DNA of 64,000 nucleotides from a virus. The position numbers and the translations under genes were made by a program. Of this stretch, positions 1-64,000 are shown one piece after another. The notes under the pieces were generated by a model. The model was not told the origin of the DNA. It ran no database searches and was given only the letters and a program-made list of their open reading frames with translations. Where the stretch lies: IMG/VR virus record IMGVR_UViG_3300027706_000269, positions 1 through 64,000 of that record; one strand, given 5' to 3'. Numbering within the stretch: the stretch's first letter is position 1; every line of letters starts with the position of its first letter.

Positions 1-474
1 TCAGGGCATCGTGGCCAGCACCCGGATCTGCTCGGCCCAGCCATAGGGCCAAGGGCGGCCCAGCAGTCGCTCGACGGGGAGCTCGGGGGTGGCGGCGAGG
101 CGCTCCACCAACTCGGGGGCCAGCAGGGTCAGCCGCATCAGGCGATGGACCTGCGAGACGTCCATCCCCTCGGCCTTGGCGATCTCGGCCGCCGAGGCAA
201 CCCGTCCCTCGGTGAGCAGCCGCTGCCAGTGGTGCGCCAGCCCAAGCGCGCGCAGCAGCGCGGTGTCCGGGATCTCGGTGCGAGCGGGAGCGGCCCAGCT
301 CGAGTGCGCCTCGATGGCCGTCCGGACCCCAGGGGGTGGGATCACCGCGCGCCGGGTGCCACGCTGGACGAGCCGCCAGGGCACAAAGGTTTCCAGCTTC
401 ACGCCGCCGGCCGGTGCCGGGAGTTTCTGGGTGACCGGCGCCCCCTCGAAGCGTCCGCGGTGCTTGGTGCTCAC
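1..474 (-). CDS. Recombinase-associated small HTH protein 2
   Basis: 157 aa. Motif ETFVP...HWQRLL..G...S...IA.AEG...RLTLLAP. Homologue at 48469-48933; paralogue of the adjacent gene. Confidence 0.8.
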   Translation of the reverse strand: MSTKHRGRFEGAPVTQKLPAPAGGVKLETFVPWRLVQRGTRRAVIPPPGVRTAIEAHSSWAAPARTEIPDTALLRALGLAHHWQRLLTEGRVASAAEIAKAEGMDVSQVHRLMRLTLLAPELVERLAATPELPVERLLGRPWPYGWAEQIRVLATMP

Positions 475-854
475 GCGGCCTCCTCGAAGCGTCGCACGAT
501 CTCGCGCTGCGCCTCCCAGGCCACCGGCAGCGGATTGCGCTGGAACCAGATCAGGCTCATCCGGCGCGGCTGTCGCCCGGCCATCAGCAGCTCAACGATG
601 TCGGGCGCGAGCAGCGTCAGGCGCAGCAGTTCGTTGACCACCGAGTGGTGCAGCCCTTCGGCGCGCGCAATGGCCGAGCCGCTCGGCATGGCGCCGCTGT
701 CCAACAACCGCTGCCAGTGGAAGGCCCTTGCCATCCCTTCGATGAGCGTGCTGTCGTGCGTGTCCCGGTCCTCGGCCTTGTGCTGAACCAGCCGGCGCAC
801 GCCGCGCCGCCGCAGGGTCAGCGGCACAAAGGTTTCGCGAACTCCGTCTTTCAT
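471..854 (-). CDS. Recombinase-associated small HTH protein 1
   Basis: Start MKDGVRETFVP overlaps the recombinase stop. Near-identical homologue at 48930-49313. Confidence 0.8.
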   Translation of the reverse strand: MKDGVRETFVPLTLRRRGVRRLVQHKAEDRDTHDSTLIEGMARAFHWQRLLDSGAMPSGSAIARAEGLHHSVVNELLRLTLLAPDIVELLMAGRQPRRMSLIWFQRNPLPVAWEAQREIVRRFEEAA

Positions 855-2230
855 GCTTCGACCTCCAGCAACTCGGCGCCGATGCTCCTGGGCGCGAACT
901 CGCCAATCAAAGCGTCCCAGCCCAGTTCGCGCCACTTCACCTTGATCCCCTGCATCTCGTCGGTGTGGACGAGGTCGATGCGCTCGATCATGAGGTTGGC
1001 AATGCGGTGCCGCTCGACCGGGAAGAGCTGATCCCACACGTCGTTCAGCCGCCCCATCGCCATCACGACGGCGGCTTCGTCCATGGGCGCGCCCTGGCGC
1101 TGGACCTGGCGCACGACGGCGGCGACGGATTCGGGGCTGGTGAGCACGGTCCGGATCTGGGCCACGACCGCCGCTTCGATCTCGCCGGCGGGCAGGCGCT
1201 CGTAGCTCTTGCCGGGTGCGCCGAACCGGCTCTCAGACTTGGAGACGTAGTACTGGTACTTGCGGCCGTTCTTGCGCGAGTACGTTGGGTACATGCGTTC
1301 GCCCGTCGGCGCGTACAGCAGCCCCCGCAGCAGCGCGTCGTTGCGCGAGCGGATCTTGGTGTCCACCGACCGCGCGTGGCTGTCGCGGGCCAGCACCGCA
1401 TGCACCTGATCCCACAGCTGGCGTTCGATGATCGGCTCGTGCTGCGCCGGGTACCACTGGCCGCGATTTGACAGTTCTCCGAGATAGATGCGGTTGCGCA
1501 GCACCTTGTGGATGTACTTCTTGTCGATGCGCGTGCCGGTACGCACGCGGCCGTCCTGGGTCGTCCATGCCTTGGTCGTGACGCCCTCGGCAGTCAACCG
1601 GGCGGCGATCTGCGTGGGTGATCCGATGGTCAGCATCTCCTCGAACATCCGCCGCACCACCGCCGCCTCGGCTGGGTTGACCACCAGTTGGCGGTTGACC
1701 ACGTCGTAGCCGATGGTGGGCACGCCGCCCATCCACATTCCCTTCTTCTTGGCGGCGGCGATCTTGTCGCGGATACGCTCGCCGGTGACCTCGCGCTCGA
1801 ACTGGGCGAAGGACAGCAGGATGTTCAGCGTCAGCCGCCCCATCGAGGTGGTGGTGTTGAACTGCTGCGTGACCGACACGAAGGACACGCCCTGGCGCTC
1901 GAACACCTCGACCATCTTGGAGAAGTCGGCCAGGCTGCGCGTGAGGCGGTCGATCTTGTAGACCACCACGATGTCGACCAACCCGCGCTCGATGTCGGCC
2001 AGCAGACGCTTGAGGGCCGGCCGCTCGGTGTTGCCGCCGGAGTAGCCGGGGTCGTCGTAGTCGTCGACGACCGGAATCCACCCCTCGGCGCGTTGGCTGG
2101 CGATGAAGGCATGGCCCGCCTCCTTCTGCGCGTCGATGGAGTTGAACTCCTGGTCGAGTCGTTCATCCGACGACACCCGGCAGTAGACCGCGCAGCGCTT
2201 GCGCGGCTTCGAGGATGCGATTTCCGCCAT
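851..2230 (-). CDS. Large serine recombinase (integrase)
   Basis: CAVYCRVSS catalytic motif, SGGNTERPAL, KIDRLTRS, SFAQFERE and a recombinase domain (LRNRIYLG..HEPII). Start is coupled to the DUF2924 stop. Confidence 0.95.
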   Translation of the reverse strand: MAEIASSKPRKRCAVYCRVSSDERLDQEFNSIDAQKEAGHAFIASQRAEGWIPVVDDYDDPGYSGGNTERPALKRLLADIERGLVDIVVVYKIDRLTRSLADFSKMVEVFERQGVSFVSVTQQFNTTTSMGRLTLNILLSFAQFEREVTGERIRDKIAAAKKKGMWMGGVPTIGYDVVNRQLVVNPAEAAVVRRMFEEMLTIGSPTQIAARLTAEGVTTKAWTTQDGRVRTGTRIDKKYIHKVLRNRIYLGELSNRGQWYPAQHEPIIERQLWDQVHAVLARDSHARSVDTKIRSRNDALLRGLLYAPTGERMYPTYSRKNGRKYQYYVSKSESRFGAPGKSYERLPAGEIEAAVVAQIRTVLTSPESVAAVVRQVQRQGAPMDEAAVVMAMGRLNDVWDQLFPVERHRIANLMIERIDLVHTDEMQGIKVKWRELGWDALIGEFAPRSIGAELLEVEA

Positions 2231-2685
2231 CAGACACCTCCCTTCAGGCCGAAGAACAGCGGGCCGCTCCAATGCTGGCCGGTGATGTGCCGCGCCACGG
2301 CGGTCAGGCTCTTGAAGCGGCGGCCTTCGTATTCGAAGTGACCGTCGGCGTCGACCGTCACCCGATGCTCGCGCTCGCCCCATTCGCGCAGCAGCACAGT
2401 GCCGGGGGCGAAGTCGAACTTGCGCGCGCGGGCACGCAGTTTGATCTTGGAGTGCTTGGCGCCGATGGCCTCCAGGCGCTGGCGGGTTTGGGGGGGCAGG
2501 CCGCCGAAGGCTTCCTCCTGCAGCTTGTAGGCAAGGCGCGATTCAACAAAGGTGCGGTTCGGAAACTCCGGTCGGCGCTCGAAGTAGCGATCCCAGAGCG
2601 TCCAGAGCTCGGCCATCGGCAGGTGGCCCAGTTCGGCAATCCGTGCGGCGACGCTGGCGTGCTTGTCGTTCATGTCGTTCATCAC
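2230..2685 (-). CDS. DUF2924 family protein
   Basis: LAYKLQEEAFGGL...PGTVLLREW...SLTAVARHITGQHWSGPLFFGL, in its typical position upstream of the recombinase. Confidence 0.88.
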   Translation of the reverse strand: MMNDMNDKHASVAARIAELGHLPMAELWTLWDRYFERRPEFPNRTFVESRLAYKLQEEAFGGLPPQTRQRLEAIGAKHSKIKLRARARKFDFAPGTVLLREWGEREHRVTVDADGHFEYEGRRFKSLTAVARHITGQHWSGPLFFGLKGGV

Positions 2686-2873
2686 AACGGCTCCTGTAGA
2701 GAGGGGGTTGTATGAACGCGCTGGTGGGGCAGGAAGCCAAGCTCGATGTCGCGCTGGTTTGGCTTCGGTGCGACACGCGTACGGACAATAGCGCTTGCGA
2801 GGATGGCAGTGATCTCACCCGCACGCGCGGCGGGGCTCATGTCTGCGGGAGAAGGCAGTTCGAGGTGGTTCAT
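2682..2873 (-). CDS. Small hypothetical protein (63 aa) heading the recombinase operon
   Basis: Same length and similar sequence at 51132-51323. GGAG upstream. Contains the repeated 31-bp motif. Confidence 0.6.
   Translation of the reverse strand: MNHLELPSPADMSPAARAGEITAILASAIVRTRVAPKPNQRDIELGFLPHQRVHTTPSLQEPL
2712..2742 (-). promoter_or_regulatory. 31-bp repeated promoter/operator motif, copy 1
   Basis: ATGAACGCGCTGGTGGGGCAGGAAGCCAAGC, 26 bp upstream of the DUF2924 start. Confidence 0.7.
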
Positions 2874-2958
2874 GACGGCTCCAGGGAATCGAAACCGTCA
2901 GTGATGGTCCGCGAGGCCGTCCGAAACGGATGGCAACGCATAGCAATGCGTCTCTATC

Positions 2959-2987
2959 TTGCAAATCTTGTTTCGCAAGAATACAAT
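2959..2987 (+). promoter_or_regulatory. Sigma70-type promoter with an operator in the spacer
   Basis: TTGCAA-17 bp-TACAAT, with the inverted repeat TCTTG-N5-CAAGA at 2966-2980. Confidence 0.72.
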
Positions 2988-3012
2988 GCGGTTCTTTCCT
3001 CAGAGGACTGCC

Positions 3013-4131
3013 ATGCTCGACCGTCTTTCCCCTCGCTTGGTGGGCTATCGCGTGAAAGCTGCACGCGAGGGCAAGGGCTGGACGCAAGAACAGTTGACTG
3101 CCGCGATGGGCATCAACGATCGGCAGACGCTGTCGGACATCGAGAAGGGCAAGCGGCTGGTGAAGCCAGATGAGTTGGTCCTGCTGTCCGACGTGCTCGA
3201 CCGCGACGTCGAGTTCTTTCTGGACCCGTTCGCTGTCACCGGCGAGGCTCAGTTCAACTGGCGCGCAGCTCCCGAGATCGACGAGGCGAGCCTGGACGCG
3301 TTCGAGCTAAAGGCGGGCCAGTGGATTGGCCTCCTGCGATGGCTGAGGGCGTCAGAGAACCAGCAAGGCCCGCTCAAGCACAGCCTGAGGCTCACCGCGC
3401 AGTCCTCGTTCGAGGATGCCCAGGCGCGGGCCGAAAGCCTCGTACAGGCGCTGGAGTTGGGTGATGTGCCCGCCGAGCGCCTGATTGAGCGCGTGGAGCG
3501 CGGTCTCGACATTCCGGTGCTGTTCGTGGATACCGTCCAAACCGAGGAAGGCGAGTCGATTTCAGGCGCGACCTGCCACTTGCAGGATCTGGGCGTCATC
3601 CTTATCAACCGTCACGAGCCCGAATCGCGGCGCTTCTACGACCTCGCGCATGAGCTGTTCCATGCGCTGACTTGGGACGCGATGCAGCCCGACCACCGGG
3701 AATCGAATTCGGTTGAGGACCGCTCCCGGGGCAAGCGCATCGAGCAACTGGCCAACAACTTCGCGGCTGCGCTGCTCATGCCGACGGCATCGCTGGACCG
3801 TCTGATTGACCGACGCCGCATCGACGACGCAGCCCACCTAGCGGAGATTGCAGCCCAGCTGCGCGTGGCGCCGGCAGCGCTGGCGTGGCGGCTGTTCAAC
3901 CTGCGATGGATCACGGAGCCGACGCGCCAGGCGCTCCTGTCTGAGCGGCAGCGGCTCTCGCGATCTGCAATTCCGAAGCGTTTCTCGCCTGTGTTCGTTG
4001 CGATGCTGCATCGGGCGATCGACCATGGGAGGCTGTCGGCGCGTAAGGCAGCTAAGGCGATGGGCATGAGCCTCACGCAGCTGGTCGACCTGTTTGCTGA
4101 GCATTCCTTGGCTGCACCCTATGAGCTTTGA
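3013..4131 (+). CDS. XRE-HTH fused to an ImmA/IrrE-type Zn metallopeptidase
   Basis: N-terminal HTH (WTQEQL...QTLSDIEKGKR), LAHELFHAL (HExxH) and EQLANNFAAALLMP. GAGGA RBS. Confidence 0.92.
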   Translation: MLDRLSPRLVGYRVKAAREGKGWTQEQLTAAMGINDRQTLSDIEKGKRLVKPDELVLLSDVLDRDVEFFLDPFAVTGEAQFNWRAAPEIDEASLDAFELKAGQWIGLLRWLRASENQQGPLKHSLRLTAQSSFEDAQARAESLVQALELGDVPAERLIERVERGLDIPVLFVDTVQTEEGESISGATCHLQDLGVILINRHEPESRRFYDLAHELFHALTWDAMQPDHRESNSVEDRSRGKRIEQLANNFAAALLMPTASLDRLIDRRRIDDAAHLAEIAAQLRVAPAALAWRLFNLRWITEPTRQALLSERQRLSRSAIPKRFSPVFVAMLHRAIDHGRLSARKAAKAMGMSLTQLVDLFAEHSLAAPYEL

Positions 4132-4143
4132 GGTGCGCCCGGA

Positions 4144-4686
4144 ATGCAGCAGGTCGTCGCTCCTCACGCCCGGGTCCGCGTTTTCGTCGACACCAATGTC
4201 ATCCTCGAAGCCTTCCGCGTTGGGTGCTGGTCATCACTGGCAACTACCTTTTCGATTGAAACCGTCGAGAAGTGCGTCGAGGAAGCCCTGACAGGGGACC
4301 CGACTGATCCGCGCCACGTAGCTGTCGATCGCGACGTTCTGGTCGCAGGTTTGTCGGCGCGCCACCCGGTCGACAAACGCACCATCGCCAGGTTCGGGCT
4401 TGCCCATCCGGCCAGCGCTGGACTCGACGCCGGGGAGCTTCACTTGCTGGCCTGGCTCCATGACCAAGGATTGATGGGGACAGTCAAGCTGCTGCTATCG
4501 ACGGCGGACAAGGCGGCGATCGTCGCCGCCGGTCGTCTCGACTGGCTCGATCTGGTGACGTCTCTGGAGCAATTGGCCCAGCAAGCCGGCGTCGGCCGAG
4601 TTCAGATCGACCAAATGGCTCGCCACTACCGCCAGCGGTGGCTCGATGAGATCAAGGTGAAGGTCCGTCTCGGGATCATCCCCTGA
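4144..4686 (+). CDS. PIN-domain protein
   Basis: VFVDTNVIL, LDAGE and STADKAA give the acidic PIN signature. Confidence 0.8.
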   Translation: MQQVVAPHARVRVFVDTNVILEAFRVGCWSSLATTFSIETVEKCVEEALTGDPTDPRHVAVDRDVLVAGLSARHPVDKRTIARFGLAHPASAGLDAGELHLLAWLHDQGLMGTVKLLLSTADKAAIVAAGRLDWLDLVTSLEQLAQQAGVGRVQIDQMARHYRQRWLDEIKVKVRLGIIP

Positions 4687-4714
4687 CAGGAAGGTTGAGC
4701 AACAAGAACGAACA

Positions 4715-6928
4715 ATGACCCAGGCGAAGAAGAACACTGCCTCGTTCCATCGGTTTGTTGAAACCGCATCCCTTGGTGCCATTCGGACGCTTTGCGACAG
4801 CGTCAGCGACCTGGCAGGTCAGCTGTGGGTTACGTCCGCGCTCGCGCAACTGACGCCTGAGGCCGATGCCCAGACGTGTGCCCAGGCTCGACGGGCGCTG
4901 TCCGACGGCTGCCGACATCTGACCACGGAATCCCTGTCGAGGCTTGAAGGCGATGCGCGACGGGTGATCGCATTGGCCGAAGGCAAAGGTCCCGCGGCAA
5001 TCAAAGTCGTCGAGCGCGACATCTACAAATTCGATGATCCGGAAGGCGGACTACGTGCCGGCTTTGATGCACAGACCGACGACCTTGGGAGATCGGTGTT
5101 CCTGCTGATTCGGGTGCCCCAGCTGTTCGAGGAGGCCGAGCGATTCCACTTCGCCGAGCACTATCGGAATTTCGGTCGCCTCTATGAAGCCTTCGAGGTC
5201 GACTGCGACCAACTGGCGCAATTCGAGTGGAACGAAGCCGCCAAGGCCGCGTTCGAGACCAAGATCAAGGAGCAGCTGCAGATCTCCGGTCCTTGCCTCA
5301 TTCAGCACTTCGAGGTCTCCCAGTCTGATGACGGTGCAGGTTCGCCTTCACTGCACATGTTCTTGATCCGGCATGCCGGAATGACCAGCAGCGTCCAGGA
5401 CACCTTGCCCGATCTCTCTCTACAGCCCATCCACTACAAGCCTCCGGTCGAAGCAACACTGCTATTCGAACCTGCCCAGAAGCGGATCGAGGTGTTCGCC
5501 GAGCAGGCAGCCGAGCGTCCGCTGATCGCCGCTGCGTTCGCGGAAGTCGCGACGGGATCAGATCTTTCAGGTAGGCCGATGTCGCTTCGCCAGTACAACC
5601 TGGAGCGCTTCTATCGGTCGCTTCATCTGTCGCAAGCCGAGGTGGAACATCTTGGTGTTTTGGACGTGCGAGTGGTCGAGGCCGAAGCGCGGCCGCAGAA
5701 CCTCAAGCGCCGTGTGGTGGTAAAGGTCGACAAGGACGACGACATCGATACCGCAGCGCGCGCCATGCTCGGCGACAACAACATCTTCAGCCGGGCAACG
5801 TTGATCAGCCGGGTCGTGATCAACCTGCGGTTCGAACGTAACGGTAAGGAGGTGAACCTGCCGATCACGCTGAGCGCGCCTAATCGTTGCAACCTAGCAA
5901 GCCGTCAGGACCCGCGCGACCGCGAGTTGGGCTATGCGGTCCTTGAGGCCTACGGCATCGTCAGATCGGTCGCGCCACTCGATGCCGCGAGCGAGGCCGG
6001 GCAGTTCAGCGCGATGCTGCGGTTGTATGAGTCGGATTGTGCGGAAGTCTCCCGCGCTGAACTGCACAACTGGGGCGCGGACGTTTCCGTGCTGCGGTCG
6101 GCGGGCTTCCTGGTTCCGAAGGCGCGGGCATCATTTGTGACCCGAGTTCGCGACGATGGGACGGTACTCCAGGCGCCAGTGCGTTCGATTGAAGGGCGGC
6201 TGGTCTTTGACGACCCGCAGACCGGACTCCTGGTTGCGGTTGATCCCAGCGAGCTGGAGCGATTCGAGGTCAAACGGGACTGGCTCACCGAGCGTGTCAT
6301 CAAGGGGTTGCGCGGGGCGATGCGCATGGGGCGCACGCCGCGGTCAACCGGTCCCGTCGTGAAGCTCGGTACGCTGGTCGACGGAAACGACGATGTTCCG
6401 GTGCACCTGGCTCGCTGCCTTGACCGAATGGATGTCATTGCCTCTGTAGACAGCAGTCTGCGCGGCGACGGTCAGTCGGGCTGGGGTGTGGTTCTGACAG
6501 CCACGGAGGTTTGTCCTGAGTTCCTCGGGGCGAACGTCATCGTGCAGTTGGCTGACGTCCTGATGGCGGACGAAGCTGGAATCACTGTCGACCAGACACG
6601 GCTGATGCAGATCCTGCGCGATGGTCGCCAGCGAGCCATCGCCGCAGCCGTTCCTGATCTGCGCATCACCTGCGATATCGCGGGCAAGGAAACGGCCACG
6701 CTCATCATCCCTGGCAAGCTGCCGTTCTCTCTCGTCGGGGGCAAACAAGTTCTGGTGGTCGAGCGCTTGATGCAAGCGCATCGCGCAGGCAATCCGGTTG
6801 TCACCGGTGGCGCGCTGTTCGAAGGCATGAGCAGCAAGTCTCCTGCCCAGCTCTTTACTGGCGATACCTGGAAGCAGTACATCGGGCATCCACCCGACAA
6901 GTCCCGGGGGTGGATGCTGCTGCTCTGA
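4715..6928 (+). CDS. Uncharacterised 737-aa protein with a probable C-terminal winged helix
   Basis: Long ORF with collinear motif matches to 51428-53683 along its length. Confidence 0.85.
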   Translation: MTQAKKNTASFHRFVETASLGAIRTLCDSVSDLAGQLWVTSALAQLTPEADAQTCAQARRALSDGCRHLTTESLSRLEGDARRVIALAEGKGPAAIKVVERDIYKFDDPEGGLRAGFDAQTDDLGRSVFLLIRVPQLFEEAERFHFAEHYRNFGRLYEAFEVDCDQLAQFEWNEAAKAAFETKIKEQLQISGPCLIQHFEVSQSDDGAGSPSLHMFLIRHAGMTSSVQDTLPDLSLQPIHYKPPVEATLLFEPAQKRIEVFAEQAAERPLIAAAFAEVATGSDLSGRPMSLRQYNLERFYRSLHLSQAEVEHLGVLDVRVVEAEARPQNLKRRVVVKVDKDDDIDTAARAMLGDNNIFSRATLISRVVINLRFERNGKEVNLPITLSAPNRCNLASRQDPRDRELGYAVLEAYGIVRSVAPLDAASEAGQFSAMLRLYESDCAEVSRAELHNWGADVSVLRSAGFLVPKARASFVTRVRDDGTVLQAPVRSIEGRLVFDDPQTGLLVAVDPSELERFEVKRDWLTERVIKGLRGAMRMGRTPRSTGPVVKLGTLVDGNDDVPVHLARCLDRMDVIASVDSSLRGDGQSGWGVVLTATEVCPEFLGANVIVQLADVLMADEAGITVDQTRLMQILRDGRQRAIAAAVPDLRITCDIAGKETATLIIPGKLPFSLVGGKQVLVVERLMQAHRAGNPVVTGGALFEGMSSKSPAQLFTGDTWKQYIGHPPDKSRGWMLLL

Positions 6929-6957
6929 TCGCTACCTCTAGAGGAGTCAACGCCGTG

Positions 6958-6990
6958 CGGGCTGCCCTTGGGCAGCCCGTTCTGCTTCTG
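6958..6990 (+). terminator. Probable intrinsic terminator of the immunity-region operon
   Basis: CGGGCTGCCC-TT-GGGCAGCCCG followed by a T-rich tail. Confidence 0.65.
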
Positions 6991-6996
6991 GCATCC

Positions 6997-7036
6997 ACCT
7001 ACATTCGACCTACAAAACATCAGCGGACGACCTACA
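6997..7036 (+). repeat. Three phased ACCTACA direct repeats at the early promoter
   Basis: Copies start at 6997, 7008 and 7030 (periods of 11 and 22 bp). Confidence 0.8.
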
Positions 7037-7087
7037 GACCGATTCGAAGAATGAGACGTGCCCTTTCACTACACAGGAGCACATCTC

Positions 7088-7354
7088 GTGAATACCCGAG
7101 TCCCTTCTGTTCAGACGCGCAGCCAATCTGCACGCTGGACGCAATCTGCAGGCGAAGTCCGCCTTGCCCTCAACGAGCATGAGCTGGCGGCCCGCTGGGG
7201 CCTGTCGGTCAAGACCCTGCGCCGCTGGCGTCAAGAGCAGCTCGGCCCGGTCTTCTGCAAGCTGGGCGCCCGCGTCACCTACCTGATCTCCGAAGTCGAA
7301 GCTTTCGAACGGCGCGTCTCGCGCTACTCGACCTTTGCTCGGGCGTACCAGTGA
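7088..7354 (+). CDS. AlpA/excisionase-like HTH protein
   Basis: LNEHELAARWGLSVKTLRRWR...GPVFCKLGARVTY. AGGAG RBS, GTG start. Homologue at 54974. Confidence 0.85.
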   Translation: MNTRVPSVQTRSQSARWTQSAGEVRLALNEHELAARWGLSVKTLRRWRQEQLGPVFCKLGARVTYLISEVEAFERRVSRYSTFARAYQ

Positions 7355-7365
7355 GGGAGACGGCC

Positions 7366-7845
7366 ATGAGTGACCTGACCGTATTCCCCGCCGACATTGC
7401 CGCGATGTCGGTCGGCCAATTGGCCGCGCTTCCGCCTGACCAGAAGGCCGAGATCTCCCGCAACCTCGACGAAGCCCTTGATTGGCTCAAGAAGGCGCGC
7501 GCCAAGTTCGACGTGGCGCTGGATGCGGCCTATGGCGAACAGGTCCGCGCCGCGCGCTTCGAGGCCGGCAAGGACTTCGGCGTCATCCATCTCCAGGACG
7601 GCCCGCTGCGCGTCACGGTCGACACCCCGAAGCGCGTGTCCTGGGACCAGGCGCAGCTCGCTGCCACCGCTCGGCGCATCGCCGAGGCCGGCGAGAAGGT
7701 CGAGGACTACCTGGACGTCGAGTTCAGCGTCTCCGAGTCGCGCTTCAACAACTGGCCCGCGGCTCTGCGCTCGCAGTTCGAGGCCGCGCGCACGGTCAAG
7801 CCTGGCAAACCCACGTTTCGGCTGACCTTGACCTCGGAGGACTGA
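7366..7845 (+). CDS. Conserved phage early protein (159 aa)
   Basis: Highly similar to 55248-55727; same operon position. Confidence 0.8.
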   Translation: MSDLTVFPADIAAMSVGQLAALPPDQKAEISRNLDEALDWLKKARAKFDVALDAAYGEQVRAARFEAGKDFGVIHLQDGPLRVTVDTPKRVSWDQAQLAATARRIAEAGEKVEDYLDVEFSVSESRFNNWPAALRSQFEAARTVKPGKPTFRLTLTSED

Positions 7846-7848
7846 TCC

Positions 7849-8604
7849 ATGAACAACGAACTGATTCCGTTCGATTTCGAGGGCCGGCCGGTCCGTGTTG
7901 TCACCGACGCACAAGTCGAGCCGTGGTTCGTCGCGGCGGATGTCGCCCAGTCGCTCGACTACCGCATGGCCAGCGACATGACCCGCTCGCTCGATGACGA
8001 CGAGAAGGGTACGCAGATTGTGCGTACCCCCTCGGGCGATCAGGAGATGCTGGTCATCAACGAATCCGGCTTGTACTCGGCGATCCTCAAGAGCCGCAAG
8101 CCCGAGGCCAAGCGTTTCAAGCGCTGGGTGACCCGCGAGGTGCTGCCGGCCATCCGCAAGACGGGTCGCTACGCGCTGTCTGGAACACCGGCACTGCCTG
8201 CCCCGACCCAAGACCGTGTGAGCTCGATTCTGCTGATCGGCGAGGCCGTCGCCAAGGTTCCCGGGGTGAAGCCCGGCATCGCGATGGCGGCCACGCTCAC
8301 ATGCATCCACGAGAACACGGGCTTGGCGGTCGAGACCCTGCGACGCGCGCTGCCGGCCGCGAACGAGGCGATTTGCTCGCTCAACGCCACCCAGCTCGGC
8401 AAGCTGCTCGGCCTGTCTGCCAAGGCCACCAACCAGCGTCTGGCCCAGCACGGCCTGCAGTTCCGCAACGAACGCGACGAGTGGGAGCTGACCGAGGCCG
8501 GCGAGGCTTGGGCCGAAGCGATGCCGTACTCGCGCAACGGGCACAGCGGCTATCAGATTCTCTGGAACCCCGCCGTCGCCGAGCAGCTGAAGGAGGTGGC
8601 GTGA
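7849..8604 (+). CDS. Bro-N domain antirepressor-like protein
   Basis: FDFEGRPVRV, PWFVAADV, INESGLY and AKRFKRWVTREVLPAIRKTG. Confidence 0.9.
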   Translation: MNNELIPFDFEGRPVRVVTDAQVEPWFVAADVAQSLDYRMASDMTRSLDDDEKGTQIVRTPSGDQEMLVINESGLYSAILKSRKPEAKRFKRWVTREVLPAIRKTGRYALSGTPALPAPTQDRVSSILLIGEAVAKVPGVKPGIAMAATLTCIHENTGLAVETLRRALPAANEAICSLNATQLGKLLGLSAKATNQRLAQHGLQFRNERDEWELTEAGEAWAEAMPYSRNGHSGYQILWNPAVAEQLKEVA

Positions 8605-9425
8605 TGGCCCTTCCCATCATCACCGCCGACCAACGTCTGCGCGAGAAGCAGGGCGTGAAGCTCGTGCTTCTGGGCAAGAGCGGCATCGGCAAGACCACCC
8701 AGCTCAAGACACTGCCCGAGGCCTCGACTCTGTTCGTCGATCTGGAGGCCGGCGACTTGGCCGTCAAGGACTGGCGCGGCGACTGCGTGCGTCCGACCAC
8801 CTGGCCGGAGTTCCGGGATCTGGTCGTATTCCTGGCCGGCCCCAACCCGGCATTGCCGCCCGAGGCGCCGTTCTCGGACGCGCACTACCGGCACGTGTGC
8901 GAGCGCTACGGCGACCCGGCGCAACTGGCCAAGTACGACACCTACTTCGTCGACAGCATCACTGTGCTGGCGCGGCTGGCGCTGATCTGGTCGAAGGCGC
9001 AGCCGCAGGCTGTGTCCGAGCGCACTGGCAAGCCGGACACGCGCGGCGCCTACGGACTGCTCGGTACCGAGATGCTGACCGCGCTCACCCACTTGCAGCA
9101 TGCCCGCGGCAAGCACGTCGTGTTCGTCGCGATTCTCGACGAGCGCATCGACGACTTCAACCGCAAGGTGTTCGTGCCCCAGATCGAGGGCGCCAAGACC
9201 GCTGCCGAACTGCCCGGCATCGTCGACGAGGTGGTGACGCTCGCCGAGATCAAGGCCGAGGACGGCAGCGCCTACCGCGCCTTCGTCACCCACACCCTGA
9301 ACCCCTACGGCTACCCGGCCAAGGACCGCTCCGGTCAGCTCGATGTGCTGGAGCCGCCCGACCTGCGCGCGCTGATCGAGAAGTGCGCCGCCGCCACCCA
9401 CATCCCGAACACCACCAAGGAATAA
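8604..9425 (+). CDS. Sak4-like AAA ATPase (ssDNA annealing)
   Basis: Walker A GKSGIGKT, FVDLEAG, FVDSIT and AKDRSG; followed by an SSB-like gene. Confidence 0.85.
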   Translation: MALPIITADQRLREKQGVKLVLLGKSGIGKTTQLKTLPEASTLFVDLEAGDLAVKDWRGDCVRPTTWPEFRDLVVFLAGPNPALPPEAPFSDAHYRHVCERYGDPAQLAKYDTYFVDSITVLARLALIWSKAQPQAVSERTGKPDTRGAYGLLGTEMLTALTHLQHARGKHVVFVAILDERIDDFNRKVFVPQIEGAKTAAELPGIVDEVVTLAEIKAEDGSAYRAFVTHTLNPYGYPAKDRSGQLDVLEPPDLRALIEKCAAATHIPNTTKE

Positions 9426-9428
9426 GCC

Positions 9429-10034
9429 ATGACCGCTTGGAACGACTTCAACGACGCCGAACAGCAGCAGACCTTCGACCTGATCCCCAAGGGCACGGTC
9501 GCCCGAGTCCGGATGACTATCAAGCCCGGCGGATACGACGACCCGGTGCAGGGCTGGACCGGTGGATACGCCACGCAGAGTTTCGAGACCGGCTCGGTCT
9601 ACCTGGCCTGCGAGTTCGTCGTGCTGGAGGGCGAGTACGCCCGCCGCAAGATGTGGAGCAATGTCGGCCTGCACAGCCCAAAGGGACCGGCTTGGGGGAA
9701 CATGGGGCGGAGCTTCGTCCGTGCCGCGCTGAACTCTGCGCGCAACATCCGCCCTCAGGACAGTTCGCCGCAGGCCGCCGCTGCCCGCCGCATCCAGGGC
9801 TTCCACGAGCTCGATGGCCTGGAGTTCGTTGCGCGCATTGACATCGAGAAGGACGGGCGCGGCGAACTGCGCAACGTCGTGAAGATGGCGGTCGAGCCCG
9901 ACCAGGCGGACTACGCCCAAGCGTTGGGCGCGGCGCCTGTACCCGCTGCGGTGACGCGTTCTGCATCTGCACCGGCGGCTCCCATGCAGGCAGTCCGCCC
10001 TGCCGTCCCTGGCAAGCCCGCCTGGGCGCAGTGA
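9429..10034 (+). CDS. Phage ssDNA-binding protein-like
   Basis: FDLIPKG, EFVVLEGEYARRK and a low-complexity tail ending KPAWAQ; Sak4-SSB synteny. Confidence 0.7.
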   Translation: MTAWNDFNDAEQQQTFDLIPKGTVARVRMTIKPGGYDDPVQGWTGGYATQSFETGSVYLACEFVVLEGEYARRKMWSNVGLHSPKGPAWGNMGRSFVRAALNSARNIRPQDSSPQAAAARRIQGFHELDGLEFVARIDIEKDGRGELRNVVKMAVEPDQADYAQALGAAPVPAAVTRSASAPAAPMQAVRPAVPGKPAWAQ

Positions 10035-10043
10035 GGGGGGCGG

Positions 10044-10553
10044 ATGAAATGCTGGGTCTGCAAACGACAGGCCCGGGGCTTCGGCCACACCGACAACCGG
10101 CACGGTGTCGGCGATCCCCGGCGCTACCCCATCGACTGGGTGTTCTGCTCGCGTCGCTGCCAGGAGGCGTTTCACGCGCTTTACGGCAACTGGCTGCGCG
10201 TGAAGGAAGGGGCGCGAAACGAGACGGAGGTCACCATGATCGATCCGTCTGACGTCGAGCTGGCCGCCATGCGCAAGTGCCTCAAGGCTTTCGGCGAAGC
10301 GGCAGGCGAGATCGGCTTTGCCAAGCCACTCGGTGAGTACGCGGAGGCAGAGGCGTTGCAGGTTATCGACGCCATCGTCACCTGCTACACGGAGGCGATG
10401 GTCGAGCACCATGAGGCGACCAAGTACCCCCCAGTGCGCGGAATGACGCCAACGCCCGACCCCATGAGGGCGGATGCGAGCCCATTCGCCGACATGGCCG
10501 ACGACCTGCCTTGGGAACATCCCGGGCAGCAGACCAAGGGGAAGAAGCCATGA
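10044..10553 (+). CDS. Conserved phage protein with CxxC/CxxxC motifs (DUF6511-like)
   Basis: CWVC...FCSRRC; homologue at 57976. Confidence 0.75.
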   Translation: MKCWVCKRQARGFGHTDNRHGVGDPRRYPIDWVFCSRRCQEAFHALYGNWLRVKEGARNETEVTMIDPSDVELAAMRKCLKAFGEAAGEIGFAKPLGEYAEAEALQVIDAIVTCYTEAMVEHHEATKYPPVRGMTPTPDPMRADASPFADMADDLPWEHPGQQTKGKKP

Positions 10554-11296
10554 TGGACTTCAACTCCTCGGCCAGTCTCTCTGGCCTTCTGACCGCGTTG
10601 ATCGATACCGGGATGCAGCGCGCCCGGGCAGCGCAGCCGCGACGCACCTATCTGGGCGCATCGCGCCTCGGGGCCGAGTGCGAGCGTGCATTGCAGTACG
10701 AGTACGCCGCGGCTCCGGTCGATGCCGGCCGCGACACTGACGGGCGCATCCTGCGCATCTTCGAGCGCGGTCACGTCATGGAAGACTGCGCGGTGACGTG
10801 GCTGCGTGCGGCGGGCTTCGATCTGCGCACACGCAAGGCCAACGGCGACCAGTTCGGCTTCACCGCCTTGGACGGCCGCCTGCAGGGGCACGTCGATGGC
10901 GTGATCGTGGCCGGTCCCGACTTGGGTCATGGCTTCGGGTATCCGGCGCTGTGGGAGAACAAGTGCCTGGGCTCGAAGTCATGGCGCGAGTTGGAGAAGT
11001 ACCGGCTCGCTGTCGCCAAGCCCGTGTATGCGGCCCAGGTGGCGCTGTACCAGGCCTACCTTGATCTGCACGAACACCCGGCGCTGTTCACCGCAGTCAA
11101 CGCAGACACGATGGAGATTTACGCCGAGCTGGTGCCCTTCGATGCGGCGCTCGCGCAGCGCATGTCGGACCGCGCGGTCAAGGTGATCACCGCGACTGAG
11201 GCCGGTGATCTGCTGCCGCGCTCGTTCTCCGAATCTACCCACTTTGAATGCCGGATGTGCCCGTGGCAGGACCGGTGCTGGAGGAGTCAGGCATGA
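10550..11296 (+). CDS. Cas4-like PD-(D/E)xK exonuclease
   Basis: YLGASRLG.ECER, GHVDG, WENKC, QVALY and CRMCPWQDRC (four Fe-S cysteines). Confidence 0.85.
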   Translation: MMDFNSSASLSGLLTALIDTGMQRARAAQPRRTYLGASRLGAECERALQYEYAAAPVDAGRDTDGRILRIFERGHVMEDCAVTWLRAAGFDLRTRKANGDQFGFTALDGRLQGHVDGVIVAGPDLGHGFGYPALWENKCLGSKSWRELEKYRLAVAKPVYAAQVALYQAYLDLHEHPALFTAVNADTMEIYAELVPFDAALAQRMSDRAVKVITATEAGDLLPRSFSESTHFECRMCPWQDRCWRSQA

Positions 11297-11544
11297 GCAC
11301 CAAGCCCGATGCCGTCATGGCCGTCGAACCGATGATCGACGCCAAGCAAGCGGCCGCGTCGCTGCGGCTTCCGTACTACTGGTTCGCCGACCCGGCGATG
11401 CGCAGCAAGTACCGCATTCCGCACTACCTCCTGGGCGGGCTCGTTCGGTACCGGCTGTCAGAACTGTCTGCATGGGCGGCTCACAGCACTGCTGCGCAGG
11501 GGCGTGATGCTTTGCGGCCAAGCAAAGCCGAGGGGGGCGAATGA
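11293..11544 (+). CDS. Small excisionase-like DNA-binding protein
   Basis: MIDAKQAAASL...IPHYLLGGLVRYRLSEL; homologue at 59231. Confidence 0.75.
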   Translation: MSTKPDAVMAVEPMIDAKQAAASLRLPYYWFADPAMRSKYRIPHYLLGGLVRYRLSELSAWAAHSTAAQGRDALRPSKAEGGE

Positions 11545-13823
11545 TCGACTTCAACGACGTTGCTCCCGCCCCGGAGCGCAGCCTCGATGCCGAGCGCGAT
11601 CAGATCCGCGCTGCCTTGTTGGCCCGGCTCGAATCGGTGCTGTTCACCCTGTTTCCTGCCGGCAAGAAGCGGCGAGGCAAGTTCCTGATCGGTGACGTGA
11701 TGGGCAGCCCCGGCGACAGCCTTGAAGTGGTGCTCGAAGGCGAAAAGGCCGGCTTGTGGACCGACCGTGCTACGGGCGACGGCGGTGACATGTTCGACGT
11801 GATCGCCCGCCATATCGGCTCGGACGTCCACGCCGACTTCCCGCGCGTGCTCGGTGTTGCCGCTGACCTGATCGGTCGCGCTCGGCCGGTTGCGCCGCGT
11901 CGGCCGAAGAAGGAGGCTCCGGTCGATGACCTTGGTCCGGCCACCGCCAAGTGGGACTACCTCGACGCCGCTGGCCGACTGATCGCGGTCGTCTACCGCT
12001 ACGACCCGCCCGGCCAGAGGAAGGAATTCCGTCCCTGGGACGCGCGCCGCCGCAAGATGGCCCCGCCCGAGCCGCGCCCCCTCTACAACCAGCCGGGTCT
12101 GACGACGGCAGCGCAGGTCGTGCTCGTCGAAGGCGAGAAGTGCGCGCAGGCGCTGATCGACGCTGGCATCGTGGCCACCACTGCCATGCACGGCGCCAAC
12201 GCGCCGGTGGACAAGACTGACTGGTCGCCGCTGGCCGGCAAGGCGGTACTTGTCTGGCCCGACCGCGACAAGCCGGGGTGGGAGTACGCGGTGCAAGCGG
12301 CTCAGGCCATCCTGTCCGCCGGCGCCAAGTCCTGCCACATCCTCTACCCACCTGAGGATGCCGCCGAGGGCTGGGACGCGGCCGACGCCATGTCCGAAGG
12401 CTTCGACGTGGCGGCCTTCCTGGCCCACGGCCCGCGTGTGCAGATGCACGACATCGCGGACCCCGGAGAGCCGGTGGTCGGTACTGACGAATCGGTATGG
12501 GGTACCGAAGACGCACTGGCGCTGGCCTTCACTCGTCGCTACCACCGTGACTGGCGCTACGTTGCCGCGTGGGGACGGTGGTTGGTGTGGGATGGTCAGC
12601 GCTGGCGCACCGAGGACACGCTGGCCGCGACTGATCTCATCCGCGGCGTCTGCCGGCATGCAGCCGTCCAGGCCGATAACCCCAAGGTGGCGGCCAAGCT
12701 GGCCACCTCTGGCACCGTTGGCGGCGTGGAACGGCTGGCTCGCGCGGATCGGCGACATGCCGCAACCACGGCCGAATGGGACGCCGATTCCTGGCTGCTC
12801 AACACGCCGGGCGGTGTTGTCGATCTCAAGACGGGTCGGCAGCGCCCGCACGACCGGGCAGACCGGATGACCAAGATCACCACTGCCACGCCGGCCGGCG
12901 ACTGCCCGACCTGGCGGCAGTTCATCGCCGAAGTGACTGGCGGCGATGCCGCGTTGCAGGCGTACATGCAGCGCATGGCGGGCTACGCGCTCACCGGATC
13001 GACGCAGGAGCACGCGCTGTTCTTTCTCTACGGGACCGGTGCGAATGGCAAATCTGTGTTCGTCAACACGTTGGCCACGATCCTGGGCGACTACGCGTCG
13101 AACGCGCCGATGGACACCTTCATGGAGACCCGTACCGATCGACATCCGACTGACATGGCTGGCCTACGCGGCGCGCGTTTCGTGGCAGCGATCGAGACGG
13201 AGCAAGGGCGGCGGTGGGCCGAATCCAAGGTCAAGAGCCTCACGGGCGGCGACAAGATCTCCGCGCGCTTCATGCGCCAAGACTTCTTCGAGTTCTTTCC
13301 GCAGTTCAAGCTCTTCGTCGCTGGCAACCATAAGCCGGCCATCCGCAACATCGACGAGGCGATGAAACGGCGGCTGCACTTGATCCCGTTCACGATCACC
13401 GTGCCGCCCGAGCGCCGGGATAAGCACTTGCAACAGAAGTTGCTGGCTGAGCGAGACGGCATCCTGGCCTGGGCGGTGCAGGGCTGCCTGGACTGGCAGC
13501 GCCTGGGTCGGCTCGATCCGCCGCAACAGGTGGTGGAAGCGACCGAAGAGTACTTCGAAGCCGAGGACGCGCTGGGCCGTTGGCTCGACGAGCGCTGCGT
13601 GCTCGACGCCAATTCCAAGTCACTGACCAGCGAACTCTTTGCCGACTGGAAGCAGTGGGCCGAGTCCGCCGGCGAGTTCGCCGGCTCCCAGAAGCGCTTT
13701 GCTGACCTGCTGCTCACCCGTGGCGTGGAGAAGTGGCGCAACACCGTGGGGCTGCGCGGCTTCCGAGGCGTGGGCCTCAAGCACCCGCCCGCGCCCGCCT
13801 ACACCCCCTACGCCGATCACTGA
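11541..13823 (+). CDS. P4-family primase-helicase (TOPRIM + D5-like SF3 helicase)
   Basis: VLVEGEKCA, WPDRDKPG, GWDAAD, GTGANGKS and AGNHKP. Confidence 0.93.
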   Translation: MIDFNDVAPAPERSLDAERDQIRAALLARLESVLFTLFPAGKKRRGKFLIGDVMGSPGDSLEVVLEGEKAGLWTDRATGDGGDMFDVIARHIGSDVHADFPRVLGVAADLIGRARPVAPRRPKKEAPVDDLGPATAKWDYLDAAGRLIAVVYRYDPPGQRKEFRPWDARRRKMAPPEPRPLYNQPGLTTAAQVVLVEGEKCAQALIDAGIVATTAMHGANAPVDKTDWSPLAGKAVLVWPDRDKPGWEYAVQAAQAILSAGAKSCHILYPPEDAAEGWDAADAMSEGFDVAAFLAHGPRVQMHDIADPGEPVVGTDESVWGTEDALALAFTRRYHRDWRYVAAWGRWLVWDGQRWRTEDTLAATDLIRGVCRHAAVQADNPKVAAKLATSGTVGGVERLARADRRHAATTAEWDADSWLLNTPGGVVDLKTGRQRPHDRADRMTKITTATPAGDCPTWRQFIAEVTGGDAALQAYMQRMAGYALTGSTQEHALFFLYGTGANGKSVFVNTLATILGDYASNAPMDTFMETRTDRHPTDMAGLRGARFVAAIETEQGRRWAESKVKSLTGGDKISARFMRQDFFEFFPQFKLFVAGNHKPAIRNIDEAMKRRLHLIPFTITVPPERRDKHLQQKLLAERDGILAWAVQGCLDWQRLGRLDPPQQVVEATEEYFEAEDALGRWLDERCVLDANSKSLTSELFADWKQWAESAGEFAGSQKRFADLLLTRGVEKWRNTVGLRGFRGVGLKHPPAPAYTPYADH

Positions 13824-13841
13824 CCGCCATGACCACCGATC

Positions 13842-13943
13842 GGACTGACGGATTTGACGGTCCACGTCGTAAGTTTTCCCGCGCGGGCGCGCGTACACGC
13901 GCCTCAAGCGGGTTTCGATGCGGTCTGTCCGATGTGTCAGTCC
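13842..13943. other. Putative replication origin of prophage A
   Basis: GGACTGAC...GTCAGTCC inverted arms flank an alternating purine/pyrimidine tract (13887-13902), directly after the primase. Same design at 61760-61860. Confidence 0.6.
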
Positions 13944-13962
13944 CCAAACAAGGACTGCATCC

Positions 13963-14439
13963 ATGAACCCGACTCTTTTGGCCCTCGACCTGGGCACCCG
14001 AACCGGCTGGGCGCTGCGCAGCAGTGACGGCCACATCACAAGTGGCAGCGAGAGCTTCCGCCCGCAACGATTCGAAGGCGGCGGGATGCGCTTCTTGCGC
14101 TTCAAGCGCTGGCTCACCGAAATCAAGTCTCAGGCGGACGGCATCGGCGCGCTGTACTTCGAGGAGGTTCGCCGCCATGCCTCGACAGACGCGGCGCATA
14201 CCTACGGTGGATTTCTTGCAACGCTGACCGCGTGGTGTGAGCACCACCAGATTCCGTACCAGGGCGTGCCTGTCGGCACCATCAAGAAGCACGCCACCGG
14301 CCGGGGTAACGCTGGCAAGGACCAGGTCATTATCGCTGTCCGTAGCCGAGGACATGCGCCGGTCGACGACAACGAAGCCGACGCACTGGCGCTGTTGCAT
14401 TGGGCGATTCAGGACCACGGCGTGGGGCAGGAGGTGTGA
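13963..14439 (+). CDS. RuvC-like Holliday junction resolvase
   Basis: LALDLGTRTGWA, YFEEVR, TIKKHATG.GNA.K and DNEADA. Confidence 0.82.
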   Translation: MNPTLLALDLGTRTGWALRSSDGHITSGSESFRPQRFEGGGMRFLRFKRWLTEIKSQADGIGALYFEEVRRHASTDAAHTYGGFLATLTAWCEHHQIPYQGVPVGTIKKHATGRGNAGKDQVIIAVRSRGHAPVDDNEADALALLHWAIQDHGVGQEV

Positions 14440-14440
14440 G

Positions 14441-14650
14441 ATGAAGATCCCGACTCCGCCCTACCGCTGTCCACTTGGCAGGCTCCAACCCGAGGCGACC
14501 GACCTCGAGTTGCTCAAGCAACGCGGCTGGCGCGATCAGCACATTCTGGTCATCAACGAAACCGACGAGCGGTTGGACTTCGTCGAGCGCGAGTTCGTGC
14601 GCCGCATCGGCGAACGTCTCTACGGCGCAGGAGGGCCGCGCCGTGGCTGA
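14441..14650 (+). CDS. Small hypothetical protein
   Basis: YRCPLGRLQPE is conserved at 62369. GGAGG RBS. Confidence 0.75.
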   Translation: MKIPTPPYRCPLGRLQPEATDLELLKQRGWRDQHILVINETDERLDFVEREFVRRIGERLYGAGGPRRG

Positions 14651-15059
14651 GTGGACCATCGAGGACGTGGCAGCTCGCTTCGAAGAGGCTGCCACCACCG
14701 GAAGACGCCTACCCCCGGTGCGGGTGCAGGGCTACTTCAACACCTGGCCGGTCTTCGTGCGACAGGAGTGGGAGGCGTTCGCCGCCGACGAGAAGGTCTA
14801 CCGGCCTTTCCCACCCAGCCCTGAGGCTGTCGATCGCATGCTGGAGACGATGCGCTGGGTGCAGTGGCTCGAGGTCGAGCAGCGCCACCTGGTGTGGATG
14901 CGGGCCAAGCGCTACGGCTGGCGAGACATCACGATCCGATTCGCGTGCGATAGGACGACGGCATGGCGGCGCTGGCAGAAGGCGCTGCAGATGGTGGCTG
15001 ACCGGCTCAATGGCGAGGGGGCACGGCTGCCGTCCAAAGCCGTGGGCAACGTCGGGTAA
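14643..15059 (+). CDS. Putative late-gene regulator (DUF6362-like, C-terminal HTH)
   Basis: WRDITIRFACDRTTAWRRW helix-turn-helix. Occupies the lambda Q position before the late promoter and cos. Confidence 0.72.
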   Translation: MAEWTIEDVAARFEEAATTGRRLPPVRVQGYFNTWPVFVRQEWEAFAADEKVYRPFPPSPEAVDRMLETMRWVQWLEVEQRHLVWMRAKRYGWRDITIRFACDRTTAWRRWQKALQMVADRLNGEGARLPSKAVGNVG

Positions 15060-15117
15060 CGACGATCGCCTGTGTCCTCGTGTTGCTGTCCTTGTCCATT
15101 TTCGAGATCGACCACGC

Positions 15118-15147
15118 TGCAACAAACCGGGGCTTCGTCGCTACTAT
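15118..15147 (+). promoter_or_regulatory. Putative late promoter
   Basis: TGCAACAAA...TACTAT, conserved as TGCAACAAA...TAGTAT at 63778-63808. Confidence 0.55.
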
Positions 15148-15201
15148 TTCAGCTATGTTCTGGACAGCAGTGGCGGTTGAGGCGGCGGCCCCAGGCGAAA
15201 G

Positions 15202-15300
15202 GGGTCCTTCCTCCCGAAGATGCCATGCGGGGGGCGCGAGCGCGGCATTCGCCTAGCGTCCGACTGCAAACCCAGGTTTGCAGGGGTTTGCAGGTTTGCA
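15202..15300 (+). other. cos site of prophage A (cosQ/cosN/cosB-like)
   Basis: GGGTCCT (identical to lambda cosQ), then ATGCGGGGGGCGCGAGCGCGGC, then TGCAAACC and three GGTTTGCA. Conserved in B; the terminase is lambda-type. Confidence 0.75.
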
Positions 15301-15343
15301 CCCCGACCCATCCAGCCCCGCCAGTGATCGCATCACTTGCCCG

Positions 15344-15372
15344 ACGCCTCCCTCGCGGAGGCGTTTCTATTT
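15344..15372 (+). terminator. Intrinsic terminator in the late leader (1)
   Basis: ACGCCTCC-N5-GGAGGCGT followed by TTCTATTT. Confidence 0.6.
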
Positions 15373-15375
15373 CCT

Positions 15376-15422
15376 CGGCCCGCGACCGGTTGGCTCCTTG
15401 CCGATCCGGGCCGTTTTCATTT
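15376..15422 (+). terminator. Possible terminator in the late leader (2)
   Basis: CGGCCCG...CGGGCCG followed by TTTTCATTT. Confidence 0.45.
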
Positions 15423-15440
15423 GAGGTTCCGATCCTGAAG

Positions 15441-16832
15441 ATGCTCAACGTCGACTACCGCAAGGTCGAGACGCTGATTCCGTACGCACGTAACCCGCGC
15501 ACGCATTCCGACGCGCAGGTGGCCAAGATCGCCGCGAGCATCGTCGAGTACGGCTGGACCAACCCGGTGCTGGTCGATGGCGACAACGGCGTCATCGCCG
15601 GGCATGGACGGCTCGCCGCCGCCCGAAAGCTCGGCCTCGAAGATGTGCCGGTGATCGAGCTGGGCCACTTGACGCCGGCGCAGAAGCGCGCCTACGTCAT
15701 CTCCGACAACCGCCTGGCCCTCGACGCTGGGTGGGATGAGGAACTGCTGGCGCTGGAGTTGGCTGAGCTGTCCGAGGCCGGCTACGACCTGGCGCTGACC
15801 GGATTCGACGAGTCCGAGATCGACGCGCTGCTCGCGCCCGAGCCGGCCGACGCCGAGTCGGACGCAGAATCGGAGGATGCGGCCGACGACGTGCCTGAGG
15901 CACCGGCCGTCCCGGTCTCCCGCACCGGTGACATCTGGGTACTCGGCAAGCACCGTCTCATCTGCGGTGATGCCACCGACGCGCAGGTGGTCGCCACGCT
16001 GATGCAAGGCGAGGCGGCCGCGTTGTGCTTCACCTCGCCGCCCTATGGCAACCAGCGCGATTACACCAGCGGCGGCATCGCCGACTGGGATGGTCTGATG
16101 CGCGGCGTGTTTGCCAGCCTGCCGATGGCCACAAGCGGCCAGGTGCTGGTCAACTTGGGTCTGATCCACCGCGACAACGAGGTCGTCCCGTACTGGGACG
16201 GCTGGCTCGCGTGGATGCGGACGCAGGGCTGGCGGCGCTTCGCCTGGTACGTGTGGGACCAGGGGCCCGGCATGCCGGGCGACTGGGCGGGCCGCTTCGC
16301 CCCGAGCTTTGAGTTCGTCTTCCACTTCAACCGAGCGAGCCGCAAGCCCAACAAGATCGTGCCCTGCAAGCACGCCGGCCAGGAGTCGCACCTGCGCGCC
16401 GATGGATCGTCGACCGCCATGCGCAGCAAGGATGGCGAGGTCGGAGGCTGGACCCATGCTGGCCAGCCGACGCAGGACACACGCATCCCCGACTCAGTGA
16501 TTCGCGTGATGCGCCACAAGGGCAAGATCGGCCAGGGGATCGACCACCCGGCCGTGTTCCCAGTGGCGCTGCCCGAGTTCGTCATCGAGGCGTACACGGA
16601 CCCCGGCGATCTCGTGTTCGAGCCGTTTGGTGGCAGCGGCACGACGATGCTGGCCGCCGAGCGCACCGGTCGGATCTGCCGCACCGTCGAGATCGCGCCC
16701 GAGTACGTGGACGTCGCCGTGCGCCGCTTCCGGCAAAACCATCCGGAGGTGCCGGTGACCCTGCTCGCGACCGGCCAGTCCTTCGAGGAGGTGGCGGCCC
16801 AGCGGCTGGCGCCGGAGGAGGTCGCGGCATGA
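15441..16832 (+). CDS. ParB-like domain + DNA methyltransferase (SPPY, likely N4-C)
   Basis: PYARNPRTH..IAGHGRL..SDNRL, FTSPPY, HPAVFP and FEPFGGSGTT. Confidence 0.9.
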   Translation: MLNVDYRKVETLIPYARNPRTHSDAQVAKIAASIVEYGWTNPVLVDGDNGVIAGHGRLAAARKLGLEDVPVIELGHLTPAQKRAYVISDNRLALDAGWDEELLALELAELSEAGYDLALTGFDESEIDALLAPEPADAESDAESEDAADDVPEAPAVPVSRTGDIWVLGKHRLICGDATDAQVVATLMQGEAAALCFTSPPYGNQRDYTSGGIADWDGLMRGVFASLPMATSGQVLVNLGLIHRDNEVVPYWDGWLAWMRTQGWRRFAWYVWDQGPGMPGDWAGRFAPSFEFVFHFNRASRKPNKIVPCKHAGQESHLRADGSSTAMRSKDGEVGGWTHAGQPTQDTRIPDSVIRVMRHKGKIGQGIDHPAVFPVALPEFVIEAYTDPGDLVFEPFGGSGTTMLAAERTGRICRTVEIAPEYVDVAVRRFRQNHPEVPVTLLATGQSFEEVAAQRLAPEEVAA

Positions 16833-18082
16833 CGGCGTCCTGGCTGGCCGACAAGATCGAGCAGTGGCCGACGGCCAAGTTGCTGCCGTATGCGCGCAAT
16901 GCGCGGACGCACTCGGACGCGCAGGTCGCCCAGATCGCCGCGTCCATCGCCGAGTTCGGCTTCACGAACCCCATCCTCGCCGGAAGCGACGGGGTGATCG
17001 TCGCCGGGCACGGGCGTCTCGCGGCTGCGCAGAAGCTCGGGTTGGAGGTGGTCCCGGTCGTGGTCCTGGATCACCTGAGCCCAACGCAGCGCCGGGCGCT
17101 GGTGATCGCCGACAACCGCATCGCCGAGAACGCGGGCTGGGACGAGGCGATGTTGCGCATCGAACTGGAGGCCCTGCAGAGCGAAGGCTTTGACCTGGAC
17201 ATCACGGGCTTCGACGCTGATGCCTTGGCCGAGCTGATGGCCGGCGACGAGCCCGACGCCGAGGGCCAGACCGATGACGACGCGGTGCCCGAGGTCACCG
17301 AAACAGCAGTCTCGCGCCCGGGCGACATCTGGTTGCTCGGACACCACCGCCTGCTCTGCGGCGATGCGACGGTCGCCAACAGCTACGAACACCTGCTGGC
17401 CGGCGAGTCAGTGGACATGGTCTTCACCGATCCTCCCTACAACGTCAACTACGCCAACAGCGCAAAGGACAAGATGCGCGGCAAGGATCGCGCGATCCTG
17501 AACGACAACCTGGGTGACGGCTTCTACGACTTCCTGCTCGCCGCGCTGACGCCGACCATCGCCCAGTGCCGTGGCGCGATCTACGTGGCGATGTCCTCCA
17601 GCGAGCTTGACGTGCTGCAGGCCGCGTTCCGCGCCGCGGGCGGCCACTGGTCGACCTTCATCATCTGGGCGAAGAACACCTTTACGCTGGGTCGCGCGGA
17701 CTACCAGCGCCAGTACGAACCGATCCTGTACGGCTGGCCGGAGGGGGCGCAGCGTCACTGGTGCGGCGACCGTGACCAGGGCGACGTGTGGAGCATCAAG
17801 AAGCCGCAGAAGAACGACCTGCACCCGACCATGAAGCCGGTCGAGCTGGTCGAGCGCGCGATTCGCAATTCGAGCCGCCCGGGCAACGTGGTCCTGGACC
17901 CGTTTGGTGGCTCGGGCACGACACTCATCGCCGCCGAGAAGTCAGGGCGGCAGGCGCGGCTGATCGAGCTCGACCCCAAGTACGTCGACGTGATCGTGCG
18001 CCGTTGGCAGGACTGGACAGGAAAGCAAGCCGCCCGTGAGGGGGACGGTTTGTTGTTCCCTTCGGTGACGGCTCTGGGATAA
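16829..18082 (+). CDS. ParB-like domain + DNA methyltransferase (DPPY, likely N6-A)
   Basis: PYARNARTH..VAGHGRL, FTDPPY, HPTMKP and LDPFGGSGTT. Confidence 0.92.
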   Translation: MTASWLADKIEQWPTAKLLPYARNARTHSDAQVAQIAASIAEFGFTNPILAGSDGVIVAGHGRLAAAQKLGLEVVPVVVLDHLSPTQRRALVIADNRIAENAGWDEAMLRIELEALQSEGFDLDITGFDADALAELMAGDEPDAEGQTDDDAVPEVTETAVSRPGDIWLLGHHRLLCGDATVANSYEHLLAGESVDMVFTDPPYNVNYANSAKDKMRGKDRAILNDNLGDGFYDFLLAALTPTIAQCRGAIYVAMSSSELDVLQAAFRAAGGHWSTFIIWAKNTFTLGRADYQRQYEPILYGWPEGAQRHWCGDRDQGDVWSIKKPQKNDLHPTMKPVELVERAIRNSSRPGNVVLDPFGGSGTTLIAAEKSGRQARLIELDPKYVDVIVRRWQDWTGKQAAREGDGLLFPSVTALG

Positions 18083-18105
18083 GCCTGGCAATGTGCCTAC
18101 AACGG

Positions 18106-18327
18106 CTACTTGTAGCCGCTGTCTTTCATGCGCCGCACGTATTCGTCCAACGGCATCCCTGATCGGTCGAAGACCTCCTTCCCAGTAAAGCCCGTCCTGG
18201 GAGTGCGAGGCTCAAATCCCTTGCGGCCCTTCTCGGCAGGAATACCAATCTTGCATTCGGGGCAGACGGTAGGCGGGGCAGCGTCGATTACGGCCCGACA
18301 TGCTGGGCAGCGAATGGTCTTCTTCAT
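18106..18327 (-). CDS. Small zinc-ribbon moron protein (73 aa)
   Basis: CPAC...CPEC. GGGAGA RBS and an upstream TGcGATAAT extended -10. Lower GC than the flanks. Confidence 0.6.
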   Translation of the reverse strand: MKKTIRCPACRAVIDAAPPTVCPECKIGIPAEKGRKGFEPRTPRTGFTGKEVFDRSGMPLDEYVRRMKDSGYK

Positions 18328-18406
18328 GGTTCTCCCAGATTCCGCAGCAGGCGTTTCCAACGGACGTAATTATCGCAATCACTATCTCGATTGAATACAT
18401 GGCGCC

Positions 18407-18775
18407 TCAGGCGGAAATTGCTTCGTCGGTGATCGCACAGTGAATCACGAAGCCCGTCAGGTACGGCAGGCCGCGCGGGATGCCGTACTGCTTGCTGGTC
18501 TGACGGCCGATCGTCCAGCCCATCCATTGCCGGGTGGCGGCGTGGATTGCTTCCTCCAGCGTCTGACCGCGGTACAGACCGCTGTGCACCTCGTCCGCGA
18601 AGTGGCGGCCGTGGCGGCTGTCGAGGAAGATCCGCACCGATTCGAGGGACTCTCCGGTGGCATCCGAGACGGTGGTCATCGCCAGGCGCCAGGCGGCCTC
18701 GGCCTGCTCGTTCATCGTGCCCCAGAAGCCCCAGGCGTCGTTCTGGGTGCCGGGGATGGTCTGCTGGATCGTCAT
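18407..18775 (-). CDS. Hypothetical moron protein (122 aa)
   Basis: Clean ORF preceded by the repeated 31-bp motif. Confidence 0.75.
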   Translation of the reverse strand: MTIQQTIPGTQNDAWGFWGTMNEQAEAAWRLAMTTVSDATGESLESVRIFLDSRHGRHFADEVHSGLYRGQTLEEAIHAATRQWMGWTIGRQTSKQYGIPRGLPYLTGFVIHCAITDEAISA

Positions 18776-18811
18776 GGTGGTACCCGTTCTGTGGATCGTT
18801 GCGATGCGTCT

Positions 18812-18842
18812 ATGAACGCGCTGTTCGATCAGGAAGCCAAGC
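18812..18842 (-). promoter_or_regulatory. 31-bp motif, copy 2
   Basis: ATGAACGCGCTGTTCGATCAGGAAGCCAAGC. Confidence 0.75.
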
Positions 18843-18872
18843 TCTTCTCGGCCTCCTTCTCGATCTTTCTGC

Positions 18873-19403
18873 TCAGACGACCCGGTAGATCCGTTCGCCG
18901 CCCTGCGGCTTCTCGGAGACGATGGCGAGACCCAGCTTCTTCTTGAAGGCGCCAGCGAAGGTGCCGCGTACCGTGTGCGGCTGCCAGCCGGTGGCCTCGC
19001 AGATCTGGCGGACCGTCGCGCCCTCAGGGCGCTTGAGCATGCGGATCACGTCGGCCTGCTTGCTGTTCTCGCGGGTACGCGGCTTCTCAGTCGGGCGCTC
19101 CTGCGCCCAGGTTGCCTCGGCGGCAGTCACGGCAGCCTCGATCTCAGGGTCCGCCTCAATCGGTGCGGCGGCAGGCGCGGCCGGTTCGGGGCGCTGGCGT
19201 CCCAGCGCGTCGTAACCCTCGGCCGCCACGAAGCAGTCGGTGCCGTCGGTCGTGATCAGCGCGCGGCTGAAGAGACCGTCGAACACCTTCTTGCGGGCGC
19301 CGCCTTTGATGTTGTCGGGGAACCAGACGATCTTGCCGTCGGTGTGCTCCAGGGCGTAGGCCAGGATGGCGTGCTGGGCGGGGGTCAGGGTGATAGTGGT
19401 CAT
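18873..19403 (-). CDS. DUF3489 family protein
   Basis: RENSKQADVIRMLKRPEGATV..ICEATGWQPHTVRG...KKKLGL...RIYR. AAGGAG RBS. Confidence 0.85.
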   Translation of the reverse strand: MTTITLTPAQHAILAYALEHTDGKIVWFPDNIKGGARKKVFDGLFSRALITTDGTDCFVAAEGYDALGRQRPEPAAPAAAPIEADPEIEAAVTAAEATWAQERPTEKPRTRENSKQADVIRMLKRPEGATVRQICEATGWQPHTVRGTFAGAFKKKLGLAIVSEKPQGGERIYRVV

Positions 19404-19439
19404 GGGCTGCTCCTTCGCAGGGGTTGATTGGGTGACGTG

Positions 19440-19470
19440 ATGAACGCGCTGTTCGCGTGTGAAGCCAAGC
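19440..19470 (-). promoter_or_regulatory. 31-bp motif, copy 3
   Basis: ATGAACGCGCTGTTCGCGTGTGAAGCCAAGC. Its end forms a perfect 10-bp inverted repeat with 19478-19487. Confidence 0.75.
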
Positions 19471-19497
19471 GCTGTCTGCTTGGCTTCGCGCTGTGAG

Positions 19498-19764
19498 TCA
19501 GGTCTTGCGCAGCACCGCGATGCCGGCTTGCGCGAGTTCCAAGGCAGCGGCGTGGAACGCCATCTCGCCGACCCACGGCGCAGCCCGCGCGTCGTCGAGC
19601 AACTGGTCGATGACCGGCCTGGCCTTGGCGCGCATCGCCGCGCAGGCGGCCTCCAGGTCGTCGCGGCTGGCGGCGGCCACCTCGTTACGGCAACTGCGCA
19701 CGAGGACCGTCAGCGCAGCTTCCGCCAGCTTGGTGGCCAAGGTGTCGGGGGTGTTGGTGTTCAT
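19498..19764 (-). CDS. Hypothetical moron protein (88 aa)
   Basis: MNTNTPDTLATK... AGGA RBS; preceded by the repeated motif. Confidence 0.7.
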   Translation of the reverse strand: MNTNTPDTLATKLAEAALTVLVRSCRNEVAAASRDDLEAACAAMRAKARPVIDQLLDDARAAPWVGEMAFHAAALELAQAGIAVLRKT

Positions 19765-19799
19765 CGGGCGTCCTGTGAGCGGGTTGTTGGCGTGACGTG

Positions 19800-19830
19800 A
19801 TGAACGCGCTGTTCCGGATGGAAGCCAAGC
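19800..19830 (-). promoter_or_regulatory. 31-bp motif, copy 4
   Basis: ATGAACGCGCTGTTCCGGATGGAAGCCAAGC. Shares ~50 bp of context with copy 3. Confidence 0.75.
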
Positions 19831-19882
19831 GCTATCTGCTTGTGTTGGCGAAGGGCTGACGATGAATTGATCGAAGAGGGCA

Positions 19883-20410
19883 ATGGGAATCTCGATTCGG
19901 GCGTACGCCCGCCACCGAGGCGTGACCGACACGGCCGTGCACAAGGCCATCCGTACCGGACGCATTACGCCGGAGGAAGACGGCACCATCGACGTCGACA
20001 GGGCAGATCGCGAGTGGGCGCGCAACTCCGAGGCGCCCAAGGCAGGGACCCGCGCAAGAGCCGTTAAGGCCGCTGTGCCGGAGTCCGCGGCTGACGCGCC
20101 TGCCGGGCTGCCCGCGGGCGGTGCGTCGCTCCTGCAGGCGCGCACCGTGAACGAGGTGGTCAAGGCGCAAACGAACAAGGTGCGGCTCGCGCGCCTCAAG
20201 GGCGAACTGGTCGACCGCAACCAGGCCATCGCGCATGTGTTCAAGCTGGCCCGATCCGAGCGCGACGCGTGGTTGAACTGGCCGGCCCGCATCTCGGCGC
20301 AGATGGCCGCACGGCTCGACGTCGATCCTCACGCAATGCACATCGCGCTGGAGGCATCCGTGCGCGAGCACCTGCAGGAGCTGGGCGAACTTCGTCCTCG
20401 GGTGGACTGA
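19883..20410 (+). CDS. Terminase small subunit (Nu1-like)
   Basis: N-terminal HTH (SIRAYARHRGV...V.KAI..GRI) and GELVDR; coupled to the large subunit. Confidence 0.8.
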   Translation: MGISIRAYARHRGVTDTAVHKAIRTGRITPEEDGTIDVDRADREWARNSEAPKAGTRARAVKAAVPESAADAPAGLPAGGASLLQARTVNEVVKAQTNKVRLARLKGELVDRNQAIAHVFKLARSERDAWLNWPARISAQMAARLDVDPHAMHIALEASVREHLQELGELRPRVD

Positions 20411-22380
20411 TGCTGGACGTCGACTACGAGGGCGCCACCGAGATCGAGCGCGCCTGGCGCGAGGGACTGACACCGGACCCGTTGCTGACGGTGTCCGAGT
20501 GGTCGGACCGCCACCGGATGCTCTCCAGCAAGGCCTCCGCCGAGCCGGGGCGCTGGCGCACCAGCCGCACGCCGTACCTCAAGGCGATCATGGATTGCCT
20601 GTCGCCGACCTCGCCGGTCGAGCGGGTGGTGTTCATGAAGGCTGCCCAACTCGGCGCCACCGAGATGGGCTCGAACTGGATCGGCTACGTGATCCACCAC
20701 GCACCCGGGCCGATGATGGCGGTGTGGCCGACGGTGGAAATGGCCAAGCGCAACTCGAAGCAGCGCATCGACCCGCTGATCGAGGAGTCGTCCGCCTTGG
20801 CCGAACTGATCGCCCCGGCGCGCTCGCGCGACTCCGGCAACACGATCCTGGCCAAGGAGTTTCGGGGCGGCGTGCTGGTGATGACCGGTGCCAACAGCGC
20901 GGTTGGCCTGCGCTCGATGCCGGTTCGCTATCTGTTCCTCGACGAGGTGGATGGCTATCCCCTCGACGTCGAGGGCGAAGGCGACGCGATCTCGCTGGCC
21001 GAGGCGCGCACACGCACCTTCGCGCGCCGCAAGATCTTCATCGTCTCGACGCCGACGATTTCGGGCGCGAGCGCCATCGAGCGCGAGTACGAGGCGAGCG
21101 ATCAGCGCAGGTACTTCGTGCCGTGTCCGCACTGCTCGCACCGCCAGTGGTTGAGGTTCGAGCAACTTCGATGGGAGCGCGGCGAGCCCGAGTCGGCGGC
21201 CTACATCTGCGAGTCGTGCGACGCGCCGATTGTTGAGCACCACAAGACCTGGATGCTGGAGCACGGCGAGTGGCGCGCGATGGCCCCGGAGAACGGCTCC
21301 AAGACGGCAGGCTTTCACCTGTCCTCGCTGTACAGCCCGGTGGGCTGGCGCAGCTGGCGGGACATCGCCGCGGCCTGGGAGGCGGCGGTCAGCAAGGAGT
21401 CCGGGTCGGCCGCGGCGATCAAGACCTTCAAGAACACCGAACTCGGCGAGACCTGGGTCGAGGAAGGTGAAGCGCCTGACTGGCAACGACTGGTCGAGCG
21501 GCGTGAGGACTACCCGCTGGGCCGTGTGCCCGAGGGTGGGCTGCTGCTGGTGGGTGGCGCCGACGTGCAGAAGGATCGCATTGAGGCGTCGATCTGGGCG
21601 TTCGGGCGTGGTAAGGCCTCGTGGCTGGTGGAACACCGTGTGCTCATGGGTGACACCGCGCGAGACGCCGTGTGGAAACGCTTGGCGGAGCTGGTGGCGG
21701 AGCGTTGGACACACGCGTCGGGCGCCGCGATGCCGCTGGCCCGCTTCGCGCTCGACACGGGCTTTGCGACACAGGAGGCCTACGCCTTCGTTCGCGCCAG
21801 CCGTGACCCGCGCGTGATGCCTGTCAAGGGCGTTCCGCGCGGGGCCGCACTGATTGGCACGCCGACCGCGGTGGACGTCTCGCTCGCCGGCAAGAAGCTG
21901 CGCCGGGGCATCAAGGTCTACAGCGTGGCGGTCGGCATCGCCAAGCTGGAGCTCTACAACAACCTGCGCAAGAGCGCGGATGTGGGTGAGGACGGCCTGA
22001 GCGTGATCTACCCGGCCGGATTCGTTCACCTGCCGAAGATCGATGCGGAGTTCATCCAGCAGCTCTGTGCCGAGCAACTGATCACGCGCCGCGACCGCAA
22101 CGGCTTCCCGATTCGGGAGTGGCAGAAGGTGCGGGAGCGCAACGAGGCGCTGGACTGCTACGTGTACGCCCGGGCCGCCGCGAGCGCAGCCGGGCTGGAT
22201 CGCTTCGAGGAGCGCCACTGGCGCGAGCTCGAACGACAACTTGGGATGGACCGGCCACCGGATGAGCCGCCACCGATTCAGACATTCGACGCAGATGAGG
22301 CCACCCACAGCGGTGGCCTCGCTGCTTCTGGAGCCCGCATCACCGGCCGGCGCGTCATCAAGAGCCGCTGGATCGGTTGA
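20410..22380 (+). CDS. Terminase large subunit, lambda gpA family
   Basis: KAAQLGATE, FLDEVD, STPT, CPHC/CESC, GADVQ and NEALDC. Confidence 0.95.
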   Translation: MLDVDYEGATEIERAWREGLTPDPLLTVSEWSDRHRMLSSKASAEPGRWRTSRTPYLKAIMDCLSPTSPVERVVFMKAAQLGATEMGSNWIGYVIHHAPGPMMAVWPTVEMAKRNSKQRIDPLIEESSALAELIAPARSRDSGNTILAKEFRGGVLVMTGANSAVGLRSMPVRYLFLDEVDGYPLDVEGEGDAISLAEARTRTFARRKIFIVSTPTISGASAIEREYEASDQRRYFVPCPHCSHRQWLRFEQLRWERGEPESAAYICESCDAPIVEHHKTWMLEHGEWRAMAPENGSKTAGFHLSSLYSPVGWRSWRDIAAAWEAAVSKESGSAAAIKTFKNTELGETWVEEGEAPDWQRLVERREDYPLGRVPEGGLLLVGGADVQKDRIEASIWAFGRGKASWLVEHRVLMGDTARDAVWKRLAELVAERWTHASGAAMPLARFALDTGFATQEAYAFVRASRDPRVMPVKGVPRGAALIGTPTAVDVSLAGKKLRRGIKVYSVAVGIAKLELYNNLRKSADVGEDGLSVIYPAGFVHLPKIDAEFIQQLCAEQLITRRDRNGFPIREWQKVRERNEALDCYVYARAAASAAGLDRFEERHWRELERQLGMDRPPDEPPPIQTFDADEATHSGGLAASGARITGRRVIKSRWIG

Positions 22381-22403
22381 CCCGTTTGCCGCTGAGGATC
22401 TTA

Positions 22404-22610
22404 GTGACCTACACCACCACCCAACTCGACGCGCTCAAGCGTGCGCTGGCCACCGGCGAGCGCCGCGTGAGCTTCGCCGACAAGACCGTTGAGTACCGCT
22501 CGGTCGAGGAGCTGCAAGCGGCGATCCGCACCGTGGAGTCCGAACTCGCGCGCAGCGCTGGGGCGAGCCGCAAGCGCCAGATTCGGATCACGACGGCGAA
22601 GGGCTTCTGA
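22404..22610 (+). CDS. Head-tail joining protein (gpW-like)
   Basis: ALATGERRVSF.DKTVEYRS, located between terminase and portal. Confidence 0.82.
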   Translation: MTYTTTQLDALKRALATGERRVSFADKTVEYRSVEELQAAIRTVESELARSAGASRKRQIRITTAKGF

Positions 22611-24121
22611 TGTCCTGGGTCGCCAAACTCCGCGGCCTGTTCGGCCAGACGCCGGTTCACGAGGCGGCTGGGCGCGGTCGCCGCTCACTCGCCTGGATGC
22701 CGGGCAACCCCGGCGCGGTGGCCGCCATGCTGGCCACCAGCGCCGAGCTGCGCGTCAAGAGCCGCGACCTGGTGCGCCGCAATGCGTGGGCGCAGGCCGG
22801 GATCGAAGCCTTCGTCGCCAACGCCGTCGGCACCGGCATCAAGCCGCAGAGCCTGTCCACGGACGAACGCTTCAAGACGGAGGTCCAGGCTCTGTGGCGC
22901 GACTGGACCGAGGAAGCAGACGCGGCCGGCCAGACCGACTTCTATGGTCTGCAGGCGCTGGCTTGTCGCGCGATGCTCGAAGGTGGGGAGTGCCTGATCC
23001 GTCTGCGTCCCCGCCGGCCAGAGGACGGACTCGCGGTGCCACTGCAGCTTCAATTGCTGGAACCCGAGCATCTGCCGATCAGCCTCAACACCGAGCTGCC
23101 CTCCGGCAACGTGGTGCGCGCCGGTATCGAGTTCGATGCGTTGGGGCGCCGAGTGGCCTACCACCTGTACCGCTCGCACCCGGAGGACGGTCGGCTGGCG
23201 CCGATGTCGGGCCAGGGAGGACTGGACACGGTCCGCATCCCAGCGTCCGAGATCATCCACCTCTACCGCGTTCTGCGCCCCGGACAGATCCGCGGCGAGC
23301 CGTGGCTGTCCCGGGCCCTGGTCAAGCTCAACGAACTCGACCAGTACGACGACGCCGAGCTGGTGCGCAAGAAGACCGCTGCGATGTTCGCCGGCTTCGT
23401 GACCCGCCAGAGCCCCGAGGACAACCTGATGGGCGAAGGCGCCGCGAACGACGACGGCATCGCACTTGCCGGTCTGGAGCCCGGAACGCTGCAGATCCTG
23501 GAGCCGGGCGAGGACATCAAGTTCTCCGACCCGGCCGATGTGGGCGGCTCGTACTCCGAGTTCCTGCGCACCCAGTTCCGTGCCGTGGCGGCCGCCATTG
23601 GCGTGACCTACGAGCAGCTGACCGGTGATCTCACCGGGGTCAACTACTCGTCCATCCGCGCCGGGATGCTGGAGTTCCGCCGCCGCTGCGAGATGGTCCA
23701 ACACGGCGTGCTGGTGCACCAGATGTGCCGACCGGTGTGGGCGGCGTGGATGAAGCAGGCCGTGCTGGCTGGCGCACTCGATGCGCCGGGCTTCGCCCGA
23801 GGCGGCGCCGCCAGGCGACGGCAGTACCTGCAGGCCAAGTGGATTCCGCAGGGCTGGCAGTGGGTTGACCCCGAGAAGGAGTTCAAGGCCATGCTGCTCG
23901 CCATCCGCGCGGGCCTCATGAGCCGCTCCGAGGCCATCTCGGCTTTCGGCTACGACGCCGAGGACGTCGACCGCGAGATCGCCGCCGACAACCGCCGCGC
24001 CGACGACCTCGGCCTGATCTTCGATTCCGATCCGCGCCGCACGTCCAAGGACGGCGCGAACTTGGCAGACACGGCCGAGCCGAACCGAAGCGCAGGCGAC
24101 ACCACGGCCTCATCGACCTGA
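22610..24121 (+). CDS. Portal protein, lambda family
   Basis: SRDLVRRN, GQIRGEP, LTGD...VNYSSIRAG and WVDPEKE. Confidence 0.95.
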   Translation: MSWVAKLRGLFGQTPVHEAAGRGRRSLAWMPGNPGAVAAMLATSAELRVKSRDLVRRNAWAQAGIEAFVANAVGTGIKPQSLSTDERFKTEVQALWRDWTEEADAAGQTDFYGLQALACRAMLEGGECLIRLRPRRPEDGLAVPLQLQLLEPEHLPISLNTELPSGNVVRAGIEFDALGRRVAYHLYRSHPEDGRLAPMSGQGGLDTVRIPASEIIHLYRVLRPGQIRGEPWLSRALVKLNELDQYDDAELVRKKTAAMFAGFVTRQSPEDNLMGEGAANDDGIALAGLEPGTLQILEPGEDIKFSDPADVGGSYSEFLRTQFRAVAAAIGVTYEQLTGDLTGVNYSSIRAGMLEFRRRCEMVQHGVLVHQMCRPVWAAWMKQAVLAGALDAPGFARGGAARRRQYLQAKWIPQGWQWVDPEKEFKAMLLAIRAGLMSRSEAISAFGYDAEDVDREIAADNRRADDLGLIFDSDPRRTSKDGANLADTAEPNRSAGDTTASST

Positions 24122-24141
24122 GGCGAACTGAAGGACTACCC

Positions 24142-25362
24142 ATGACCCTGTTGCCCCACGTGGCGGCGCGTCTCTTTGGCGCGCCGCTGCTGATCCATCG
24201 CCCGAAGCTCGACGTGATCCTGGCCGTCCTCGGTCCCCGCGTGGGTTTGACGGACCTCGCCGCACCTGCCGGCTACACGCCGCCGGAGCGCAGCCCCAGC
24301 CACGCAAACGCGAAGGTGGCGGTGATTCCGATCCACGGCACGCTGGTGCGCCGAACCATCGGCCTCGAGGCGGCATCAGGCCTGACCAGCTACGCGAGCA
24401 TCGGTGAGCAGATCGATGCGGCGCTGGCCAACCCGGACGTGGCGGCCATCCTGCTGGACGTGGACTCACCGGGCGGCGAGTCGGGCGGCGTCTTTGACCT
24501 CGCCGACCGCATCCGCGCGGCCGCGCAGATCAAGCCGGTGTGGGCCGTGGCCAACGACATGGCCTTCTCCGCGGCCTACGCACTGGCTTCGGCGGCCACC
24601 AAGGTGTACGTCTCGCGCACCGGCGGTGTGGGTTCCATCGGCGTCATCGCGATGCACGTCGACCAGTCCGTCAAGGACGCGCAGGACGGCGTTCGCTACA
24701 CCGCCGTCTTTGCTGGCGACCGCAAGAACGATCTCAACCCGCACGAGCCGATCTCCGATGAGGCCCACGCCTTCCTCCAGGCGGAAGTGAACCGGGTCTA
24801 CGGCCTGTTCGTCGAGACGGTGGCCCGTCACCGGGGCATCGAACCGTGCGCGGTGCGCGACACCGAAGCCGGTCTGTTCTTCGGCCAGGCCGCCATCGCC
24901 ATGGGCCTGGCCGACGCCATCGGCACTTTCGATGACGCCCTCGCGCAGCTCGCCGCCTCGCTTTCCTCATCCCCGATGGCGATTGCCGCCCGGGGGCCTT
25001 TCCTCAACCTCCAGACGGAGTCCTCCATGAATGATCGATCCGACCCCGCTGCTGCTGATCGGCCTGCTGCTGATCGCACTGGCAGCGTTCAACAACCGGC
25101 GCCCGCCACCGCAATGAGCATGGCCGACGCCATCGAGATCGCCCAGACCTGCACGCTGGCAGGACGCGCCGATCTGATCGCCGGCTTCCTCGAAGCCAAC
25201 ACGACGCCGGCAAAGGTGCGAAGTCATCTCCTCGCCGCGCAAGCCGATGCGTCGCCCGAGATCGTGACGCGCATCGCACCGGAGGCTGCCGTCAGCAACC
25301 CGCTGGTCGATGCGGCCAAGCAACTGGCCGCGAAGTCCGCTGCCTTGAAGAAGGAGATCTGA
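24142..25362 (+). CDS. S49 prohead protease (gpC-like)
   Basis: DVDSPGG, AFSAAYALA and GSIGV. Confidence 0.92.
   Translation: MTLLPHVAARLFGAPLLIHRPKLDVILAVLGPRVGLTDLAAPAGYTPPERSPSHANAKVAVIPIHGTLVRRTIGLEAASGLTSYASIGEQIDAALANPDVAAILLDVDSPGGESGGVFDLADRIRAAAQIKPVWAVANDMAFSAAYALASAATKVYVSRTGGVGSIGVIAMHVDQSVKDAQDGVRYTAVFAGDRKNDLNPHEPISDEAHAFLQAEVNRVYGLFVETVARHRGIEPCAVRDTEAGLFFGQAAIAMGLADAIGTFDDALAQLAASLSSSPMAIAARGPFLNLQTESSMNDRSDPAAADRPAADRTGSVQQPAPATAMSMADAIEIAQTCTLAGRADLIAGFLEANTTPAKVRSHLLAAQADASPEIVTRIAPEAAVSNPLVDAAKQLAAKSAALKKEI
25027..25362 (+). CDS. Nested scaffold protein (Nu3-like)
   Basis: In-frame internal ATG with a GGAG RBS, as in lambda C/Nu3. Confidence 0.55.
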   Translation: MNDRSDPAAADRPAADRTGSVQQPAPATAMSMADAIEIAQTCTLAGRADLIAGFLEANTTPAKVRSHLLAAQADASPEIVTRIAPEAAVSNPLVDAAKQLAAKSAALKKEI

Positions 25363-25363
25363 C

Positions 25364-25744
25364 ATGCCGACCGTGTTCACCGAATCGATGAACCTGGGCG
25401 ACCTGCTCAAGTACGAGGCGCCCAATCTGTACTCGCGCGACCGCGTGACGGTGGCTGCCGGCCAGAACCTGCCACTCGGCGCGGTCGTGGGCATGGTCAC
25501 CGCCACGGGCAAGGTCAAGCAGATCGACCCGTCGGCCACTGACGGCACCCAGGTCGCTGCAGGCGTCCTGATGCAAGCCTGTGACGCTGCGCTGGCCGAG
25601 CGCACGGACGGCCTGATCGTGGCCCGCCACGCCATCGTCGCCGACCACGCCCTGCAGTGGCCCACCGGCATCACCACCGGCGAACAGCAGGCCGCCATTG
25701 CCCAGCTCAAGGCGCTGGGCGTTCTCGTTCGCCAGGGAGTCTGA
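25364..25744 (+). CDS. Head decoration protein (gpD-like)
   Basis: YSRDRVTV...ATDGTQVAAGVL; lies before the major capsid gene. Confidence 0.85.
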   Translation: MPTVFTESMNLGDLLKYEAPNLYSRDRVTVAAGQNLPLGAVVGMVTATGKVKQIDPSATDGTQVAAGVLMQACDAALAERTDGLIVARHAIVADHALQWPTGITTGEQQAAIAQLKALGVLVRQGV

Positions 25745-25746
25745 CC

Positions 25747-26766
25747 ATGCAGAACATCTTCGAAAACCCCGCCTTCTCGATGTCGGCGCTGACCACCGCC
25801 ATCAACCTGCTGCCCAACAACTACGACCGCCTGGGCGCCATGGGTCTCTTTGTCGACAAGCCGCAGCGCTTCCGTTCGGTCATCGTCGAGGAGCACAACG
25901 GCGTGCTCACGCTGCTGCCGACCATGCCCCCCGGCTCGCCGGGCACCGTGGGCGTGCGTGGCAAGCGCAAGGTGCGTTCCTTCACCATTCCCCACATCCC
26001 GCACGACGACGTGATCCTGCCCGAGGAGGTCCAGGGCATCCGCGCCTTCGGCTCCGAGACGGAGCTGCAGACCGTGGCCGGCGTGATGGCGCAGCACCTG
26101 CAGACGATGCGCAACAAGCACGCGATCACGCTGGAGCATCTGCGCTTTGGTGCGCTCAAGGGGCTGATCCTCGATGCCGACGGCAGCGTGATCTACAACC
26201 TGTACGACGAATTCGGCATCGCGGCGAAGACCTTCGCGTGGGACATCGCCGCGCACGACAGCGACTTTGACGTTGGCAAGGCCTGCCGGGAACTGCTGCG
26301 CTACGTCGAGGACAACCTGCAGGGCGAACGGATGACTGGCCTCCATGTGTTCGTCGGCAAGGACTTCTTCGAGGCGCTCACCGCGCACGACGATGTCATC
26401 GCGGCCTACGAACGCTGGCAGGACGGCTTGGCGCTGCGTTCGGATATGCGCTCGGGCTTCACCTTCTGCGGCATCACCTTCGAGGAGCATCGAGGCCGCG
26501 CGACCGCGCCCGGTGGCAGCGTGCGCCGCTTCGTCGAGGAGGACGAGGGGCACGCCTTCCCGCTGGGCACGATGGACACCTTCGCCACCTACTACGCCCC
26601 GGCCGACTTCAACGAGACGGCCAACACGGTGGCGCTGCCCCTGTACGCCAAGCAGGAGCCGCGCAAGTTCGACCGTGGCACTGATCTGCACACCCAGGCC
26701 AACCCGCTGCCGCTGTGCCACCGCCCGGCACTGCTGGTCAAGCTCGTGATGGGCGCCGACGCATGA
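25747..26766 (+). CDS. Major capsid protein (gpE family)
   Basis: SALTTAIN, TLEHLRFGALKG and QANPLPLCHRP; synteny. Confidence 0.9.
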   Translation: MQNIFENPAFSMSALTTAINLLPNNYDRLGAMGLFVDKPQRFRSVIVEEHNGVLTLLPTMPPGSPGTVGVRGKRKVRSFTIPHIPHDDVILPEEVQGIRAFGSETELQTVAGVMAQHLQTMRNKHAITLEHLRFGALKGLILDADGSVIYNLYDEFGIAAKTFAWDIAAHDSDFDVGKACRELLRYVEDNLQGERMTGLHVFVGKDFFEALTAHDDVIAAYERWQDGLALRSDMRSGFTFCGITFEEHRGRATAPGGSVRRFVEEDEGHAFPLGTMDTFATYYAPADFNETANTVALPLYAKQEPRKFDRGTDLHTQANPLPLCHRPALLVKLVMGADA

Positions 26767-27065
26767 GCCTCGTCGAGCAGGTCTACGCCGCGGCCGCCAA
26801 CGCCGGTCTGCTGAAGGAGTGCCTTTGGCAGCCAGCAGATGGCGCGCCCGTCGAGTCGCGGCTGGTGGGCTTCTCGGCCCCGGACGACACGTTGCTCGAC
26901 GGGCTCGCCAGCAGCACCGAGTACGTCATCACCTACCCGGCCTCAGCCTTCGTGGGTCTCGCTGCCCGCGACACGGTCTTGATCGTGGGCGCGAGCTTCC
27001 AGGTGCGCGAGGTCCGGGCAGTGGGCGACGGCGCGGAGATGCGCGCCAAGCTGACCCGGCTGTAA
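26763..27065 (+). CDS. Head-tail connector/closure protein
   Basis: Size and position after the capsid gene; VRAVGDG.E motif. Confidence 0.7.
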   Translation: MSLVEQVYAAAANAGLLKECLWQPADGAPVESRLVGFSAPDDTLLDGLASSTEYVITYPASAFVGLAARDTVLIVGASFQVREVRAVGDGAEMRAKLTRL

Positions 27066-27068
27066 CCC

Positions 27069-27515
27069 ATGGCCGATCAATCGATCCGCGAGCAGATCCT
27101 GCTGGCGGTGATGGCGGCTGTGCGTCCCGCGGCTGAGCGGTTGGGCGCCACGGTCCACCGTTCCCCGACGGTGGCCATCGGCCGGGAGCAATGCCCGGCC
27201 CTGGTGGTGTTTGCCGAGGGCGAGGCGATCACCGAGCGCGCCAACGACCGCGTCACGCGCGAGTTGACCGTTCGCATCGTCGCCCTGGCCCGGGCTGTGC
27301 CGCCCATCGCACCCGAGACCGAGGCCGATCGCTTGCTCACCGCGGCGCACGCTGCGTTGATGGCCGACCTGAACCTCGGTGGCCTGGCCCTCGGTATCCG
27401 CGAGCAGGAGTGCGATTGGGAGGTGGAAGACGCGGACGCCGTGGCCGCCGCCATCCCGGCGCGCTACGCGATCACCTACCGAACGCTGGCGCGCGACCTC
27501 TCCTTACCAGGATGA
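27069..27515 (+). CDS. Tail terminator/completion-like protein
   Basis: SIREQIL...YAITYRT; position before the tail tube. Confidence 0.65.
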   Translation: MADQSIREQILLAVMAAVRPAAERLGATVHRSPTVAIGREQCPALVVFAEGEAITERANDRVTRELTVRIVALARAVPPIAPETEADRLLTAAHAALMADLNLGGLALGIREQECDWEVEDADAVAAAIPARYAITYRTLARDLSLPG

Positions 27516-27519
27516 CCCC

Positions 27520-27741
27520 ATGCCCCGACTTGTCTTGAAGTGCCCGCACACGCACGCGGGCAAGGCCTTCCAGGGCGGCGACCAGATCGATGTCGACGCG
27601 ACCGCAGCTGACTGGCTGATCGCCCACGGCGTCGCCGCACCGGCTGCCGTGCCGCAGACCCTGCGAGTAGATGCAGACCCCGAACCCGCTGACCTCAAAC
27701 CCGACCTTCCCCGGTCCCAACGCAAGGAACCCAAGCCATGA
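27520..27741 (+). CDS. Small virion-associated hypothetical protein
   Basis: PHTHAG...GD.I.V....ADWL motif; coupled to the tail tube gene. Confidence 0.6.
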   Translation: MPRLVLKCPHTHAGKAFQGGDQIDVDATAADWLIAHGVAAPAAVPQTLRVDADPEPADLKPDLPRSQRKEPKP

Positions 27742-28490
27742 GCACCTACGCCAGTTTCCAAGGCCGCGTCTTCCTCGGTAAGCGCGACATCGCCGGCCTT
27801 CCCATCGAAGTGCGCTCGCCCGGCAACGTCGCCGAGTTGAAGCTCTCCCTCAAGACCGACGTCTTGGAGCACTACGAGAGCCAGACCGGCCAGCGCTCGC
27901 TCGACCACCGCATGGTCAAGCAGAAGTCGGCGACCGTGAACCTCACCATCGAGGAGTTCACCAAGGAGAACCTGGCGCTCGCCCTTTACGGCACCCATGT
28001 GGTCGGCACGCCGGGAACCGTCACCGACGAGCCCATCGGCGGGGCCACGCCGACGGTCGGCGACCGCTACTTCCTCGCACACCCGAAGGTCTCTTCGCTG
28101 GTGGTGGTCGACTCGGCCGGCACACCCGCCACGCTGACGGCCGGCACCCACTACACGGCCGATCTGGACTTCGGTGCCCTCCAGTTCTTGGATACCACCG
28201 GCTTCACCGCGCCTTTCAAGGCGAGCTACGCCTACGGCGTCGCTACCGAGATCGGCATCTTCACGCAGGCGCTGCCCGAGCGGTACCTGCGGCTCGAAGG
28301 CGTCAACACCGCCCAGGGCAACGCCAAGGTGCTGGTCGAGCTCTACCGCGTGGCCTTCGACCCGCTCAAGGAGATCTCCTTCATCTCCGACGAGTACAAC
28401 AAGTTCGAACTGGAAGGCTCGCTGCTGGCCGACAGCACCAAGCCCTTCGACGCGGTGCTCGGCCAGTTCGGCCGCATCGTGCAGCTCTGA
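27738..28490 (+). CDS. Major tail tube protein
   Basis: 250 aa with GQG/GNV-like N terminus and LRLEGVNTA; upstream of chaperone and tape measure. No sheath gene present. Confidence 0.8.
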   Translation: MSTYASFQGRVFLGKRDIAGLPIEVRSPGNVAELKLSLKTDVLEHYESQTGQRSLDHRMVKQKSATVNLTIEEFTKENLALALYGTHVVGTPGTVTDEPIGGATPTVGDRYFLAHPKVSSLVVVDSAGTPATLTAGTHYTADLDFGALQFLDTTGFTAPFKASYAYGVATEIGIFTQALPERYLRLEGVNTAQGNAKVLVELYRVAFDPLKEISFISDEYNKFELEGSLLADSTKPFDAVLGQFGRIVQL

Positions 28491-28504
28491 GGAATGGGTG
28501 AGCC

Positions 28505-28906
28505 ATGAACGATCTGGACACCCTCGTCCCCCAAGGGATCGAACTCGTCATCGACGGCGAGCCCCTGGTCATCAAGCCGCTCAAGGTCGGGCAGTTGCCC
28601 GGCTTTCTGCGCGCCATCTCGCCGGTGATGCAGCAGATCTCGTCCACCGAGATCGACTGGCTGACCCTCTTCGGTGAGCGCGGCGATGACCTTTTGTCCG
28701 CCATCGCCATTGCGGTCAACAAGCCCCGGGCATGGGTCGACGAACTGGCCGCCGACGAGGCGATCCTGTTGGCGGCCAAGGTGATCGAGGTGAACGCCGA
28801 TTTTTTTACTCGGACGGTGATGCCGAGGCTCGACGGGGTGCTCGCACCGGGCCTGAAGGTGCCCACGACGACGGCGGCGGGTGGTTCGACGTCGTCCAGC
28901 ACCTGA
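28505..28906 (+). CDS. Tail assembly chaperone (G)
   Basis: Position between tube and tape measure; EVNADFF with a T7 slippery site. Confidence 0.8.
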   Translation: MNDLDTLVPQGIELVIDGEPLVIKPLKVGQLPGFLRAISPVMQQISSTEIDWLTLFGERGDDLLSAIAIAVNKPRAWVDELAADEAILLAAKVIEVNADFFTRTVMPRLDGVLAPGLKVPTTTAAGGSTSSST

Positions 28907-29112
28907 TCAACCACGGCCACCGACTGCCCGACGTCCTCGACTACACGCTGGCGCAGTTGCGCGGCTTCATGGCGGCCACGACCCGGTCCGACGCCACACG
29001 GGACGCCCGACTGTTGTCGCTGATCGCTATCGGCTCCCGCGGCGACACGCGCCAGCTCGACAAGACCCTCGACCGCCTGACAGACCATGCGCATCTCGAT
29101 CCGCATCGATAG
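28801..29112 (+). CDS. -1 frameshift extension of the tail chaperone (GT)
   Basis: T TTT TTT at 28801-28807. The -1 frame is open to 29112 (WFDVVQHLINHGH...YTLAQLRGF). Confidence 0.7.
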   Translation, partial: FFYSDGDAEARRGARTGPEGAHDDGGGWFDVVQHLINHGHRLPDVLDYTLAQLRGFMAATTRSDATRDARLLSLIAIGSRGDTRQLDKTLDRLTDHAHLDPHR

Positions 29113-29731
29113 CGCCGCCGGCAACGCACAGTTGCGCCGCTGGGGCGGCGAGTTCCGGACCAAGGTGCAGAGAGCGGTGGAGCGCGCCATGCGCACCGAG
29201 GCCACCGAGATCAAGGACGACGTGCGTGCCCATGTGGCCGGTCAGATGTCGGTGGTCAGGAAGTCCTTCCTCAAGGGCTTCACCGCCAAGGTGCTGGCCA
29301 AGGACCCGAAACGGCTGCCGGCGCTCTACGTCGGCTCGCGGATTCCGTGGTCGGCCATGCACGAGACCGGTGGACAGATCGCCGGGCGGATGCTGATCCC
29401 CTTGCACGGACGGGTCGGACGCAAGCGCTTCAAGGCGCAAGTGGCCGAACTCATGCGCGGCGGCAACGCCTACTTCATCAAGAACGCCAAGGGGAACATC
29501 GTCCTGATGGCCGAGAACATCAAGGAGCACGACCGGCCGCTGTCGGGCTTCAAGCGCCGCTACCGCAAGGCCGAAGGCGTCAAGCGGCTGAAGCGCGGCG
29601 CCGACATTCCCATCGCCGTGCTCGTGCCCAAGGTGGTGCTCAAGAAGCGCCTGAACGTTGAGCGCCTGGTGGCGGGCCGGATTCCGCGTCTGTCGGCTGC
29701 CGTCGAGCGCGAGATTAGCGTCGTCGACTGA
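29087..29731 (+). CDS. Basic minor tail/neck protein (DUF6441-like)
   Basis: K/R-rich, 214 aa, HETGG.I motif; in the tail operon. Confidence 0.65.
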   Translation: MRISIRIDSAAGNAQLRRWGGEFRTKVQRAVERAMRTEATEIKDDVRAHVAGQMSVVRKSFLKGFTAKVLAKDPKRLPALYVGSRIPWSAMHETGGQIAGRMLIPLHGRVGRKRFKAQVAELMRGGNAYFIKNAKGNIVLMAENIKEHDRPLSGFKRRYRKAEGVKRLKRGADIPIAVLVPKVVLKKRLNVERLVAGRIPRLSAAVEREISVVD

Positions 29732-29734
29732 CCC

Positions 29735-32700
29735 ATGGCCAAGCGAATCTCCATCCTCGTCGCGCTGGAAGGTGCCGACGAGGGGCTCAAGCGCGCCATC
29801 ACGTCGGCCGAGCGCAGCCTCGGCGAACTGTCCAACACGGCCAAGACCAGCGGCGCCAAGGCCGCGTCGGGCATCGCCGAAGTGCGCGCGGGCATGTCCG
29901 CCTTCGGCGAGCAGGTCAACCGGGCCAAGACCCAGTTGCTGGCTTTCCTGACGATCAATTGGGCTGGCGGCAAGGTCCAGGAGATCGTCCAGATCGCTGA
30001 CGCGTGGAACATGATGTCCGCGCGCCTGAAGCTGGCCACTGCCGGGCAGCGCGAGTACGTCACTGCGCAGAAGGAACTCTTCGCCATCGCGCAGCGCAGC
30101 GGCTTAGCCGTCCAGGAGACGGCCACGCTGTACGGCAAGCTGCAGCAGGCCGTGCGCATGCTCGGCGGCGAACAGCAGGACGCGCTGTCCATCACCGAGA
30201 GCATCTCGCAGGCGCTGCGGCTGTCGGGCGCGTCCGCCACCGAAGCCCAGTCGTCGCTGCTGCAGTTCGGCCAGGCGCTGGCCTCGGGCGTGCTGCGCGG
30301 CGAGGAGTTCAACTCCGTCGTCGAGAACAGCCCGCGCTTGGCGCAGGCCCTGGCCGATGGCCTGAACGTCCCCATCGGCCGGCTGCGCAAGCTCGCCGAA
30401 GAAGGCCGCCTGACCGCCGACGTGGTGGTCAACGCGCTGATGAGCCAGAAGGACAAGCTGGCCACCGAATACGCGCAGTTGCCGCAGACGGTCAGCCAGA
30501 GCTTCGAGCGCCTGCGCAACGCCTTCGCCCAATGGGTCAGCAAGGTCGACGAGTCCACCGGCTTCACCAAGAAGCTGGCCGAGGCGCTCACATTCCTCGC
30601 CAACAACCTCGACACGGTGATGCAATGGTTGAAACGCATCGCCGAAGTCGGGCTGGCGGTGCTGATCTACCGTCTGATCCCGGCCCTGATCACCGCCTGG
30701 CAGACGGCGGGAGCGGCGGCGGTCACGGCGGCCACCGCCACGTCGGCGGCGTGGGCGACTGCGAACCTGTCTGTGTCGGCAGCGGTGGCCAGCGTCGGCC
30801 TGCTCAAGACCGCGTTCGCGGTCCTGGGCGCCTTCCTCGTCGGCTGGGAGATTGGCACCTGGCTGTCCGAGAAGTTCGAGATCGTGCGCAAGGCCGGCAT
30901 CTTCATGGTGGAGATGCTGGTCAAGGGCATCGAGCAGCTGCGCTACCGCTGGGAGGTCTTCGCCGCCATCTTCACCTCGGACACGATTGCCGAGGCCACG
31001 AAGCACCACGAGGCTCGGCTCGCGGAGATGAACCAGATCTTCGCGCAGATGTATGCCGACGCCTCTCGCGGGGCGGAAGCGGTCAAGGGCGCGATGAACA
31101 CCGCCGCGACCACCGCCGAGGAGATCGCCAAGCGGCTGGAGGCCGTGCGCCAGGGCACGCAGGAGGCGGTCGGCCGGGGCATCGAGGCGGTGCACACCGC
31201 GCTGGAGCGCCTGAAGACCCGGCTCGGCGAGGTCGAGCAGGCTGTCGGCAAGGCCAACCAGACGGTCTTTGAGGCCACCGCCAAGATGGCCGAGGCGTAC
31301 AAGGGCCTCACGTCCATCGTCGAGGCCAATCTGCTGCGGCAGATCGAGGCGGTGAAGGCGCGCTACCAGCAAGAGCAGTCGGCGCTGGAGACCACCAAGC
31401 AGTCCGAGGCGGCGCTGATCACCAAGGCGACGCAGCTGCTTACCGAGGCGCTGACCCATCAGACGACGTTGCGCCGGCAGGCGACGACGGACACCCTCAA
31501 GCTGATCGATGACGAGTCACGAGCCCGCGTCGAGGCCGCGCGCCGGCAGGGGCAGACCGAGGAGGAGCGTCGAGCCAACGTCCAGCGCGTCGAGAACGAG
31601 ATCCTGGCGACCAAGCGCCAGACGATGACGCAGGCGCTGGCCGATTACCGGCAGCACATCGACGCCCTCAACGCCGAGGCCAACCGGCACCTCGCCGAGA
31701 TCAAGCGCATCGAGGAGGAGAAACGCCAGCTCTCGATGACGACGGAGGAGCGCATCCGCGACATCCGCCGTCAGGGCATGACCGAGTTCGAGGCCACCGA
31801 GGACCGCAAGCGCCAGGTCGCCGAGTACCAGGAGAAGGCACGCACGGCGCTGGCCAACGGCGAGTTCGAGCAGGCCCGGCAGCTCGCGCAGAAGGCGATG
31901 GACCTCGCCTCGCAGGTGGCGAGTGCCCAGACCAGCGAGGCCAAGCGCGGCGAGGATGCGCGCAAGGCTTCCGAGCAAGCGGTCACCCAGGTCACCCAGC
32001 TCGAGGCGCAGTCACGAGAGGCGTACCGCAAGCAGGAGTACGCGCAGGCCGAGGCCCTGATGCGTCAGGCCGACCAACTGCGCGCGGAACTGGCGCAGCG
32101 GACCAAGGAGGCGGACGCCCAGATCGCCCAAGGCAAGGACGGCGTCAACCAGGCCATCCAGCGCATCCGGGAGTCCGAGGAGATCCTCAACCAGACCCTG
32201 GACGCCGAGGCCAAGGCGCACCAGCGCGCCGCGCAGGCGGCGCTTTCGGCGCGCGACGAGATCCAGCGCACGCTCACCGAGACTTCCAACCAGATCGACC
32301 AGATCACGGCGAAGCTCGCCGAAGGGCTCAAGGTCACGCTCGACGCGGACACCTCGCGGTTCGACCAGGCGATTGCCGATCTCGACAAGGCCATCGCCGA
32401 GAAGCAGTACCTGCTGGCGATCCAGGCCGATCTGCAGGAGGCGGAGAAGAAGCTCAAGGAGTACGAGCAGCTGCTCAAGGAGGGCAAGACGCTACCGGTC
32501 GATGCCGACGTGTCGAAGGCCAAGGAGGCGCTCGACAAGCTCAAGGTCTACGCCGACCAGAACTCGCAGTTCGAACTCAAGGTGGCCACGGAGAAGGCGC
32601 AGGCGGCCATCACCAACGTCGAGGGGATGATCAAGGCACTGGATCGCATCCAGACCGAGTCCCGGCATCAGGTCAGCACCAACGCCGATGCGGCTCGCGC

Positions 32701-33787
32701 CGAGATCATGAGTCTCAACGGGGCCAACACCTCGAGCACGCACACGATCTACGTGCGCAAGGTGGAGACGAACGCCACCGGTGGCCTGGTCGGACGCGGT
32801 GTGCGCTGGTTTGCCAGCGGTGGCTTGGCCGCTGCTTCAACGCCAGGTGGGTCGGTGGCGGCCGCGTTCCCAAGGATGAGCGGCGGTTCCGTCCCCGGCT
32901 CGGGCCACCACGACACGGTGCCACGCACGCTGGAGGCCGGGGCCTTCGTGATCCGCAAGGCGGCGGTGCAGAAGTACGGCAGCGGCACGCTGGCGCGCCT
33001 GGCCAACGGGGTGGCGCGCTTCGCCGTCGGCGGTCCGGTGCGGGTATTCGGTGGCGGTCGCTCGCCGGCCAACGGCGAGCAGCCCAGCACTCCGAAAAAG
33101 AACCGCGAGGCTGCCGAAGCGCTGAAGATGATCGAGCTCGGCCTGAAGGCAATGAATGAGTACACCGGCTGGCTGGAGTGGAACTACGGCGCCTCGGTCA
33201 GTCTGGACATGAAGCGCAAGACGATGGCGTACTGGGGCGAGATGGCGCAGTCCGACCGCCGCGCCATCGAGGGGTTCATCGACCGCAAGACGCTGACCGG
33301 CAACGAGCGCCAGACGCTGGATCGCATCAAACAGAACTGGCGACAGGCAATGGCGCAGCCTCTGGTCTACGGCAAGGACGTCGAGCGCGAGCTGATCGAC
33401 TACATGGAGCAGAACCAGGGCGAGTTCTACCGGCTCGGTGGTATCGCCAAGTCGGACAGCGTGCCCGCCATGCTCACGCCGGGCGAGTACGTGGTGAACA
33501 AGGAGGCGGTGGCGCGCTACGGCGCGGGCTTCTTCGAGGCGGTCAACAGCCTGTCGGTGCCCGCCAAGGCGCTCGCGCAACGCGTGCAGGGCTTCGCCAC
33601 CGGTGGCCTCGTTCGGCCTTCGGGTGCGGCACCAGTGCGTCCCGTTCTGCCGCCTGAAGGTGCGCCGTCCCGCACCGTCCGGGTTGAACTGGCTGCAGGC
33701 GACCGCAAGGTCACCGCCTCGGTCGATGCGCGCGACGAGTCGCGCCTGCTGCAACTGCTGGAAGTCGCCCGGGCCCGGGCGGTCTGA
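29735..33787 (+). CDS. Tail tape measure protein
   Basis: 1350 aa. QALASGVLRGEEFNSV tape-measure domain, long Ala/Glu/Gln helices and C-terminal FATGG motifs. Confidence 0.95.
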   Translation: MAKRISILVALEGADEGLKRAITSAERSLGELSNTAKTSGAKAASGIAEVRAGMSAFGEQVNRAKTQLLAFLTINWAGGKVQEIVQIADAWNMMSARLKLATAGQREYVTAQKELFAIAQRSGLAVQETATLYGKLQQAVRMLGGEQQDALSITESISQALRLSGASATEAQSSLLQFGQALASGVLRGEEFNSVVENSPRLAQALADGLNVPIGRLRKLAEEGRLTADVVVNALMSQKDKLATEYAQLPQTVSQSFERLRNAFAQWVSKVDESTGFTKKLAEALTFLANNLDTVMQWLKRIAEVGLAVLIYRLIPALITAWQTAGAAAVTAATATSAAWATANLSVSAAVASVGLLKTAFAVLGAFLVGWEIGTWLSEKFEIVRKAGIFMVEMLVKGIEQLRYRWEVFAAIFTSDTIAEATKHHEARLAEMNQIFAQMYADASRGAEAVKGAMNTAATTAEEIAKRLEAVRQGTQEAVGRGIEAVHTALERLKTRLGEVEQAVGKANQTVFEATAKMAEAYKGLTSIVEANLLRQIEAVKARYQQEQSALETTKQSEAALITKATQLLTEALTHQTTLRRQATTDTLKLIDDESRARVEAARRQGQTEEERRANVQRVENEILATKRQTMTQALADYRQHIDALNAEANRHLAEIKRIEEEKRQLSMTTEERIRDIRRQGMTEFEATEDRKRQVAEYQEKARTALANGEFEQARQLAQKAMDLASQVASAQTSEAKRGEDARKASEQAVTQVTQLEAQSREAYRKQEYAQAEALMRQADQLRAELAQRTKEADAQIAQGKDGVNQAIQRIRESEEILNQTLDAEAKAHQRAAQAALSARDEIQRTLTETSNQIDQITAKLAEGLKVTLDADTSRFDQAIADLDKAIAEKQYLLAIQADLQEAEKKLKEYEQLLKEGKTLPVDADVSKAKEALDKLKVYADQNSQFELKVATEKAQAAITNVEGMIKALDRIQTESRHQVSTNADAARAEIMSLNGANTSSTHTIYVRKVETNATGGLVGRGVRWFASGGLAAASTPGGSVAAAFPRMSGGSVPGSGHHDTVPRTLEAGAFVIRKAAVQKYGSGTLARLANGVARFAVGGPVRVFGGGRSPANGEQPSTPKKNREAAEALKMIELGLKAMNEYTGWLEWNYGASVSLDMKRKTMAYWGEMAQSDRRAIEGFIDRKTLTGNERQTLDRIKQNWRQAMAQPLVYGKDVERELIDYMEQNQGEFYRLGGIAKSDSVPAMLTPGEYVVNKEAVARYGAGFFEAVNSLSVPAKALAQRVQGFATGGLVRPSGAAPVRPVLPPEGAPSRTVRVELAAGDRKVTASVDARDESRLLQLLEVARARAV

Positions 33788-33798
33788 GTCCCATTCCC

Positions 33799-34206
33799 AT
33801 GCAACTGAAGAACCTCGCGACCGGGGTGGCTCTGCTATTGCCCGACGACTTGCTGTGGACCGACGAGCACGCCTGGACGCCGGCCGTGGCTTCGATGTCC
33901 TACCTCGTGACCGGCGCGCTGCTCGTGCAGTCCGCTGTGCGCCAAGCCGGTCGGCCGATCACGCTGGCCGGTGCCATCGACATGGCCTGGGTGACGCGGG
34001 CGACGGTTGCCGCGCTCTACGAGTGGGCCGCCGTCCCGCTGGGCGTGAGCAGCGGCCGCTTCGAGCTGACGCTGGCCGACAGGCGTGTGTTCGAGGTGGC
34101 CTTTCGGCACGGCGAGACACCTGTCGAGGCCGAGCCCGTCGCCGGCTTCCCCGCCCGATCCGACGACGACTTCTACCGACTGACCCTGCGATTCCTGGAG
34201 CTCTGA
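33799..34206 (+). CDS. Distal tail-like protein
   Basis: LPDDLLWTDE..W...TGALLVQ...GRPITL; immediately after the tape measure. Confidence 0.7.
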   Translation: MQLKNLATGVALLLPDDLLWTDEHAWTPAVASMSYLVTGALLVQSAVRQAGRPITLAGAIDMAWVTRATVAALYEWAAVPLGVSSGRFELTLADRRVFEVAFRHGETPVEAEPVAGFPARSDDDFYRLTLRFLEL

Positions 34207-34207
34207 C

Positions 34208-37200
34208 ATGCCGATCCAATCCGGCGACGTGAAACTGCTGAAGTCCGCCGTGATGGCGGACGTGCCGGAAGGCGGCGGTGCGCCCACCGGAATCACCATC
34301 GCTGATGGCGTTTCCAACGCCATCTTCCCGGACATCTCCGAACTGGATCGTGCGGGCGGCCGGGTGAACCTGCGCAAGTCCTTCGTCTCGGTGCAGACGG
34401 GCGACACCGACACCTACTTCGGCGCGAACGTGATCGTCGCCGAGCCGCCTCAGGACCCGCGCGTCAGCGTAACGCTGTTCAGCACGGCCAAGACCTTCGA
34501 TACCCGCGAGCAGGCGCAGGTGCGCATCGAGGCCTATCTCAACAAGGGTCCGGAGTGGGCCGGCTATCTGTTCGAGAACCACATCGCCGGCCAGCGCGTG
34601 ATCCAGTTGTTTCAGCGCACGACCGACACCGTGCCCAACGTCGGGCAGACGCTGGTGCTGATCGAGAACGAGGGGCTCGGCACGCAGAAGGAGCAGTACG
34701 TGCGAGCGACGTCGGTCTCCGTCGTCGAGCGCACGTTCACCTACAACAACGACCAGGACTACAAGGCCTGCGTCGTCACGGTCAGCATCAGCGACGCGCT
34801 GCGGTACGACTTCACTGGCTCGCCGGCGAGTCGCACGTTCACGCGCATCGGCAGCGCTACCCGCGTGCGCGACACCGTGGTGGCCGACGCCGGTACCTAC
34901 GTCGGCGTGGTGCCGCTCACGCAGCCAGCGTCCGTTGGTGACTTCACCATCAAGGGCGCCTCGATTTACACCCAGCTCGTGCCGAGTGCGCAGACCGAGA
35001 CACCGATCTCGGGCGTAGCCCCGTATGCCGCTGCGGGTCTACCGGTGCCCGGCGCCGTGGCGGTGAGCTACACGGCAAGTCACGCCTGGACGCCGACCGT
35101 GGCGTTCAACCTGCCGGGCGGCTGCTTGCCGGGATCGCTCTCCATCCAGACGGCTGGCATCACGATCTTCGACGACGCGGGTCTGCTCAAGACGGCGAGC
35201 GGAACCATCGGCACCATCGACTACGCCAACGGCATCCTGACCCTGAACTCGGGCTCGATGTCGGGCTCCAAGGCCGTCACCTACACCCCGGCTGCCCGCA
35301 TCCTGCGCGCTCCGCAAAGCTCCGAGGTTCCGATCACCCCGGAGTCGCGCAGCCAGTCCTACGTCGGTACGGTGTTGCCCGTGCCGCAGCCTGGAACGCT
35401 GTCGATCAGCTACATGGCGCAGGGTCGCTGGTACGTGCTGTCCGACGGCGGCAACGGCTCGCTCAAGGGGCTGGATGCCAGCTACGGTGCTGGAACGATC
35501 AATCGCAACACTGGCGCGTTCGTCGTGACGCTGGGCGCGCTGCCCGACGTCGGTTCCTCGCTCATCCTGACGTGGAACGTCCCGACGCAAGAGACGCAGC
35601 AACCTTCGACGGCTCTCAAGGCGGCCCAGACCCTGACCCTGAATCCACCGGCCGAGAAGGCGGTGCAGCCAGGCACGCTGTCGGTGTCCTGGCAAGAGCA
35701 CGGCGGAAGCGACGGCACCAAGACGGCAACGGCCAACGCGGCTGGAGATCTCTCGGGTGCGGCAACGGGCCGGGTGAACATCGCGGGCAGCCGCGTCGAG
35801 TTCGCGCCCAACGTTCTACCCGCGGTGGGGACGCTGCTCACCGTGAGCTACGTGGCGGGGCCGAAGCAGGAGGACAGCTTCGCCCACCCGTCGCGCAACG
35901 GCGCGGGGCAGTTGCCGGTGACCGCGACGCTCGGCGCCATCGAGCCGGGCTCCCTGGAAGTCGAGTGGAACACCCTGACCGACGAGGCGGTACTCGGGGC
36001 GTACACCTTCCAGCAGTTGCTGGAGATGGGCGTGGCGGTGTCGATCTGGCGTGATCCCATCCAGATCGCACGAGACAACGGTGCTGGCGCGGTCGTGCTC
36101 AACGGGGTCAGCATCGGCACGGTCAACTACGCCACCGGGCAGGTGGCGTTCAACCCCGATGTGACCATCCGGATTCCGCGGCCGAACTACACGGCAGTGG
36201 CCATCAACGGCACCGGACGCTGGCGCCTGAACTACAGCGGCATGTCGTACGTCGACGCGCCTTCGGTGTACCCGAACGACGAGTCGGGCTTCGTGAAGCT
36301 GCGCTACAACAGCCCGGGCGCGACGAGCACGCTGACCGAGACCTTTGCGTTCGCGCCCTCGTTCAAGCTGGTGCCTGGCGTCAACGCGCAGGTGGTGAGC
36401 GGCACCGTGCTGCTCACCGTCCCCGGCGCGCAGCCCTGGGGTGACAACGGTCAGGGCACTTTGCGGGAGTTCACGCCCAGCGGCTGGGTGACGCGCGGCT
36501 CGATCAACTATCTCTCCGGCGACGTCACGCTCACCTCGTGGACGGCCGGCACCGATAACGCGATCACGCGCGCCAGCTGCGTGACCACGGTCGGCGAAAA
36601 CATCTCCAGCGAGTACGTGTTCCGGACGGGCGCAGCGCCCCTGCGCCCGGGTTCGCTCTCCGTCCAATTCGCCCGCGCGGTGGGTGGCACGCAGAGTGTG
36701 AACGCAGGCATCGACGGCAAGATCGAGGCGACCGGCGTCTCCGGCACAGTGGACTACGAGAGCGGATTGGTTCGCCTGCGCTTCGGCCGAATGGTGACCG
36801 CCGCCGGCAACGAGAGTCAGCCCTGGTACGCCGCCGAAGGGGTGGGCGCCGACGGCAAGATCTTCAAGCCCGAGCCGGTGGCGGCCTCCAGCGTGCGCTA
36901 CAGCGCGGTGGCCTACAGCTACCTCCCGCTGGACGCGAACCTGCTGGGTATCGACCCGGTGCGCCTGCCGAGCGATGGTCGCGTTCCCATCTTCCGGCCC
37001 GGGGGCTTCGCGGTGGTTGGGCACACCGGGCGCATCACCACATCGGTCAGCAACGGTCAGACCATCAACTGCGCGCGGGTTCGTCTTTCGCGCGTGCGGG
37101 TGGTGGGACACGACGGCACGGTCATCCACAGCGGCTACACCGCCGACCTCGAGGCCGGCACCGTCACGTTCACCAACGTCACCGGCTACAGCCAGCCGGT

Positions 37201-37807
37201 GACCATCGAGCACCGCGTCGAGGACATGGCCGTCGTTCGGGACGTGCAGATCAGCGGCGAGATCAGCTTCACGCGGGCGCTGACGCATGAGTACCCGGTG
37301 GCGAGTCCTGGTGACCCTTCATCCGGGAGTTTCGTCTCCAGCGCTCTGGTTGCCGGTGATCTCTTCGCCCGCGTCAGCCTGGTGTTCGACCAGGCCACTT
37401 GGAACGGCGCGTGGTCGGATGCGCTGGTCGGCAGCGCCGCCACCGCGACCTTCAACAACACGCAGTACCCGATCCAGGTCACCAATCGCGGTGCGCTGAC
37501 CGAGCGCTGGATCGTGCGCTTCACCAACAACACCTCGTTCGAGGTGATCGGCGAGAACGTCGGCGTCATCGCCACCGGCAACACCAGCGCTGACTGCGCG
37601 CCGAACAACCCGGCGACCGGCGTCCCGTACTTCCACCTCCCCGCGCTGGGCTGGGGCAATGGCTGGGCGACCGGCAACGTCCTGCGCTTCAACACCATCG
37701 GCGCGCAGTTCCCGGTGTGGGTGGTGCGCACCGTCCAGCAGGGCCCGGAGAGCGTGCCCGACGACAACTTCACGTTGCTGATCCGCGGCGACGTGGATAC
37801 CCCCTGA
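34208..37807 (+). CDS. Large tail tip/baseplate protein (1199 aa)
   Basis: Gly/Thr/Val beta-rich with repeated G.IDY..G units; tail operon position. Confidence 0.78.
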   Translation: MPIQSGDVKLLKSAVMADVPEGGGAPTGITIADGVSNAIFPDISELDRAGGRVNLRKSFVSVQTGDTDTYFGANVIVAEPPQDPRVSVTLFSTAKTFDTREQAQVRIEAYLNKGPEWAGYLFENHIAGQRVIQLFQRTTDTVPNVGQTLVLIENEGLGTQKEQYVRATSVSVVERTFTYNNDQDYKACVVTVSISDALRYDFTGSPASRTFTRIGSATRVRDTVVADAGTYVGVVPLTQPASVGDFTIKGASIYTQLVPSAQTETPISGVAPYAAAGLPVPGAVAVSYTASHAWTPTVAFNLPGGCLPGSLSIQTAGITIFDDAGLLKTASGTIGTIDYANGILTLNSGSMSGSKAVTYTPAARILRAPQSSEVPITPESRSQSYVGTVLPVPQPGTLSISYMAQGRWYVLSDGGNGSLKGLDASYGAGTINRNTGAFVVTLGALPDVGSSLILTWNVPTQETQQPSTALKAAQTLTLNPPAEKAVQPGTLSVSWQEHGGSDGTKTATANAAGDLSGAATGRVNIAGSRVEFAPNVLPAVGTLLTVSYVAGPKQEDSFAHPSRNGAGQLPVTATLGAIEPGSLEVEWNTLTDEAVLGAYTFQQLLEMGVAVSIWRDPIQIARDNGAGAVVLNGVSIGTVNYATGQVAFNPDVTIRIPRPNYTAVAINGTGRWRLNYSGMSYVDAPSVYPNDESGFVKLRYNSPGATSTLTETFAFAPSFKLVPGVNAQVVSGTVLLTVPGAQPWGDNGQGTLREFTPSGWVTRGSINYLSGDVTLTSWTAGTDNAITRASCVTTVGENISSEYVFRTGAAPLRPGSLSVQFARAVGGTQSVNAGIDGKIEATGVSGTVDYESGLVRLRFGRMVTAAGNESQPWYAAEGVGADGKIFKPEPVAASSVRYSAVAYSYLPLDANLLGIDPVRLPSDGRVPIFRPGGFAVVGHTGRITTSVSNGQTINCARVRLSRVRVVGHDGTVIHSGYTADLEAGTVTFTNVTGYSQPVTIEHRVEDMAVVRDVQISGEISFTRALTHEYPVASPGDPSSGSFVSSALVAGDLFARVSLVFDQATWNGAWSDALVGSAATATFNNTQYPIQVTNRGALTERWIVRFTNNTSFEVIGENVGVIATGNTSADCAPNNPATGVPYFHLPALGWGNGWATGNVLRFNTIGAQFPVWVVRTVQQGPESVPDDNFTLLIRGDVDTP

Positions 37808-37830
37808 ACTCGCAGACTGGAACTCACGAC

Positions 37831-39102
37831 ATGCCTGATCTCACCGTCAAGTACTTCAACAGCGGGATGACCGGTGCCCCTCAGATCGCCAACAACTGGG
37901 GCGATCTGGTGAGCATGCTCGACGCCTGCCTGGTCAACGGCTTCGCGCTGAAGGCCATCGACACGCTGACCTCGGTGGGCGGTATCGCCACGGCCACCAT
38001 CTCCTCCGGACATGCCTACCGCCCGGATCAGGTCGTGCTGATCGCCGGCGCCGAGCAGCCCGAGTACAACGGGCAGTTCCGCGTCCTCACGACGACCACC
38101 ACCACCTTCACCTTCGCGGTGTCGGGCACGCCGGCCTCGCCCGCGACGACCACGTCGAGCCTCAGTGCCAAGGTGGCGCCGCTCGGCTGGGAGAAGCCGT
38201 TCGCCGGCACGAACAAGGCGGCCTACCGGAGCAAGAACCCGCAGTCGCCGCAGAACCTGCTGTTGATCGACAACAGCCTCAAGACGCCGGGCTACACCAC
38301 GTCCTGGGCGAAATGGGCCAACGTCGGCATCGTGGAGGACCTCACCGACATCGACACCATCGTCGGTGCCCAAGCTCCCTACGACCCGAACAACCCGACG
38401 CAGAACTGGAAGCAAGCTCAAGCTGGCCAGTGGGGTTGGTACAAGTGGTACCACGCGCGCCAGGCTGGCTACGACAACTCCGGTGACGGAGGCGGCGGCA
38501 ACCGCAACTGGGTGCTGATCGGCGACGACCGGATCTTCTACCTGTTCCTTACCCACCAGGCCGGCTACAACTGGTACGGCCGCACGAGCTACTGCTTCGG
38601 CGATATCACAAGCTTCAAGCCCGGCGACAACTACGCCACGGTGCTGGCTGCGGACGACATCTACTGGAGCAACAACAACGCCGGCTACGCGAGCTACCCC
38701 GGCCAGAGCAGCGGCTACGGCCTTGCCATGTCATTGGACTTCACCGGCAAGGTCCTGCTGCGCAACCACACGCAGTTGGGCAACCCGGTCCGCTTCGGCG
38801 TCACCTCCCTCAACACCAACAACGGGCAGCAGATCTGCGGTCGCGGGCCGACGCCGTTTCCGAATGGCGCGGACTACAGCCTCTGGCTCTTGCCGACCTA
38901 CGTGCGTCAGGAGGACGGACACATCCGGGGTCTGATGCCCGGGATGCTGTGGATCCCGCAGGACCGCCCCTACAGCGACCAGACCATCGTCGACAACGTG
39001 GTCGGCCAGGCTGGCAAGCGTTTCCTGCTGGTGCGCACGCAATACAGCTCCGAGACCGAGGGTGCGCAGATCGCCTTCGACATCACCGGACCCTGGAGGT
39101 GA
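37831..39102 (+). CDS. Tail fibre/receptor-binding candidate
   Basis: MTGAPQI...LDACLVNG N terminus; aromatic/Asn-rich C terminus. Confidence 0.7.
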   Translation: MPDLTVKYFNSGMTGAPQIANNWGDLVSMLDACLVNGFALKAIDTLTSVGGIATATISSGHAYRPDQVVLIAGAEQPEYNGQFRVLTTTTTTFTFAVSGTPASPATTTSSLSAKVAPLGWEKPFAGTNKAAYRSKNPQSPQNLLLIDNSLKTPGYTTSWAKWANVGIVEDLTDIDTIVGAQAPYDPNNPTQNWKQAQAGQWGWYKWYHARQAGYDNSGDGGGGNRNWVLIGDDRIFYLFLTHQAGYNWYGRTSYCFGDITSFKPGDNYATVLAADDIYWSNNNAGYASYPGQSSGYGLAMSLDFTGKVLLRNHTQLGNPVRFGVTSLNTNNGQQICGRGPTPFPNGADYSLWLLPTYVRQEDGHIRGLMPGMLWIPQDRPYSDQTIVDNVVGQAGKRFLLVRTQYSSETEGAQIAFDITGPWR

Positions 39103-39105
39103 TCG

Positions 39106-40191
39106 ATGAGCTACCCGCTCAATGACACCTTCGCTACTGCGCCGGCGGCGGGCTACACCACCGTCCTCGGCGGGATGTCCGCCAGCCACAACGCCGCGCA
39201 GCAGGCTCTTGACCTCTCGGCGCCCAGCACGCAATCCATCCTTCGCTTCAACGAAGCGGCGAATGGGGACTTCTGGTTCGAGGCCGACATCGAACTGTTG
39301 ACCGACCCGAGTGGGCGCAAGCACGTCGGCCTGTGGATGACCACCGGCAACGCCGCGGAGGGTTACCGCTTTGCGCATCTGGACGGTGCCTGGAGCGTTT
39401 CGCGCTGGAGCAGCGGATTTGGCGACGGCGCTGCAGTCACCGGAAGCGTCAACGACGGGGCCCGGCCAATAGCCGGCATTGCTGCCACGGCGCCGACGTT
39501 CAACGTGGGACAGCGCCGGACTCTGCGCTGCGAAGTCATCACCGGTGCGCCCGATGCGAGTGGCGTGCCGTGGTCGCGGCTGCTCCAGTTCTCGGCCGGC
39601 GGTGTCGTGCTGTTCCAGGTGGCCGACGCGACGTACCGAGGCAAGCTCGTGCCGGGCGTGTTCCTCTACGGTGCGACCGCCCGCGTTCATGCCATCGCGG
39701 GCGACACGCCATCGGGCCTGCCTGCGTTTCCCGCTGTCGTTGCGGTCAACACGGCAGACGATCTGCAGCCGCTGACGGGCGGCTCGACCTCGGTGCTGTC
39801 CAGCCCCGGCGACAGCATTGGGGTCAGCGTCGATGCGGAGTTGATGCGCCTGAACAGCCCGGCGTCCGAGCGCTGGGATGACCCGGGCGCCTACGACCGC
39901 CACTTCCGAGCGATCCCGTCCGGTCGCAAGAACATCCACTTCAGCGGTATCGGCGTGATCGCGGGCACGGTCAAGGAGAAGGGCGTCCCCGACCAGCCGC
40001 TGGAGCGGCGCGTCCAACTCTTCAGCGAGAACACCCGCCTGCTGGTGGCTGAGACCTGGAGCGATGCCAATGGGGACTATCGCTTCGAGGTCATCGATCC
40101 GACCCAGCGCTACACGGTCGTGAGCTACGACCACAAGCACCTGTACCGCGCCGTGATCGCGGACAACCTTCAGCCGCAGTTGATGTCATGA
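39106..40191 (+). CDS. Tail protein with a C-terminal beta-sandwich adaptor
   Basis: IAGTVKEKG...RRVQL...TWSDANGDYRF. Confidence 0.65.
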   Translation: MSYPLNDTFATAPAAGYTTVLGGMSASHNAAQQALDLSAPSTQSILRFNEAANGDFWFEADIELLTDPSGRKHVGLWMTTGNAAEGYRFAHLDGAWSVSRWSSGFGDGAAVTGSVNDGARPIAGIAATAPTFNVGQRRTLRCEVITGAPDASGVPWSRLLQFSAGGVVLFQVADATYRGKLVPGVFLYGATARVHAIAGDTPSGLPAFPAVVAVNTADDLQPLTGGSTSVLSSPGDSIGVSVDAELMRLNSPASERWDDPGAYDRHFRAIPSGRKNIHFSGIGVIAGTVKEKGVPDQPLERRVQLFSENTRLLVAETWSDANGDYRFEVIDPTQRYTVVSYDHKHLYRAVIADNLQPQLMS

Positions 40192-40583
40192 CCGTCGCCA
40201 TCACCGTCGAGCACAACGAGGCCCGGCTGGCCGGCACGCTGAACTTCCTGGATACCGGCAGCAACCCGGCGCGCCTGCGCATCTACGGGGGTGTGCGCCC
40301 GGCCACGCCGGCCACAACACCCACCAGCGCGATGCTGGTCGAGATCCGTCTGACCAAGCCCGCGGGCACGATCTCGAACGGGCTTCTGACACTGACGCAG
40401 CAGGAAGACGGCCTGATCACCGCCAGCGGCGTCGCCACCTGGGCCCGGCTGGTCAATGGCGATGACGTCACGGCGCTCGACCTGGACTGCAGCGGCACTG
40501 ATGGCAACGGCGATGTGAAGCTGGCCAGCACCACGCTGTACCTGGGCGGCGACGCCCGCATGGTCTCCGCCATCCTGGGCTGA
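40188..40583 (+). CDS. Minor tail protein
   Basis: RLRIYGG.RP...G.ATWARL; overlapping operon gene. Confidence 0.65.
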   Translation: MTVAITVEHNEARLAGTLNFLDTGSNPARLRIYGGVRPATPATTPTSAMLVEIRLTKPAGTISNGLLTLTQQEDGLITASGVATWARLVNGDDVTALDLDCSGTDGNGDVKLASTTLYLGGDARMVSAILG

Positions 40584-40587
40584 AGTC

Positions 40588-42555
40588 ATGCCAGATCTCG
40601 GGTCGCCGCAGGTCCATCTGCGGTTCGACCGACCGGCGCCGACCGACGCGGACTTGCTGTTCGGCGCGGACTTCATCGCGCCTCGGAATGACCTGACGGT
40701 TCAGGCCGTCCTGCCCTTACCGGGCGTCGATGTTCGGTTCATCCCGCCCGCGCGGCTTGAACTGCAAGTGCTGTTGCCGGCGCCCACGGTGAGCTCGGTG
40801 CTGCTGCGCCCGAGCGTGCCGTTGAACGTCGGGAGTGGCGAGAGCGCGATCTTGCCTGGGGTCGTGTTCGCCTCCGAGGTGCGTTACTTCTCGTGCGCCC
40901 AGCGCCCGACCGTGGGCCAGACGAAGCCTCTCTGGCAAGTAGCCCAGCGAAAGGAGGACGGGCCGACGCAAGCTCAGCAGGACGCGACTGCCAAGCCATC
41001 GGGCTGGGCTGCGCCCTGGCATCGCGCAAGCTCCCAACCGCAGGGCATCTCGCACCGACTGCCGCCCGTGCTGTCGGCTTCACGCGAACAGCGGCTTGGG
41101 CTCCACCAGGACGCCTCGCCGTTGCGACACGCGACCTGGTTCGGCCACCAGATCGCCACACACATCGAGGCCGTCCGCCTGGCTCTGTTCCAGAACGCGG
41201 GCGCTGTCCGTGATGCCACGCAGTTCCGGCACCAAGACGGCGACCGCAGCAAGCGGGCAAGCCGCTCAGGCGTCTGGCAAGGCGGTCGACGGGTCACGCG
41301 CGGCCAAGGCTCGGACTTTCAGAGCGCGTGGGCTGACCGTCGAGGCTGGCGAGGTCGCTACCAAGACGCCGTGCCGCCGCCCGCAGGGATCAGCCTGCTG
41401 GTGGTGCCCGAGCCTCCTGCGACGACGCCTTGCTACACGCCGAGCGCGGCCCTGCTGTTCGCCGCGTTGGCCGCGACCGATGGCCACCTGCTGTTCATCT
41501 GTGAGAACCACGACAACCCGCCTCCCGCCGAGGAGCCGGTGGTCGTTCCCATCCGGAGGCTTTACTTCGTGATCAACAACGTGACCCTGCATCGCGTGCT
41601 GGATGGCGCGGAGGTGCCGGTGTTCAGCCTGTCGCTGTCGCTGGATGCGGCGTCGTGGACCTGGGGTTTCGAGGCGTCGCTGCCGGCGAGTGCCGAGTCG
41701 TTGGTCGATCCCGGCGCCGCATCCGGACCGGTGGAGTTGCTGGCCAGCGTGAACGGCACGACGTTCCGCGTGCTGGCCGAGAACATCAGCCGCGAGCGCA
41801 TCTTCGGCGACGCCAGCATCCGCATCTCAGGCCGGGGACGCAACGCCGTACTGGCCGCACCCTATGCGCCGGTGATGACCTTCTCGAACACCGAGGGCTG
41901 CACAGCCCGGCAACTGATGGACGACGTGCTGACCATCAACGGCGTGCCGCTCGGGTGGTCCGTCGATTGGGGCCTGACCGACTGGAACGTCCCGGCCGGC
42001 GCGTTTGCCCACCAGGGGACGTGGATCGAGGCCCTGGCCGCCATCGCGGGCGCCGCGGGCGGCTACCTGATGCCCCATCCGACCGCGCAGAGCCTGCGAG
42101 TCCGACATCGCTACCCGGTGGCACCCTGGGAGTGGGGCTCCGTCACCCCGGACTTCGTGCTGCCCGTCGACGCGGTGGCCCGCGAGTCCCGGCGATGGCT
42201 GGAGAAGCCGGCCTACAACCGGGTGTTCGTCTCCGGACAAGGGGTGGGCGTGCTCGGCCAGGTCACGCGCGCCGGCACTGCAGGCGACGTGCTGGCACCG
42301 ATGGTCGTGGATGCACTGATCACCGAGGCGGCCGCCGCGCGCCAGCGCGGCATCGCGGTGCTCGCCGACACCGGCCGGCAAATCGAAGTCAGCCTGCGCC
42401 TGCCCGTGCTCGCGGAGACCGGAATCATCGAACCGGGAGCCTTCGTCGAGTACCAGGACGGCAGCGTGACCCGGCTCGGGCTGGTGCGCGCCACGCAGGT
42501 GCAGGCCGGCTTCCCCGAGGTCTGGCAGACGCTGGGGGTGCAGGCCTATGCATAA
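40588..42555 (+). CDS. Tail hub-like protein (655 aa)
   Basis: Long ORF with hub-like C-terminal half (YNRVFVSG..GVLGQV.RAG.AGD). Confidence 0.68.
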   Translation: MPDLGSPQVHLRFDRPAPTDADLLFGADFIAPRNDLTVQAVLPLPGVDVRFIPPARLELQVLLPAPTVSSVLLRPSVPLNVGSGESAILPGVVFASEVRYFSCAQRPTVGQTKPLWQVAQRKEDGPTQAQQDATAKPSGWAAPWHRASSQPQGISHRLPPVLSASREQRLGLHQDASPLRHATWFGHQIATHIEAVRLALFQNAGAVRDATQFRHQDGDRSKRASRSGVWQGGRRVTRGQGSDFQSAWADRRGWRGRYQDAVPPPAGISLLVVPEPPATTPCYTPSAALLFAALAATDGHLLFICENHDNPPPAEEPVVVPIRRLYFVINNVTLHRVLDGAEVPVFSLSLSLDAASWTWGFEASLPASAESLVDPGAASGPVELLASVNGTTFRVLAENISRERIFGDASIRISGRGRNAVLAAPYAPVMTFSNTEGCTARQLMDDVLTINGVPLGWSVDWGLTDWNVPAGAFAHQGTWIEALAAIAGAAGGYLMPHPTAQSLRVRHRYPVAPWEWGSVTPDFVLPVDAVARESRRWLEKPAYNRVFVSGQGVGVLGQVTRAGTAGDVLAPMVVDALITEAAAARQRGIAVLADTGRQIEVSLRLPVLAETGIIEPGAFVEYQDGSVTRLGLVRATQVQAGFPEVWQTLGVQAYA

Positions 42556-42769
42556 CGTCTACCAGCAGTTCCGCCAACTGCTGCCCGACGCGCCGCTGCA
42601 GGCGGGCACGGTGACCGAGGTCGCCGTCGGCGTCATCACCGTTCAACTACCGGGTGGCGGTGTCCTGAAGGCGCGCGGCACCGCCAACCTCGGCCAGAAA
42701 GTGTTCGTGCGGGACGGCGTTGTCGAAGCCGTCGCGCCCAGCCTGCCGCTCGAACTCATCGAGGTCTGA
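42548..42769 (+). CDS. Small tail tip protein
   Basis: 73 aa, OB-like (GTV...V.LPGGG...ARG...VFVRDG). Confidence 0.65.
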   Translation: MHNVYQQFRQLLPDAPLQAGTVTEVAVGVITVQLPGGGVLKARGTANLGQKVFVRDGVVEAVAPSLPLELIEV

Positions 42770-42792
42770 CCCACCGCTGATTCATCCCTGAG

Positions 42793-42832
42793 GCCCGCCC
42801 AGTTGCACACGCGCTGGGCGGGCTTTGCATTT
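42793..42832 (+). terminator. Hairpin/terminator between tail and lysis genes
   Basis: GCCCGCCCAG-N11-CTGGGCGGGC followed by TTTGCATTT. Confidence 0.6.
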
Positions 42833-42867
42833 GGCTTCGCCGCAACTTCGTTGACCTGGAGGAAACG

Positions 42868-43176
42868 ATGACCGATCCCATCCCGACCGATCCGCCCGCG
42901 CTGGTGGAGAACATGCTGCTTCTGAGACGCGAGGACTTCGACGACTTGCTCGACCGCGCCGCCGAACGTGGGGCCGAGCGTGTCCTGTCCCATCTCGGCC
43001 TGGAAAACGGCAGTGCCGCCAAGGACATCCGCGAGCTGCGCGATCTGCTGGAAGCCTGGCGCGATGCCCGCCGCACCGCATGGCGAACCGCCGTCAAGGT
43101 CATCACCACCGGCATCCTGGCCGCGCTGTTAGTCGGCGCTGCCATCAAGTTGAAGCTCATGGGAGGTGGCCAATGA
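42868..43176 (+). CDS. Membrane protein of the lysis cassette (DUF6127-like)
   Basis: AAERGA...DIRELRDLLEAWR plus a C-terminal TM helix. GGAGG RBS. Confidence 0.75.
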   Translation: MTDPIPTDPPALVENMLLLRREDFDDLLDRAAERGAERVLSHLGLENGSAAKDIRELRDLLEAWRDARRTAWRTAVKVITTGILAALLVGAAIKLKLMGGGQ

Positions 43177-43649
43177 TCGAGACCTTGCTCGGCGGCCTCC
43201 TGGGAGGAGCCTTCCGTCTGGCGCCCGAAGTGCTGAAGTGGCTGGACCGCAAGGGCGAGCGCGCCCACGAGCTGGCAATGCAGGACAAGGCGCTGGAGTT
43301 CGAGAAGCTGCGCGGCGCCCAGCGCATGGCCGAGATCGGTGCCGGGGCCGATGCCGCATGGAACGTGGGCGCCCTCGAGACCCTGCGCGAGGCGGTCGCC
43401 GCCCAGGGGCAGCGATCGGGCGCCCGCTGGGCCGATGCGCTGTCGGCGAGCGTGCGGCCCATCATCACCTACTGGTTCATGGCGCTCTACTGCGCGGCCA
43501 AGACCGCGGCGTACGTGGGCGCCCTCGAGGCCGGTGCGGATTGGATTCTGGCCATCCAGGCGGCCTGGACCGAGGCCGACCAGGCCCTGTGGGCGGGCGT
43601 CCTGAACTTCTGGTTCTTGGGCCGGGTGTTCGAACGGGTGAGAGCATGA
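43173..43649 (+). CDS. Holin-like membrane protein
   Basis: SVRPIITY...FWFLGR, hydrophobic segments, directly before the endolysin. Confidence 0.68.
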   Translation: MIETLLGGLLGGAFRLAPEVLKWLDRKGERAHELAMQDKALEFEKLRGAQRMAEIGAGADAAWNVGALETLREAVAAQGQRSGARWADALSASVRPIITYWFMALYCAAKTAAYVGALEAGADWILAIQAAWTEADQALWAGVLNFWFLGRVFERVRA

Positions 43650-44128
43650 CGTCGGGGGTGATCGCCGTCCCGCAGGCGGCCATCGAGCTGGCCAAGCGCT
43701 TCGAGGGCTTCCACCGCGTGCCAAAGAACGATCCCGGCCGCGCGCATCCTTACATCTGCCCGGCCGGCTACTGGACCATCGGCTACGGGCATCTGTGCGA
43801 TCCGAAGCACCCGCCGATCACGAAAGGCGAGGCCGAGGCCTACCTCGCCCAGGACCTGAAGGTGGCGCTCGCCGCCACGCTTCGCTACTGCCCGGTGCTG
43901 GCTACGGAGCCCGAGAACCGACTCGCGGCCATCGTGGACTTCACCTTCAACCTTGGCGCGGGGCGGCTGCAGACATCGACGCTGCGGCGGCGGGTCAATC
44001 AGCGGGACTGGGATGCTTCTGCGCGTGAGCTAAGAAGGTGGGTATACGGCGGAGGTGGGGTGCTGTCGGGGTTGGTAACACGCCGCGAGGCGGAAATCGA
44101 ACTGCTGAAAGCTGGAGACTTGGGGTGA
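43646..44128 (+). CDS. Endolysin, GH24 lysozyme
   Basis: KRFEG...YICPAGYWTIGYGH, FNLG, STL.R and GLVTRREAE. Confidence 0.93.
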   Translation: MTSGVIAVPQAAIELAKRFEGFHRVPKNDPGRAHPYICPAGYWTIGYGHLCDPKHPPITKGEAEAYLAQDLKVALAATLRYCPVLATEPENRLAAIVDFTFNLGAGRLQTSTLRRRVNQRDWDASARELRRWVYGGGGVLSGLVTRREAEIELLKAGDLG

Positions 44129-44488
44129 CTTCGTTCTGGCTGTCATCTGCCTCAGATCCCTTACTGCCTGCTAGCTCCAGAAGCTCCCTGACGCTACAAT
44201 CAGAATCCTGAGCGTTCGGAGAGTAAAAGTGGATCACGAGTTTTCGGGGAAGCTCGTGAACATGACAAAACACTCGGTTCTGTGCGCTTACTGGGCGCCT
44301 TAGCTTTAACCGCCATCCCGTTCGATGTGGGGTGATTAAAGGATTTCCTAGCGCCTCACCATTTGCCCGCTCCGGCGAAATAGCCATTGGCGAGCTCTCC
44401 GCCGCTAAACAGGCGATTGGAACGTCAGTCTCATAAATAACCACAAATTAGCCATGGCATCAAATAGCGTAGCAGGAAGGTTCTTCAA

Positions 44489-45445
44489 GTGATGCGACAG
44501 ATTAAGAGTGCAGATGCAGTGACGATACTGCATAACGATGCGCCGAAAGTGATCGAAGAGATCAACGATTTCACATCGCAGACGTTCAAGACACGAGGGG
44601 GACGCCTAGGCAGTGGCATGGGTAGCCTGCTCGAAGCCCTGTGGGTCTATTACATGAACAAAACCCTCATGAATGAGGGTGGATTGGCACGGGAATGTGA
44701 ACTTGCGTGGATGCAAGATCACGAGCCCTCCGATTTTGCCTGCCTGCAAAGAGGGGCCGAATGGGAGCCTCGGAGTCGACGTGGCGAGTTGTTTCGTATC
44801 GAAGCCAAGTCCATGAATATTGGCGTAGACGAAGCCAAAGGACACTTCACAAACCTTGCCAAGGAAACGGCAGAGCATGATCAGCTTCTTGTGCTCATCT
44901 GGTCATGGACCGAGCTGGGAAATAATTATTCATGGCCAAGAATTCACGATTACTTCCTTGGCCCTTCGCTGCCGATTATCAGGGCGCGAGATCAGCTTCA
45001 CCTCGCGCGAGGAGGGTTGTTCGTTGATAGAAGAGAATGCCCTGATGGGTGTGCGCCAGAAGCATGTACACACGATGGAGAGCCACTAAACGCAGCAAGG
45101 AAGCGCGAGCGCCGATCAGGTCCGCAGTCATGCAAGCCAGCAAACGTCGAGTATGCTGCCAATTTTGGCGGCCTCGTGCGGATGCTGAAGACCGACAATG
45201 ATGCTGCGCGTTCGGTCTTTCGGAGACTGCGGAAGGCCGATGATGTGGTTCATGCCTATATATCCTTCATTCACACGCACTTTCCGTCCGAGGAGATCAA
45301 CCACTTTAAGAAAGCTGAATGGCAATCTGTGTTGAAATCCCTTGGGATCAAAGCTAACAATGTGACCGCCGCCGAAGCTAATAAACTGTTGCGGGAGCAT
45401 GTGCCCGACTACCAAGATCACCTGCGGAGATTATTCTATAGTTAG
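44489..45445 (+). CDS. Putative PD-(D/E)xK restriction endonuclease
   Basis: GSLLE...PSDF...IEAKS. Convergent with the M and S genes; lower GC. Confidence 0.65.
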   Translation: MMRQIKSADAVTILHNDAPKVIEEINDFTSQTFKTRGGRLGSGMGSLLEALWVYYMNKTLMNEGGLARECELAWMQDHEPSDFACLQRGAEWEPRSRRGELFRIEAKSMNIGVDEAKGHFTNLAKETAEHDQLLVLIWSWTELGNNYSWPRIHDYFLGPSLPIIRARDQLHLARGGLFVDRRECPDGCAPEACTHDGEPLNAARKRERRSGPQSCKPANVEYAANFGGLVRMLKTDNDAARSVFRRLRKADDVVHAYISFIHTHFPSEEINHFKKAEWQSVLKSLGIKANNVTAAEANKLLREHVPDYQDHLRRLFYS

Positions 45446-46140
45446 GTCGCCACCTCAATTTCGATGACCGGTGTTCCTGACGAGAGCGCAGCCAAGAGTC
45501 CTTTAGCCTGTTGTGCAGGAAGCGTATCCAAGCGCGAACGCAAGGCGATGATCTCTTGATCGATCTGGGCAAGCTGTTCAACCAGTTTTGCTTGCACATC
45601 GAGAGGTGGAACGGGAACTTCGATGTCGAGTAGATCCCGCGTTGACATGCGCGGCAGAGATGCGCCTACGGTGAACTTGCTTGCAAACTGTGTGACGAAT
45701 GACGAAGCGAGGATGTGTCGCAAATAGCGTGAGAGAACAACGTCTTTGCGTGGAGAAAGTACGATGAACTCGCCGGAACACATGCCTTCGGACACCGGGG
45801 GGTGTGCCAGATAGACTTTGTTTAACTCAGGGCGCAGACGTCCATAGAGAACGTCGCCGACCCGAAACGTCTTCGACCGAGACTTTATCGACGACGCAGG
45901 TCGTGGAGAGAATTCCACCAACTCTCCGGTCGTCGATCGGACGTTTTCGAGGCCCACGTAGACAATGGGCTCGCTCCCGTACTGCCGGGGGTCGACTGTG
46001 GAGCGGCGCTCGTCGGCCAACTCTTTCAAGGGACGCATCCGGTAAGCAGATTTCCCGGCGAACTTCGTCTCAGTGAAATAAGAAACCGTCCACCGATCAG
46101 CCCGAAACAGTTTTGCACTTTCGACTACCATCGTCCACAT
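45442..46140 (-). CDS. Half-size HsdS-like specificity subunit (single TRD)
   Basis: YVGLENV, GDVLYGRLRP.LNKV, CSGEF, GASLPR and VPVPPLDVQ. Start overlaps the M stop (TGATG). Confidence 0.88.
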   Translation of the reverse strand: MWTMVVESAKLFRADRWTVSYFTETKFAGKSAYRMRPLKELADERRSTVDPRQYGSEPIVYVGLENVRSTTGELVEFSPRPASSIKSRSKTFRVGDVLYGRLRPELNKVYLAHPPVSEGMCSGEFIVLSPRKDVVLSRYLRHILASSFVTQFASKFTVGASLPRMSTRDLLDIEVPVPPLDVQAKLVEQLAQIDQEIIALRSRLDTLPAQQAKGLLAALSSGTPVIEIEVAT

Positions 46141-47756
46141 CACCAACCCTCCTTATCAATGAATGCCTTGAAGCGATCCGCAACCGCATTGAGGTTGCTT
46201 TCGCCGCACGTGCGGCCGCTGGCGTCATAGCCAATGGAATCAACATCGGCCAAAAAGATGTTGTAGTTACGTGTATACGTTTCACTAACCTCGTGCTTTC
46301 TGAGAATCAGAACGCTGGTCTTGATGTTTGCCCCGAAGGGGGAAAACGTCTCGATAGGGAGGCTAATGATTGCGCGAACACGTGCATGTCGTTCAATCCA
46401 ACTGCGAACTTTCGCGGTGTTTCGATTGCTCAATACACTATCGGGAAGGACGATGGCGAGGCGCCCTCCGTGGCGAAGTAGCTGGAGGCAACGTTCCAGA
46501 GCCACGATTTCTAGCGAGACTGTTGATCCGCATACTGTTGCAAGCTCAAATGGTCCAAGTTGTGTAAGGCTGTCACGCGGTAGATCTATGCCAAATGGCG
46601 GATTGGTCATCACGAGGTCGAACGTTTCGCGATAAAGGTCTGGGTAATTGGAGAACGGCAAGAGCGAATCGCTGCACCGGATGTTGCTATGCCCGTCGCC
46701 ATGTAGCCGCATGTCGGTCATGGCGATTCTGACCATACGATCGCTCTTCTCGATGCCGTGCAGCCGCGTGAAGGCAAACTCGTGGAACAGCTTGTCGGCC
46801 TTGGCGTGCATTCGTCGCACGTAATCGATAGCAGAGGTCAAGAAGTGGCCGGAGCCGCAGAATGGATCAATGATTAGCTCGCGAACGTTTGGCTGCATTA
46901 CCCTCACGATGAAGTCGATGACTTCTTTTGGTGTGAAGTACTGCCCCATTCCTGCGCGGATAGCTGGAGCTAGGACGTTTTGGAATGCGCGGCCCTTGAT
47001 ATCTACGGGTGATGCGGTCAGGTCGTGGTGTTGTAGGAGCTCAACTGCTCGAACGATGGCTGGACTTGATAGAAGCAATGGCTCACGAAAGACGCCACGG
47101 GAACGTTCATATGTCGGTATCTTATTGGAGAAAATTGCTCTGTCTTCATCGATCGCTCGCAGATAGAGCTGACGGATTTCGGCCGCGCATTCTTCGACCG
47201 ATCTGTAGCGTGAACGTTGGAATAAGAGTTCGCCCGTCTTAACGCTTTGCTCCTCATCGAAAAGCTTGGCGTAGATTAACTTGCAAATTTCGTCCAGTGC
47301 ATCGGGTGCGTGAAGTCCATCGATGTCTCGGAACGCGCTGTGCACTTCAAACAGTACGTTTTCAAGATTGCTTGTAAGGGGTTTGAGAGATTTAGGCTCA
47401 AGGCGATAAGCGGATGCCAGAATGTTTGGTTTCTCGAACGATGCGACGTAGTCGAAGTCGCCCGTGCGGAAACTGCGCCGGATGATCTTTGTGACTTGCC
47501 CTGTGGCGTCTAGCTGAATCCCTATGCTGGCAGTGGGCACGGAAAGGAGACACTTTCGAAGATGCGCGTCGGCATCCGGCGCAGCCCCCTTGGCAACTCC
47601 GCAGACTATGTACTTGGTCCCTCGGTCGTTGTGAACGACATAGACATCGTTGTCTGACTCTTGTGCGTAGCGGGAAATAACGTGGCCGCTGTCGGCTGGC
47701 AGCGAGAGCGCCGCAGCGATGAGTTGTTGAACCGTGGTGAGCAAGGGCCACTCCAT
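46140..47756 (-). CDS. HsdM-like N6-adenine methyltransferase
   Basis: GQYFTP, DPFCGSGHFL, NPPFG and AIVLPDSVL. The true start may be TTG at 47744. Confidence 0.93.
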   Translation of the reverse strand: MEWPLLTTVQQLIAAALSLPADSGHVISRYAQESDNDVYVVHNDRGTKYIVCGVAKGAAPDADAHLRKCLLSVPTASIGIQLDATGQVTKIIRRSFRTGDFDYVASFEKPNILASAYRLEPKSLKPLTSNLENVLFEVHSAFRDIDGLHAPDALDEICKLIYAKLFDEEQSVKTGELLFQRSRYRSVEECAAEIRQLYLRAIDEDRAIFSNKIPTYERSRGVFREPLLLSSPAIVRAVELLQHHDLTASPVDIKGRAFQNVLAPAIRAGMGQYFTPKEVIDFIVRVMQPNVRELIIDPFCGSGHFLTSAIDYVRRMHAKADKLFHEFAFTRLHGIEKSDRMVRIAMTDMRLHGDGHSNIRCSDSLLPFSNYPDLYRETFDLVMTNPPFGIDLPRDSLTQLGPFELATVCGSTVSLEIVALERCLQLLRHGGRLAIVLPDSVLSNRNTAKVRSWIERHARVRAIISLPIETFSPFGANIKTSVLILRKHEVSETYTRNYNIFLADVDSIGYDASGRTCGESNLNAVADRFKAFIDKEGW

Positions 47757-47758
47757 GA

Positions 47759-47792
47759 GACTATACGTCTGAGTGAGTTAGGACATCTTGTC
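47759..47792. promoter_or_regulatory. Two GACN5GTC sites over the methylase promoter
   Basis: GACTATACGTC (47759-47769, contains minus-strand TATAGT) and GACATCTTGTC (47782-47792). Confidence 0.7.
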
Positions 47793-47831
47793 GCATTTTA
47801 GCCCATGAGTCCACAGACAACACCCCTTTGT

Positions 47832-48030
47832 GCCGGCCAAGTCATAATCCCCCAACGGCCCGCAGGCGATTGCCAACGTCGAGGTACTGGCCGCGATCGC
47901 CGAGCAGACCGGCCGACCGGTGCGACTGGTGGCGATCAGCCATGCACAAGCGGTTGCAGGCATGCGCCAAGCCGGGAGGTCTGAGCTCCTCGTACAGGTC
48001 ATGTCCAACCTCAACCGCTTCATTCAGTGA
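47832..48030 (+). pseudogene. Fragment resembling an NmrA/SDR oxidoreductase C terminus
   Basis: AGQVII/PNGPQAIANVEVLAAIAEQTGRPVRLVAIS...MRQAG...VMSNLNRFI, with a frameshift and no start. Confidence 0.45.
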
Positions 48031-48139
48031 GTCCGTGTGCAGCGAGGCTACAGCGCGCTCCCGCAGGTTCGGCGGGAAACGGACATACGCCCTAAACTTT
48101 CCGGTCTGGTCCGATGGATTGCGCAGGGGTTTGGGAAAT

Positions 48140-48171
48140 GAGTTCGAAATCGGTGGTTGTCTGCACCACCA
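48140..48171. other. Candidate att junction between the prophages
   Basis: GTTCGAA...GGTGGT-N7-ACCACC-A: an inverted repeat ending in a tRNA-like CACCA, followed by a terminator. Confidence 0.4.
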
Positions 48172-48178
48172 ATACCCC

Positions 48179-48208
48179 AAGGCCAACCGATCTCGGTTGG
48201 CCTTTTTT
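48179..48208 (+). terminator. Intrinsic terminator at the left end of prophage B
   Basis: AAGGCCAACCGA-TC-TCGGTTGGCCTT followed by TTTT. Confidence 0.85.
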
Positions 48209-48431
48209 CATGCCCGCAACGCCAGTATTGGCGCGGTTTCCGGGCGGCGCCTTGCGGACGCGCACGCCGTCTGGGCGCCGTTCCCGCCCCGACAGCGCCT
48301 CTCTGTTCTCGGTTTTTCTCTGCGGCCCGTGGTGGGAACCAGGGGCCACCTCCTTGTCTGACAAGGACTTAGAGACCCCCGGTTGTAGTCAGAAACTGCC
48401 TTGCGGCGGCGACCCGGGCGCGACGAAGCGC

Positions 48432-48462
48432 AAAAAAGCCGCCCGCAGGCGGGTGCGGCGGC
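48432..48462 (-). terminator. Probable terminator of the recombinase operon
   Basis: GC-rich stem followed by T6 on the minus strand, just after the stop at 48469. Confidence 0.6.
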
Positions 48463-48468
48463 GTGACA

Positions 48469-48933
48469 TCAGTCAAGCAACCGCACCTGCTCGCGCCAGC
48501 CGTAAGGCCAGGGGCGGCCCAGCACCTTCTCGACGGCGAGGTCGGGCGATCCGATCAGCCGCTCGACCACCTCGGGCGCGAGCAGCGTCAGCCGCATCAG
48601 GCGATGCACTTTGGATACATCCAGCCCTTCGGCCTGGGCGATCTCGGCCGCCGACGCCACCCGCCCCTCATGGAGCAGCCGTTGCCAGTGGTGCGCCAGC
48701 CCGAGCGCGCGCATCAACGCCGTGTCCTTGGCCTCGGTGCGCGCCGGGCCGGCCCACGTCGAGTGAACCTCCACACCTTTCGGTGCGCCGGGCGGCGCGA
48801 TCACCGCGCGCCGGATGCCGCGCTGCACCAGCCGCCAGGGCACGAAGGTTTCCAGTTTCACGCCGCCCGCCGGCGTCGGCAGTTTCTGGGTGACCGGCGC
48901 TCCCTCGATGCGTCCCCGGTGCTTCGTGCTCAC
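48469..48933 (-). CDS. Recombinase-associated small HTH protein 2 (B)
   Basis: Homologue of 1-474. Confidence 0.8.
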   Translation of the reverse strand: MSTKHRGRIEGAPVTQKLPTPAGGVKLETFVPWRLVQRGIRRAVIAPPGAPKGVEVHSTWAGPARTEAKDTALMRALGLAHHWQRLLHEGRVASAAEIAQAEGLDVSKVHRLMRLTLLAPEVVERLIGSPDLAVEKVLGRPWPYGWREQVRLLD

Positions 48934-49313
48934 GCTTTCTCCTCGAAGCGCCGCACGATCTCGCGCTGGGCCGCCCAGTCCACCGGCAGCGGGTGGCGCT
49001 GGAACCAGATCAGGCTCATCCGGCGTGGCTGCCGCCCGGCCATCAGCATCTCGACGATGTCGGGCGCGAGCAGCGTCAGGCGCAGCAGCTCGTTGACCAC
49101 CGAGTGGTGCAGCCCTTCGGCACGCGCGATGGCCGAGCCGCTGGGCATCGCGCCGCTGTCTAGCAGCCGTTGCCAGTGGAAGGCCCGTGCCATCCCTTCG
49201 ATGAGCGTGCTGTCGTGCGCGTCCCGGTCCTCGGCCTGGTGCTGAACCAGCCGGCGCACGCCGCGCCGCCGCAGGGTCAGCGGCACGAAGGTCTCGAGCG
49301 TCCCGTCCTTCAT
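48930..49313 (-). CDS. Recombinase-associated small HTH protein 1 (B)
   Basis: Homologue of 471-854. Confidence 0.8.
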   Translation of the reverse strand: MKDGTLETFVPLTLRRRGVRRLVQHQAEDRDAHDSTLIEGMARAFHWQRLLDSGAMPSGSAIARAEGLHHSVVNELLRLTLLAPDIVEMLMAGRQPRRMSLIWFQRHPLPVDWAAQREIVRRFEEKA

Positions 49314-50689
49314 GCCTCGACCTCCAGCAGCTCGGCGCCGATGCTCCTGGGCGCGAACTCGCCGATCAAGGCGTCCCAGCCCAGTTCGCGCCACTTCACC
49401 CGGATGCCCTGCATCTCGTCGGTGTGGACGAGATCGATGCGCTCGATCATCAGGTTGGCGATGCGGTGCTGCTCAACCGGGAAGAGCTGATCCCACACGT
49501 CGTTGAGGCGCCCCATCGCCATCACGACCGTGGCCTCGTCGATCGGTGCGCCCTGGCGTTGGATGTGGCGCACGACGGCGGCGATGGATTCGGGGCTGGT
49601 CAGCACGGTGCGGATCTGGGCCACGACCGCCGCCTCGATCTCGCGGGCGGGCAGGCGCTCGTAGCTCTTGCCCGGCGCGCCGAAGCGGCTCTCGGACTTG
49701 GAGACGTAGTACTGGTACTTGCGGCCGTTCTTGCGCGAGTACGTGGGGTACATGCGTTCGCCCGTCGGCGCGTACAGCAGCCCGCGCAGCAGCGCATCGT
49801 TGCGCGAGCGGATCTTGGTGTCCACCGACCGCGCGTGGCTGTCGCGGGCCAGCACCGCGTGAACCTGGTTCCACAGCTGGCGTTCGATGATCGGCTCGTG
49901 CACGCCGGGGTACCACTGGCCCCGGTTCGACAACTCCCCGAGGTATATGCGGTTGCGCAGCACCTTGTGGATGTACTTCTTGTCGATGCGCGTGCCGGTC
50001 CGCACCCGCCCGTCCTGCGTCGTCCACGCCTTGGTCGTGATGCCCTCGGCGGTCAGGCGCGCTGCGATCTGCGTGGGTGAGCCAATGGTCAACATCTCCT
50101 CGAAGATGCGGCGCACCACCGCCGCCTCGGCGGGGTTGACCACCAACTGGCGATTGACCACGTCGTAGCCGATGGTGGGCACGCCGCCCATCCACAGCCC
50201 CTTCTTCTTGGCCGCGGCGATCTTGTCGCGGATGCGCTCGCCCGTGACCTCGCGCTCGAACTGGGCGAAGGACAGCAGGATGTTGAGCGTGAGCCGCCCC
50301 ATCGAGGTCGTGGTGTTGAACTGCTGCGTGACCGAGACGAAGGACACGCCGTGGCGCTCGAACACCTCGACCATCTTGGAGAAGTCGGCGAGGCTCCTCG
50401 TCAGGCGGTCGATCTTGTAGACCACCACGATGTCGATCAGCCCGCGCTGGATATCGGCCATCAGGCGCTTCAAGGCCGGGCGCTCGGTGTTGCCGCCGGA
50501 GTAGCCGGGGTCGTCGTAGTCGTCGGCCACCGGAATCCATCCCTCGGCGCGCTGGCTGGCGATGAAGGCGTGCCCGGCTTCCTTTTGCGCATCGATGGAG
50601 TTGAACTCCTGGTCGAGCCGCTCGTCCGACGACACCCGGCAGTAGACCGCACAGCGCTTGCGCGCCTTGGTGGAGGCGATTTCCGTCAT
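49310..50689 (-). CDS. Large serine recombinase (B)
   Basis: Same motifs and length as 851-2230; near-identical protein. Confidence 0.95.
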   Translation of the reverse strand: MTEIASTKARKRCAVYCRVSSDERLDQEFNSIDAQKEAGHAFIASQRAEGWIPVADDYDDPGYSGGNTERPALKRLMADIQRGLIDIVVVYKIDRLTRSLADFSKMVEVFERHGVSFVSVTQQFNTTTSMGRLTLNILLSFAQFEREVTGERIRDKIAAAKKKGLWMGGVPTIGYDVVNRQLVVNPAEAAVVRRIFEEMLTIGSPTQIAARLTAEGITTKAWTTQDGRVRTGTRIDKKYIHKVLRNRIYLGELSNRGQWYPGVHEPIIERQLWNQVHAVLARDSHARSVDTKIRSRNDALLRGLLYAPTGERMYPTYSRKNGRKYQYYVSKSESRFGAPGKSYERLPAREIEAAVVAQIRTVLTSPESIAAVVRHIQRQGAPIDEATVVMAMGRLNDVWDQLFPVEQHRIANLMIERIDLVHTDEMQGIRVKWRELGWDALIGEFAPRSIGAELLEVEA

Positions 50690-51132
50690 CAGGCGCCTCC
50701 CTTCAGGCCGAAGAACAGCGGGCCGCTCCAATGCTGGCCGGTGATGTGCCGCGCCACGGCGGTCAGGCTCTTGAAGCGGCGGCCTTCGTATTCGAAGTGA
50801 CCATCGGCGTCAACCGTCACCCGGTGCTCGCGCTCGCCCCATTCGCGTAGCAGCACGGTGCCCGGTGCGAAGTCGAACTTGCGCGGGCGCGCGCGCAGTT
50901 TGATCTTGGAGTGCTTCGCGCCGATGGCCTCAAGGCGCTGGCGCGTTTCGGGTGCGAGTCCGCCGAAGGCTTCTTCCTGCAGCTTGTAGGCGATACGGGA
51001 TTCGACATGGGTGCGGTTCGGAAACTCCGGGCGCCGCTCGAAGTACCGATCCCAGAGCACCCAGAGTTCGGCCATCGGCAGGTGACTCAGCTCGGCGATC
51101 CGCGCCGCGATGGAAGCTTGTTTCTCGTTCAT
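50689..51132 (-). CDS. DUF2924 family protein (B)
   Basis: Homologue of 2230-2685. Confidence 0.88.
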   Translation of the reverse strand: MNEKQASIAARIAELSHLPMAELWVLWDRYFERRPEFPNRTHVESRIAYKLQEEAFGGLAPETRQRLEAIGAKHSKIKLRARPRKFDFAPGTVLLREWGEREHRVTVDADGHFEYEGRRFKSLTAVARHITGQHWSGPLFFGLKGGA

Positions 51133-51323
51133 CACAACTTCTCCTGTTGAGAGGGGGTTGTATGAACGCGCTGGTCGGGCAAGAAGCCAAGGCGAACCGC
51201 GCTCTGTTCCAGCCCGGAAGACCCGAGGGTACGGACGATGGCGGCCGCAAGGATGGTGGTGATTTCGCCAGCACGGGCGCTGGCGCTCATCTCTGCCGGA
51301 GATGCAAGTTCGAGGTTCTTCAT
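51132..51323 (-). CDS. Small hypothetical protein, 63 aa (B)
   Basis: Homologue of 2682-2873. Confidence 0.6.
   Translation of the reverse strand: MKNLELASPAEMSASARAGEITTILAAAIVRTLGSSGLEQSAVRLGFLPDQRVHTTPSQQEKL
51162..51192 (-). promoter_or_regulatory. 31-bp motif, copy 5
   Basis: ATGAACGCGCTGGTCGGGCAAGAAGCCAAGG. Confidence 0.7.
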
Positions 51324-51427
51324 GACGGCTCCAGGGAATAGAAACCGCCAGGGATGATGTGCGCAGCTTTCCGAAGCGGATCGCAACGCCGATCAATCGG
51401 CGCGGCGCGCTGACGCCTCAACGGCGG

Positions 51428-53683
51428 TCAGACGTCTTCGGTGACTGCTTCGATCGCAGCGCTGCGCGTGTCGCTGTCATCGACGATCACTCGATCGAGT
51501 GGGGTCAGCTTCAGCTGCCACGCCCGCGTGCCTGGGACCTTTTCGAGATAGTCGCGCCAGGGCGAGTGCTTGCCGGTGAAGAGGTTGGCCGGAGACGTGC
51601 AGCCCGTGCCGGCCATCAGCGCCTTCGTGTTGACGTGGGGCGTTCCTGCGGCCCAGGCCTCCACCAGCCGCTGCAAGACGGCGATCCTTGCTTTGCCCGT
51701 GACCCGCCACGGCGCCTTGCCCGGAAGGTACAGCGTCGCCGCGTGACCATCGGGGGCGACCTTGAGCGTCACCGTCGACCCGCCCATGGCCGCCAGTTGC
51801 CCGTGGCGATAGGCCACCTTCAGCCGGTCCAGGTCGATGGCGCTGCCGTTGCCCGCATCGGCGAGCACATCCTCGATGGGAATGACGACATTGGTGCCGG
51901 CGAATGGCAGCGGCGTCGAGGTCGTCGTCAACACCACGCCCGCCACCGGGCGCGGACGAAGCCTCAGCGCAGCGTCGACTTTCGCGTACGCGCGCTCGTG
52001 GGACATCCTGGAGGCGAAGTACAGCGCCACGGCATGGCCGTCGATGTCGATCTCGCCAAGGAACACCGGCTCGTCGTCGAAGTGCCGACTGCGGGGTCCT
52101 TTCAAGGCCGATCCCAGCGCCGTGATCAATTCCTCGCGCAACCAGTCCAGCTGCACCTTCCAGCGCCGGGCGAGACGGGCCGGCATGACCACGTCGTTGC
52201 CCGTCAGAGGATCGCGGTAGCGCACGGTGTCGGCATCGGCGCAGCGTTCGAGCACCACCTTCATCGGCTCGCCTTCGTCGACGGGGACCGACAGCTCGGC
52301 GATGCGCTCGCCTTCGATGAGGATGCCTTCGTCCTGCAGCCGCTCGATGTCGATGCCGAGCTTATGCAGTGCGAAGCCGTCCATCGGGCTGCTGGCGCTC
52401 TCCAGAAGCCGGGCCACCTGCGCGATCAGGCTCGGATCGTCCCGCCCGCAGCCCGGGTGCAGCGGTTTGCGCACCCCCAGGGCCTCGAGCAGTTGCATCC
52501 CGGCGCGGCGCAGGCGTTGGTCTTTCTCGCCAGCCAGACTGCAGCGACCGGGCTCGGCCAGCACGATGGCCAGCGGGGTGGCCGCCGTCTCCCCCTCGAA
52601 CACCAGTTCGGCCACCAGGGTCACACCGAGCAAGGCACCAGGCTGCGCGAAGGGGTGGTTGCCCCAGCGCTCGTCGATCACCTCGTGCAGTTCTGCGCCG
52701 CTGTCGATGTGCAGCGTGACGGCGTCCGTGGCATGCCCAAGCAAAGCCTTGGCTTCGGTCAGATACAGCCGCTCGATGCGGCCCCCGTCGATGCGCGGCT
52801 TGGTGTCCTTCAGTGGCCGCGCAAAGCGCGACAGATCGTAGCGCGAGCGGTCCAGCGGACGGTTCGACAAGGGGGCCTTGAAGCCGTGCCGGGACAGCAC
52901 GTTGGCCAGCGGCGCACGGGTGCCCAGCGTCGGGGCAAAGACTTCGACGAGCCCACGATGAGGCGCGTAGATGAGGGTGGCGTCGCGCGCCGGGAAGTAG
53001 AAGAAGCTCTTGCGCTGGCGGTTGCGCATCTCCACCGCGGCCACCTGATCGCCGGCGAAGCGCACCACGAGGTAGTGCGTCGTCTGGGTCTGGCCTTGCC
53101 GGTCCGGCTCCTCCACGGCCACGTGGATGACCTCGCAGGGCTCAGCCAGCCGCATCGCCTCGGTGAGTTGCGCTTCCAGCCGGTCCTTGACCGCATCGTT
53201 CCACAGGAAGGGCGGCGCCTCGCCAGGCACGTCGAACGCGTCGTGCAGGCGTTTGAGCCCCTTCAGGTCCTGGGTGTTGACGATGGACTCGGCAGTGTCG
53301 AAGAGCTTGATCGAGGCCTCGCTGTGCGTGCGCATCCACACCGCGCGACCGACCTCGCCGCCTTCTTGCGCACGAAACCGTGCGAGCAGGTCCTCGTCGT
53401 AGAGCTGCTCGGCGACGGTGGCGAGGATGGCGGCCCCGCGTGCGGTGCTCAGGCGCAGCACCCGCAAGGCTTCGCGCTCGGCCGGATCGCGCCGCTCCTT
53501 GCGCAGGTGCTTGATGTGCTCGATGAGGGCAGCGCTCAGCTCCTTGTCCGCCCGCGTCCAATCAAACCCGCGCTGCAGTCCCAGGCACTCGGGCAGGCCG
53601 GCGAACAGCTTGAGGACTGAGGCCGGCACGCGCTCGACCAGCTCCAGCAGACAGTGTGCGTTGGTCAGGGTCTTCTTGCCCAT
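51428..53683 (-). CDS. Uncharacterised 751-aa protein, homologue of 4715-6928
   Basis: GGAGGGAG RBS; collinear shared motifs with the A protein. Confidence 0.85.
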   Translation of the reverse strand: MGKKTLTNAHCLLELVERVPASVLKLFAGLPECLGLQRGFDWTRADKELSAALIEHIKHLRKERRDPAEREALRVLRLSTARGAAILATVAEQLYDEDLLARFRAQEGGEVGRAVWMRTHSEASIKLFDTAESIVNTQDLKGLKRLHDAFDVPGEAPPFLWNDAVKDRLEAQLTEAMRLAEPCEVIHVAVEEPDRQGQTQTTHYLVVRFAGDQVAAVEMRNRQRKSFFYFPARDATLIYAPHRGLVEVFAPTLGTRAPLANVLSRHGFKAPLSNRPLDRSRYDLSRFARPLKDTKPRIDGGRIERLYLTEAKALLGHATDAVTLHIDSGAELHEVIDERWGNHPFAQPGALLGVTLVAELVFEGETAATPLAIVLAEPGRCSLAGEKDQRLRRAGMQLLEALGVRKPLHPGCGRDDPSLIAQVARLLESASSPMDGFALHKLGIDIERLQDEGILIEGERIAELSVPVDEGEPMKVVLERCADADTVRYRDPLTGNDVVMPARLARRWKVQLDWLREELITALGSALKGPRSRHFDDEPVFLGEIDIDGHAVALYFASRMSHERAYAKVDAALRLRPRPVAGVVLTTTSTPLPFAGTNVVIPIEDVLADAGNGSAIDLDRLKVAYRHGQLAAMGGSTVTLKVAPDGHAATLYLPGKAPWRVTGKARIAVLQRLVEAWAAGTPHVNTKALMAGTGCTSPANLFTGKHSPWRDYLEKVPGTRAWQLKLTPLDRVIVDDSDTRSAAIEAVTEDV

Positions 53684-53708
53684 GCTCCCTCCGATACAGC
53701 GCGGTGCC

Positions 53709-54281
53709 TCACATGGCCATGACCCATGGGCGCATCACCGCCACCGATTGCGTCAGCCCCTGCGCCAGCAGGGTGTCCAGGTAGTCGTCCGCCGACTTGG
53801 GCGGGTTCTTCAGACTGCGGCGGTGGCGGGCGACTGCTTCGAGCACGCCGGCCGGGTGCAGATCCAGCAGATCGACGATGAAGTCGTCCGGATGCTGCGC
53901 CGCGAGGTTGTAGGGCTTGAGCGCCTCGGGCGGGAAGTCCTTGAGGTTGAAGGTCACGATGAGGCTGGCGCCGGCGTGGATGGCGGCCGCCACCACATGG
54001 CGGTCGCTGGGGTCGGGCAACTCGATCGAGGCAATCAGGTACTCGAAGCCGGTGACCAGGCAGTCGCGGACGTGGGCGTTCATCAGCCGCCGCGTGCGCT
54101 CGAGCTGTTCGACCGAGAGATCGGGACGGCTGGCCAGCACGTGGCGCATCCACTCGTCGTGAATCATGTCGCTCCAGCGCGCCCGGTACAGGTCCGACAG
54201 CGCCAGATGCATCAACAGATCGCGCAGGGGCGCGGGATAGAGCACGCAGGCGTCGTAGACGACGGTGAAGTGCGAGCTCAT
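53709..54281 (-). CDS. PIN-domain protein (VapC-like)
   Basis: VVYDACVLY, IHDEW, PDPSDRHVVAAA and IVTFNLKDFP. Confidence 0.9.
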   Translation of the reverse strand: MSSHFTVVYDACVLYPAPLRDLLMHLALSDLYRARWSDMIHDEWMRHVLASRPDLSVEQLERTRRLMNAHVRDCLVTGFEYLIASIELPDPSDRHVVAAAIHAGASLIVTFNLKDFPPEALKPYNLAAQHPDDFIVDLLDLHPAGVLEAVARHRRSLKNPPKSADDYLDTLLAQGLTQSVAVMRPWVMAM

Positions 54282-54285
54282 CCGC

Positions 54286-54747
54286 TCAGTACCCCATGCC
54301 GAGTTCCTGGGCCTGCGCGGCCAGTTCGTCGAGGGCCTTGCGGCGCTCGGCATCGATCCGGTGCTTGTAGGCGATCACGTCCTGGTAACGCACCCGACGA
54401 TGCGTGCCGATCTTGTGGAACGGGATCTCGCCTTTTTCCAGCAACTGCACGAGGAAGGGCCGCGAGACGTTGAGCAGGTCGGCCGCTTCCTGCGTGGTCA
54501 GTTCGGCGTGGATGGGGATGACGGTGACGGCATTGCCCTGGCCGATCTCGGTCAGCACGTCCAGCAGCAACCGCAGCGCCGTCGTCGGCAGCGTCACTGA
54601 GCGCACGGCGCCCTTGTCGTCGTGGAAGTCGATCTGCTGGGTCTCGGCGCGCGTTTGCAGCACCGTCGAGAGCACGCGCCCGGATTCCCGAGCCAGCGCG
54701 ACGTCCTCGGCTGAGGGCAGCACCTTGGGGATGGTGGGGGTCGTCAT
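54286..54747 (-). CDS. Excisionase-family HTH regulator/antitoxin
   Basis: ELTTQEAADLLNVSRPFLVQLLE.GEIPF.KIGTHRRV; typical partner of this PIN family. Confidence 0.88.
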   Translation of the reverse strand: MTTPTIPKVLPSAEDVALARESGRVLSTVLQTRAETQQIDFHDDKGAVRSVTLPTTALRLLLDVLTEIGQGNAVTVIPIHAELTTQEAADLLNVSRPFLVQLLEKGEIPFHKIGTHRRVRYQDVIAYKHRIDAERRKALDELAAQAQELGMGY

Positions 54748-54783
54748 GGGGCTCTCCTGGTCGGATCGGATGCGATAGGGGTC

Positions 54784-54820
54784 ATTGTAAACGAAACAAA
54801 CGAAATCGCAATAACCGAAA
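54784..54820 (-). promoter_or_regulatory. Promoter overlapped by CGAAA direct repeats
   Basis: Minus strand TTGCGA-16 bp-TACAAT. AAACGAAA at 54789 and 54798, AACCGAAA at 54813. Confidence 0.62.
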
Positions 54821-54841
54821 AGACATTGTTCTAACCATACA

Positions 54842-54854
54842 AATCAAAGACTTA
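54842..54854 (+). promoter_or_regulatory. IHF consensus site
   Basis: AATCAAAGACTTA matches WATCAANNNNTTR, between divergent promoters. Confidence 0.45.
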
Positions 54855-54973
54855 AGGCGCATGCCTGGCTCGCCACCGGTCGGGCCGCGCCCCGTGATCG
54901 CCTAAAAAGCACTCGCCCAAGCCCAAAGCGCCGGGCAATTCAATGAGGGCTCCCAAACAGAAGGAGCCCCGCC

Positions 54974-55237
54974 ATGCAGAAACACCCTGCATCTGTTCGA
55001 TCCACCCGGAACTTCTATCCGGCACCACCCGAAGGCACGACGCCGGTCGCGCTCAACGAGTTCGAACTCGCCGCCCGCTGGCGACTGTCCGTCCACACCC
55101 TGCGCCGCTGGCGGCAGGAGCAGCTGGGCCCGGTCTTTTGCAAGCTGGGCGCACGCGTCACCTACCTGATCAGCGACGTCGAGGCCTTCGAGCGGCGCGT
55201 CTCGCGCTACTCGACCTTCGCTCGGGCATACCAGTGA
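54974..55237 (+). CDS. AlpA/excisionase-like HTH protein (B)
   Basis: Homologue of 7088-7354. AAGGAG RBS. Confidence 0.85.
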   Translation: MQKHPASVRSTRNFYPAPPEGTTPVALNEFELAARWRLSVHTLRRWRQEQLGPVFCKLGARVTYLISDVEAFERRVSRYSTFARAYQ

Positions 55238-55247
55238 GGGGGCGGCC

Positions 55248-55727
55248 ATGAGCGACCTCACCCTCTACCCCGCCGACATCGCCGCGATGTCCGTCGGCCA
55301 GCTGGCTCAACTCCCGCCCGCCCAGAAGGCGCAGATCAGCCGCAACCTCGACGAAGCGCTCGCCTGGCTCAAGCAAGCCCGCGCCAAGTTCGACGCTGCG
55401 CTGGAGGCCGCCTACGGCGAGCAGGCCCGTGCTGCCCGCCTCGAGGCGGGCAAGGACTTCGGCGTCGTGCACCTGCAGGACGGTGCGCTGCGCGTGACGG
55501 TCGATGTCCCGAAGCGCGTGTCCTGGGACCAGGCGCAACTGGCGGCGATTGCCCGGCGCATCGCCGCCGCCGGCGAGAAGGTCGAGGACTACCTCGACGT
55601 CGAGTACTCCGTCTCGGAATCGCGCTTCTCCAACTGGCCGCCGGCACTGCGCGCCGGGTTCGAGGCCGCCCGCACCGTCAAGCCCGGCAAGCCCACGTTC
55701 CGGCTGGCCCTCGTCTCGGAGGAGTGA
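55248..55727 (+). CDS. Conserved phage early protein (B)
   Basis: Homologue of 7366-7845. Confidence 0.8.
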   Translation: MSDLTLYPADIAAMSVGQLAQLPPAQKAQISRNLDEALAWLKQARAKFDAALEAAYGEQARAARLEAGKDFGVVHLQDGALRVTVDVPKRVSWDQAQLAAIARRIAAAGEKVEDYLDVEYSVSESRFSNWPPALRAGFEAARTVKPGKPTFRLALVSEE

Positions 55728-55730
55728 TCC

Positions 55731-56504
55731 ATGAGCACCGAACTGATCCCGTTTGATTTCGAAGGCCGTCCGGTCCGGGTCGTCACGGATGCCCAAGGCG
55801 AACCGTGGTTCGTCGCGGCGGATGTGTGCGCGGTTCTTGAACTGCCGAACACCACCCGCGCCCTGGCGCGGCTGGACCCTGACGAGCAAGCCCTGATCTC
55901 GATTCAGGGCATCTCGCGCGGCAATGACCAGGTCAACGTCGTCAACGAGCCCGGGCTGTACAGCCTGGTCCTCGGCAGCCGCAAGCGCGAGGCCAAGCGC
56001 TTCAAGCGCTGGGTCACCCACGAGGTGCTGCCGGCGATCCGCAAGACGGGCAGCTACACGGCGCCAAGTGCACGCCCGACCCTGCCGGCACCCACCCAGG
56101 ACCGCGTCGCCGCTCTGCTGCTGATCGGCGAGGCCGTGGCCAAGGTGCCGGGGGTCAAACCCGGCATCGCGATGGCGGCCACGCTCTCCTGCATCCAGGA
56201 GAACACGGGCTTGGCGGTCGAGACGCTGCGCCGCGCCCTTCCTGCCAGGGACACTGCCGCGAACGAGGCGATCTGCTCGCTCAACGCCACCCAGCTCGGC
56301 AGGCTGCTCGGCCTGTCGGCCAAGGCCACCAACCAGCGTCTGGCCACGCACGGCCTGCAGTTGCGCAACGAACGCGACGAGTGGGAACTGACCGAGGCCG
56401 GCGAGGCCTGGGCCGAAGCCATGCCGTACTCGCGCAACGGGCACAGCGGCTACCAGATCCTCTGGAACCCGGCGGTCGCGGAGCGGCTGAAGGAGGTGGC
56501 GTGA
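55731..56504 (+). CDS. Bro-N antirepressor-like protein (B)
   Basis: PWFVAADV, NEPGLY and AKRFKRWV. Confidence 0.9.
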   Translation: MSTELIPFDFEGRPVRVVTDAQGEPWFVAADVCAVLELPNTTRALARLDPDEQALISIQGISRGNDQVNVVNEPGLYSLVLGSRKREAKRFKRWVTHEVLPAIRKTGSYTAPSARPTLPAPTQDRVAALLLIGEAVAKVPGVKPGIAMAATLSCIQENTGLAVETLRRALPARDTAANEAICSLNATQLGRLLGLSAKATNQRLATHGLQLRNERDEWELTEAGEAWAEAMPYSRNGHSGYQILWNPAVAERLKEVA

Positions 56505-57334
56505 TGGCCCTCCCCATCATCACCGCCGACCAGCGGCTGCGCGAGAAGCAGGGCGTGAAGCTCGTGCTTCTAGGCAAGAGCGGCATCGGCAAGACCAGCC
56601 AGCTCAAGACGCTGCCGGAAGGATCGACCCTGTTCGTCGACCTCGAGGCTGGCGACTTGGCCGTCAAGGACTGGCGCGGCGACTGCGTGCGCCCGAGCAC
56701 CTGGCCGGAGTTCCGCGATCTCGTGGTGTTCCTCGCCGGCCCGAACCCGGCGCTGCCCGCCGACGCGCCGTTCTCCGAGGCGCACTACCGGCATGTGTGC
56801 GAGCGCTACGGCGATCCCGGTCAACTCGCCAAGTACGACACCTACTTCGTCGACTCGATCACGGTACTCGCGCGCCTGGCGCTCGTCTGGGCCAAGACCC
56901 AGCCGCAGGCCTACAGCGAGCGCAACGGCAAGCCCGACACCCGGGGCGCCTACGGCCTGCTCGGCTCGGAACTCATCGGGGCGCTGACCCACCTGCAGCA
57001 CGCGCGCGGCAAGCACGTGGTGTTCGTGGCCATCCTCGACGAGCGCCTGGACGACTTCAACCGCAAGGTCTTCGTGCCGCAGATCGAGGGCGCCAAGACC
57101 GCGGCGGAACTGCCCGGCATCGTCGATGAAGTCGTGACGCTGGCCGAGATCAAGGCCGAGGACGGATCGTCCTACCGCGCCTTCGTCTGCCACACGGTGA
57201 ACCCCTACGGCGTCCCGGCCAAGGACCGCTCCGGCCAGCTCGAGTTGCTGGAGCCGCCGAACCTGCGCGCGCTGATCGACAAGTGCGCCGCCGCCACTCG
57301 AATCCCGCCATCCCCCACTGCATCCCAGGAGTAA
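56504..57334 (+). CDS. Sak4-like AAA ATPase (B)
   Basis: GKSGIGKT; homologue of 8604-9425. Confidence 0.85.
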   Translation: MALPIITADQRLREKQGVKLVLLGKSGIGKTSQLKTLPEGSTLFVDLEAGDLAVKDWRGDCVRPSTWPEFRDLVVFLAGPNPALPADAPFSEAHYRHVCERYGDPGQLAKYDTYFVDSITVLARLALVWAKTQPQAYSERNGKPDTRGAYGLLGSELIGALTHLQHARGKHVVFVAILDERLDDFNRKVFVPQIEGAKTAAELPGIVDEVVTLAEIKAEDGSSYRAFVCHTVNPYGVPAKDRSGQLELLEPPNLRALIDKCAAATRIPPSPTASQE

Positions 57335-57337
57335 GCC

Positions 57338-57964
57338 ATGACCCATTGGTCCGATTTCAACGACGCCGAACAGCAGCAGCACTTCGACCTGATCCCCAAG
57401 GGCACGCTCGCCCGCGTGCGCATGACCCTCAAGCCCGGGGGCTACGACGACCCGGCCCAGGGTTGGACCGGCGGCTACGCCACGCAGAGCTTTGAAACTG
57501 GCTCGGTGTATCTGGCGGCCGAGTTCGTGGTGCTGGAGGGCGAGTACGCCCGGCGCAAGCTGTGGTCGAACATCGGCTTGCACAGCGCGAAGGGCCCGGC
57601 CTGGGGCCAGATGGGGCGCAGCTTCGTGCGCGCCGTGCTCAATTCCGCCCGCAACGTCCATCCGCAGGACATGAGCCCGCAGGCCGCCGCCGCGCGGCGC
57701 ATCCAGGGCTTCCACGAGCTCGACGGCATCGAGTTTGCGGCCCGCATCGACGTCGAGAAGGACGGCCGCGGCGAGTTGAAGAACGTCATCCGAAACGCCG
57801 TCGAGCCCGACCACCCGGACTACGCCCGCCTGATGGGGCTGCCGCCGAAGAACCCCGGCAGTGGTTCCACCGGCGCGCCCGCCGCAGCAACCCCGCCGCG
57901 CACGACGCCGCCCGTCAACCCGCAACGCCCCGCCATGCCGGGCAAGCCCGCCTGGGCGCAGTGA
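57338..57964 (+). CDS. SSB-like protein (B)
   Basis: Homologue of 9429-10034. Confidence 0.7.
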   Translation: MTHWSDFNDAEQQQHFDLIPKGTLARVRMTLKPGGYDDPAQGWTGGYATQSFETGSVYLAAEFVVLEGEYARRKLWSNIGLHSAKGPAWGQMGRSFVRAVLNSARNVHPQDMSPQAAAARRIQGFHELDGIEFAARIDVEKDGRGELKNVIRNAVEPDHPDYARLMGLPPKNPGSGSTGAPAAATPPRTTPPVNPQRPAMPGKPAWAQ

Positions 57965-57975
57965 GAGGAGGGTCA

Positions 57976-58491
57976 GTGAAGTGTTGGGTCTGCAAACGAC
58001 AGGCGCGCGGCTACGGCCACTCGGACCTTCGGCATCCGGTGGGCGACGCCCGGCGCTATCCGATCGACTGGGTGTTCTGCTCGCGGCGTTGCCAGGAGGC
58101 GTTTCATGCGCTCTACGGTCAGTGGCTGCGGGTGCGGGACGGACGCCCACCCCTCGGGGAGGTCGCGATGATCGACCCGTCTGACGTCGAAATGGCCGCG
58201 ATGAGGAAGTGCCTCAAGGCCTTCGGCGCGGCGGCAGAACGCATCGGCTTCGACAAGCCCCTCGGCGCGTACTCCGAGGACGAGGCGCTCCAGGTGATCG
58301 ACGCCATCGTCACCTGCTACACGGACGCGATGGTCGAGCACCACGAAGCGACCAAGTACCCGCCGGTGCGGGGCTTGAAAGACCCGGTGTCCGACCCCTT
58401 CGCCGACCTCGAGGACGATCTGCCGTGGGAGGAGCCGAAGGCTCAAGCGCAGACGGCACGCACGGCAGCACCCAAGGAGGCGCGGCGATGA
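57976..58491 (+). CDS. DUF6511-like protein (B)
   Basis: Homologue of 10044-10553. GGAGG RBS, GTG start. Confidence 0.75.
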   Translation: MKCWVCKRQARGYGHSDLRHPVGDARRYPIDWVFCSRRCQEAFHALYGQWLRVRDGRPPLGEVAMIDPSDVEMAAMRKCLKAFGAAAERIGFDKPLGAYSEDEALQVIDAIVTCYTDAMVEHHEATKYPPVRGLKDPVSDPFADLEDDLPWEEPKAQAQTARTAAPKEARR

Positions 58492-59234
58492 TGGACTTCA
58501 ACGCCTCCAAGAGCCTGTCGGGTCAGGTCACGGCGCTGATCGATGCCGGGATGCAGCAGTCTCGCGCGGCGCAGCCTCGCCGCACGTACCTGGGCGCCTC
58601 GCGCCTCGGGGCCGCGTGCGAGCGCGCGCTGCAATACGAGGTCGCCGACGCCCCGGTCGATCCGGGTCGCGAGACCGACGGTCGCATGCTGCGCGTCTTC
58701 GAGCGCGGCCACCTTATGGAGGACTGCATGGTCGGATGGCTGCGCGCGGCGGGCTTCGATCTGCGCACGCGCGACGACGCGGGCGAGCAATTCGGCTTCT
58801 CGGCGCTGGACGGGCGCCTGCAGGGCCACGTCGATGGCGTGCTCGTCGCCGGGCCCGACCTCGGCTTTGGGGCCGGCTATCCCGCGCTGTGGGAGAACAA
58901 GTGCCTGGGCGCCAAATCGTGGCGCGAGTTGGAGAGACATCGCCTCGCGGTCGCCAAGCCCGTCTATGCCGCCCAGGTCGCGCTCTACCAGGCCTATCTC
59001 GAACTGCACGCGCACCCGGCCCTGTTCACGGCGGTAAACGCCGACACCATGGAGATCCACGCCGAGCTGGTGCCGTTCGATGCGGCGTTGGCGCAGCGCA
59101 TGTCCGACCGGGCGGTGAAGGTCATCACGGCCACCGAGGCGGGCGAACTGCTGCCGCGCTCGTTCTCCGATCCCACCCATGTCGAGTGCCGGATGTGCCC
59201 GTGGCAGGACCGGTGCTGGAGGGCTGCGGCATGA
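58488..59234 (+). CDS. Cas4-like exonuclease (B)
   Basis: Homologue of 10550-11296. Confidence 0.85.
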   Translation: MMDFNASKSLSGQVTALIDAGMQQSRAAQPRRTYLGASRLGAACERALQYEVADAPVDPGRETDGRMLRVFERGHLMEDCMVGWLRAAGFDLRTRDDAGEQFGFSALDGRLQGHVDGVLVAGPDLGFGAGYPALWENKCLGAKSWRELERHRLAVAKPVYAAQVALYQAYLELHAHPALFTAVNADTMEIHAELVPFDAALAQRMSDRAVKVITATEAGELLPRSFSDPTHVECRMCPWQDRCWRAAA

Positions 59235-59485
59235 GGACCCGATCCGTATCGACGACGGGCGCGATTGGCGAGCCCATGATCGACGCCAAGCAAGCCGCGG
59301 CCAGCCTGCGCCTGCCGTACTACTGGTTCGCCGATCCAATGATGCGCGCCAAGCACCGCATCCCGCACTACCTTCTGGGTGGGCTGGTGCGCTACCGGCT
59401 GTCGGAACTGCAGGTTTGGGCCTCGCACCACGCGAGAGCCATGGCCCGCAGCGCGTCGGATGGCAGCGAGGAGGGCGGTGCATGA
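59231..59485 (+). CDS. Small excisionase-like protein (B)
   Basis: Homologue of 11293-11544. Confidence 0.75.
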   Translation: MRTRSVSTTGAIGEPMIDAKQAAASLRLPYYWFADPMMRAKHRIPHYLLGGLVRYRLSELQVWASHHARAMARSASDGSEEGGA

Positions 59486-61752
59486 TCGATTTCAACGCTC
59501 TCCCGGACCCGCCCGCCGACGCCGACCCCACCGCGCGCCGCGAGGAGATTCGCGCCGCCCTGCTCGCGAGGCTGGAGTCGGTGCTGTTCACCCTGTTCCC
59601 CGCTGGAAAGAAGCGCCGCGGCAAGTTCTTCATCGGCGACGTGCTCGGCAGCCCGGGCGACAGCCTGGAGGTCGTGCTCGACGGCGACAAGGCGGGACTC
59701 TGGACCGACCGTGCCGAAGGCTCCGGCGGCGATGTGTTCCACCTGATCGGCGCCCACTTCGGCGTGGACGTGCACGGCGACTTCGCCCGCGTCCTCGACC
59801 TGGCCGAGGACCTCGTCGGCCGAGCGCCCACGGCGCCGCCGCGCAAGGCGGCCAAGAAGGCCCCGATCGACGACCTCGGCCCGGCCACCGCCAAGTGGGA
59901 CTACCTCGACGCACAAGGGCGCCTCATCGCCGTGGTCTACCGCTACGACCCGCCCGGGCGCAAGAAGGAATTCCGGCCCTGGGACGCCAAACGGCGCAAG
60001 ATGGCCCCGCCCGAGCCGCGGCCGCTGTACAACCAGCCGGGGATCCAGGACGCCGCCCAGGTCGTGCTGGTCGAGGGCGAGAAATGCGCCCAGGCCTTGA
60101 TCGAGCTCGGGATCGTGGCCACCACCGCGATGCACGGGGCGAATGCGCCCGTGGACAAGACCGATTGGTCGCCGCTGGCGGGCAAGGCCGTCCTCCTCTG
60201 GCCCGATCGCGACAAACCCGGCTGGGACTATGCGATGGCCGCGGCGCAGGCCGCACTCGCCGCCGGCGCCGCCTCCTGCGACGTGCTGCTGCCGCCCGAC
60301 GACAAGCCCGAGGGGTGGGACGCGGCCGACGCCGTCGCCCAAGGCTTCGACGTCGCCGCCTTCATCGCCTCGGGCCCGCGGATGAGCATCAAGCCAGCAC
60401 TTGGGCAGCCCACGCAGGAGCCTTCCGTCTGGGCCACCGACGACGCGCTGGCGCTGAGCTTCACCAGCCGCTACAGCGAAGACTGGCGCTACTGCGCCGC
60501 CTGGGGCAAGTGGCTGGTGTGGGACGGCCGGCGCTGGCAGGCGGACGAGACGCTGTTGGTGCACCACCTCATCCGGGCGATCTGCCGCGAGGCCGCCCTC
60601 AAGGCCGACTCCCACCGGCTGGCGGCCAAGCTCGCCGCGAGCAGCACGGTCGGCGGCGTGGAGCGGCTGGCGCGCACCGACCGGCGGCACGCCTCCACCT
60701 CGCAGGAGTGGGACGCGGATCTGTTCGCGCTCAACACGCCGGGCGGCGTGGTCGACCTGCGCACCGGGCGGCTGCGTCCCCACGACCGCGCCGACCGCAT
60801 GACCAAGCTCGCCACCGCCACGCCCCGCGGCGACTGCCCCCGCTGGCGGGCGTTCCTGGCCGACGTCACCGGGGGCGATACCGACCTGCAGGCCTACCTG
60901 CAGCGCATGGTGGGCTATTGCCTCACCGGCTCGACGGCGGCGCATGCGCTGTTCTTCCTCTACGGCACCGGCGCCAACGGCAAGTCGGTGTTCGTGAACA
61001 CCTTGGCCACGATCCTCGGCGACTACGCCACCAGCGCGCCGATGGACACCTTCATGGAGGCGCGCGGCGACCGGCATCCGACCGATCTCGCGGGCCTGCG
61101 CGGGGCGCGCTTCGTCTCCTCCATCGAGACCGAGCAGGGCCGGCGCTGGAACGAGTCCAAGGTCAAGGCGATCACCGGCGGCGACAAGGTCTCGGCGCGC
61201 TTCATGCGCCAGGACTTCTTCGAGTACACGCCCCAGTTCAAGCTGGTCATCGCCGGCAACCACAAGCCCGCGATCCGCAACGTGGACGAGGCGATGAAGC
61301 GCCGGCTGCACCTGATCCCCTTCACCGTGACCATCCCGCCCGAGCGGCGCGACGCCGGGCTCACCGACAAGCTCCTGGCCGAACGCGACGGGATCCTCGC
61401 CTGGGCGGTGCAGGGCTGTCTGGCCTGGCAGCGCGAGGGGCTCCGGCCCCCGGCCAGCGTGGTGTCGGCCACCGCCGAGTACTTCGACGAGGAGGACGCC
61501 GTCGGCGACTTCCTGGACGAAGAGGCGCAGCGCCACCCGCAGGCCCGCGTGGCCGTGGCCGACGTGTTCCAGCGCTGGCAGGACTGGGCCGGCCGGCGCG
61601 GCGAGTACGTGGGCACAAGCCGCTGGCTCGCGCAGCAACTGGCCAACCGCGGCTTCGAGCGCACGCGCATCCACGGCGGCGTCAAGGCCCTGGCGGGCCT
61701 GTCGCTCAAGCCCAAGGACTCCGGCGTACGGCTCCCGTACCGCGACGACTGA
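59482..61752 (+). CDS. P4-family primase-helicase (B)
   Basis: TOPRIM and GTGANGKS motifs; C terminus diverged from the A protein. Confidence 0.93.
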   Translation: MIDFNALPDPPADADPTARREEIRAALLARLESVLFTLFPAGKKRRGKFFIGDVLGSPGDSLEVVLDGDKAGLWTDRAEGSGGDVFHLIGAHFGVDVHGDFARVLDLAEDLVGRAPTAPPRKAAKKAPIDDLGPATAKWDYLDAQGRLIAVVYRYDPPGRKKEFRPWDAKRRKMAPPEPRPLYNQPGIQDAAQVVLVEGEKCAQALIELGIVATTAMHGANAPVDKTDWSPLAGKAVLLWPDRDKPGWDYAMAAAQAALAAGAASCDVLLPPDDKPEGWDAADAVAQGFDVAAFIASGPRMSIKPALGQPTQEPSVWATDDALALSFTSRYSEDWRYCAAWGKWLVWDGRRWQADETLLVHHLIRAICREAALKADSHRLAAKLAASSTVGGVERLARTDRRHASTSQEWDADLFALNTPGGVVDLRTGRLRPHDRADRMTKLATATPRGDCPRWRAFLADVTGGDTDLQAYLQRMVGYCLTGSTAAHALFFLYGTGANGKSVFVNTLATILGDYATSAPMDTFMEARGDRHPTDLAGLRGARFVSSIETEQGRRWNESKVKAITGGDKVSARFMRQDFFEYTPQFKLVIAGNHKPAIRNVDEAMKRRLHLIPFTVTIPPERRDAGLTDKLLAERDGILAWAVQGCLAWQREGLRPPASVVSATAEYFDEEDAVGDFLDEEAQRHPQARVAVADVFQRWQDWAGRRGEYVGTSRWLAQQLANRGFERTRIHGGVKALAGLSLKPKDSGVRLPYRDD

Positions 61753-61759
61753 CCACCCA

Positions 61760-61860
61760 CGGTGACCGAAGGTGACTGGCCCAGGGATTGAATCGCTTTA
61801 CGCGCGTACGCGCGCGCGGGCGGAAGGGATATTCCCCACGGCGGTCACCTTCGGTCACCG
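61760..61860. other. Putative replication origin of prophage B
   Basis: Perfect 17-bp inverted repeat CGGTGACCGAAGGTGAC (61760-61776 / 61844-61860) around a 20-nt alternating tract (61799-61818). Confidence 0.65.
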
Positions 61861-61890
61861 GCATGAGAACACGAACGAAGGACTGCAACG

Positions 61891-62367
61891 ATGACAGCAA
61901 CGATCCTGGCCCTCGACCTGGGCACCACCAGCGGTTGGGCGCTGCGCGACCGCACCGGCCGCATCACCAGCGGCAGCCAATCCTTCAAGCCACAGCGATT
62001 CGAAGGCGGCGGCATGCGCTACCTGCGCTTTGGCCGTTGGATTTCTGAAATTCAGACATCGGTTTCTGAACTTCAGTTTTTGTACTTCGAGGAAGTGCGC
62101 CGCCACGCCTCCACCGATGCCGCGCACGCCTACGGCGGGTTCCTCGCCACGCTCACGGCCTGGTGCGAGCACCACGGCGTCCCCTACCAGGGCGTGCCGG
62201 TGGGCACGATCAAGAAGCACGTCACCGGTAAGGGCAATGCGAGCAAGGACGAGATGATGGCGGCCATGCGCGCGCGCGGCTACCTGCCCACCGACGACAA
62301 CGAAGCCGACGCCCTGGCGCTGTTGCACTGGGCCATCCAGCAGCACGACGCGGCGCAGGAGGCGTGA
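61891..62367 (+). CDS. RuvC-like resolvase (B)
   Basis: Homologue of 13963-14439. Confidence 0.82.
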   Translation: MTATILALDLGTTSGWALRDRTGRITSGSQSFKPQRFEGGGMRYLRFGRWISEIQTSVSELQFLYFEEVRRHASTDAAHAYGGFLATLTAWCEHHGVPYQGVPVGTIKKHVTGKGNASKDEMMAAMRARGYLPTDDNEADALALLHWAIQQHDAAQEA

Positions 62368-62368
62368 G

Positions 62369-62578
62369 ATGGACATCCCGACTCCTCGCTACCGCTGCCC
62401 GCTGGGGCGCCTGCAGCCCGAGCCGATGGACGTGGAGGCCGTCAAACGCCGCGGCTGGCGCGAGCAACGCCTGCTCGTCGTCTGCCTCGACGACGACCGG
62501 CTCGACGGGATGGAACGCGAGCTGATCCGCCGAATCGGCGAGCGGCTCTACGGTGCACGGGAGGCGCGCCATGGCTGA
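62369..62578 (+). CDS. Small hypothetical protein (B)
   Basis: Homologue of 14441-14650. Confidence 0.75.
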   Translation: MDIPTPRYRCPLGRLQPEPMDVEAVKRRGWREQRLLVVCLDDDRLDGMERELIRRIGERLYGAREARHG

Positions 62579-62990
62579 GTGGACCGTCGAGCGGGTGGCC
62601 GAACGCTTCCGGGAGGCGGCCATCACCGCCCACCGATTGCCGCCCGTGCGCGTGCAGGGCTACTTCAACACCTGGCCCGCGATCCGGCGCATGCCCTGGG
62701 AGACGCTGGGGGCCGAGCCGACGATCCGGCGCTTCCCGCCCAGCCCCGAGGCCATCGAGCGCATGCTCGAGACCATGCGCTGGGTCTTGTGGCTGGAGGA
62801 AGAGGAACGCCACCTGGTATGGATGCGCGCCGAGCGCCACCGCTGGCGCGAGATCTGCGCCCGCTTCGGCTGCGACCGGACCACCGCCTGGCGGCGGTGG
62901 CAGCGGGCGCTCTCGATCGTGGCCGACCGTCTGAACGGAGAGCAAGGAACTTCTCGACACATGGTGCCACTAAGTGGCATACTTCGCTAA
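62571..62990 (+). CDS. Putative late-gene regulator (B)
   Basis: Homologue of 14643-15059. Confidence 0.72.
   Translation: MAEWTVERVAERFREAAITAHRLPPVRVQGYFNTWPAIRRMPWETLGAEPTIRRFPPSPEAIERMLETMRWVLWLEEEERHLVWMRAERHRWREICARFGCDRTTAWRRWQRALSIVADRLNGEQGTSRHMVPLSGILR
62954..62983 (+). promoter_or_regulatory. TA promoter with palindromic operator
   Basis: TCGACA-18 bp-CATACT, with TGCCACT-A-AGTGGCA at 62965-62979. Confidence 0.6.
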
Positions 62991-63373
62991 TGAGAAGAGT
63001 CTTCAAGACGCGCCACTTCGCTCGTTGGATGCGCAAGACCGAACTGACAGACGCCGGGTTGTGTCAAGCGGTCGAGGAGATGGCCGCGGGCCTCATCGAT
63101 GCCGACCTGGGCGGTGGCGTGGTGAAAAAGCGCGTGGGCTTGGCTGGCCGCGGCAAGCGTGGTGGCGCGCGCACCTTGATCGCCACCAACAAGGGCGATC
63201 GCTGGTTCTTCGTCTACGGCTTCGAGAAAAACGAGCGGGCCAACATCGATGACGAGGAACTGGAAGCGCTGCAGGATCTGGCCGCCGATCTGCTGGCCCG
63301 TCCCGCGCGCCAGTTGGATGAATCCGTTGCCGACGGAACATTGCAGGAGATTTGCCATGACAAACGAGCCTAA
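62990..63373 (+). CDS. higB: RelE/HigB-family toxin
   Basis: FKTRHFARW, DADLGGGVVKKRV, GKRGGAR and FEKNERANI; toxin precedes antitoxin. Confidence 0.85.
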   Translation: MRRVFKTRHFARWMRKTELTDAGLCQAVEEMAAGLIDADLGGGVVKKRVGLAGRGKRGGARTLIATNKGDRWFFVYGFEKNERANIDDEELEALQDLAADLLARPARQLDESVADGTLQEICHDKRA

Positions 63374-63680
63374 GTCCAAGAGCCGCCTGCTCGAAGCCGT
63401 TCACGAAACGGCGCGCGACCTGCATCGCCTGGGCTTCATCGACAAGCGCAAGATGCGCAAGTACGACGCGCTGTGCCTGGAGCCGGTGCATGAATACGAC
63501 GCTGAGAAAGTGCGCGCCTTGCGCGAACGCCTGCACTTGAGTCAGGCCGTGCTGGCATCGGTCCTCAACACCAGCGTCTCGACCGTGCGCAAGTGGGAAG
63601 TGGGCGACAAGAAGCCCAGTGGTCCCTCGCAGAAGCTGCTCGACCTCATCGAACGCAAGGGGCTGGAGGCGGTGCTCTGA
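63357..63680 (+). CDS. higA: XRE-HTH antitoxin
   Basis: LSQAVLASVLNTSVSTVRKWEVGDKKPSGPS. Confidence 0.85.
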   Translation: MTNEPKSKSRLLEAVHETARDLHRLGFIDKRKMRKYDALCLEPVHEYDAEKVRALRERLHLSQAVLASVLNTSVSTVRKWEVGDKKPSGPSQKLLDLIERKGLEAVL

Positions 63681-63777
63681 TGGGGTAGCTCTTCCAAACC
63701 CATGCGCAACGTTGATGAACGCAGGGCGCGCTGACAGACAGTTTCGGACTGGATGCAAATCCGGGGTCGTTCAGGGG

Positions 63778-63808
63778 TGCAACAAAGCAGGCCGATCAGG
63801 GGTAGTAT
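63778..63808 (+). promoter_or_regulatory. Putative late promoter (B)
   Basis: TGCAACAAA...TAGTAT, as at 15118. Confidence 0.55.
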
Positions 63809-63862
63809 CTCGGCTAACTTCTGGACAGCGGTGACGGTCGAGGAAGCCGCCCGGCCATTCAC

Positions 63863-63960
63863 GGGTCCTTCCTGGCGACCCAGCCATGCGGGGGGCGCGA
63901 GCGCGGCGCTTCGATAGCGTCAGGGTGCAAACCGAGGTTTGCAGGGTTTGCGGTTTGCAG
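63863..63960 (+). other. cos site of prophage B
   Basis: ACGGGTCCTT, the identical ATGCGGGGGGCGCGAGCGCGGC core at the same spacing, and TGCAAACC + GGTTTGC repeats. Confidence 0.75.
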
Positions 63961-64000
63961 CCCTCCAGCCCGAGACCTTCTCCCCGACACCCCCAGCCCG

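What the first reader, a model, noticed from the sequence alone, without database searches (positions are those of the whole stretch)
3013..6928. No cI/cro switch: the immunity slot holds regulator + PIN + an unknown ~740-aa protein in both prophages
Seen: A has XRE-ImmA peptidase, PIN and a 737-aa gene (+). B has an excisionase-HTH, a different PIN and a 751-aa gene (-, 51428-54747). The large proteins are collinear homologues: FEWNEAAK/FLWNDAVK; LSGRPMSLRQYNLERF/LSNRPLDRSRYDLSRF; PNRCNLA/PGRCSLA; DPQTG/DPLTG; GVVLTAT/GVVLTTT; ATLIIPGK/ATLYLPGK; SPAQLFTG/SPANLFTG. No S24-peptidase cI is visible. Inference: the large protein is the constant part, while the TA-like regulator-PIN pair is exchangeable and the cassette occurs in either orientation. 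It may be an undescribed lysis-lysogeny switch (a sensor/activator held down by an autorepressing TA pair) or a three-gene anti-phage system.
Basis: partly seen in the sequence, partly recalled or inferred. Interest (0 to 1): 0.85.

Follow-up and report, generated by a model that had tools for sequence, protein, structure and literature searches.

The report
Fused RexA-fold prophage switch protein
The ~740-aa unknown protein in both prophages is real and is a near-constant gene of a widespread prophage family; it is most likely a DNA-binding protein that controls the phage's early promoter, but no experiment has tested this.

Summary
Both AcaML1-like prophages carry collinear homologues (737 and 751 aa, 29% identity, E 5e-75) behind unrelated regulator and PIN-type genes, in opposite orientations.

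- **Not without a repressor:** A's XRE-M78 protein is an ImmR/ImmA-type candidate repressor. Relatives carry S24 LexA/CI-like, split XRE+M78, WYL or HTH_17 regulators in the same place, or none.
- **PIN genes are optional,** so an obligate three-gene system is not supported.
- **Distribution:** the large protein is the fused form of a commoner two-gene pair (~400 + ~320 aa). It was found in 34 of 401 sampled Pseudomonadota genomes, and in every context I inspected it lies between the serine-recombinase module and the early operon.
- **Fold:** an RdgC/RexA/CENP-N-like half, then a nuclease-like fold without catalytic residues and an OmpR/PhoB-type winged helix.
- **Likely target:** after its terminator lie 3-4 heptamers in 11-bp phase beside a weak -10 with no -35. 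Their sequence follows the large protein, not the neighbouring regulators.

Best reading (about 0.45): a sequence-specific regulator, probably an activator, of the early promoter, held under a damage-sensitive repressor. Earlier reports of this scan described the split pair on other DNA.

The parts
2957..2987 (+). Promoter of cassette A: TTGCAA-17-TACAAT, overlapped by the dyad TCTTGC...GCAAGA (candidate autoregulatory operator)
   Evidence: The 31-bp motif is unique in the window.
3013..4131 (+). XRE-HTH fused to an M78 (ImmA/IrrE) peptidase; candidate damage-sensitive repressor of prophage A
   Evidence: HTH_3 2.7e-13, Peptidase_M78 3e-12; PADLOC RmrA 2.4e-23; phrog_2439 transcriptional regulator, 1.6e-34.
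4144..4686 (+). 180-aa protein, possibly PIN-like. An optional rider that travels with the fused XRE-M78 type.
   Evidence: No family match. Atlas neighbour cluster named 'putative PIN domain-containing protein', score 0.97. Co-occurs with XRE-M78 in 7 lineages.
4715..6928 (+). Large protein A (737 aa). Helical N-terminus; RdgC/RexA/CENP-L/N-like fold (~150-424); restriction-endonuclease-like fold without a conserved catalytic motif (~421-636); OmpR/PhoB-type winged helix (~646-737).
6957..6985 (+). Intrinsic terminator closing cassette A: a 10-bp G+C-rich stem followed by a U-rich tail
   Evidence: dG -27.7 kcal/mol, z -4.1. The same layout occurs in L172.
6997..7036 (+). Three ACCTACA heptamers at 6997, 7008 and 7030 (11- and 22-bp phase); candidate binding sites of the large protein
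   Evidence: 6 copies in the window against 1.0 expected, 3 of them here..
7047..7052 (+). Weak -10-like hexamer AAGAAT of the early promoter, 10 nt after the last heptamer. No -35 match.
   Evidence: The same geometry recurs in other lineages. This is a consensus reading only.
7053..7354 (+). Leader hairpin that pairs with the ribosome-binding site (7053-7087), then the first early gene, a small HTH_17 protein (my cluster c5)
   Evidence: dG -13.6, z -3.2; HTH_17 2.7e-5.
54784..54811 (-). Promoter of cassette B: TTGCGA-16-TACAAT, with TTTCG-type repeats in its spacer
54286..54747 (-). HTH_17 (excisionase-type) regulator of prophage B, in the repressor position
   Evidence: HTH_17 4.5e-13; TIGR01764 1.4e-17. 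Equals AcaML1 Gp8.
53709..54353 (-). PIN_3 / RSP_2648-type PIN protein of B. The start may be at 54281, as annotated for AcaML1 Gp7.
   Evidence: PIN_3 8.8e-8; NF046100 2.9e-37, below its cut-off.
51428..53683 (-). Large protein B (751 aa); homologue of A and 98% identical to AcaML1 Gp6
54900..54928 (+). B-type repeats GCCTAAA, GCCCAAG and CCCAAAG upstream of B's early gene (54974-55237)
   Evidence: Weaker and less regular than in A.

Best explanation
The 737/751-aa protein is the single-chain (fused) form of a widespread, uncharacterised two-gene module. That module belongs to the backbone of serine-recombinase/DUF2924 prophages (AcaML1-like) and sits in their immunity region.

Most likely it is a sequence-specific DNA-binding protein that governs the early (lytic) promoter. 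In this model:
- its C-terminal OmpR/PhoB-type winged helix reads 3-4 heptamers set in 11-bp phase;
- these lie just upstream of a weak -10 that has no -35, so activation is the favoured reading, though occlusion (repression) is not excluded;
- the RdgC/RexA-like half provides dimerisation, non-specific DNA clamping or sensing;
- the gene is transcribed from its own promoter together with, or beside, an exchangeable damage-responsive regulator (XRE-M78 in A, HTH_17 in B, S24, ImmR/ImmA or WYL elsewhere), which would set when the protein is made;
- the PIN-type genes are optional riders.

**Shown:** gene structure, homology, fold resemblances, synteny, partner exchange, the operon boundaries by consensus, and the covariation of heptamers with the protein.

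**Inferred:** DNA binding, the target sites, the direction of regulation and the link to DNA damage.
For: **Backbone gene.**
- In all 47 loci found through the protein itself, it lies between the recombinase module and the early operon.
- With DUF2924 as an independent anchor, 35 of 38 loci with at least 5 kb upstream carry it, on either strand.
- 34 of 401 sampled Pseudomonadota genomes have it, mostly as adjacent N (~400 aa) and C (~320 aa) genes in the same niche.

**Immunity-like mosaicism.** Genes flanking A and B are 75-95% identical. The large proteins are 29% identical and the regulators are unrelated.

**Fold.**
- CENP-N Z 9.4, CENP-L Z 8.3, RdgC Z 6.9 over 216 residues.
- Lambda RexA appears in the Foldseek list, and phage proteins annotated RdgC in the viral structure library (BFVD) reach probability 0.87-0.92.
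- PMC11077077 groups RexA, RdgC and IML3/CHL4 structurally.
- The C-terminal model (pLDDT 93) gives at least 12 OmpR/PhoB-family matches for residues 646-737, Z about 5, 77-80 residues aligned.
- No conserved catalytic constellation.

**Own transcription unit.** Promoter at 2959-2987 and terminator at 6957-6985.

**Heptamers.**
- Phased arrays occur upstream of the first early gene in 11 of the 17 lineages where the large gene points the same way as the early operon, against 17.5% of random 260-bp windows.
- The last heptamer lies 9-11 nt before a weak -10-like hexamer in the six lineages where I read one.
- Natural swaps: L004/L058 and L071 share XRE-M78 at 92.8% identity and the early HTH protein at 92%, but their large proteins are 24.8% identical and their heptamers are unrelated (ACCTAGA against TCTGCG).
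- L058 and L005 have unrelated regulators (XRE-M78 against S24), but C-termini 78% identical and the same heptamer.
Against: - There is no experimental or expression evidence.
- The heptamers lie within about 130 bp of the 3' end of the large gene, so their covariation could reflect linkage inside one recombination module.
- The winged-helix and nuclease-like matches are only Z 5-7, within the range the tool calls common.
- 6 of the 17 lineages in the same orientation as the early operon, and the B-type lineages, lack a clear array by my criterion.
- Lineages with no adjacent regulator show no obvious control of the gene. I found no LexA boxes there, apart from one near-consensus box in L170.
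- The sites overlap the core promoter, so repression fits as well as activation.
- The nearest characterised fold relative, RexA, acts in exclusion as well as in the switch.
Confidence: 0.45

Rival explanations
1. Rex-like superinfection exclusion. The protein is made in the lysogen alongside the repressor, detects incoming phage DNA through its RdgC/RexA-like half, and stops infection, perhaps together with the PIN-type nuclease.
For: - The RexA/RdgC-type fold.
- A position directly behind a repressor-type gene in one operon, as rexA follows cI.
- Precedent: the RexAB-type defence of P. putida prophage P1 lies downstream of a CI-like repressor (PMC12894663).
- Rapid divergence between otherwise similar phages.
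Against: - No membrane protein in either cassette: the highest 19-residue hydropathy is 1.54.
- No PADLOC model matches.
- The gene is a near-constant backbone gene rather than a sporadic accessory one.
- No conserved catalytic residues.
- PIN is optional.
Confidence: 0.15
2. The large protein is the immunity repressor itself. It is made constitutively in the lysogen and binds the heptamers to occlude the early promoter. The adjacent XRE-M78, S24 or HTH_17 proteins are secondary regulators.
For: - The heptamers overlap the core promoter region.
- Lineages such as L172, L003, L029 and L032 have no other regulator in the slot.
- Tandem prophages A and B differ mainly in this module, as heteroimmune phages would.
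- The cassette promoter is close to consensus.
Against: - The early promoter has a weak -10 and no -35, so it looks activator-dependent and would need little repression.
- Most lineages already carry a classical damage-sensitive repressor type next to the gene.
- No cleavage or inactivation route for the large protein is evident.
Confidence: 0.2
3. One reading: an obligate three-gene anti-phage system in which a toxin-antitoxin-like regulator-PIN pair controls a large effector.
For: - Both cassettes in the window have three genes.
- The XRE-M78 protein matches PADLOC RmrA models (RosmerTA antitoxin, 2.4e-23).
- B's PIN is a bona fide PIN_3 domain.
Against: - The PIN or PIN-like gene is missing in many lineages: S24 plus large, HTH_17 plus large, or large alone.
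- No RmrT (toxin) model matches the 180-aa protein, and no PADLOC model matches the large protein.
- The large protein has no conserved catalytic residues.
Confidence: 0.05
4. A recombination or replication accessory: an RdgC-like modulator of RecA, or a cofactor of the neighbouring serine recombinase, with no role in transcription.
For: - RdgC-type fold, and matches to phage proteins annotated as recombination-associated RdgC.
- Constant linkage to the serine-recombinase/DUF2924 module. In B the gene lies about 100 bp upstream of that operon.
Against: - In A-type loci the gene is divergent from the recombinase operon and has its own promoter and terminator.
- The protein diverges far faster than the recombinase (29% against 95% identity).
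- This reading explains neither the C-terminal winged helix nor the covarying heptamers.
Confidence: 0.1

Closest known systems
Phage lambda RexA (cI-rexA-rexB immunity operon; PDB 8TWQ)
   Same: - RdgC-type two-domain fold.
- Gene placed directly behind a repressor-type gene in the prophage immunity region.
- RexA binds DNA and biases the lambda switch toward lytic growth (PMC11077077).
   Different: - No sequence relation: profile comparison gives probability 0.3.
- 737-751 aa against 279 aa, with an added N-terminal helical domain and a ~320-residue C-terminal half carrying a winged helix.
- No RexB-like membrane partner.
- A backbone gene of its phage lineage rather than a sporadic one.
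Bacterial RdgC and the kinetochore proteins CENP-L/CENP-N (IML3/CHL4)
   Same: Best structural matches to residues ~76-424: Z 6.9 to 9.4 with 170-216 residues aligned.
   Different: - No Pfam RdgC match.
- Different genomic context.
- Dimerisation could not be assessed (one search gave no verdict).
OmpR/PhoB-type activators and Pho-box promoters
   Same: - C-terminal domain with OmpR/PhoB winged-helix topology.
- Target-like 7-bp direct repeats with 4-bp spacers, ending about 10 bp upstream of a -10 in a promoter without a -35. I compare this with Pho boxes from memory.
   Different: - No receiver domain and no histidine kinase.
- The match is only Z about 5.
- Binding is untested.
Repressor-to-activator induction cascades (PrtR/PrtN of pyocins, SetR/SetCD of SXT, ImmR/ImmA of ICEBs1)
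   Same: Logic only: a damage-sensitive repressor (S24 or XRE+M78 type) sits next to the gene of a factor that would switch on the mobile element's early genes. I compare these from memory.
   Different: The candidate activator is unrelated in sequence and fold to PrtN or SetCD. Here it is co-transcribed with the repressor, or stands alone.
Split RexA-fold gene pair described by earlier reports of this scan (e1-2076589, e1-2168520, e1-1273804, e1-2499312)
   Same: Same family. My profile of the fused protein finds adjacent N (~400 aa) and C (~320 aa) genes in the same niche in 31 of 401 genomes.
   Different: - Here the two halves are one polypeptide, found in 3 of 401 genomes.
- The fused form has no zinc ribbon.
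- The link to the heptamers is added here.

Membership tests
RexAB-type exclusion system | RexA-fold DNA-binding protein | tested here: inconclusive
   - Fold-level resemblance is present: RdgC Z 6.9, CENP-N Z 9.4, and RexA 8twq_B at Foldseek E 1.3e-2.
- The profile comparison with lambda RexA found nothing.
- DNA binding is untested.
RexAB-type exclusion system | Partner membrane protein with about four transmembrane helices (RexB) | tested here: not met
   No protein of either cassette has a hydrophobic 19-residue window above 1.54, and no other ORF lies between promoter and terminator.
RexAB-type exclusion system | Encoded downstream of the prophage repressor in the same operon | tested here: met
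   - A: XRE-M78, the 180-aa gene and the large gene lie between one promoter and one terminator.
- L005, L006 and L097: an S24 repressor lies directly upstream.
RexAB-type exclusion system | Excludes superinfecting phages | not testable with these tools
   Needs phage challenge of lysogens or clones.
RdgC family (Pfam RdgC) | Match to the family profile | tested here: not met
   No Pfam family at E up to 0.1 for either large protein or for the split N and C proteins.
OmpR/PhoB-type winged-helix DNA-binding domain | Beta-sheet, three helices and a C-terminal hairpin; binds tandem direct repeats | tested here: inconclusive
   - At least 12 OmpR/PhoB-family chains match residues 646-737 at Z 4.3-5.1, rmsd 3.3-4.0, 77-80 residues aligned.
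- Phased heptamers lie nearby.
- No Pfam Trans_reg_C match.
- Binding is untested.
PD-(D/E)xK nucleases | Conserved D...(D/E)xK catalytic residues on the core strands | tested here: not met
   - The fold resemblance is weak: Can2 Z 6.7, FokI 5.6, Bax1 5.9.
- The only conserved polar positions are E/D439, D/E480, E526, D579 and R583. None lies on the strands at 591-595 or 607-611.
ImmR/ImmA-type (XRE + M78 peptidase) regulator | XRE helix-turn-helix plus an M78 metallopeptidase domain | tested here: met
   P0003 (the XRE-M78 protein of A) has HTH_3 at 2.7e-13 and Peptidase_M78 at 3e-12 in one chain. Relatives have the two as separate genes of 92 and 270 aa. Cleavage is untested.
RosmerTA (RmrT/RmrA) defence system | RmrA antitoxin together with an RmrT toxin | tested here: not met
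   RmrA models match P0003 (the XRE-M78 protein) at 2.4e-23. No RmrT or any other PADLOC model matches the 180-aa or the 737-aa protein.
CI/LexA-type S24 repressor | Peptidase_S24 domain | tested here: not met
   Absent from the whole 91.8-kb record. Present at the same position in relatives L005, L006 and L097.
PIN-domain toxin with an HTH antitoxin (cassette B) | PIN domain next to a small DNA-binding protein | tested here: met
   PIN_3 at 8.8e-8 (above its cut-off) and HTH_17 at 4.5e-13. Toxicity and neutralisation are untested. A's 180-aa protein is not confirmed as PIN.

The most novel reading that the evidence does not exclude
A new class of phage switch protein. A fused (or two-gene) RdgC/RexA-fold plus winged-helix factor would be the specificity determinant of the early promoter in a prophage family present in roughly one in twelve sampled Pseudomonadota genomes. 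It would read phase-locked heptamers that differ between heteroimmune phages. The classical damage sensors (S24, ImmR/ImmA, WYL, HTH_17 with PIN) would be interchangeable input modules plugged in front of it.
Probability: 0.35. Interest if true: 0.75.

Novelty: new variant of a known kind. Interest (0 to 1): 0.6.

Why it matters
How temperate phages outside the lambda model decide between lysogeny and lytic growth is poorly known. Immunity regions 'without a recognisable CI' are common in prophage annotation.

This family has no Pfam, NCBIfam or PADLOC model. I found no paper describing it; only phrog_37634, of unknown function, matches its N-terminal part. Yet it is a fixed part of a prophage lineage found in 34 of 401 sampled Pseudomonadota genomes, including the published phage AcaML1.

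If it is the factor that reads the early promoter, three things follow:
- it would explain how nearly identical phages become heteroimmune by swapping one module;
- it would show that different damage sensors can be exchanged in front of one output;
- it would give a second, regulatory, role to the RexA/RdgC fold.

The prediction is directly testable with a gel shift and a reporter fusion.

Tried and rejected
**Searches that found nothing**
- Sequence search of solved structures with the family profile: nothing.
- Profile comparison with lambda RexA: probability 0.3.
- Pfam, NCBIfam and PADLOC on both large proteins and on split forms: no match. Only phrog_37634, of unknown function, matches the N-terminal part.
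- Foldseek on the C-terminal model as a whole: nothing at E up to 0.001.
- Search for an operator shared by the cassette promoter and the early promoter of A: none found.
- LexA boxes upstream of large genes that lack a regulator: none by pattern. One near-consensus box (CTGTATATTTATCCAG) was seen by eye in L170.
- B-type lineages as an adjacency-free test of heptamer covariation: all share one motif family, so the test is uninformative.

**Jobs without a usable result**
- Homodimer prediction for residues 1-424: no verdict, so it counts neither for nor against.
- The broad 41-sequence alignment could not seed a locus search.

- The genome search cannot draw relatives for a virus record. I centred the sample on the Chitinimonas lacunae genome instead.

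**Ideas rejected**
- A nuclease effector: no catalytic motif.
- An obligate three-gene defence system: PIN is optional.

Full report
**What is there**

The window comes from a 91.8-kb provirus record. It holds two tandem prophages related to Acidithiobacillus phage AcaML1. Its closest genome match is a prophage of Chitinimonas lacunae.

Prophage A carries, on the plus strand:
- an XRE-M78 gene (3013-4131);
- a 180-aa gene (4144-4686);
- a 737-aa gene (4715-6928).

Prophage B carries, on the minus strand:
- an HTH_17 gene (54286-54747);
- a PIN_3 gene (from 53709);
- a 751-aa gene (51428-53683).

B's three genes are 97-99% identical in protein to AcaML1 Gp8, Gp7 and Gp6. The two large proteins align over 689 residues at 29% identity, E 5e-75. 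The one exception is that the 180-aa protein of A is only tentatively PIN-like.

**Transcription units**

Cassette A runs from a near-consensus promoter (TTGCAA-17-TACAAT, 2959-2987) to a strong terminator hairpin at 6957-6985 (dG -27.7 kcal/mol, z -4.1). The promoter is overlapped by the dyad TCTTGC...GCAAGA. Cassette B has a similar promoter at 54811-54784 on the minus strand. These are consensus readings, not evidence of activity.

**How widespread, and where**

- The family has no Pfam, NCBIfam or PADLOC model. Only phrog_37634, of unknown function, matches its N-terminal part.
- A profile search of 1.84 billion representative proteins found 569 clusters at E up to 0.001 and 118 at E up to 1e-30. 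They include N-terminal-only forms of about 400 aa and C-terminal-only forms of about 320 aa.
- In all 47 loci from genomes and viral contigs, the gene lies between a serine-recombinase module and the early operon. The recombinase module comprises a small ORF, a DUF2924 gene and the recombinase. The early operon comprises a small HTH_17 protein, a 160-aa protein, Bro-N and a primase.
- Using DUF2924 as an independent anchor, 35 of 38 loci with enough upstream DNA carry the gene, in either orientation.
- In a sample of 401 genomes from the phylum of the Chitinimonas host, 34 have it. Three have the fused form and the rest have two adjacent, often overlapping genes split at residue ~415, which is the domain boundary. 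Their contexts are the same prophage niche.
- It is therefore a backbone gene of a prophage lineage, not a sporadic cargo gene.

**The partners**

I clustered the family at 85% identity, which gave 63 lineages. The gene just upstream is one of the following:

| Upstream partner | Lineages |
|---|---|
| Fused XRE-M78 plus a homologue of the 180-aa protein | 7-9 |
| Split XRE (92 aa) plus M78 (270 aa) pair | 8 |
| HTH_17 with PIN, or without it (L081, L085) | 6 |
| S24 LexA/CI-like repressor | 4 |
| WYL-HTH regulator | 2 |
| Nothing (L172, L003, L029, L032, L035, L038, L048, L033) | 8 |

In several split forms the XRE-M78 gene is adjacent but divergent. Most partners are the kinds of regulator that serve as damage-sensitive repressors of mobile elements. 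So the slot is not repressor-less, and the PIN genes are dispensable.

Between prophages A and B the flanking genes are 75-95% identical. The large proteins are 29% identical and the regulators are unrelated. This is the pattern of an immunity-region swap.

**Fold**

An AlphaFold2 model of the whole protein has mean pLDDT 76.5.
- Foldseek lists CENP-N (E 2.8e-5), RdgC (1.9e-3) and lambda RexA (1.3e-2).
- VIA-align gives CENP-N Z 9.4 (residues 76-291), CENP-L Z 8.3 (149-421) and RdgC Z 6.9 (151-424, 216 residues aligned).
- The viral structure library (BFVD) returns phage proteins annotated as RdgC at probability 0.87-0.92.
- The RexA structure paper places RexA, RdgC, IML3 (CENP-L) and CHL4 (CENP-N) in one structural group (PMC11077077). 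All these hits therefore point the same way, although each Z-score is moderate.
- Profile comparison with lambda RexA shows no sequence relation.

The C-terminal 317 residues, modelled with 64 sequences, reach pLDDT 93.
- Residues 421-636 weakly resemble PD-(D/E)xK nuclease domains: Can2 Z 6.7, FokI 5.6, Bax1 5.9.
- Residues 646-737 resemble OmpR/PhoB-type winged helices: at least 12 family members at Z about 5, with 77-80 residues aligned.
- No catalytic constellation is conserved.
- No protein in either cassette has a transmembrane segment, so there is no RexB equivalent.

**The heptamers**

- The heptamer occurs six times in the window against 1.0 expected. Three copies lie at 6997, 7008 and 7030.
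- They are followed after 10 nt by AAGAAT, with no -35 match. A leader hairpin that pairs with the ribosome-binding site of the first early gene comes next.
- Arrays of at least three heptamers in 11-bp phase occur in the same place in 11 of the 17 lineages where the large gene points the same way as the early operon. Only 17.5% of random 260-bp windows from the same loci have one.
- In the six lineages where I could read a weak -10-like hexamer, the last heptamer ends 9-11 nt before it.

The heptamer differs between lineages, and natural recombinants are informative.
- L004/L058 (ACCTAGA) and L071 (TCTGCG) share XRE-M78 at 92.8% identity and the early HTH protein at 92%. Their large proteins are only 24.8% identical.
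- L058 and L005 have unrelated regulators (XRE-M78 against S24). Their large-protein C-termini are 78% identical and they share the heptamer ACCTAGA.
- A (ACCTACA) and L021 (80% identical large protein) share the heptamer.
- Group ACCTAGA and group ACCTACA differ by one base and have C-termini 51-57% identical.

The sites therefore follow the large protein, not the other DNA-binding proteins nearby.

The caveat is that the sites lie next to the end of the large gene, so they could be inherited with it for that reason alone. B-type loci, where the gene is 3 kb from the early promoter, all share one motif family (GCCCAAR) and cannot settle this.

**Mechanism proposed**

A 7-bp repeat with a 4-bp spacer, ending about 10 bp upstream of a -10 in a promoter without a -35, is the geometry of PhoB-activated promoters. 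I recall this from established knowledge and did not test it here. Tandem head-to-tail binding is how OmpR/PhoB winged helices work.

I therefore propose that the large protein binds the array through its last domain and controls the early promoter, more probably by activating it. The adjacent damage-responsive regulator would decide when the protein is made. The RdgC/RexA-like half would serve dimerisation, DNA clamping or sensing. RexA itself biases the lambda switch toward lytic growth (PMC11077077), which gives a precedent for this fold acting on a switch.

Repression by occlusion, Rex-like exclusion and a recombination role remain possible, and I list them as rivals. A homodimer prediction gave no verdict, and I could obtain no expression data.

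**Novelty**

I found no paper describing this family. AcaML1 Gp6 is annotated only as a hypothetical protein.

Four earlier follow-up reports of this scan described the split pair on other DNA as a RexA-fold pair beside the repressor. I reached the fold assignment before reading them. This report adds:
- the fused form;
- the survey of exchangeable partners;
- the backbone status, measured with an independent anchor;
- the covariation of heptamers with the protein.

I file it as a new variant of a known kind: an immunity-region protein of the RexA/RdgC fold within a repressor-to-regulator cascade. Its function is not shown.

Noticed in passing
window 48469-61752; loci L001, L008-L017: The left 13 kb of prophage B is 90-99% identical in DNA (94-99% in all but Tepidimonas ignava). 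Matches are prophages in Tepidicella, Tepidimonas, Caldimonas and Tepidiphilus (Betaproteobacteria), Silanimonas, Luteimonas and Thermomonas plus a Thioalkalivibrio genome bin (Gammaproteobacteria), and Acidithiobacillus caldus (AcaML1). Many hosts are from warm springs. This is an unusually broad and recent host spread for a temperate phage.
   Followed up: partly
window 44400-47800: A low-G+C island (53-54% against about 67%) lies at the junction of the two prophages. It encodes an N6 DNA methylase of 538 aa (N6_Mtase 3.4e-36), a half-size type I specificity subunit of 234 aa, and an unknown 318-aa protein. It is probably a restriction-modification-type cargo.
   Followed up: partly
window 7053-7087 and the equivalent place in L005, L057, L058, L072 and others: A conserved hairpin in the leader of the first early gene pairs with its ribosome-binding site (in A, GUGCC...GGAGCAC; dG -13.6, z -3.2). 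This suggests translational control of the early operon.
   Followed up: partly
L170 (G334:C12), about 120 bp upstream of the N-part gene: A near-consensus LexA box (CTGTATATTTATCCAG) precedes a distant, regulator-less member of the family. In some lineages the host SOS repressor may control the gene directly.
   Followed up: no
L005 6527-7179; L006 6627-7220: Further small cargo is inserted between the recombinase module and the S24 repressor: a HigB/HigA pair in L005 and a staphylococcal-nuclease homologue in L006. The slot is a hot spot for insertions.
   Followed up: no
window 54760-54830 (minus strand): The spacer and flanks of cassette B's promoter carry TTTCG-type direct repeats about 9-12 bp apart, likely operators of the HTH_17 protein. 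The same repeats recur in all B-type loci.
   Followed up: no
G001 (Chitinimonas lacunae LMG 29894) against the window: The sequenced C. lacunae genome holds only the A-type prophage (one match). The window's record has A and B in tandem, so the record comes from another strain or sample.
   Followed up: partly

Follow-up and report, generated by a model that had tools for sequence, protein, structure and literature searches.

A covarying inverted repeat kept at one position within Bro-N domain coding sequences

The replication origins of lambdoid phages lie in gene O, where a symmetric site sits inside the coding sequence of the domain that reads it, and where site and reader diverge together between phage types. 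These origins comprise several iterons and an AT-rich region, are found in one phage group, and have demonstrated binding. The picornavirus cre is an RNA element of a single virus group, a covarying stem within the open reading frame (ORF) in which G·U pairs are tolerated. Among phage regulators, Roi of phage HK022 reportedly binds a site within its own gene. The paper on Roi is that of Clerget and Boccard (1996), which PMC3430580 cites. Perfect stems can also come from a mutational process, template switching at quasi-palindromes, which has been documented both to create and to maintain them (PMC8794818).

Here we describe an inverted repeat within the coding sequence of Bro-N domains that resembles each of these systems in part. 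Like the lambdoid origins, it lies within the coding sequence of its own reader, if, as we infer, the Bro-N protein reads it; unlike them, it is a single dyad, occurs superfamily-wide and is known from sequence. It shares with cre a covarying in-ORF stem whose pairing constrains codon choice, but it lacks a wobble bias and accompanies a protein domain in viral and cellular genomes alike. The likeness to template-switch products lies in perfect stems whose two arms change together, although that process alone leaves the retention of a dyad at one site of a superfamily unexplained. Roi belongs to the antirepressor/KilAC class of phage regulators, and the site reported within its gene parallels what we propose for Bro-N; however, its N-terminal half (ORF L235:4656-5381) looks Rha-like by eye, and for this reason we set it aside as a direct precedent. 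Roi was not among the Bro-N matches analysed.

Bro-N domains are described as a DNA-binding superfamily (PMC8096241), and BRO proteins have been reported to bind DNA, according to work cited in PMC6537400. The window analysed here spans the first 64 kb of a provirus record 91.8 kb long and holds two related prophages in tandem (positions 17-15304 and 48476-63963, 73–88% nucleotide identity), whose similarity extends over ~15 kb of early genes and which carry different alleles of the Bro-N variable block. The early operon of each prophage encodes an HTH_17 protein, a protein of 159–164 amino acids (without a family match in a Pfam search of copy A), the Bro-N protein and an AAA_24 ATPase. Genes A and B (Table 1) match the Pfam Bro-N profile (PF02498) with 89.2 bits (E = 2.7e-25) and 82.4 bits (E = 3.7e-23), respectively, both above the curated cut-off of 25.6 bits; gene A also has a weak KilAC match. 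The closest genomic homologue (98%) comes from Chitinimonas lacunae. The two Bro-N genes are 77% identical and nearly all of their differences fall in residues 33–72, in agreement with the first-pass annotation, which had placed its palindromes in the divergent segment of otherwise similar genes.

Table 1. Coordinates of the genes, dyads and related features (positions in the window unless another sequence is named)
Feature	Coordinates	Strand	Description
Gene A	7849..8604	+	Bro-N domain protein, 251 aa; third gene of the early operon
Hypervariable block of gene A	7945..8064	+	Residues 33-72: end of helix 1, short helix 2, beta-4/beta-5 hairpin
Dyad A	8007..8029		Perfect inverted repeat, 9-bp arms, 5-nt loop, axis at 8018
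Extended hairpin A	8001..8035		Outer 4-bp helix in the fold, 8001-8004 with 8032-8035
Gene B	55731..56504	+	Paralogous Bro-N protein, 257 aa; second related prophage
Dyad B	55890..55910		7-bp arms, 7-nt loop, axis at 55900
Extended hairpin B	55883..55917		Outer 4-bp helix in the fold, as in A
dinD inverted repeat	L236:3934-3965 = NC_000913 3817693-3817724		E. coli K-12 SOS gene

Both dyads were found where they had been claimed, with the coordinates, symmetry and encoded peptides (GTQIVRT in A, ALISIQG in B) all confirmed. Their axes fall at nucleotide 170 of the coding sequence (0-based offset 169), position 2 of codon 57 in both genes, and the register is therefore identical, as the claim of palindromes at the same codons had it. 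Because the axis lies on the middle base of codon 57, the codons on its left are the reverse complements of their mirror codons on the right; the arms encode conserved K-G and T-P residues. Dyad A folds with −13.4 kcal/mol as DNA (z = −5.8) and −21.5 kcal/mol as RNA (z = −5.2), and dyad B with −8.9 (z = −2.9) and −16.5 kcal/mol (z = −3.6), respectively. Dyad A exceeded synonymous resampling at p < 0.002, and dyad B was marginal (p about 0.04); the sequence of dyad B is identical in 28/28 homologues of its allele. Across the window, perfect dyads with arms of at least 7 bp number 56 against ~42 expected, and those with arms of at least 9 bp number 8 against ~3 expected. Dyads of this size are thus close to chance within the window alone, and the case rests on comparison with other genomes.

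Several other explanations were discarded. An intrinsic terminator is not supported: no T run follows dyad A or dyad B, and the terminator scan reports neither. Reading the dyads as promoters gave a negative result, and no Rfam family matched at gathering score anywhere in the window. Nor is the dyad an inserted REP- or MITE-like palindrome, since homologues with and without it have the same length at the site.

The check proposed in the first-pass annotation, a codon alignment scored against synonymous shuffles, was run on homologues of genes A and B (160 loci fetched, giving 154 complete genes, 129 of them distinct). The segment K-G-x5-T-P occurs as ~12 peptide alleles, almost every one with its own near-perfect dyad on the same axis; one allele that seemed to be dyad-free has 10 of 12 positions paired, plus one G·T and one A·C. 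A perfect dyad with arms of at least 7 bp is centred on the same alignment column in 83 of the 129 distinct homologues. When codons were redrawn from each gene's own usage, with arm length as the statistic, 35 of 72 site haplotypes beat the resampled sequences at p ≤ 0.01, and 49 of 72 did so at the 5% level.

Complementarity between the arms is kept while their sequence changes. Among 84 distinct haplotypes, 77% of the cells are paired, compared with 59% in shuffles, and the covariation score is 0.395, compared with 0.129 when shuffled (0/500 shuffles reach the observed value) and at most 0.171 when partners are slid. Double changes occur at 11 of the 12 predicted pairs: pair 25-51, for example, is found as GC (30), CG (19) and AU (17), pair 26-38 as UA (37), GC (20) and CG (17), and pair 28-36 as AU (49), CG (19) and GC (7) with no unpaired cell. 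Four of the inner pairs have three pair types each, with few or no unpaired cells. Synonymous diversity is ~0.18 in the dyad codons against ~0.47 in flanking codons (~2.6-fold lower in the arms), and rare codons appear where pairing requires them.

These genes contain only one other dyad hotspot, which served as a control. It lies in the C-terminal half (window positions 56146-56166, with an equivalent in gene A), has 7-bp arms and covers the conserved V-P-G-V-K-P-G-I (P-G) motif. Its sequence is conserved in ~30 homologues and it shows no covariation, so that the encoded peptide accounts for it. In one pair of near-identical genes (L006 and L098, 1% flank divergence), a single Gly-to-Ala codon change removes two outer pairs of a dyad with 12-bp arms without compensation, which indicates that the outer pairs are dispensable.

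The same arrangement recurs far beyond these homologues. Searching 300 randomly drawn Pseudomonadota genomes with the Pfam Bro-N profile yielded 62 diverse domains, 23 of which have a perfect dyad with arms of at least 7 bp in the 45-nt site zone; the remaining 15.5 kb of sequence contains 10. When the domains were folded in sliding windows of 33 nt, the stability maximum fell at the site in 28 of these 62 domains (~6 expected), and in 34 the site ranked among the lowest 5% of control windows. Of 23 domains from 300 Bacteroidota genomes, 20 likewise had their most stable window at the site. The dyad sequences differ throughout the sampled domains. The axis lies on a base (odd loop) in 40 of 41 distinct strong dyads, and on codon position 2 in 29 of the 41. 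All three flanking residue pairs fit reverse-complement codons in 31% of site zones, compared with 6.5% of control zones (p = 2e-9).

The SOS gene dinD of E. coli K-12, whose Bro-N match (32.4 bits) exceeds the cut-off, has an inverted repeat with 15-nt arms (93% complementary) at residues 58–68, inside the part that codes for the Bro-N domain (Table 1). The feature occurs in unrelated gene contexts, and also in internal domains of multi-domain proteins. A notable dyad is missing from roughly 15% of the sampled Bacteroidota domains and 45% of those from Pseudomonadota, and some Bro-N members can therefore do without the element. Four Pseudomonadota loci (L174, L177, L189 and L205) have two or three tandem Bro-N domains per ORF, some of them with a strong dyad at the site and others with none.

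Dyads A and B are local cases of an inverted repeat, with arms of 7–12 bp and an odd loop of 3–7 nt, at a fixed place in the Bro-N coding sequence. The comparisons show that the residues flanking the axis are forced into reverse-complement codon pairs. They also show selection on nucleotide-level complementarity of the arms, and the symmetry of the DNA is preserved even at the cost of an altered protein. The first-pass annotation had argued that symmetry is kept while sequence is not, beyond what protein-level selection explains, and this is borne out by the resampling, the covariation, the synonymous diversity and the residue pairs alike.

An AlphaFold model of protein A (mean pLDDT 78.7) has three strands, helices at 29–35 and 41–45, and a beta-hairpin (53–60 and 63–71). 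Dyad A codes for strand beta-4 (K53-T60), the first strand of the beta-hairpin that follows the helix-turn-helix-like pair. Winged-helix folds have such a hairpin after a helix-turn-helix, and on this model the dyad-coded strand would be part of the predicted wing, just after a putative recognition helix. Structure searches with Foldseek returned weak matches: the best was 4ye7 (the CpGV Orf22 N-domain; E = 0.028, TM 0.68 on the target), and APSES domains (Mbp1 and a PCG2-DNA complex) were also matched weakly. The block holding helix 2 and the beta-hairpin is the only hypervariable block of the family, and among 92 homologues there are no invariant columns at residues 33–47 and 53–62. The co-variation of dyad and recognition helix is inseparable from physical linkage, as the two lie ~30 nt apart.

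Since the element follows the domain into unrelated contexts, its one constant partner is the encoded protein, which favours a DNA-level site read by Bro-N. Our preferred explanation, to which we give somewhat less than an even chance, is that the Bro-N protein reads the dyad of its own gene at the DNA level. The element would act as a two-fold symmetric site, either in the duplex or as an extruded hairpin, to which its reader would probably bind in dimeric form. Target and DNA-reading surface would in that case make up a single co-diverging, inseparable unit, with autoregulation through binding within the gene itself as a possible use. Following this logic, A and B, with different recognition-helix and wing alleles and different palindromes, would represent two non-cross-reacting specificities carried by the tandem prophages. 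The ~12 alleles with dyads of their own, the compensatory pairs, the codon choice, the spread through the superfamily and the position in the fold all argue for such a site.

The first-pass annotation had proposed a self-binding operator, and part of that proposal stands as a candidate. A self-bound site is the most economical reading of an element that follows the domain and lies in the predicted wing, and both dyads have the two-fold symmetry over 15–27 bp seen in palindromic operators of dimeric regulators. What fails is the resemblance to an operator placed at a promoter and present in further copies. Both dyads are within coding sequence, and no second copy of either palindrome turned up near a promoter, elsewhere in the window or the 92-kb record, or within 1.5 kb on either side of 66 homologous loci. 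A one-mismatch look-alike of dyad B at record position 67782, inside an ORF, is probably due to chance. In addition, natural operators are rarely perfect palindromes paired down to a 3-nt centre, such perfection being more typical of hairpins or template-switch products. The unusually perfect symmetry and the lack of a second copy together count against a classical operator.

A stronger form of the proposal, which we regard as speculative and somewhat doubtful, is that Bro-N proteins are 'self-addressed' binders: the codons for the wing strand would double as the symmetric site that the encoded wing and recognition helix read. Such a unit would be recombination-proof and could change specificity in one step, possibly by hairpin-templated double mutations, and self-addressing would be a general property of a domain that occurs in phages, in SOS genes of bacteria and in large DNA viruses.

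Selection for pairing could instead act on RNA. An in-frame mRNA hairpin that slows ribosomes at a fixed point, or that serves mRNA decay or processing, would account for the stable RNA folds of both dyads, for the covarying pairs, for a position fixed relative to the domain and not to the gene (internal domains included) and for G·U at one pair in 19 haplotypes. Real RNA stems, however, tolerate G·U far better than A·C, whereas mismatches at the core pairs in the family comprise 28 G·T and ~45 A·C, the A·C being equally persistent, and those in the wide sample comprise one G·T and three A·C. With no preference for G·T over A·C, symmetry at the DNA level fits better than an RNA stem, and the RNA hairpin suggested in the first-pass annotation is weakened accordingly. 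That pairing continues as far as a 3-nt loop closed by weak A-T pairs also speaks against it, as does the failure to match Rfam; a purely RNA element is further disfavoured by the missing terminator tail. Longer arms in AT-rich stems, which would have pointed to selection for stability, were not significant (arm length against GC content: rho = −0.25, p = 0.07). We consider the mRNA hairpin unlikely. Also improbable, and more so, is a functionless palindrome that maintains itself, with template switching copying one arm from the other while that part of the protein tolerates the change. The perfect arms, the missing wobble bias, the double changes (transversions included), the location of the coded strand in the variable block and the precedent cited above would all suit such a process. 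Yet many diverged lineages retain mismatched variants (GAT, GGG, GGC and AAC codons), which means that correction by template switching is not fast, and the dyad outlasts near-saturation of the flanking synonymous sites. One-step double changes of the arms, which the process predicts between close relatives, were absent from pairs with at most 6% flank divergence, among which informative pairs are few. The sole other dyad hotspot is conserved in sequence and not covarying, and a neutral process leaves unexplained why one site is kept superfamily-wide in two phyla.

A DNA hairpin or cruciform might also serve a user other than Bro-N (in replication, recombination, packaging or as the target of a structure-specific nuclease), or might diversify the wing through hairpin-templated mutation. 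Symmetry at the DNA level with no wobble bias would suit either role, and in this phage family the gene lies in the early replication and recombination operon, adjoining the AAA_24 ATPase. But the feature travels with the domain, including into chromosomal dinD, which makes a phage-specific cis function unlikely. The diversification hotspot raised in the first-pass annotation finds no backing in the data: variability at the dyad does not exceed that of the variable block around it, close relatives show no one-step double changes, and the mosaic boundaries between A and B lie ~60–70 nt either side of the dyad and not at it. We rate this family of explanations as improbable. The possibility that two unrelated dyads merely coincide, by chance or as by-products of the peptides, draws on the abundance of such dyads in the window and on the marginal resampling result for dyad B. 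It is already refuted by the comparative tests, in which the site is the single covarying-dyad hotspot in the 129 homologues and recurs in the random samples from two phyla, and its remaining probability is negligible.

A literature search for Bro-N or dinD together with palindromes found no description of this element; the one match for dinD dealt with REP and with an antisense stretch at the 3′ end. To our knowledge, nucleotide-level constraints rarely dictate amino acids, and we know of none that follows a domain across a superfamily. Should the palindrome prove to be what the domain itself binds, a DNA specificity would be available for the first time for the Bro-N antirepressor and DinD proteins, which are very common yet poorly understood; the hypervariable block of Bro-N would be explained, and a new means of holding a regulator to its site in mosaic phage genomes would come to light. 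Irrespective of what the dyad does, its codons should count as constrained at the DNA level in gene finding, in dN/dS calculations and in phage recoding. The presence of the feature in dinD of E. coli K-12 makes direct testing possible in a laboratory model.

Two other perfect dyads in the window lie outside the Bro-N genes. One, GC-rich and with 9-bp arms (6958-6979), lies a short way upstream of the HTH_17 gene, the first in the operon of gene A. The other (48179-48204; 11-bp arms, 4-nt loop) is the longest perfect dyad of the window; it lies ~270 bp ahead of the point where the homology of the second prophage begins and could be a terminator or an attachment-site feature.
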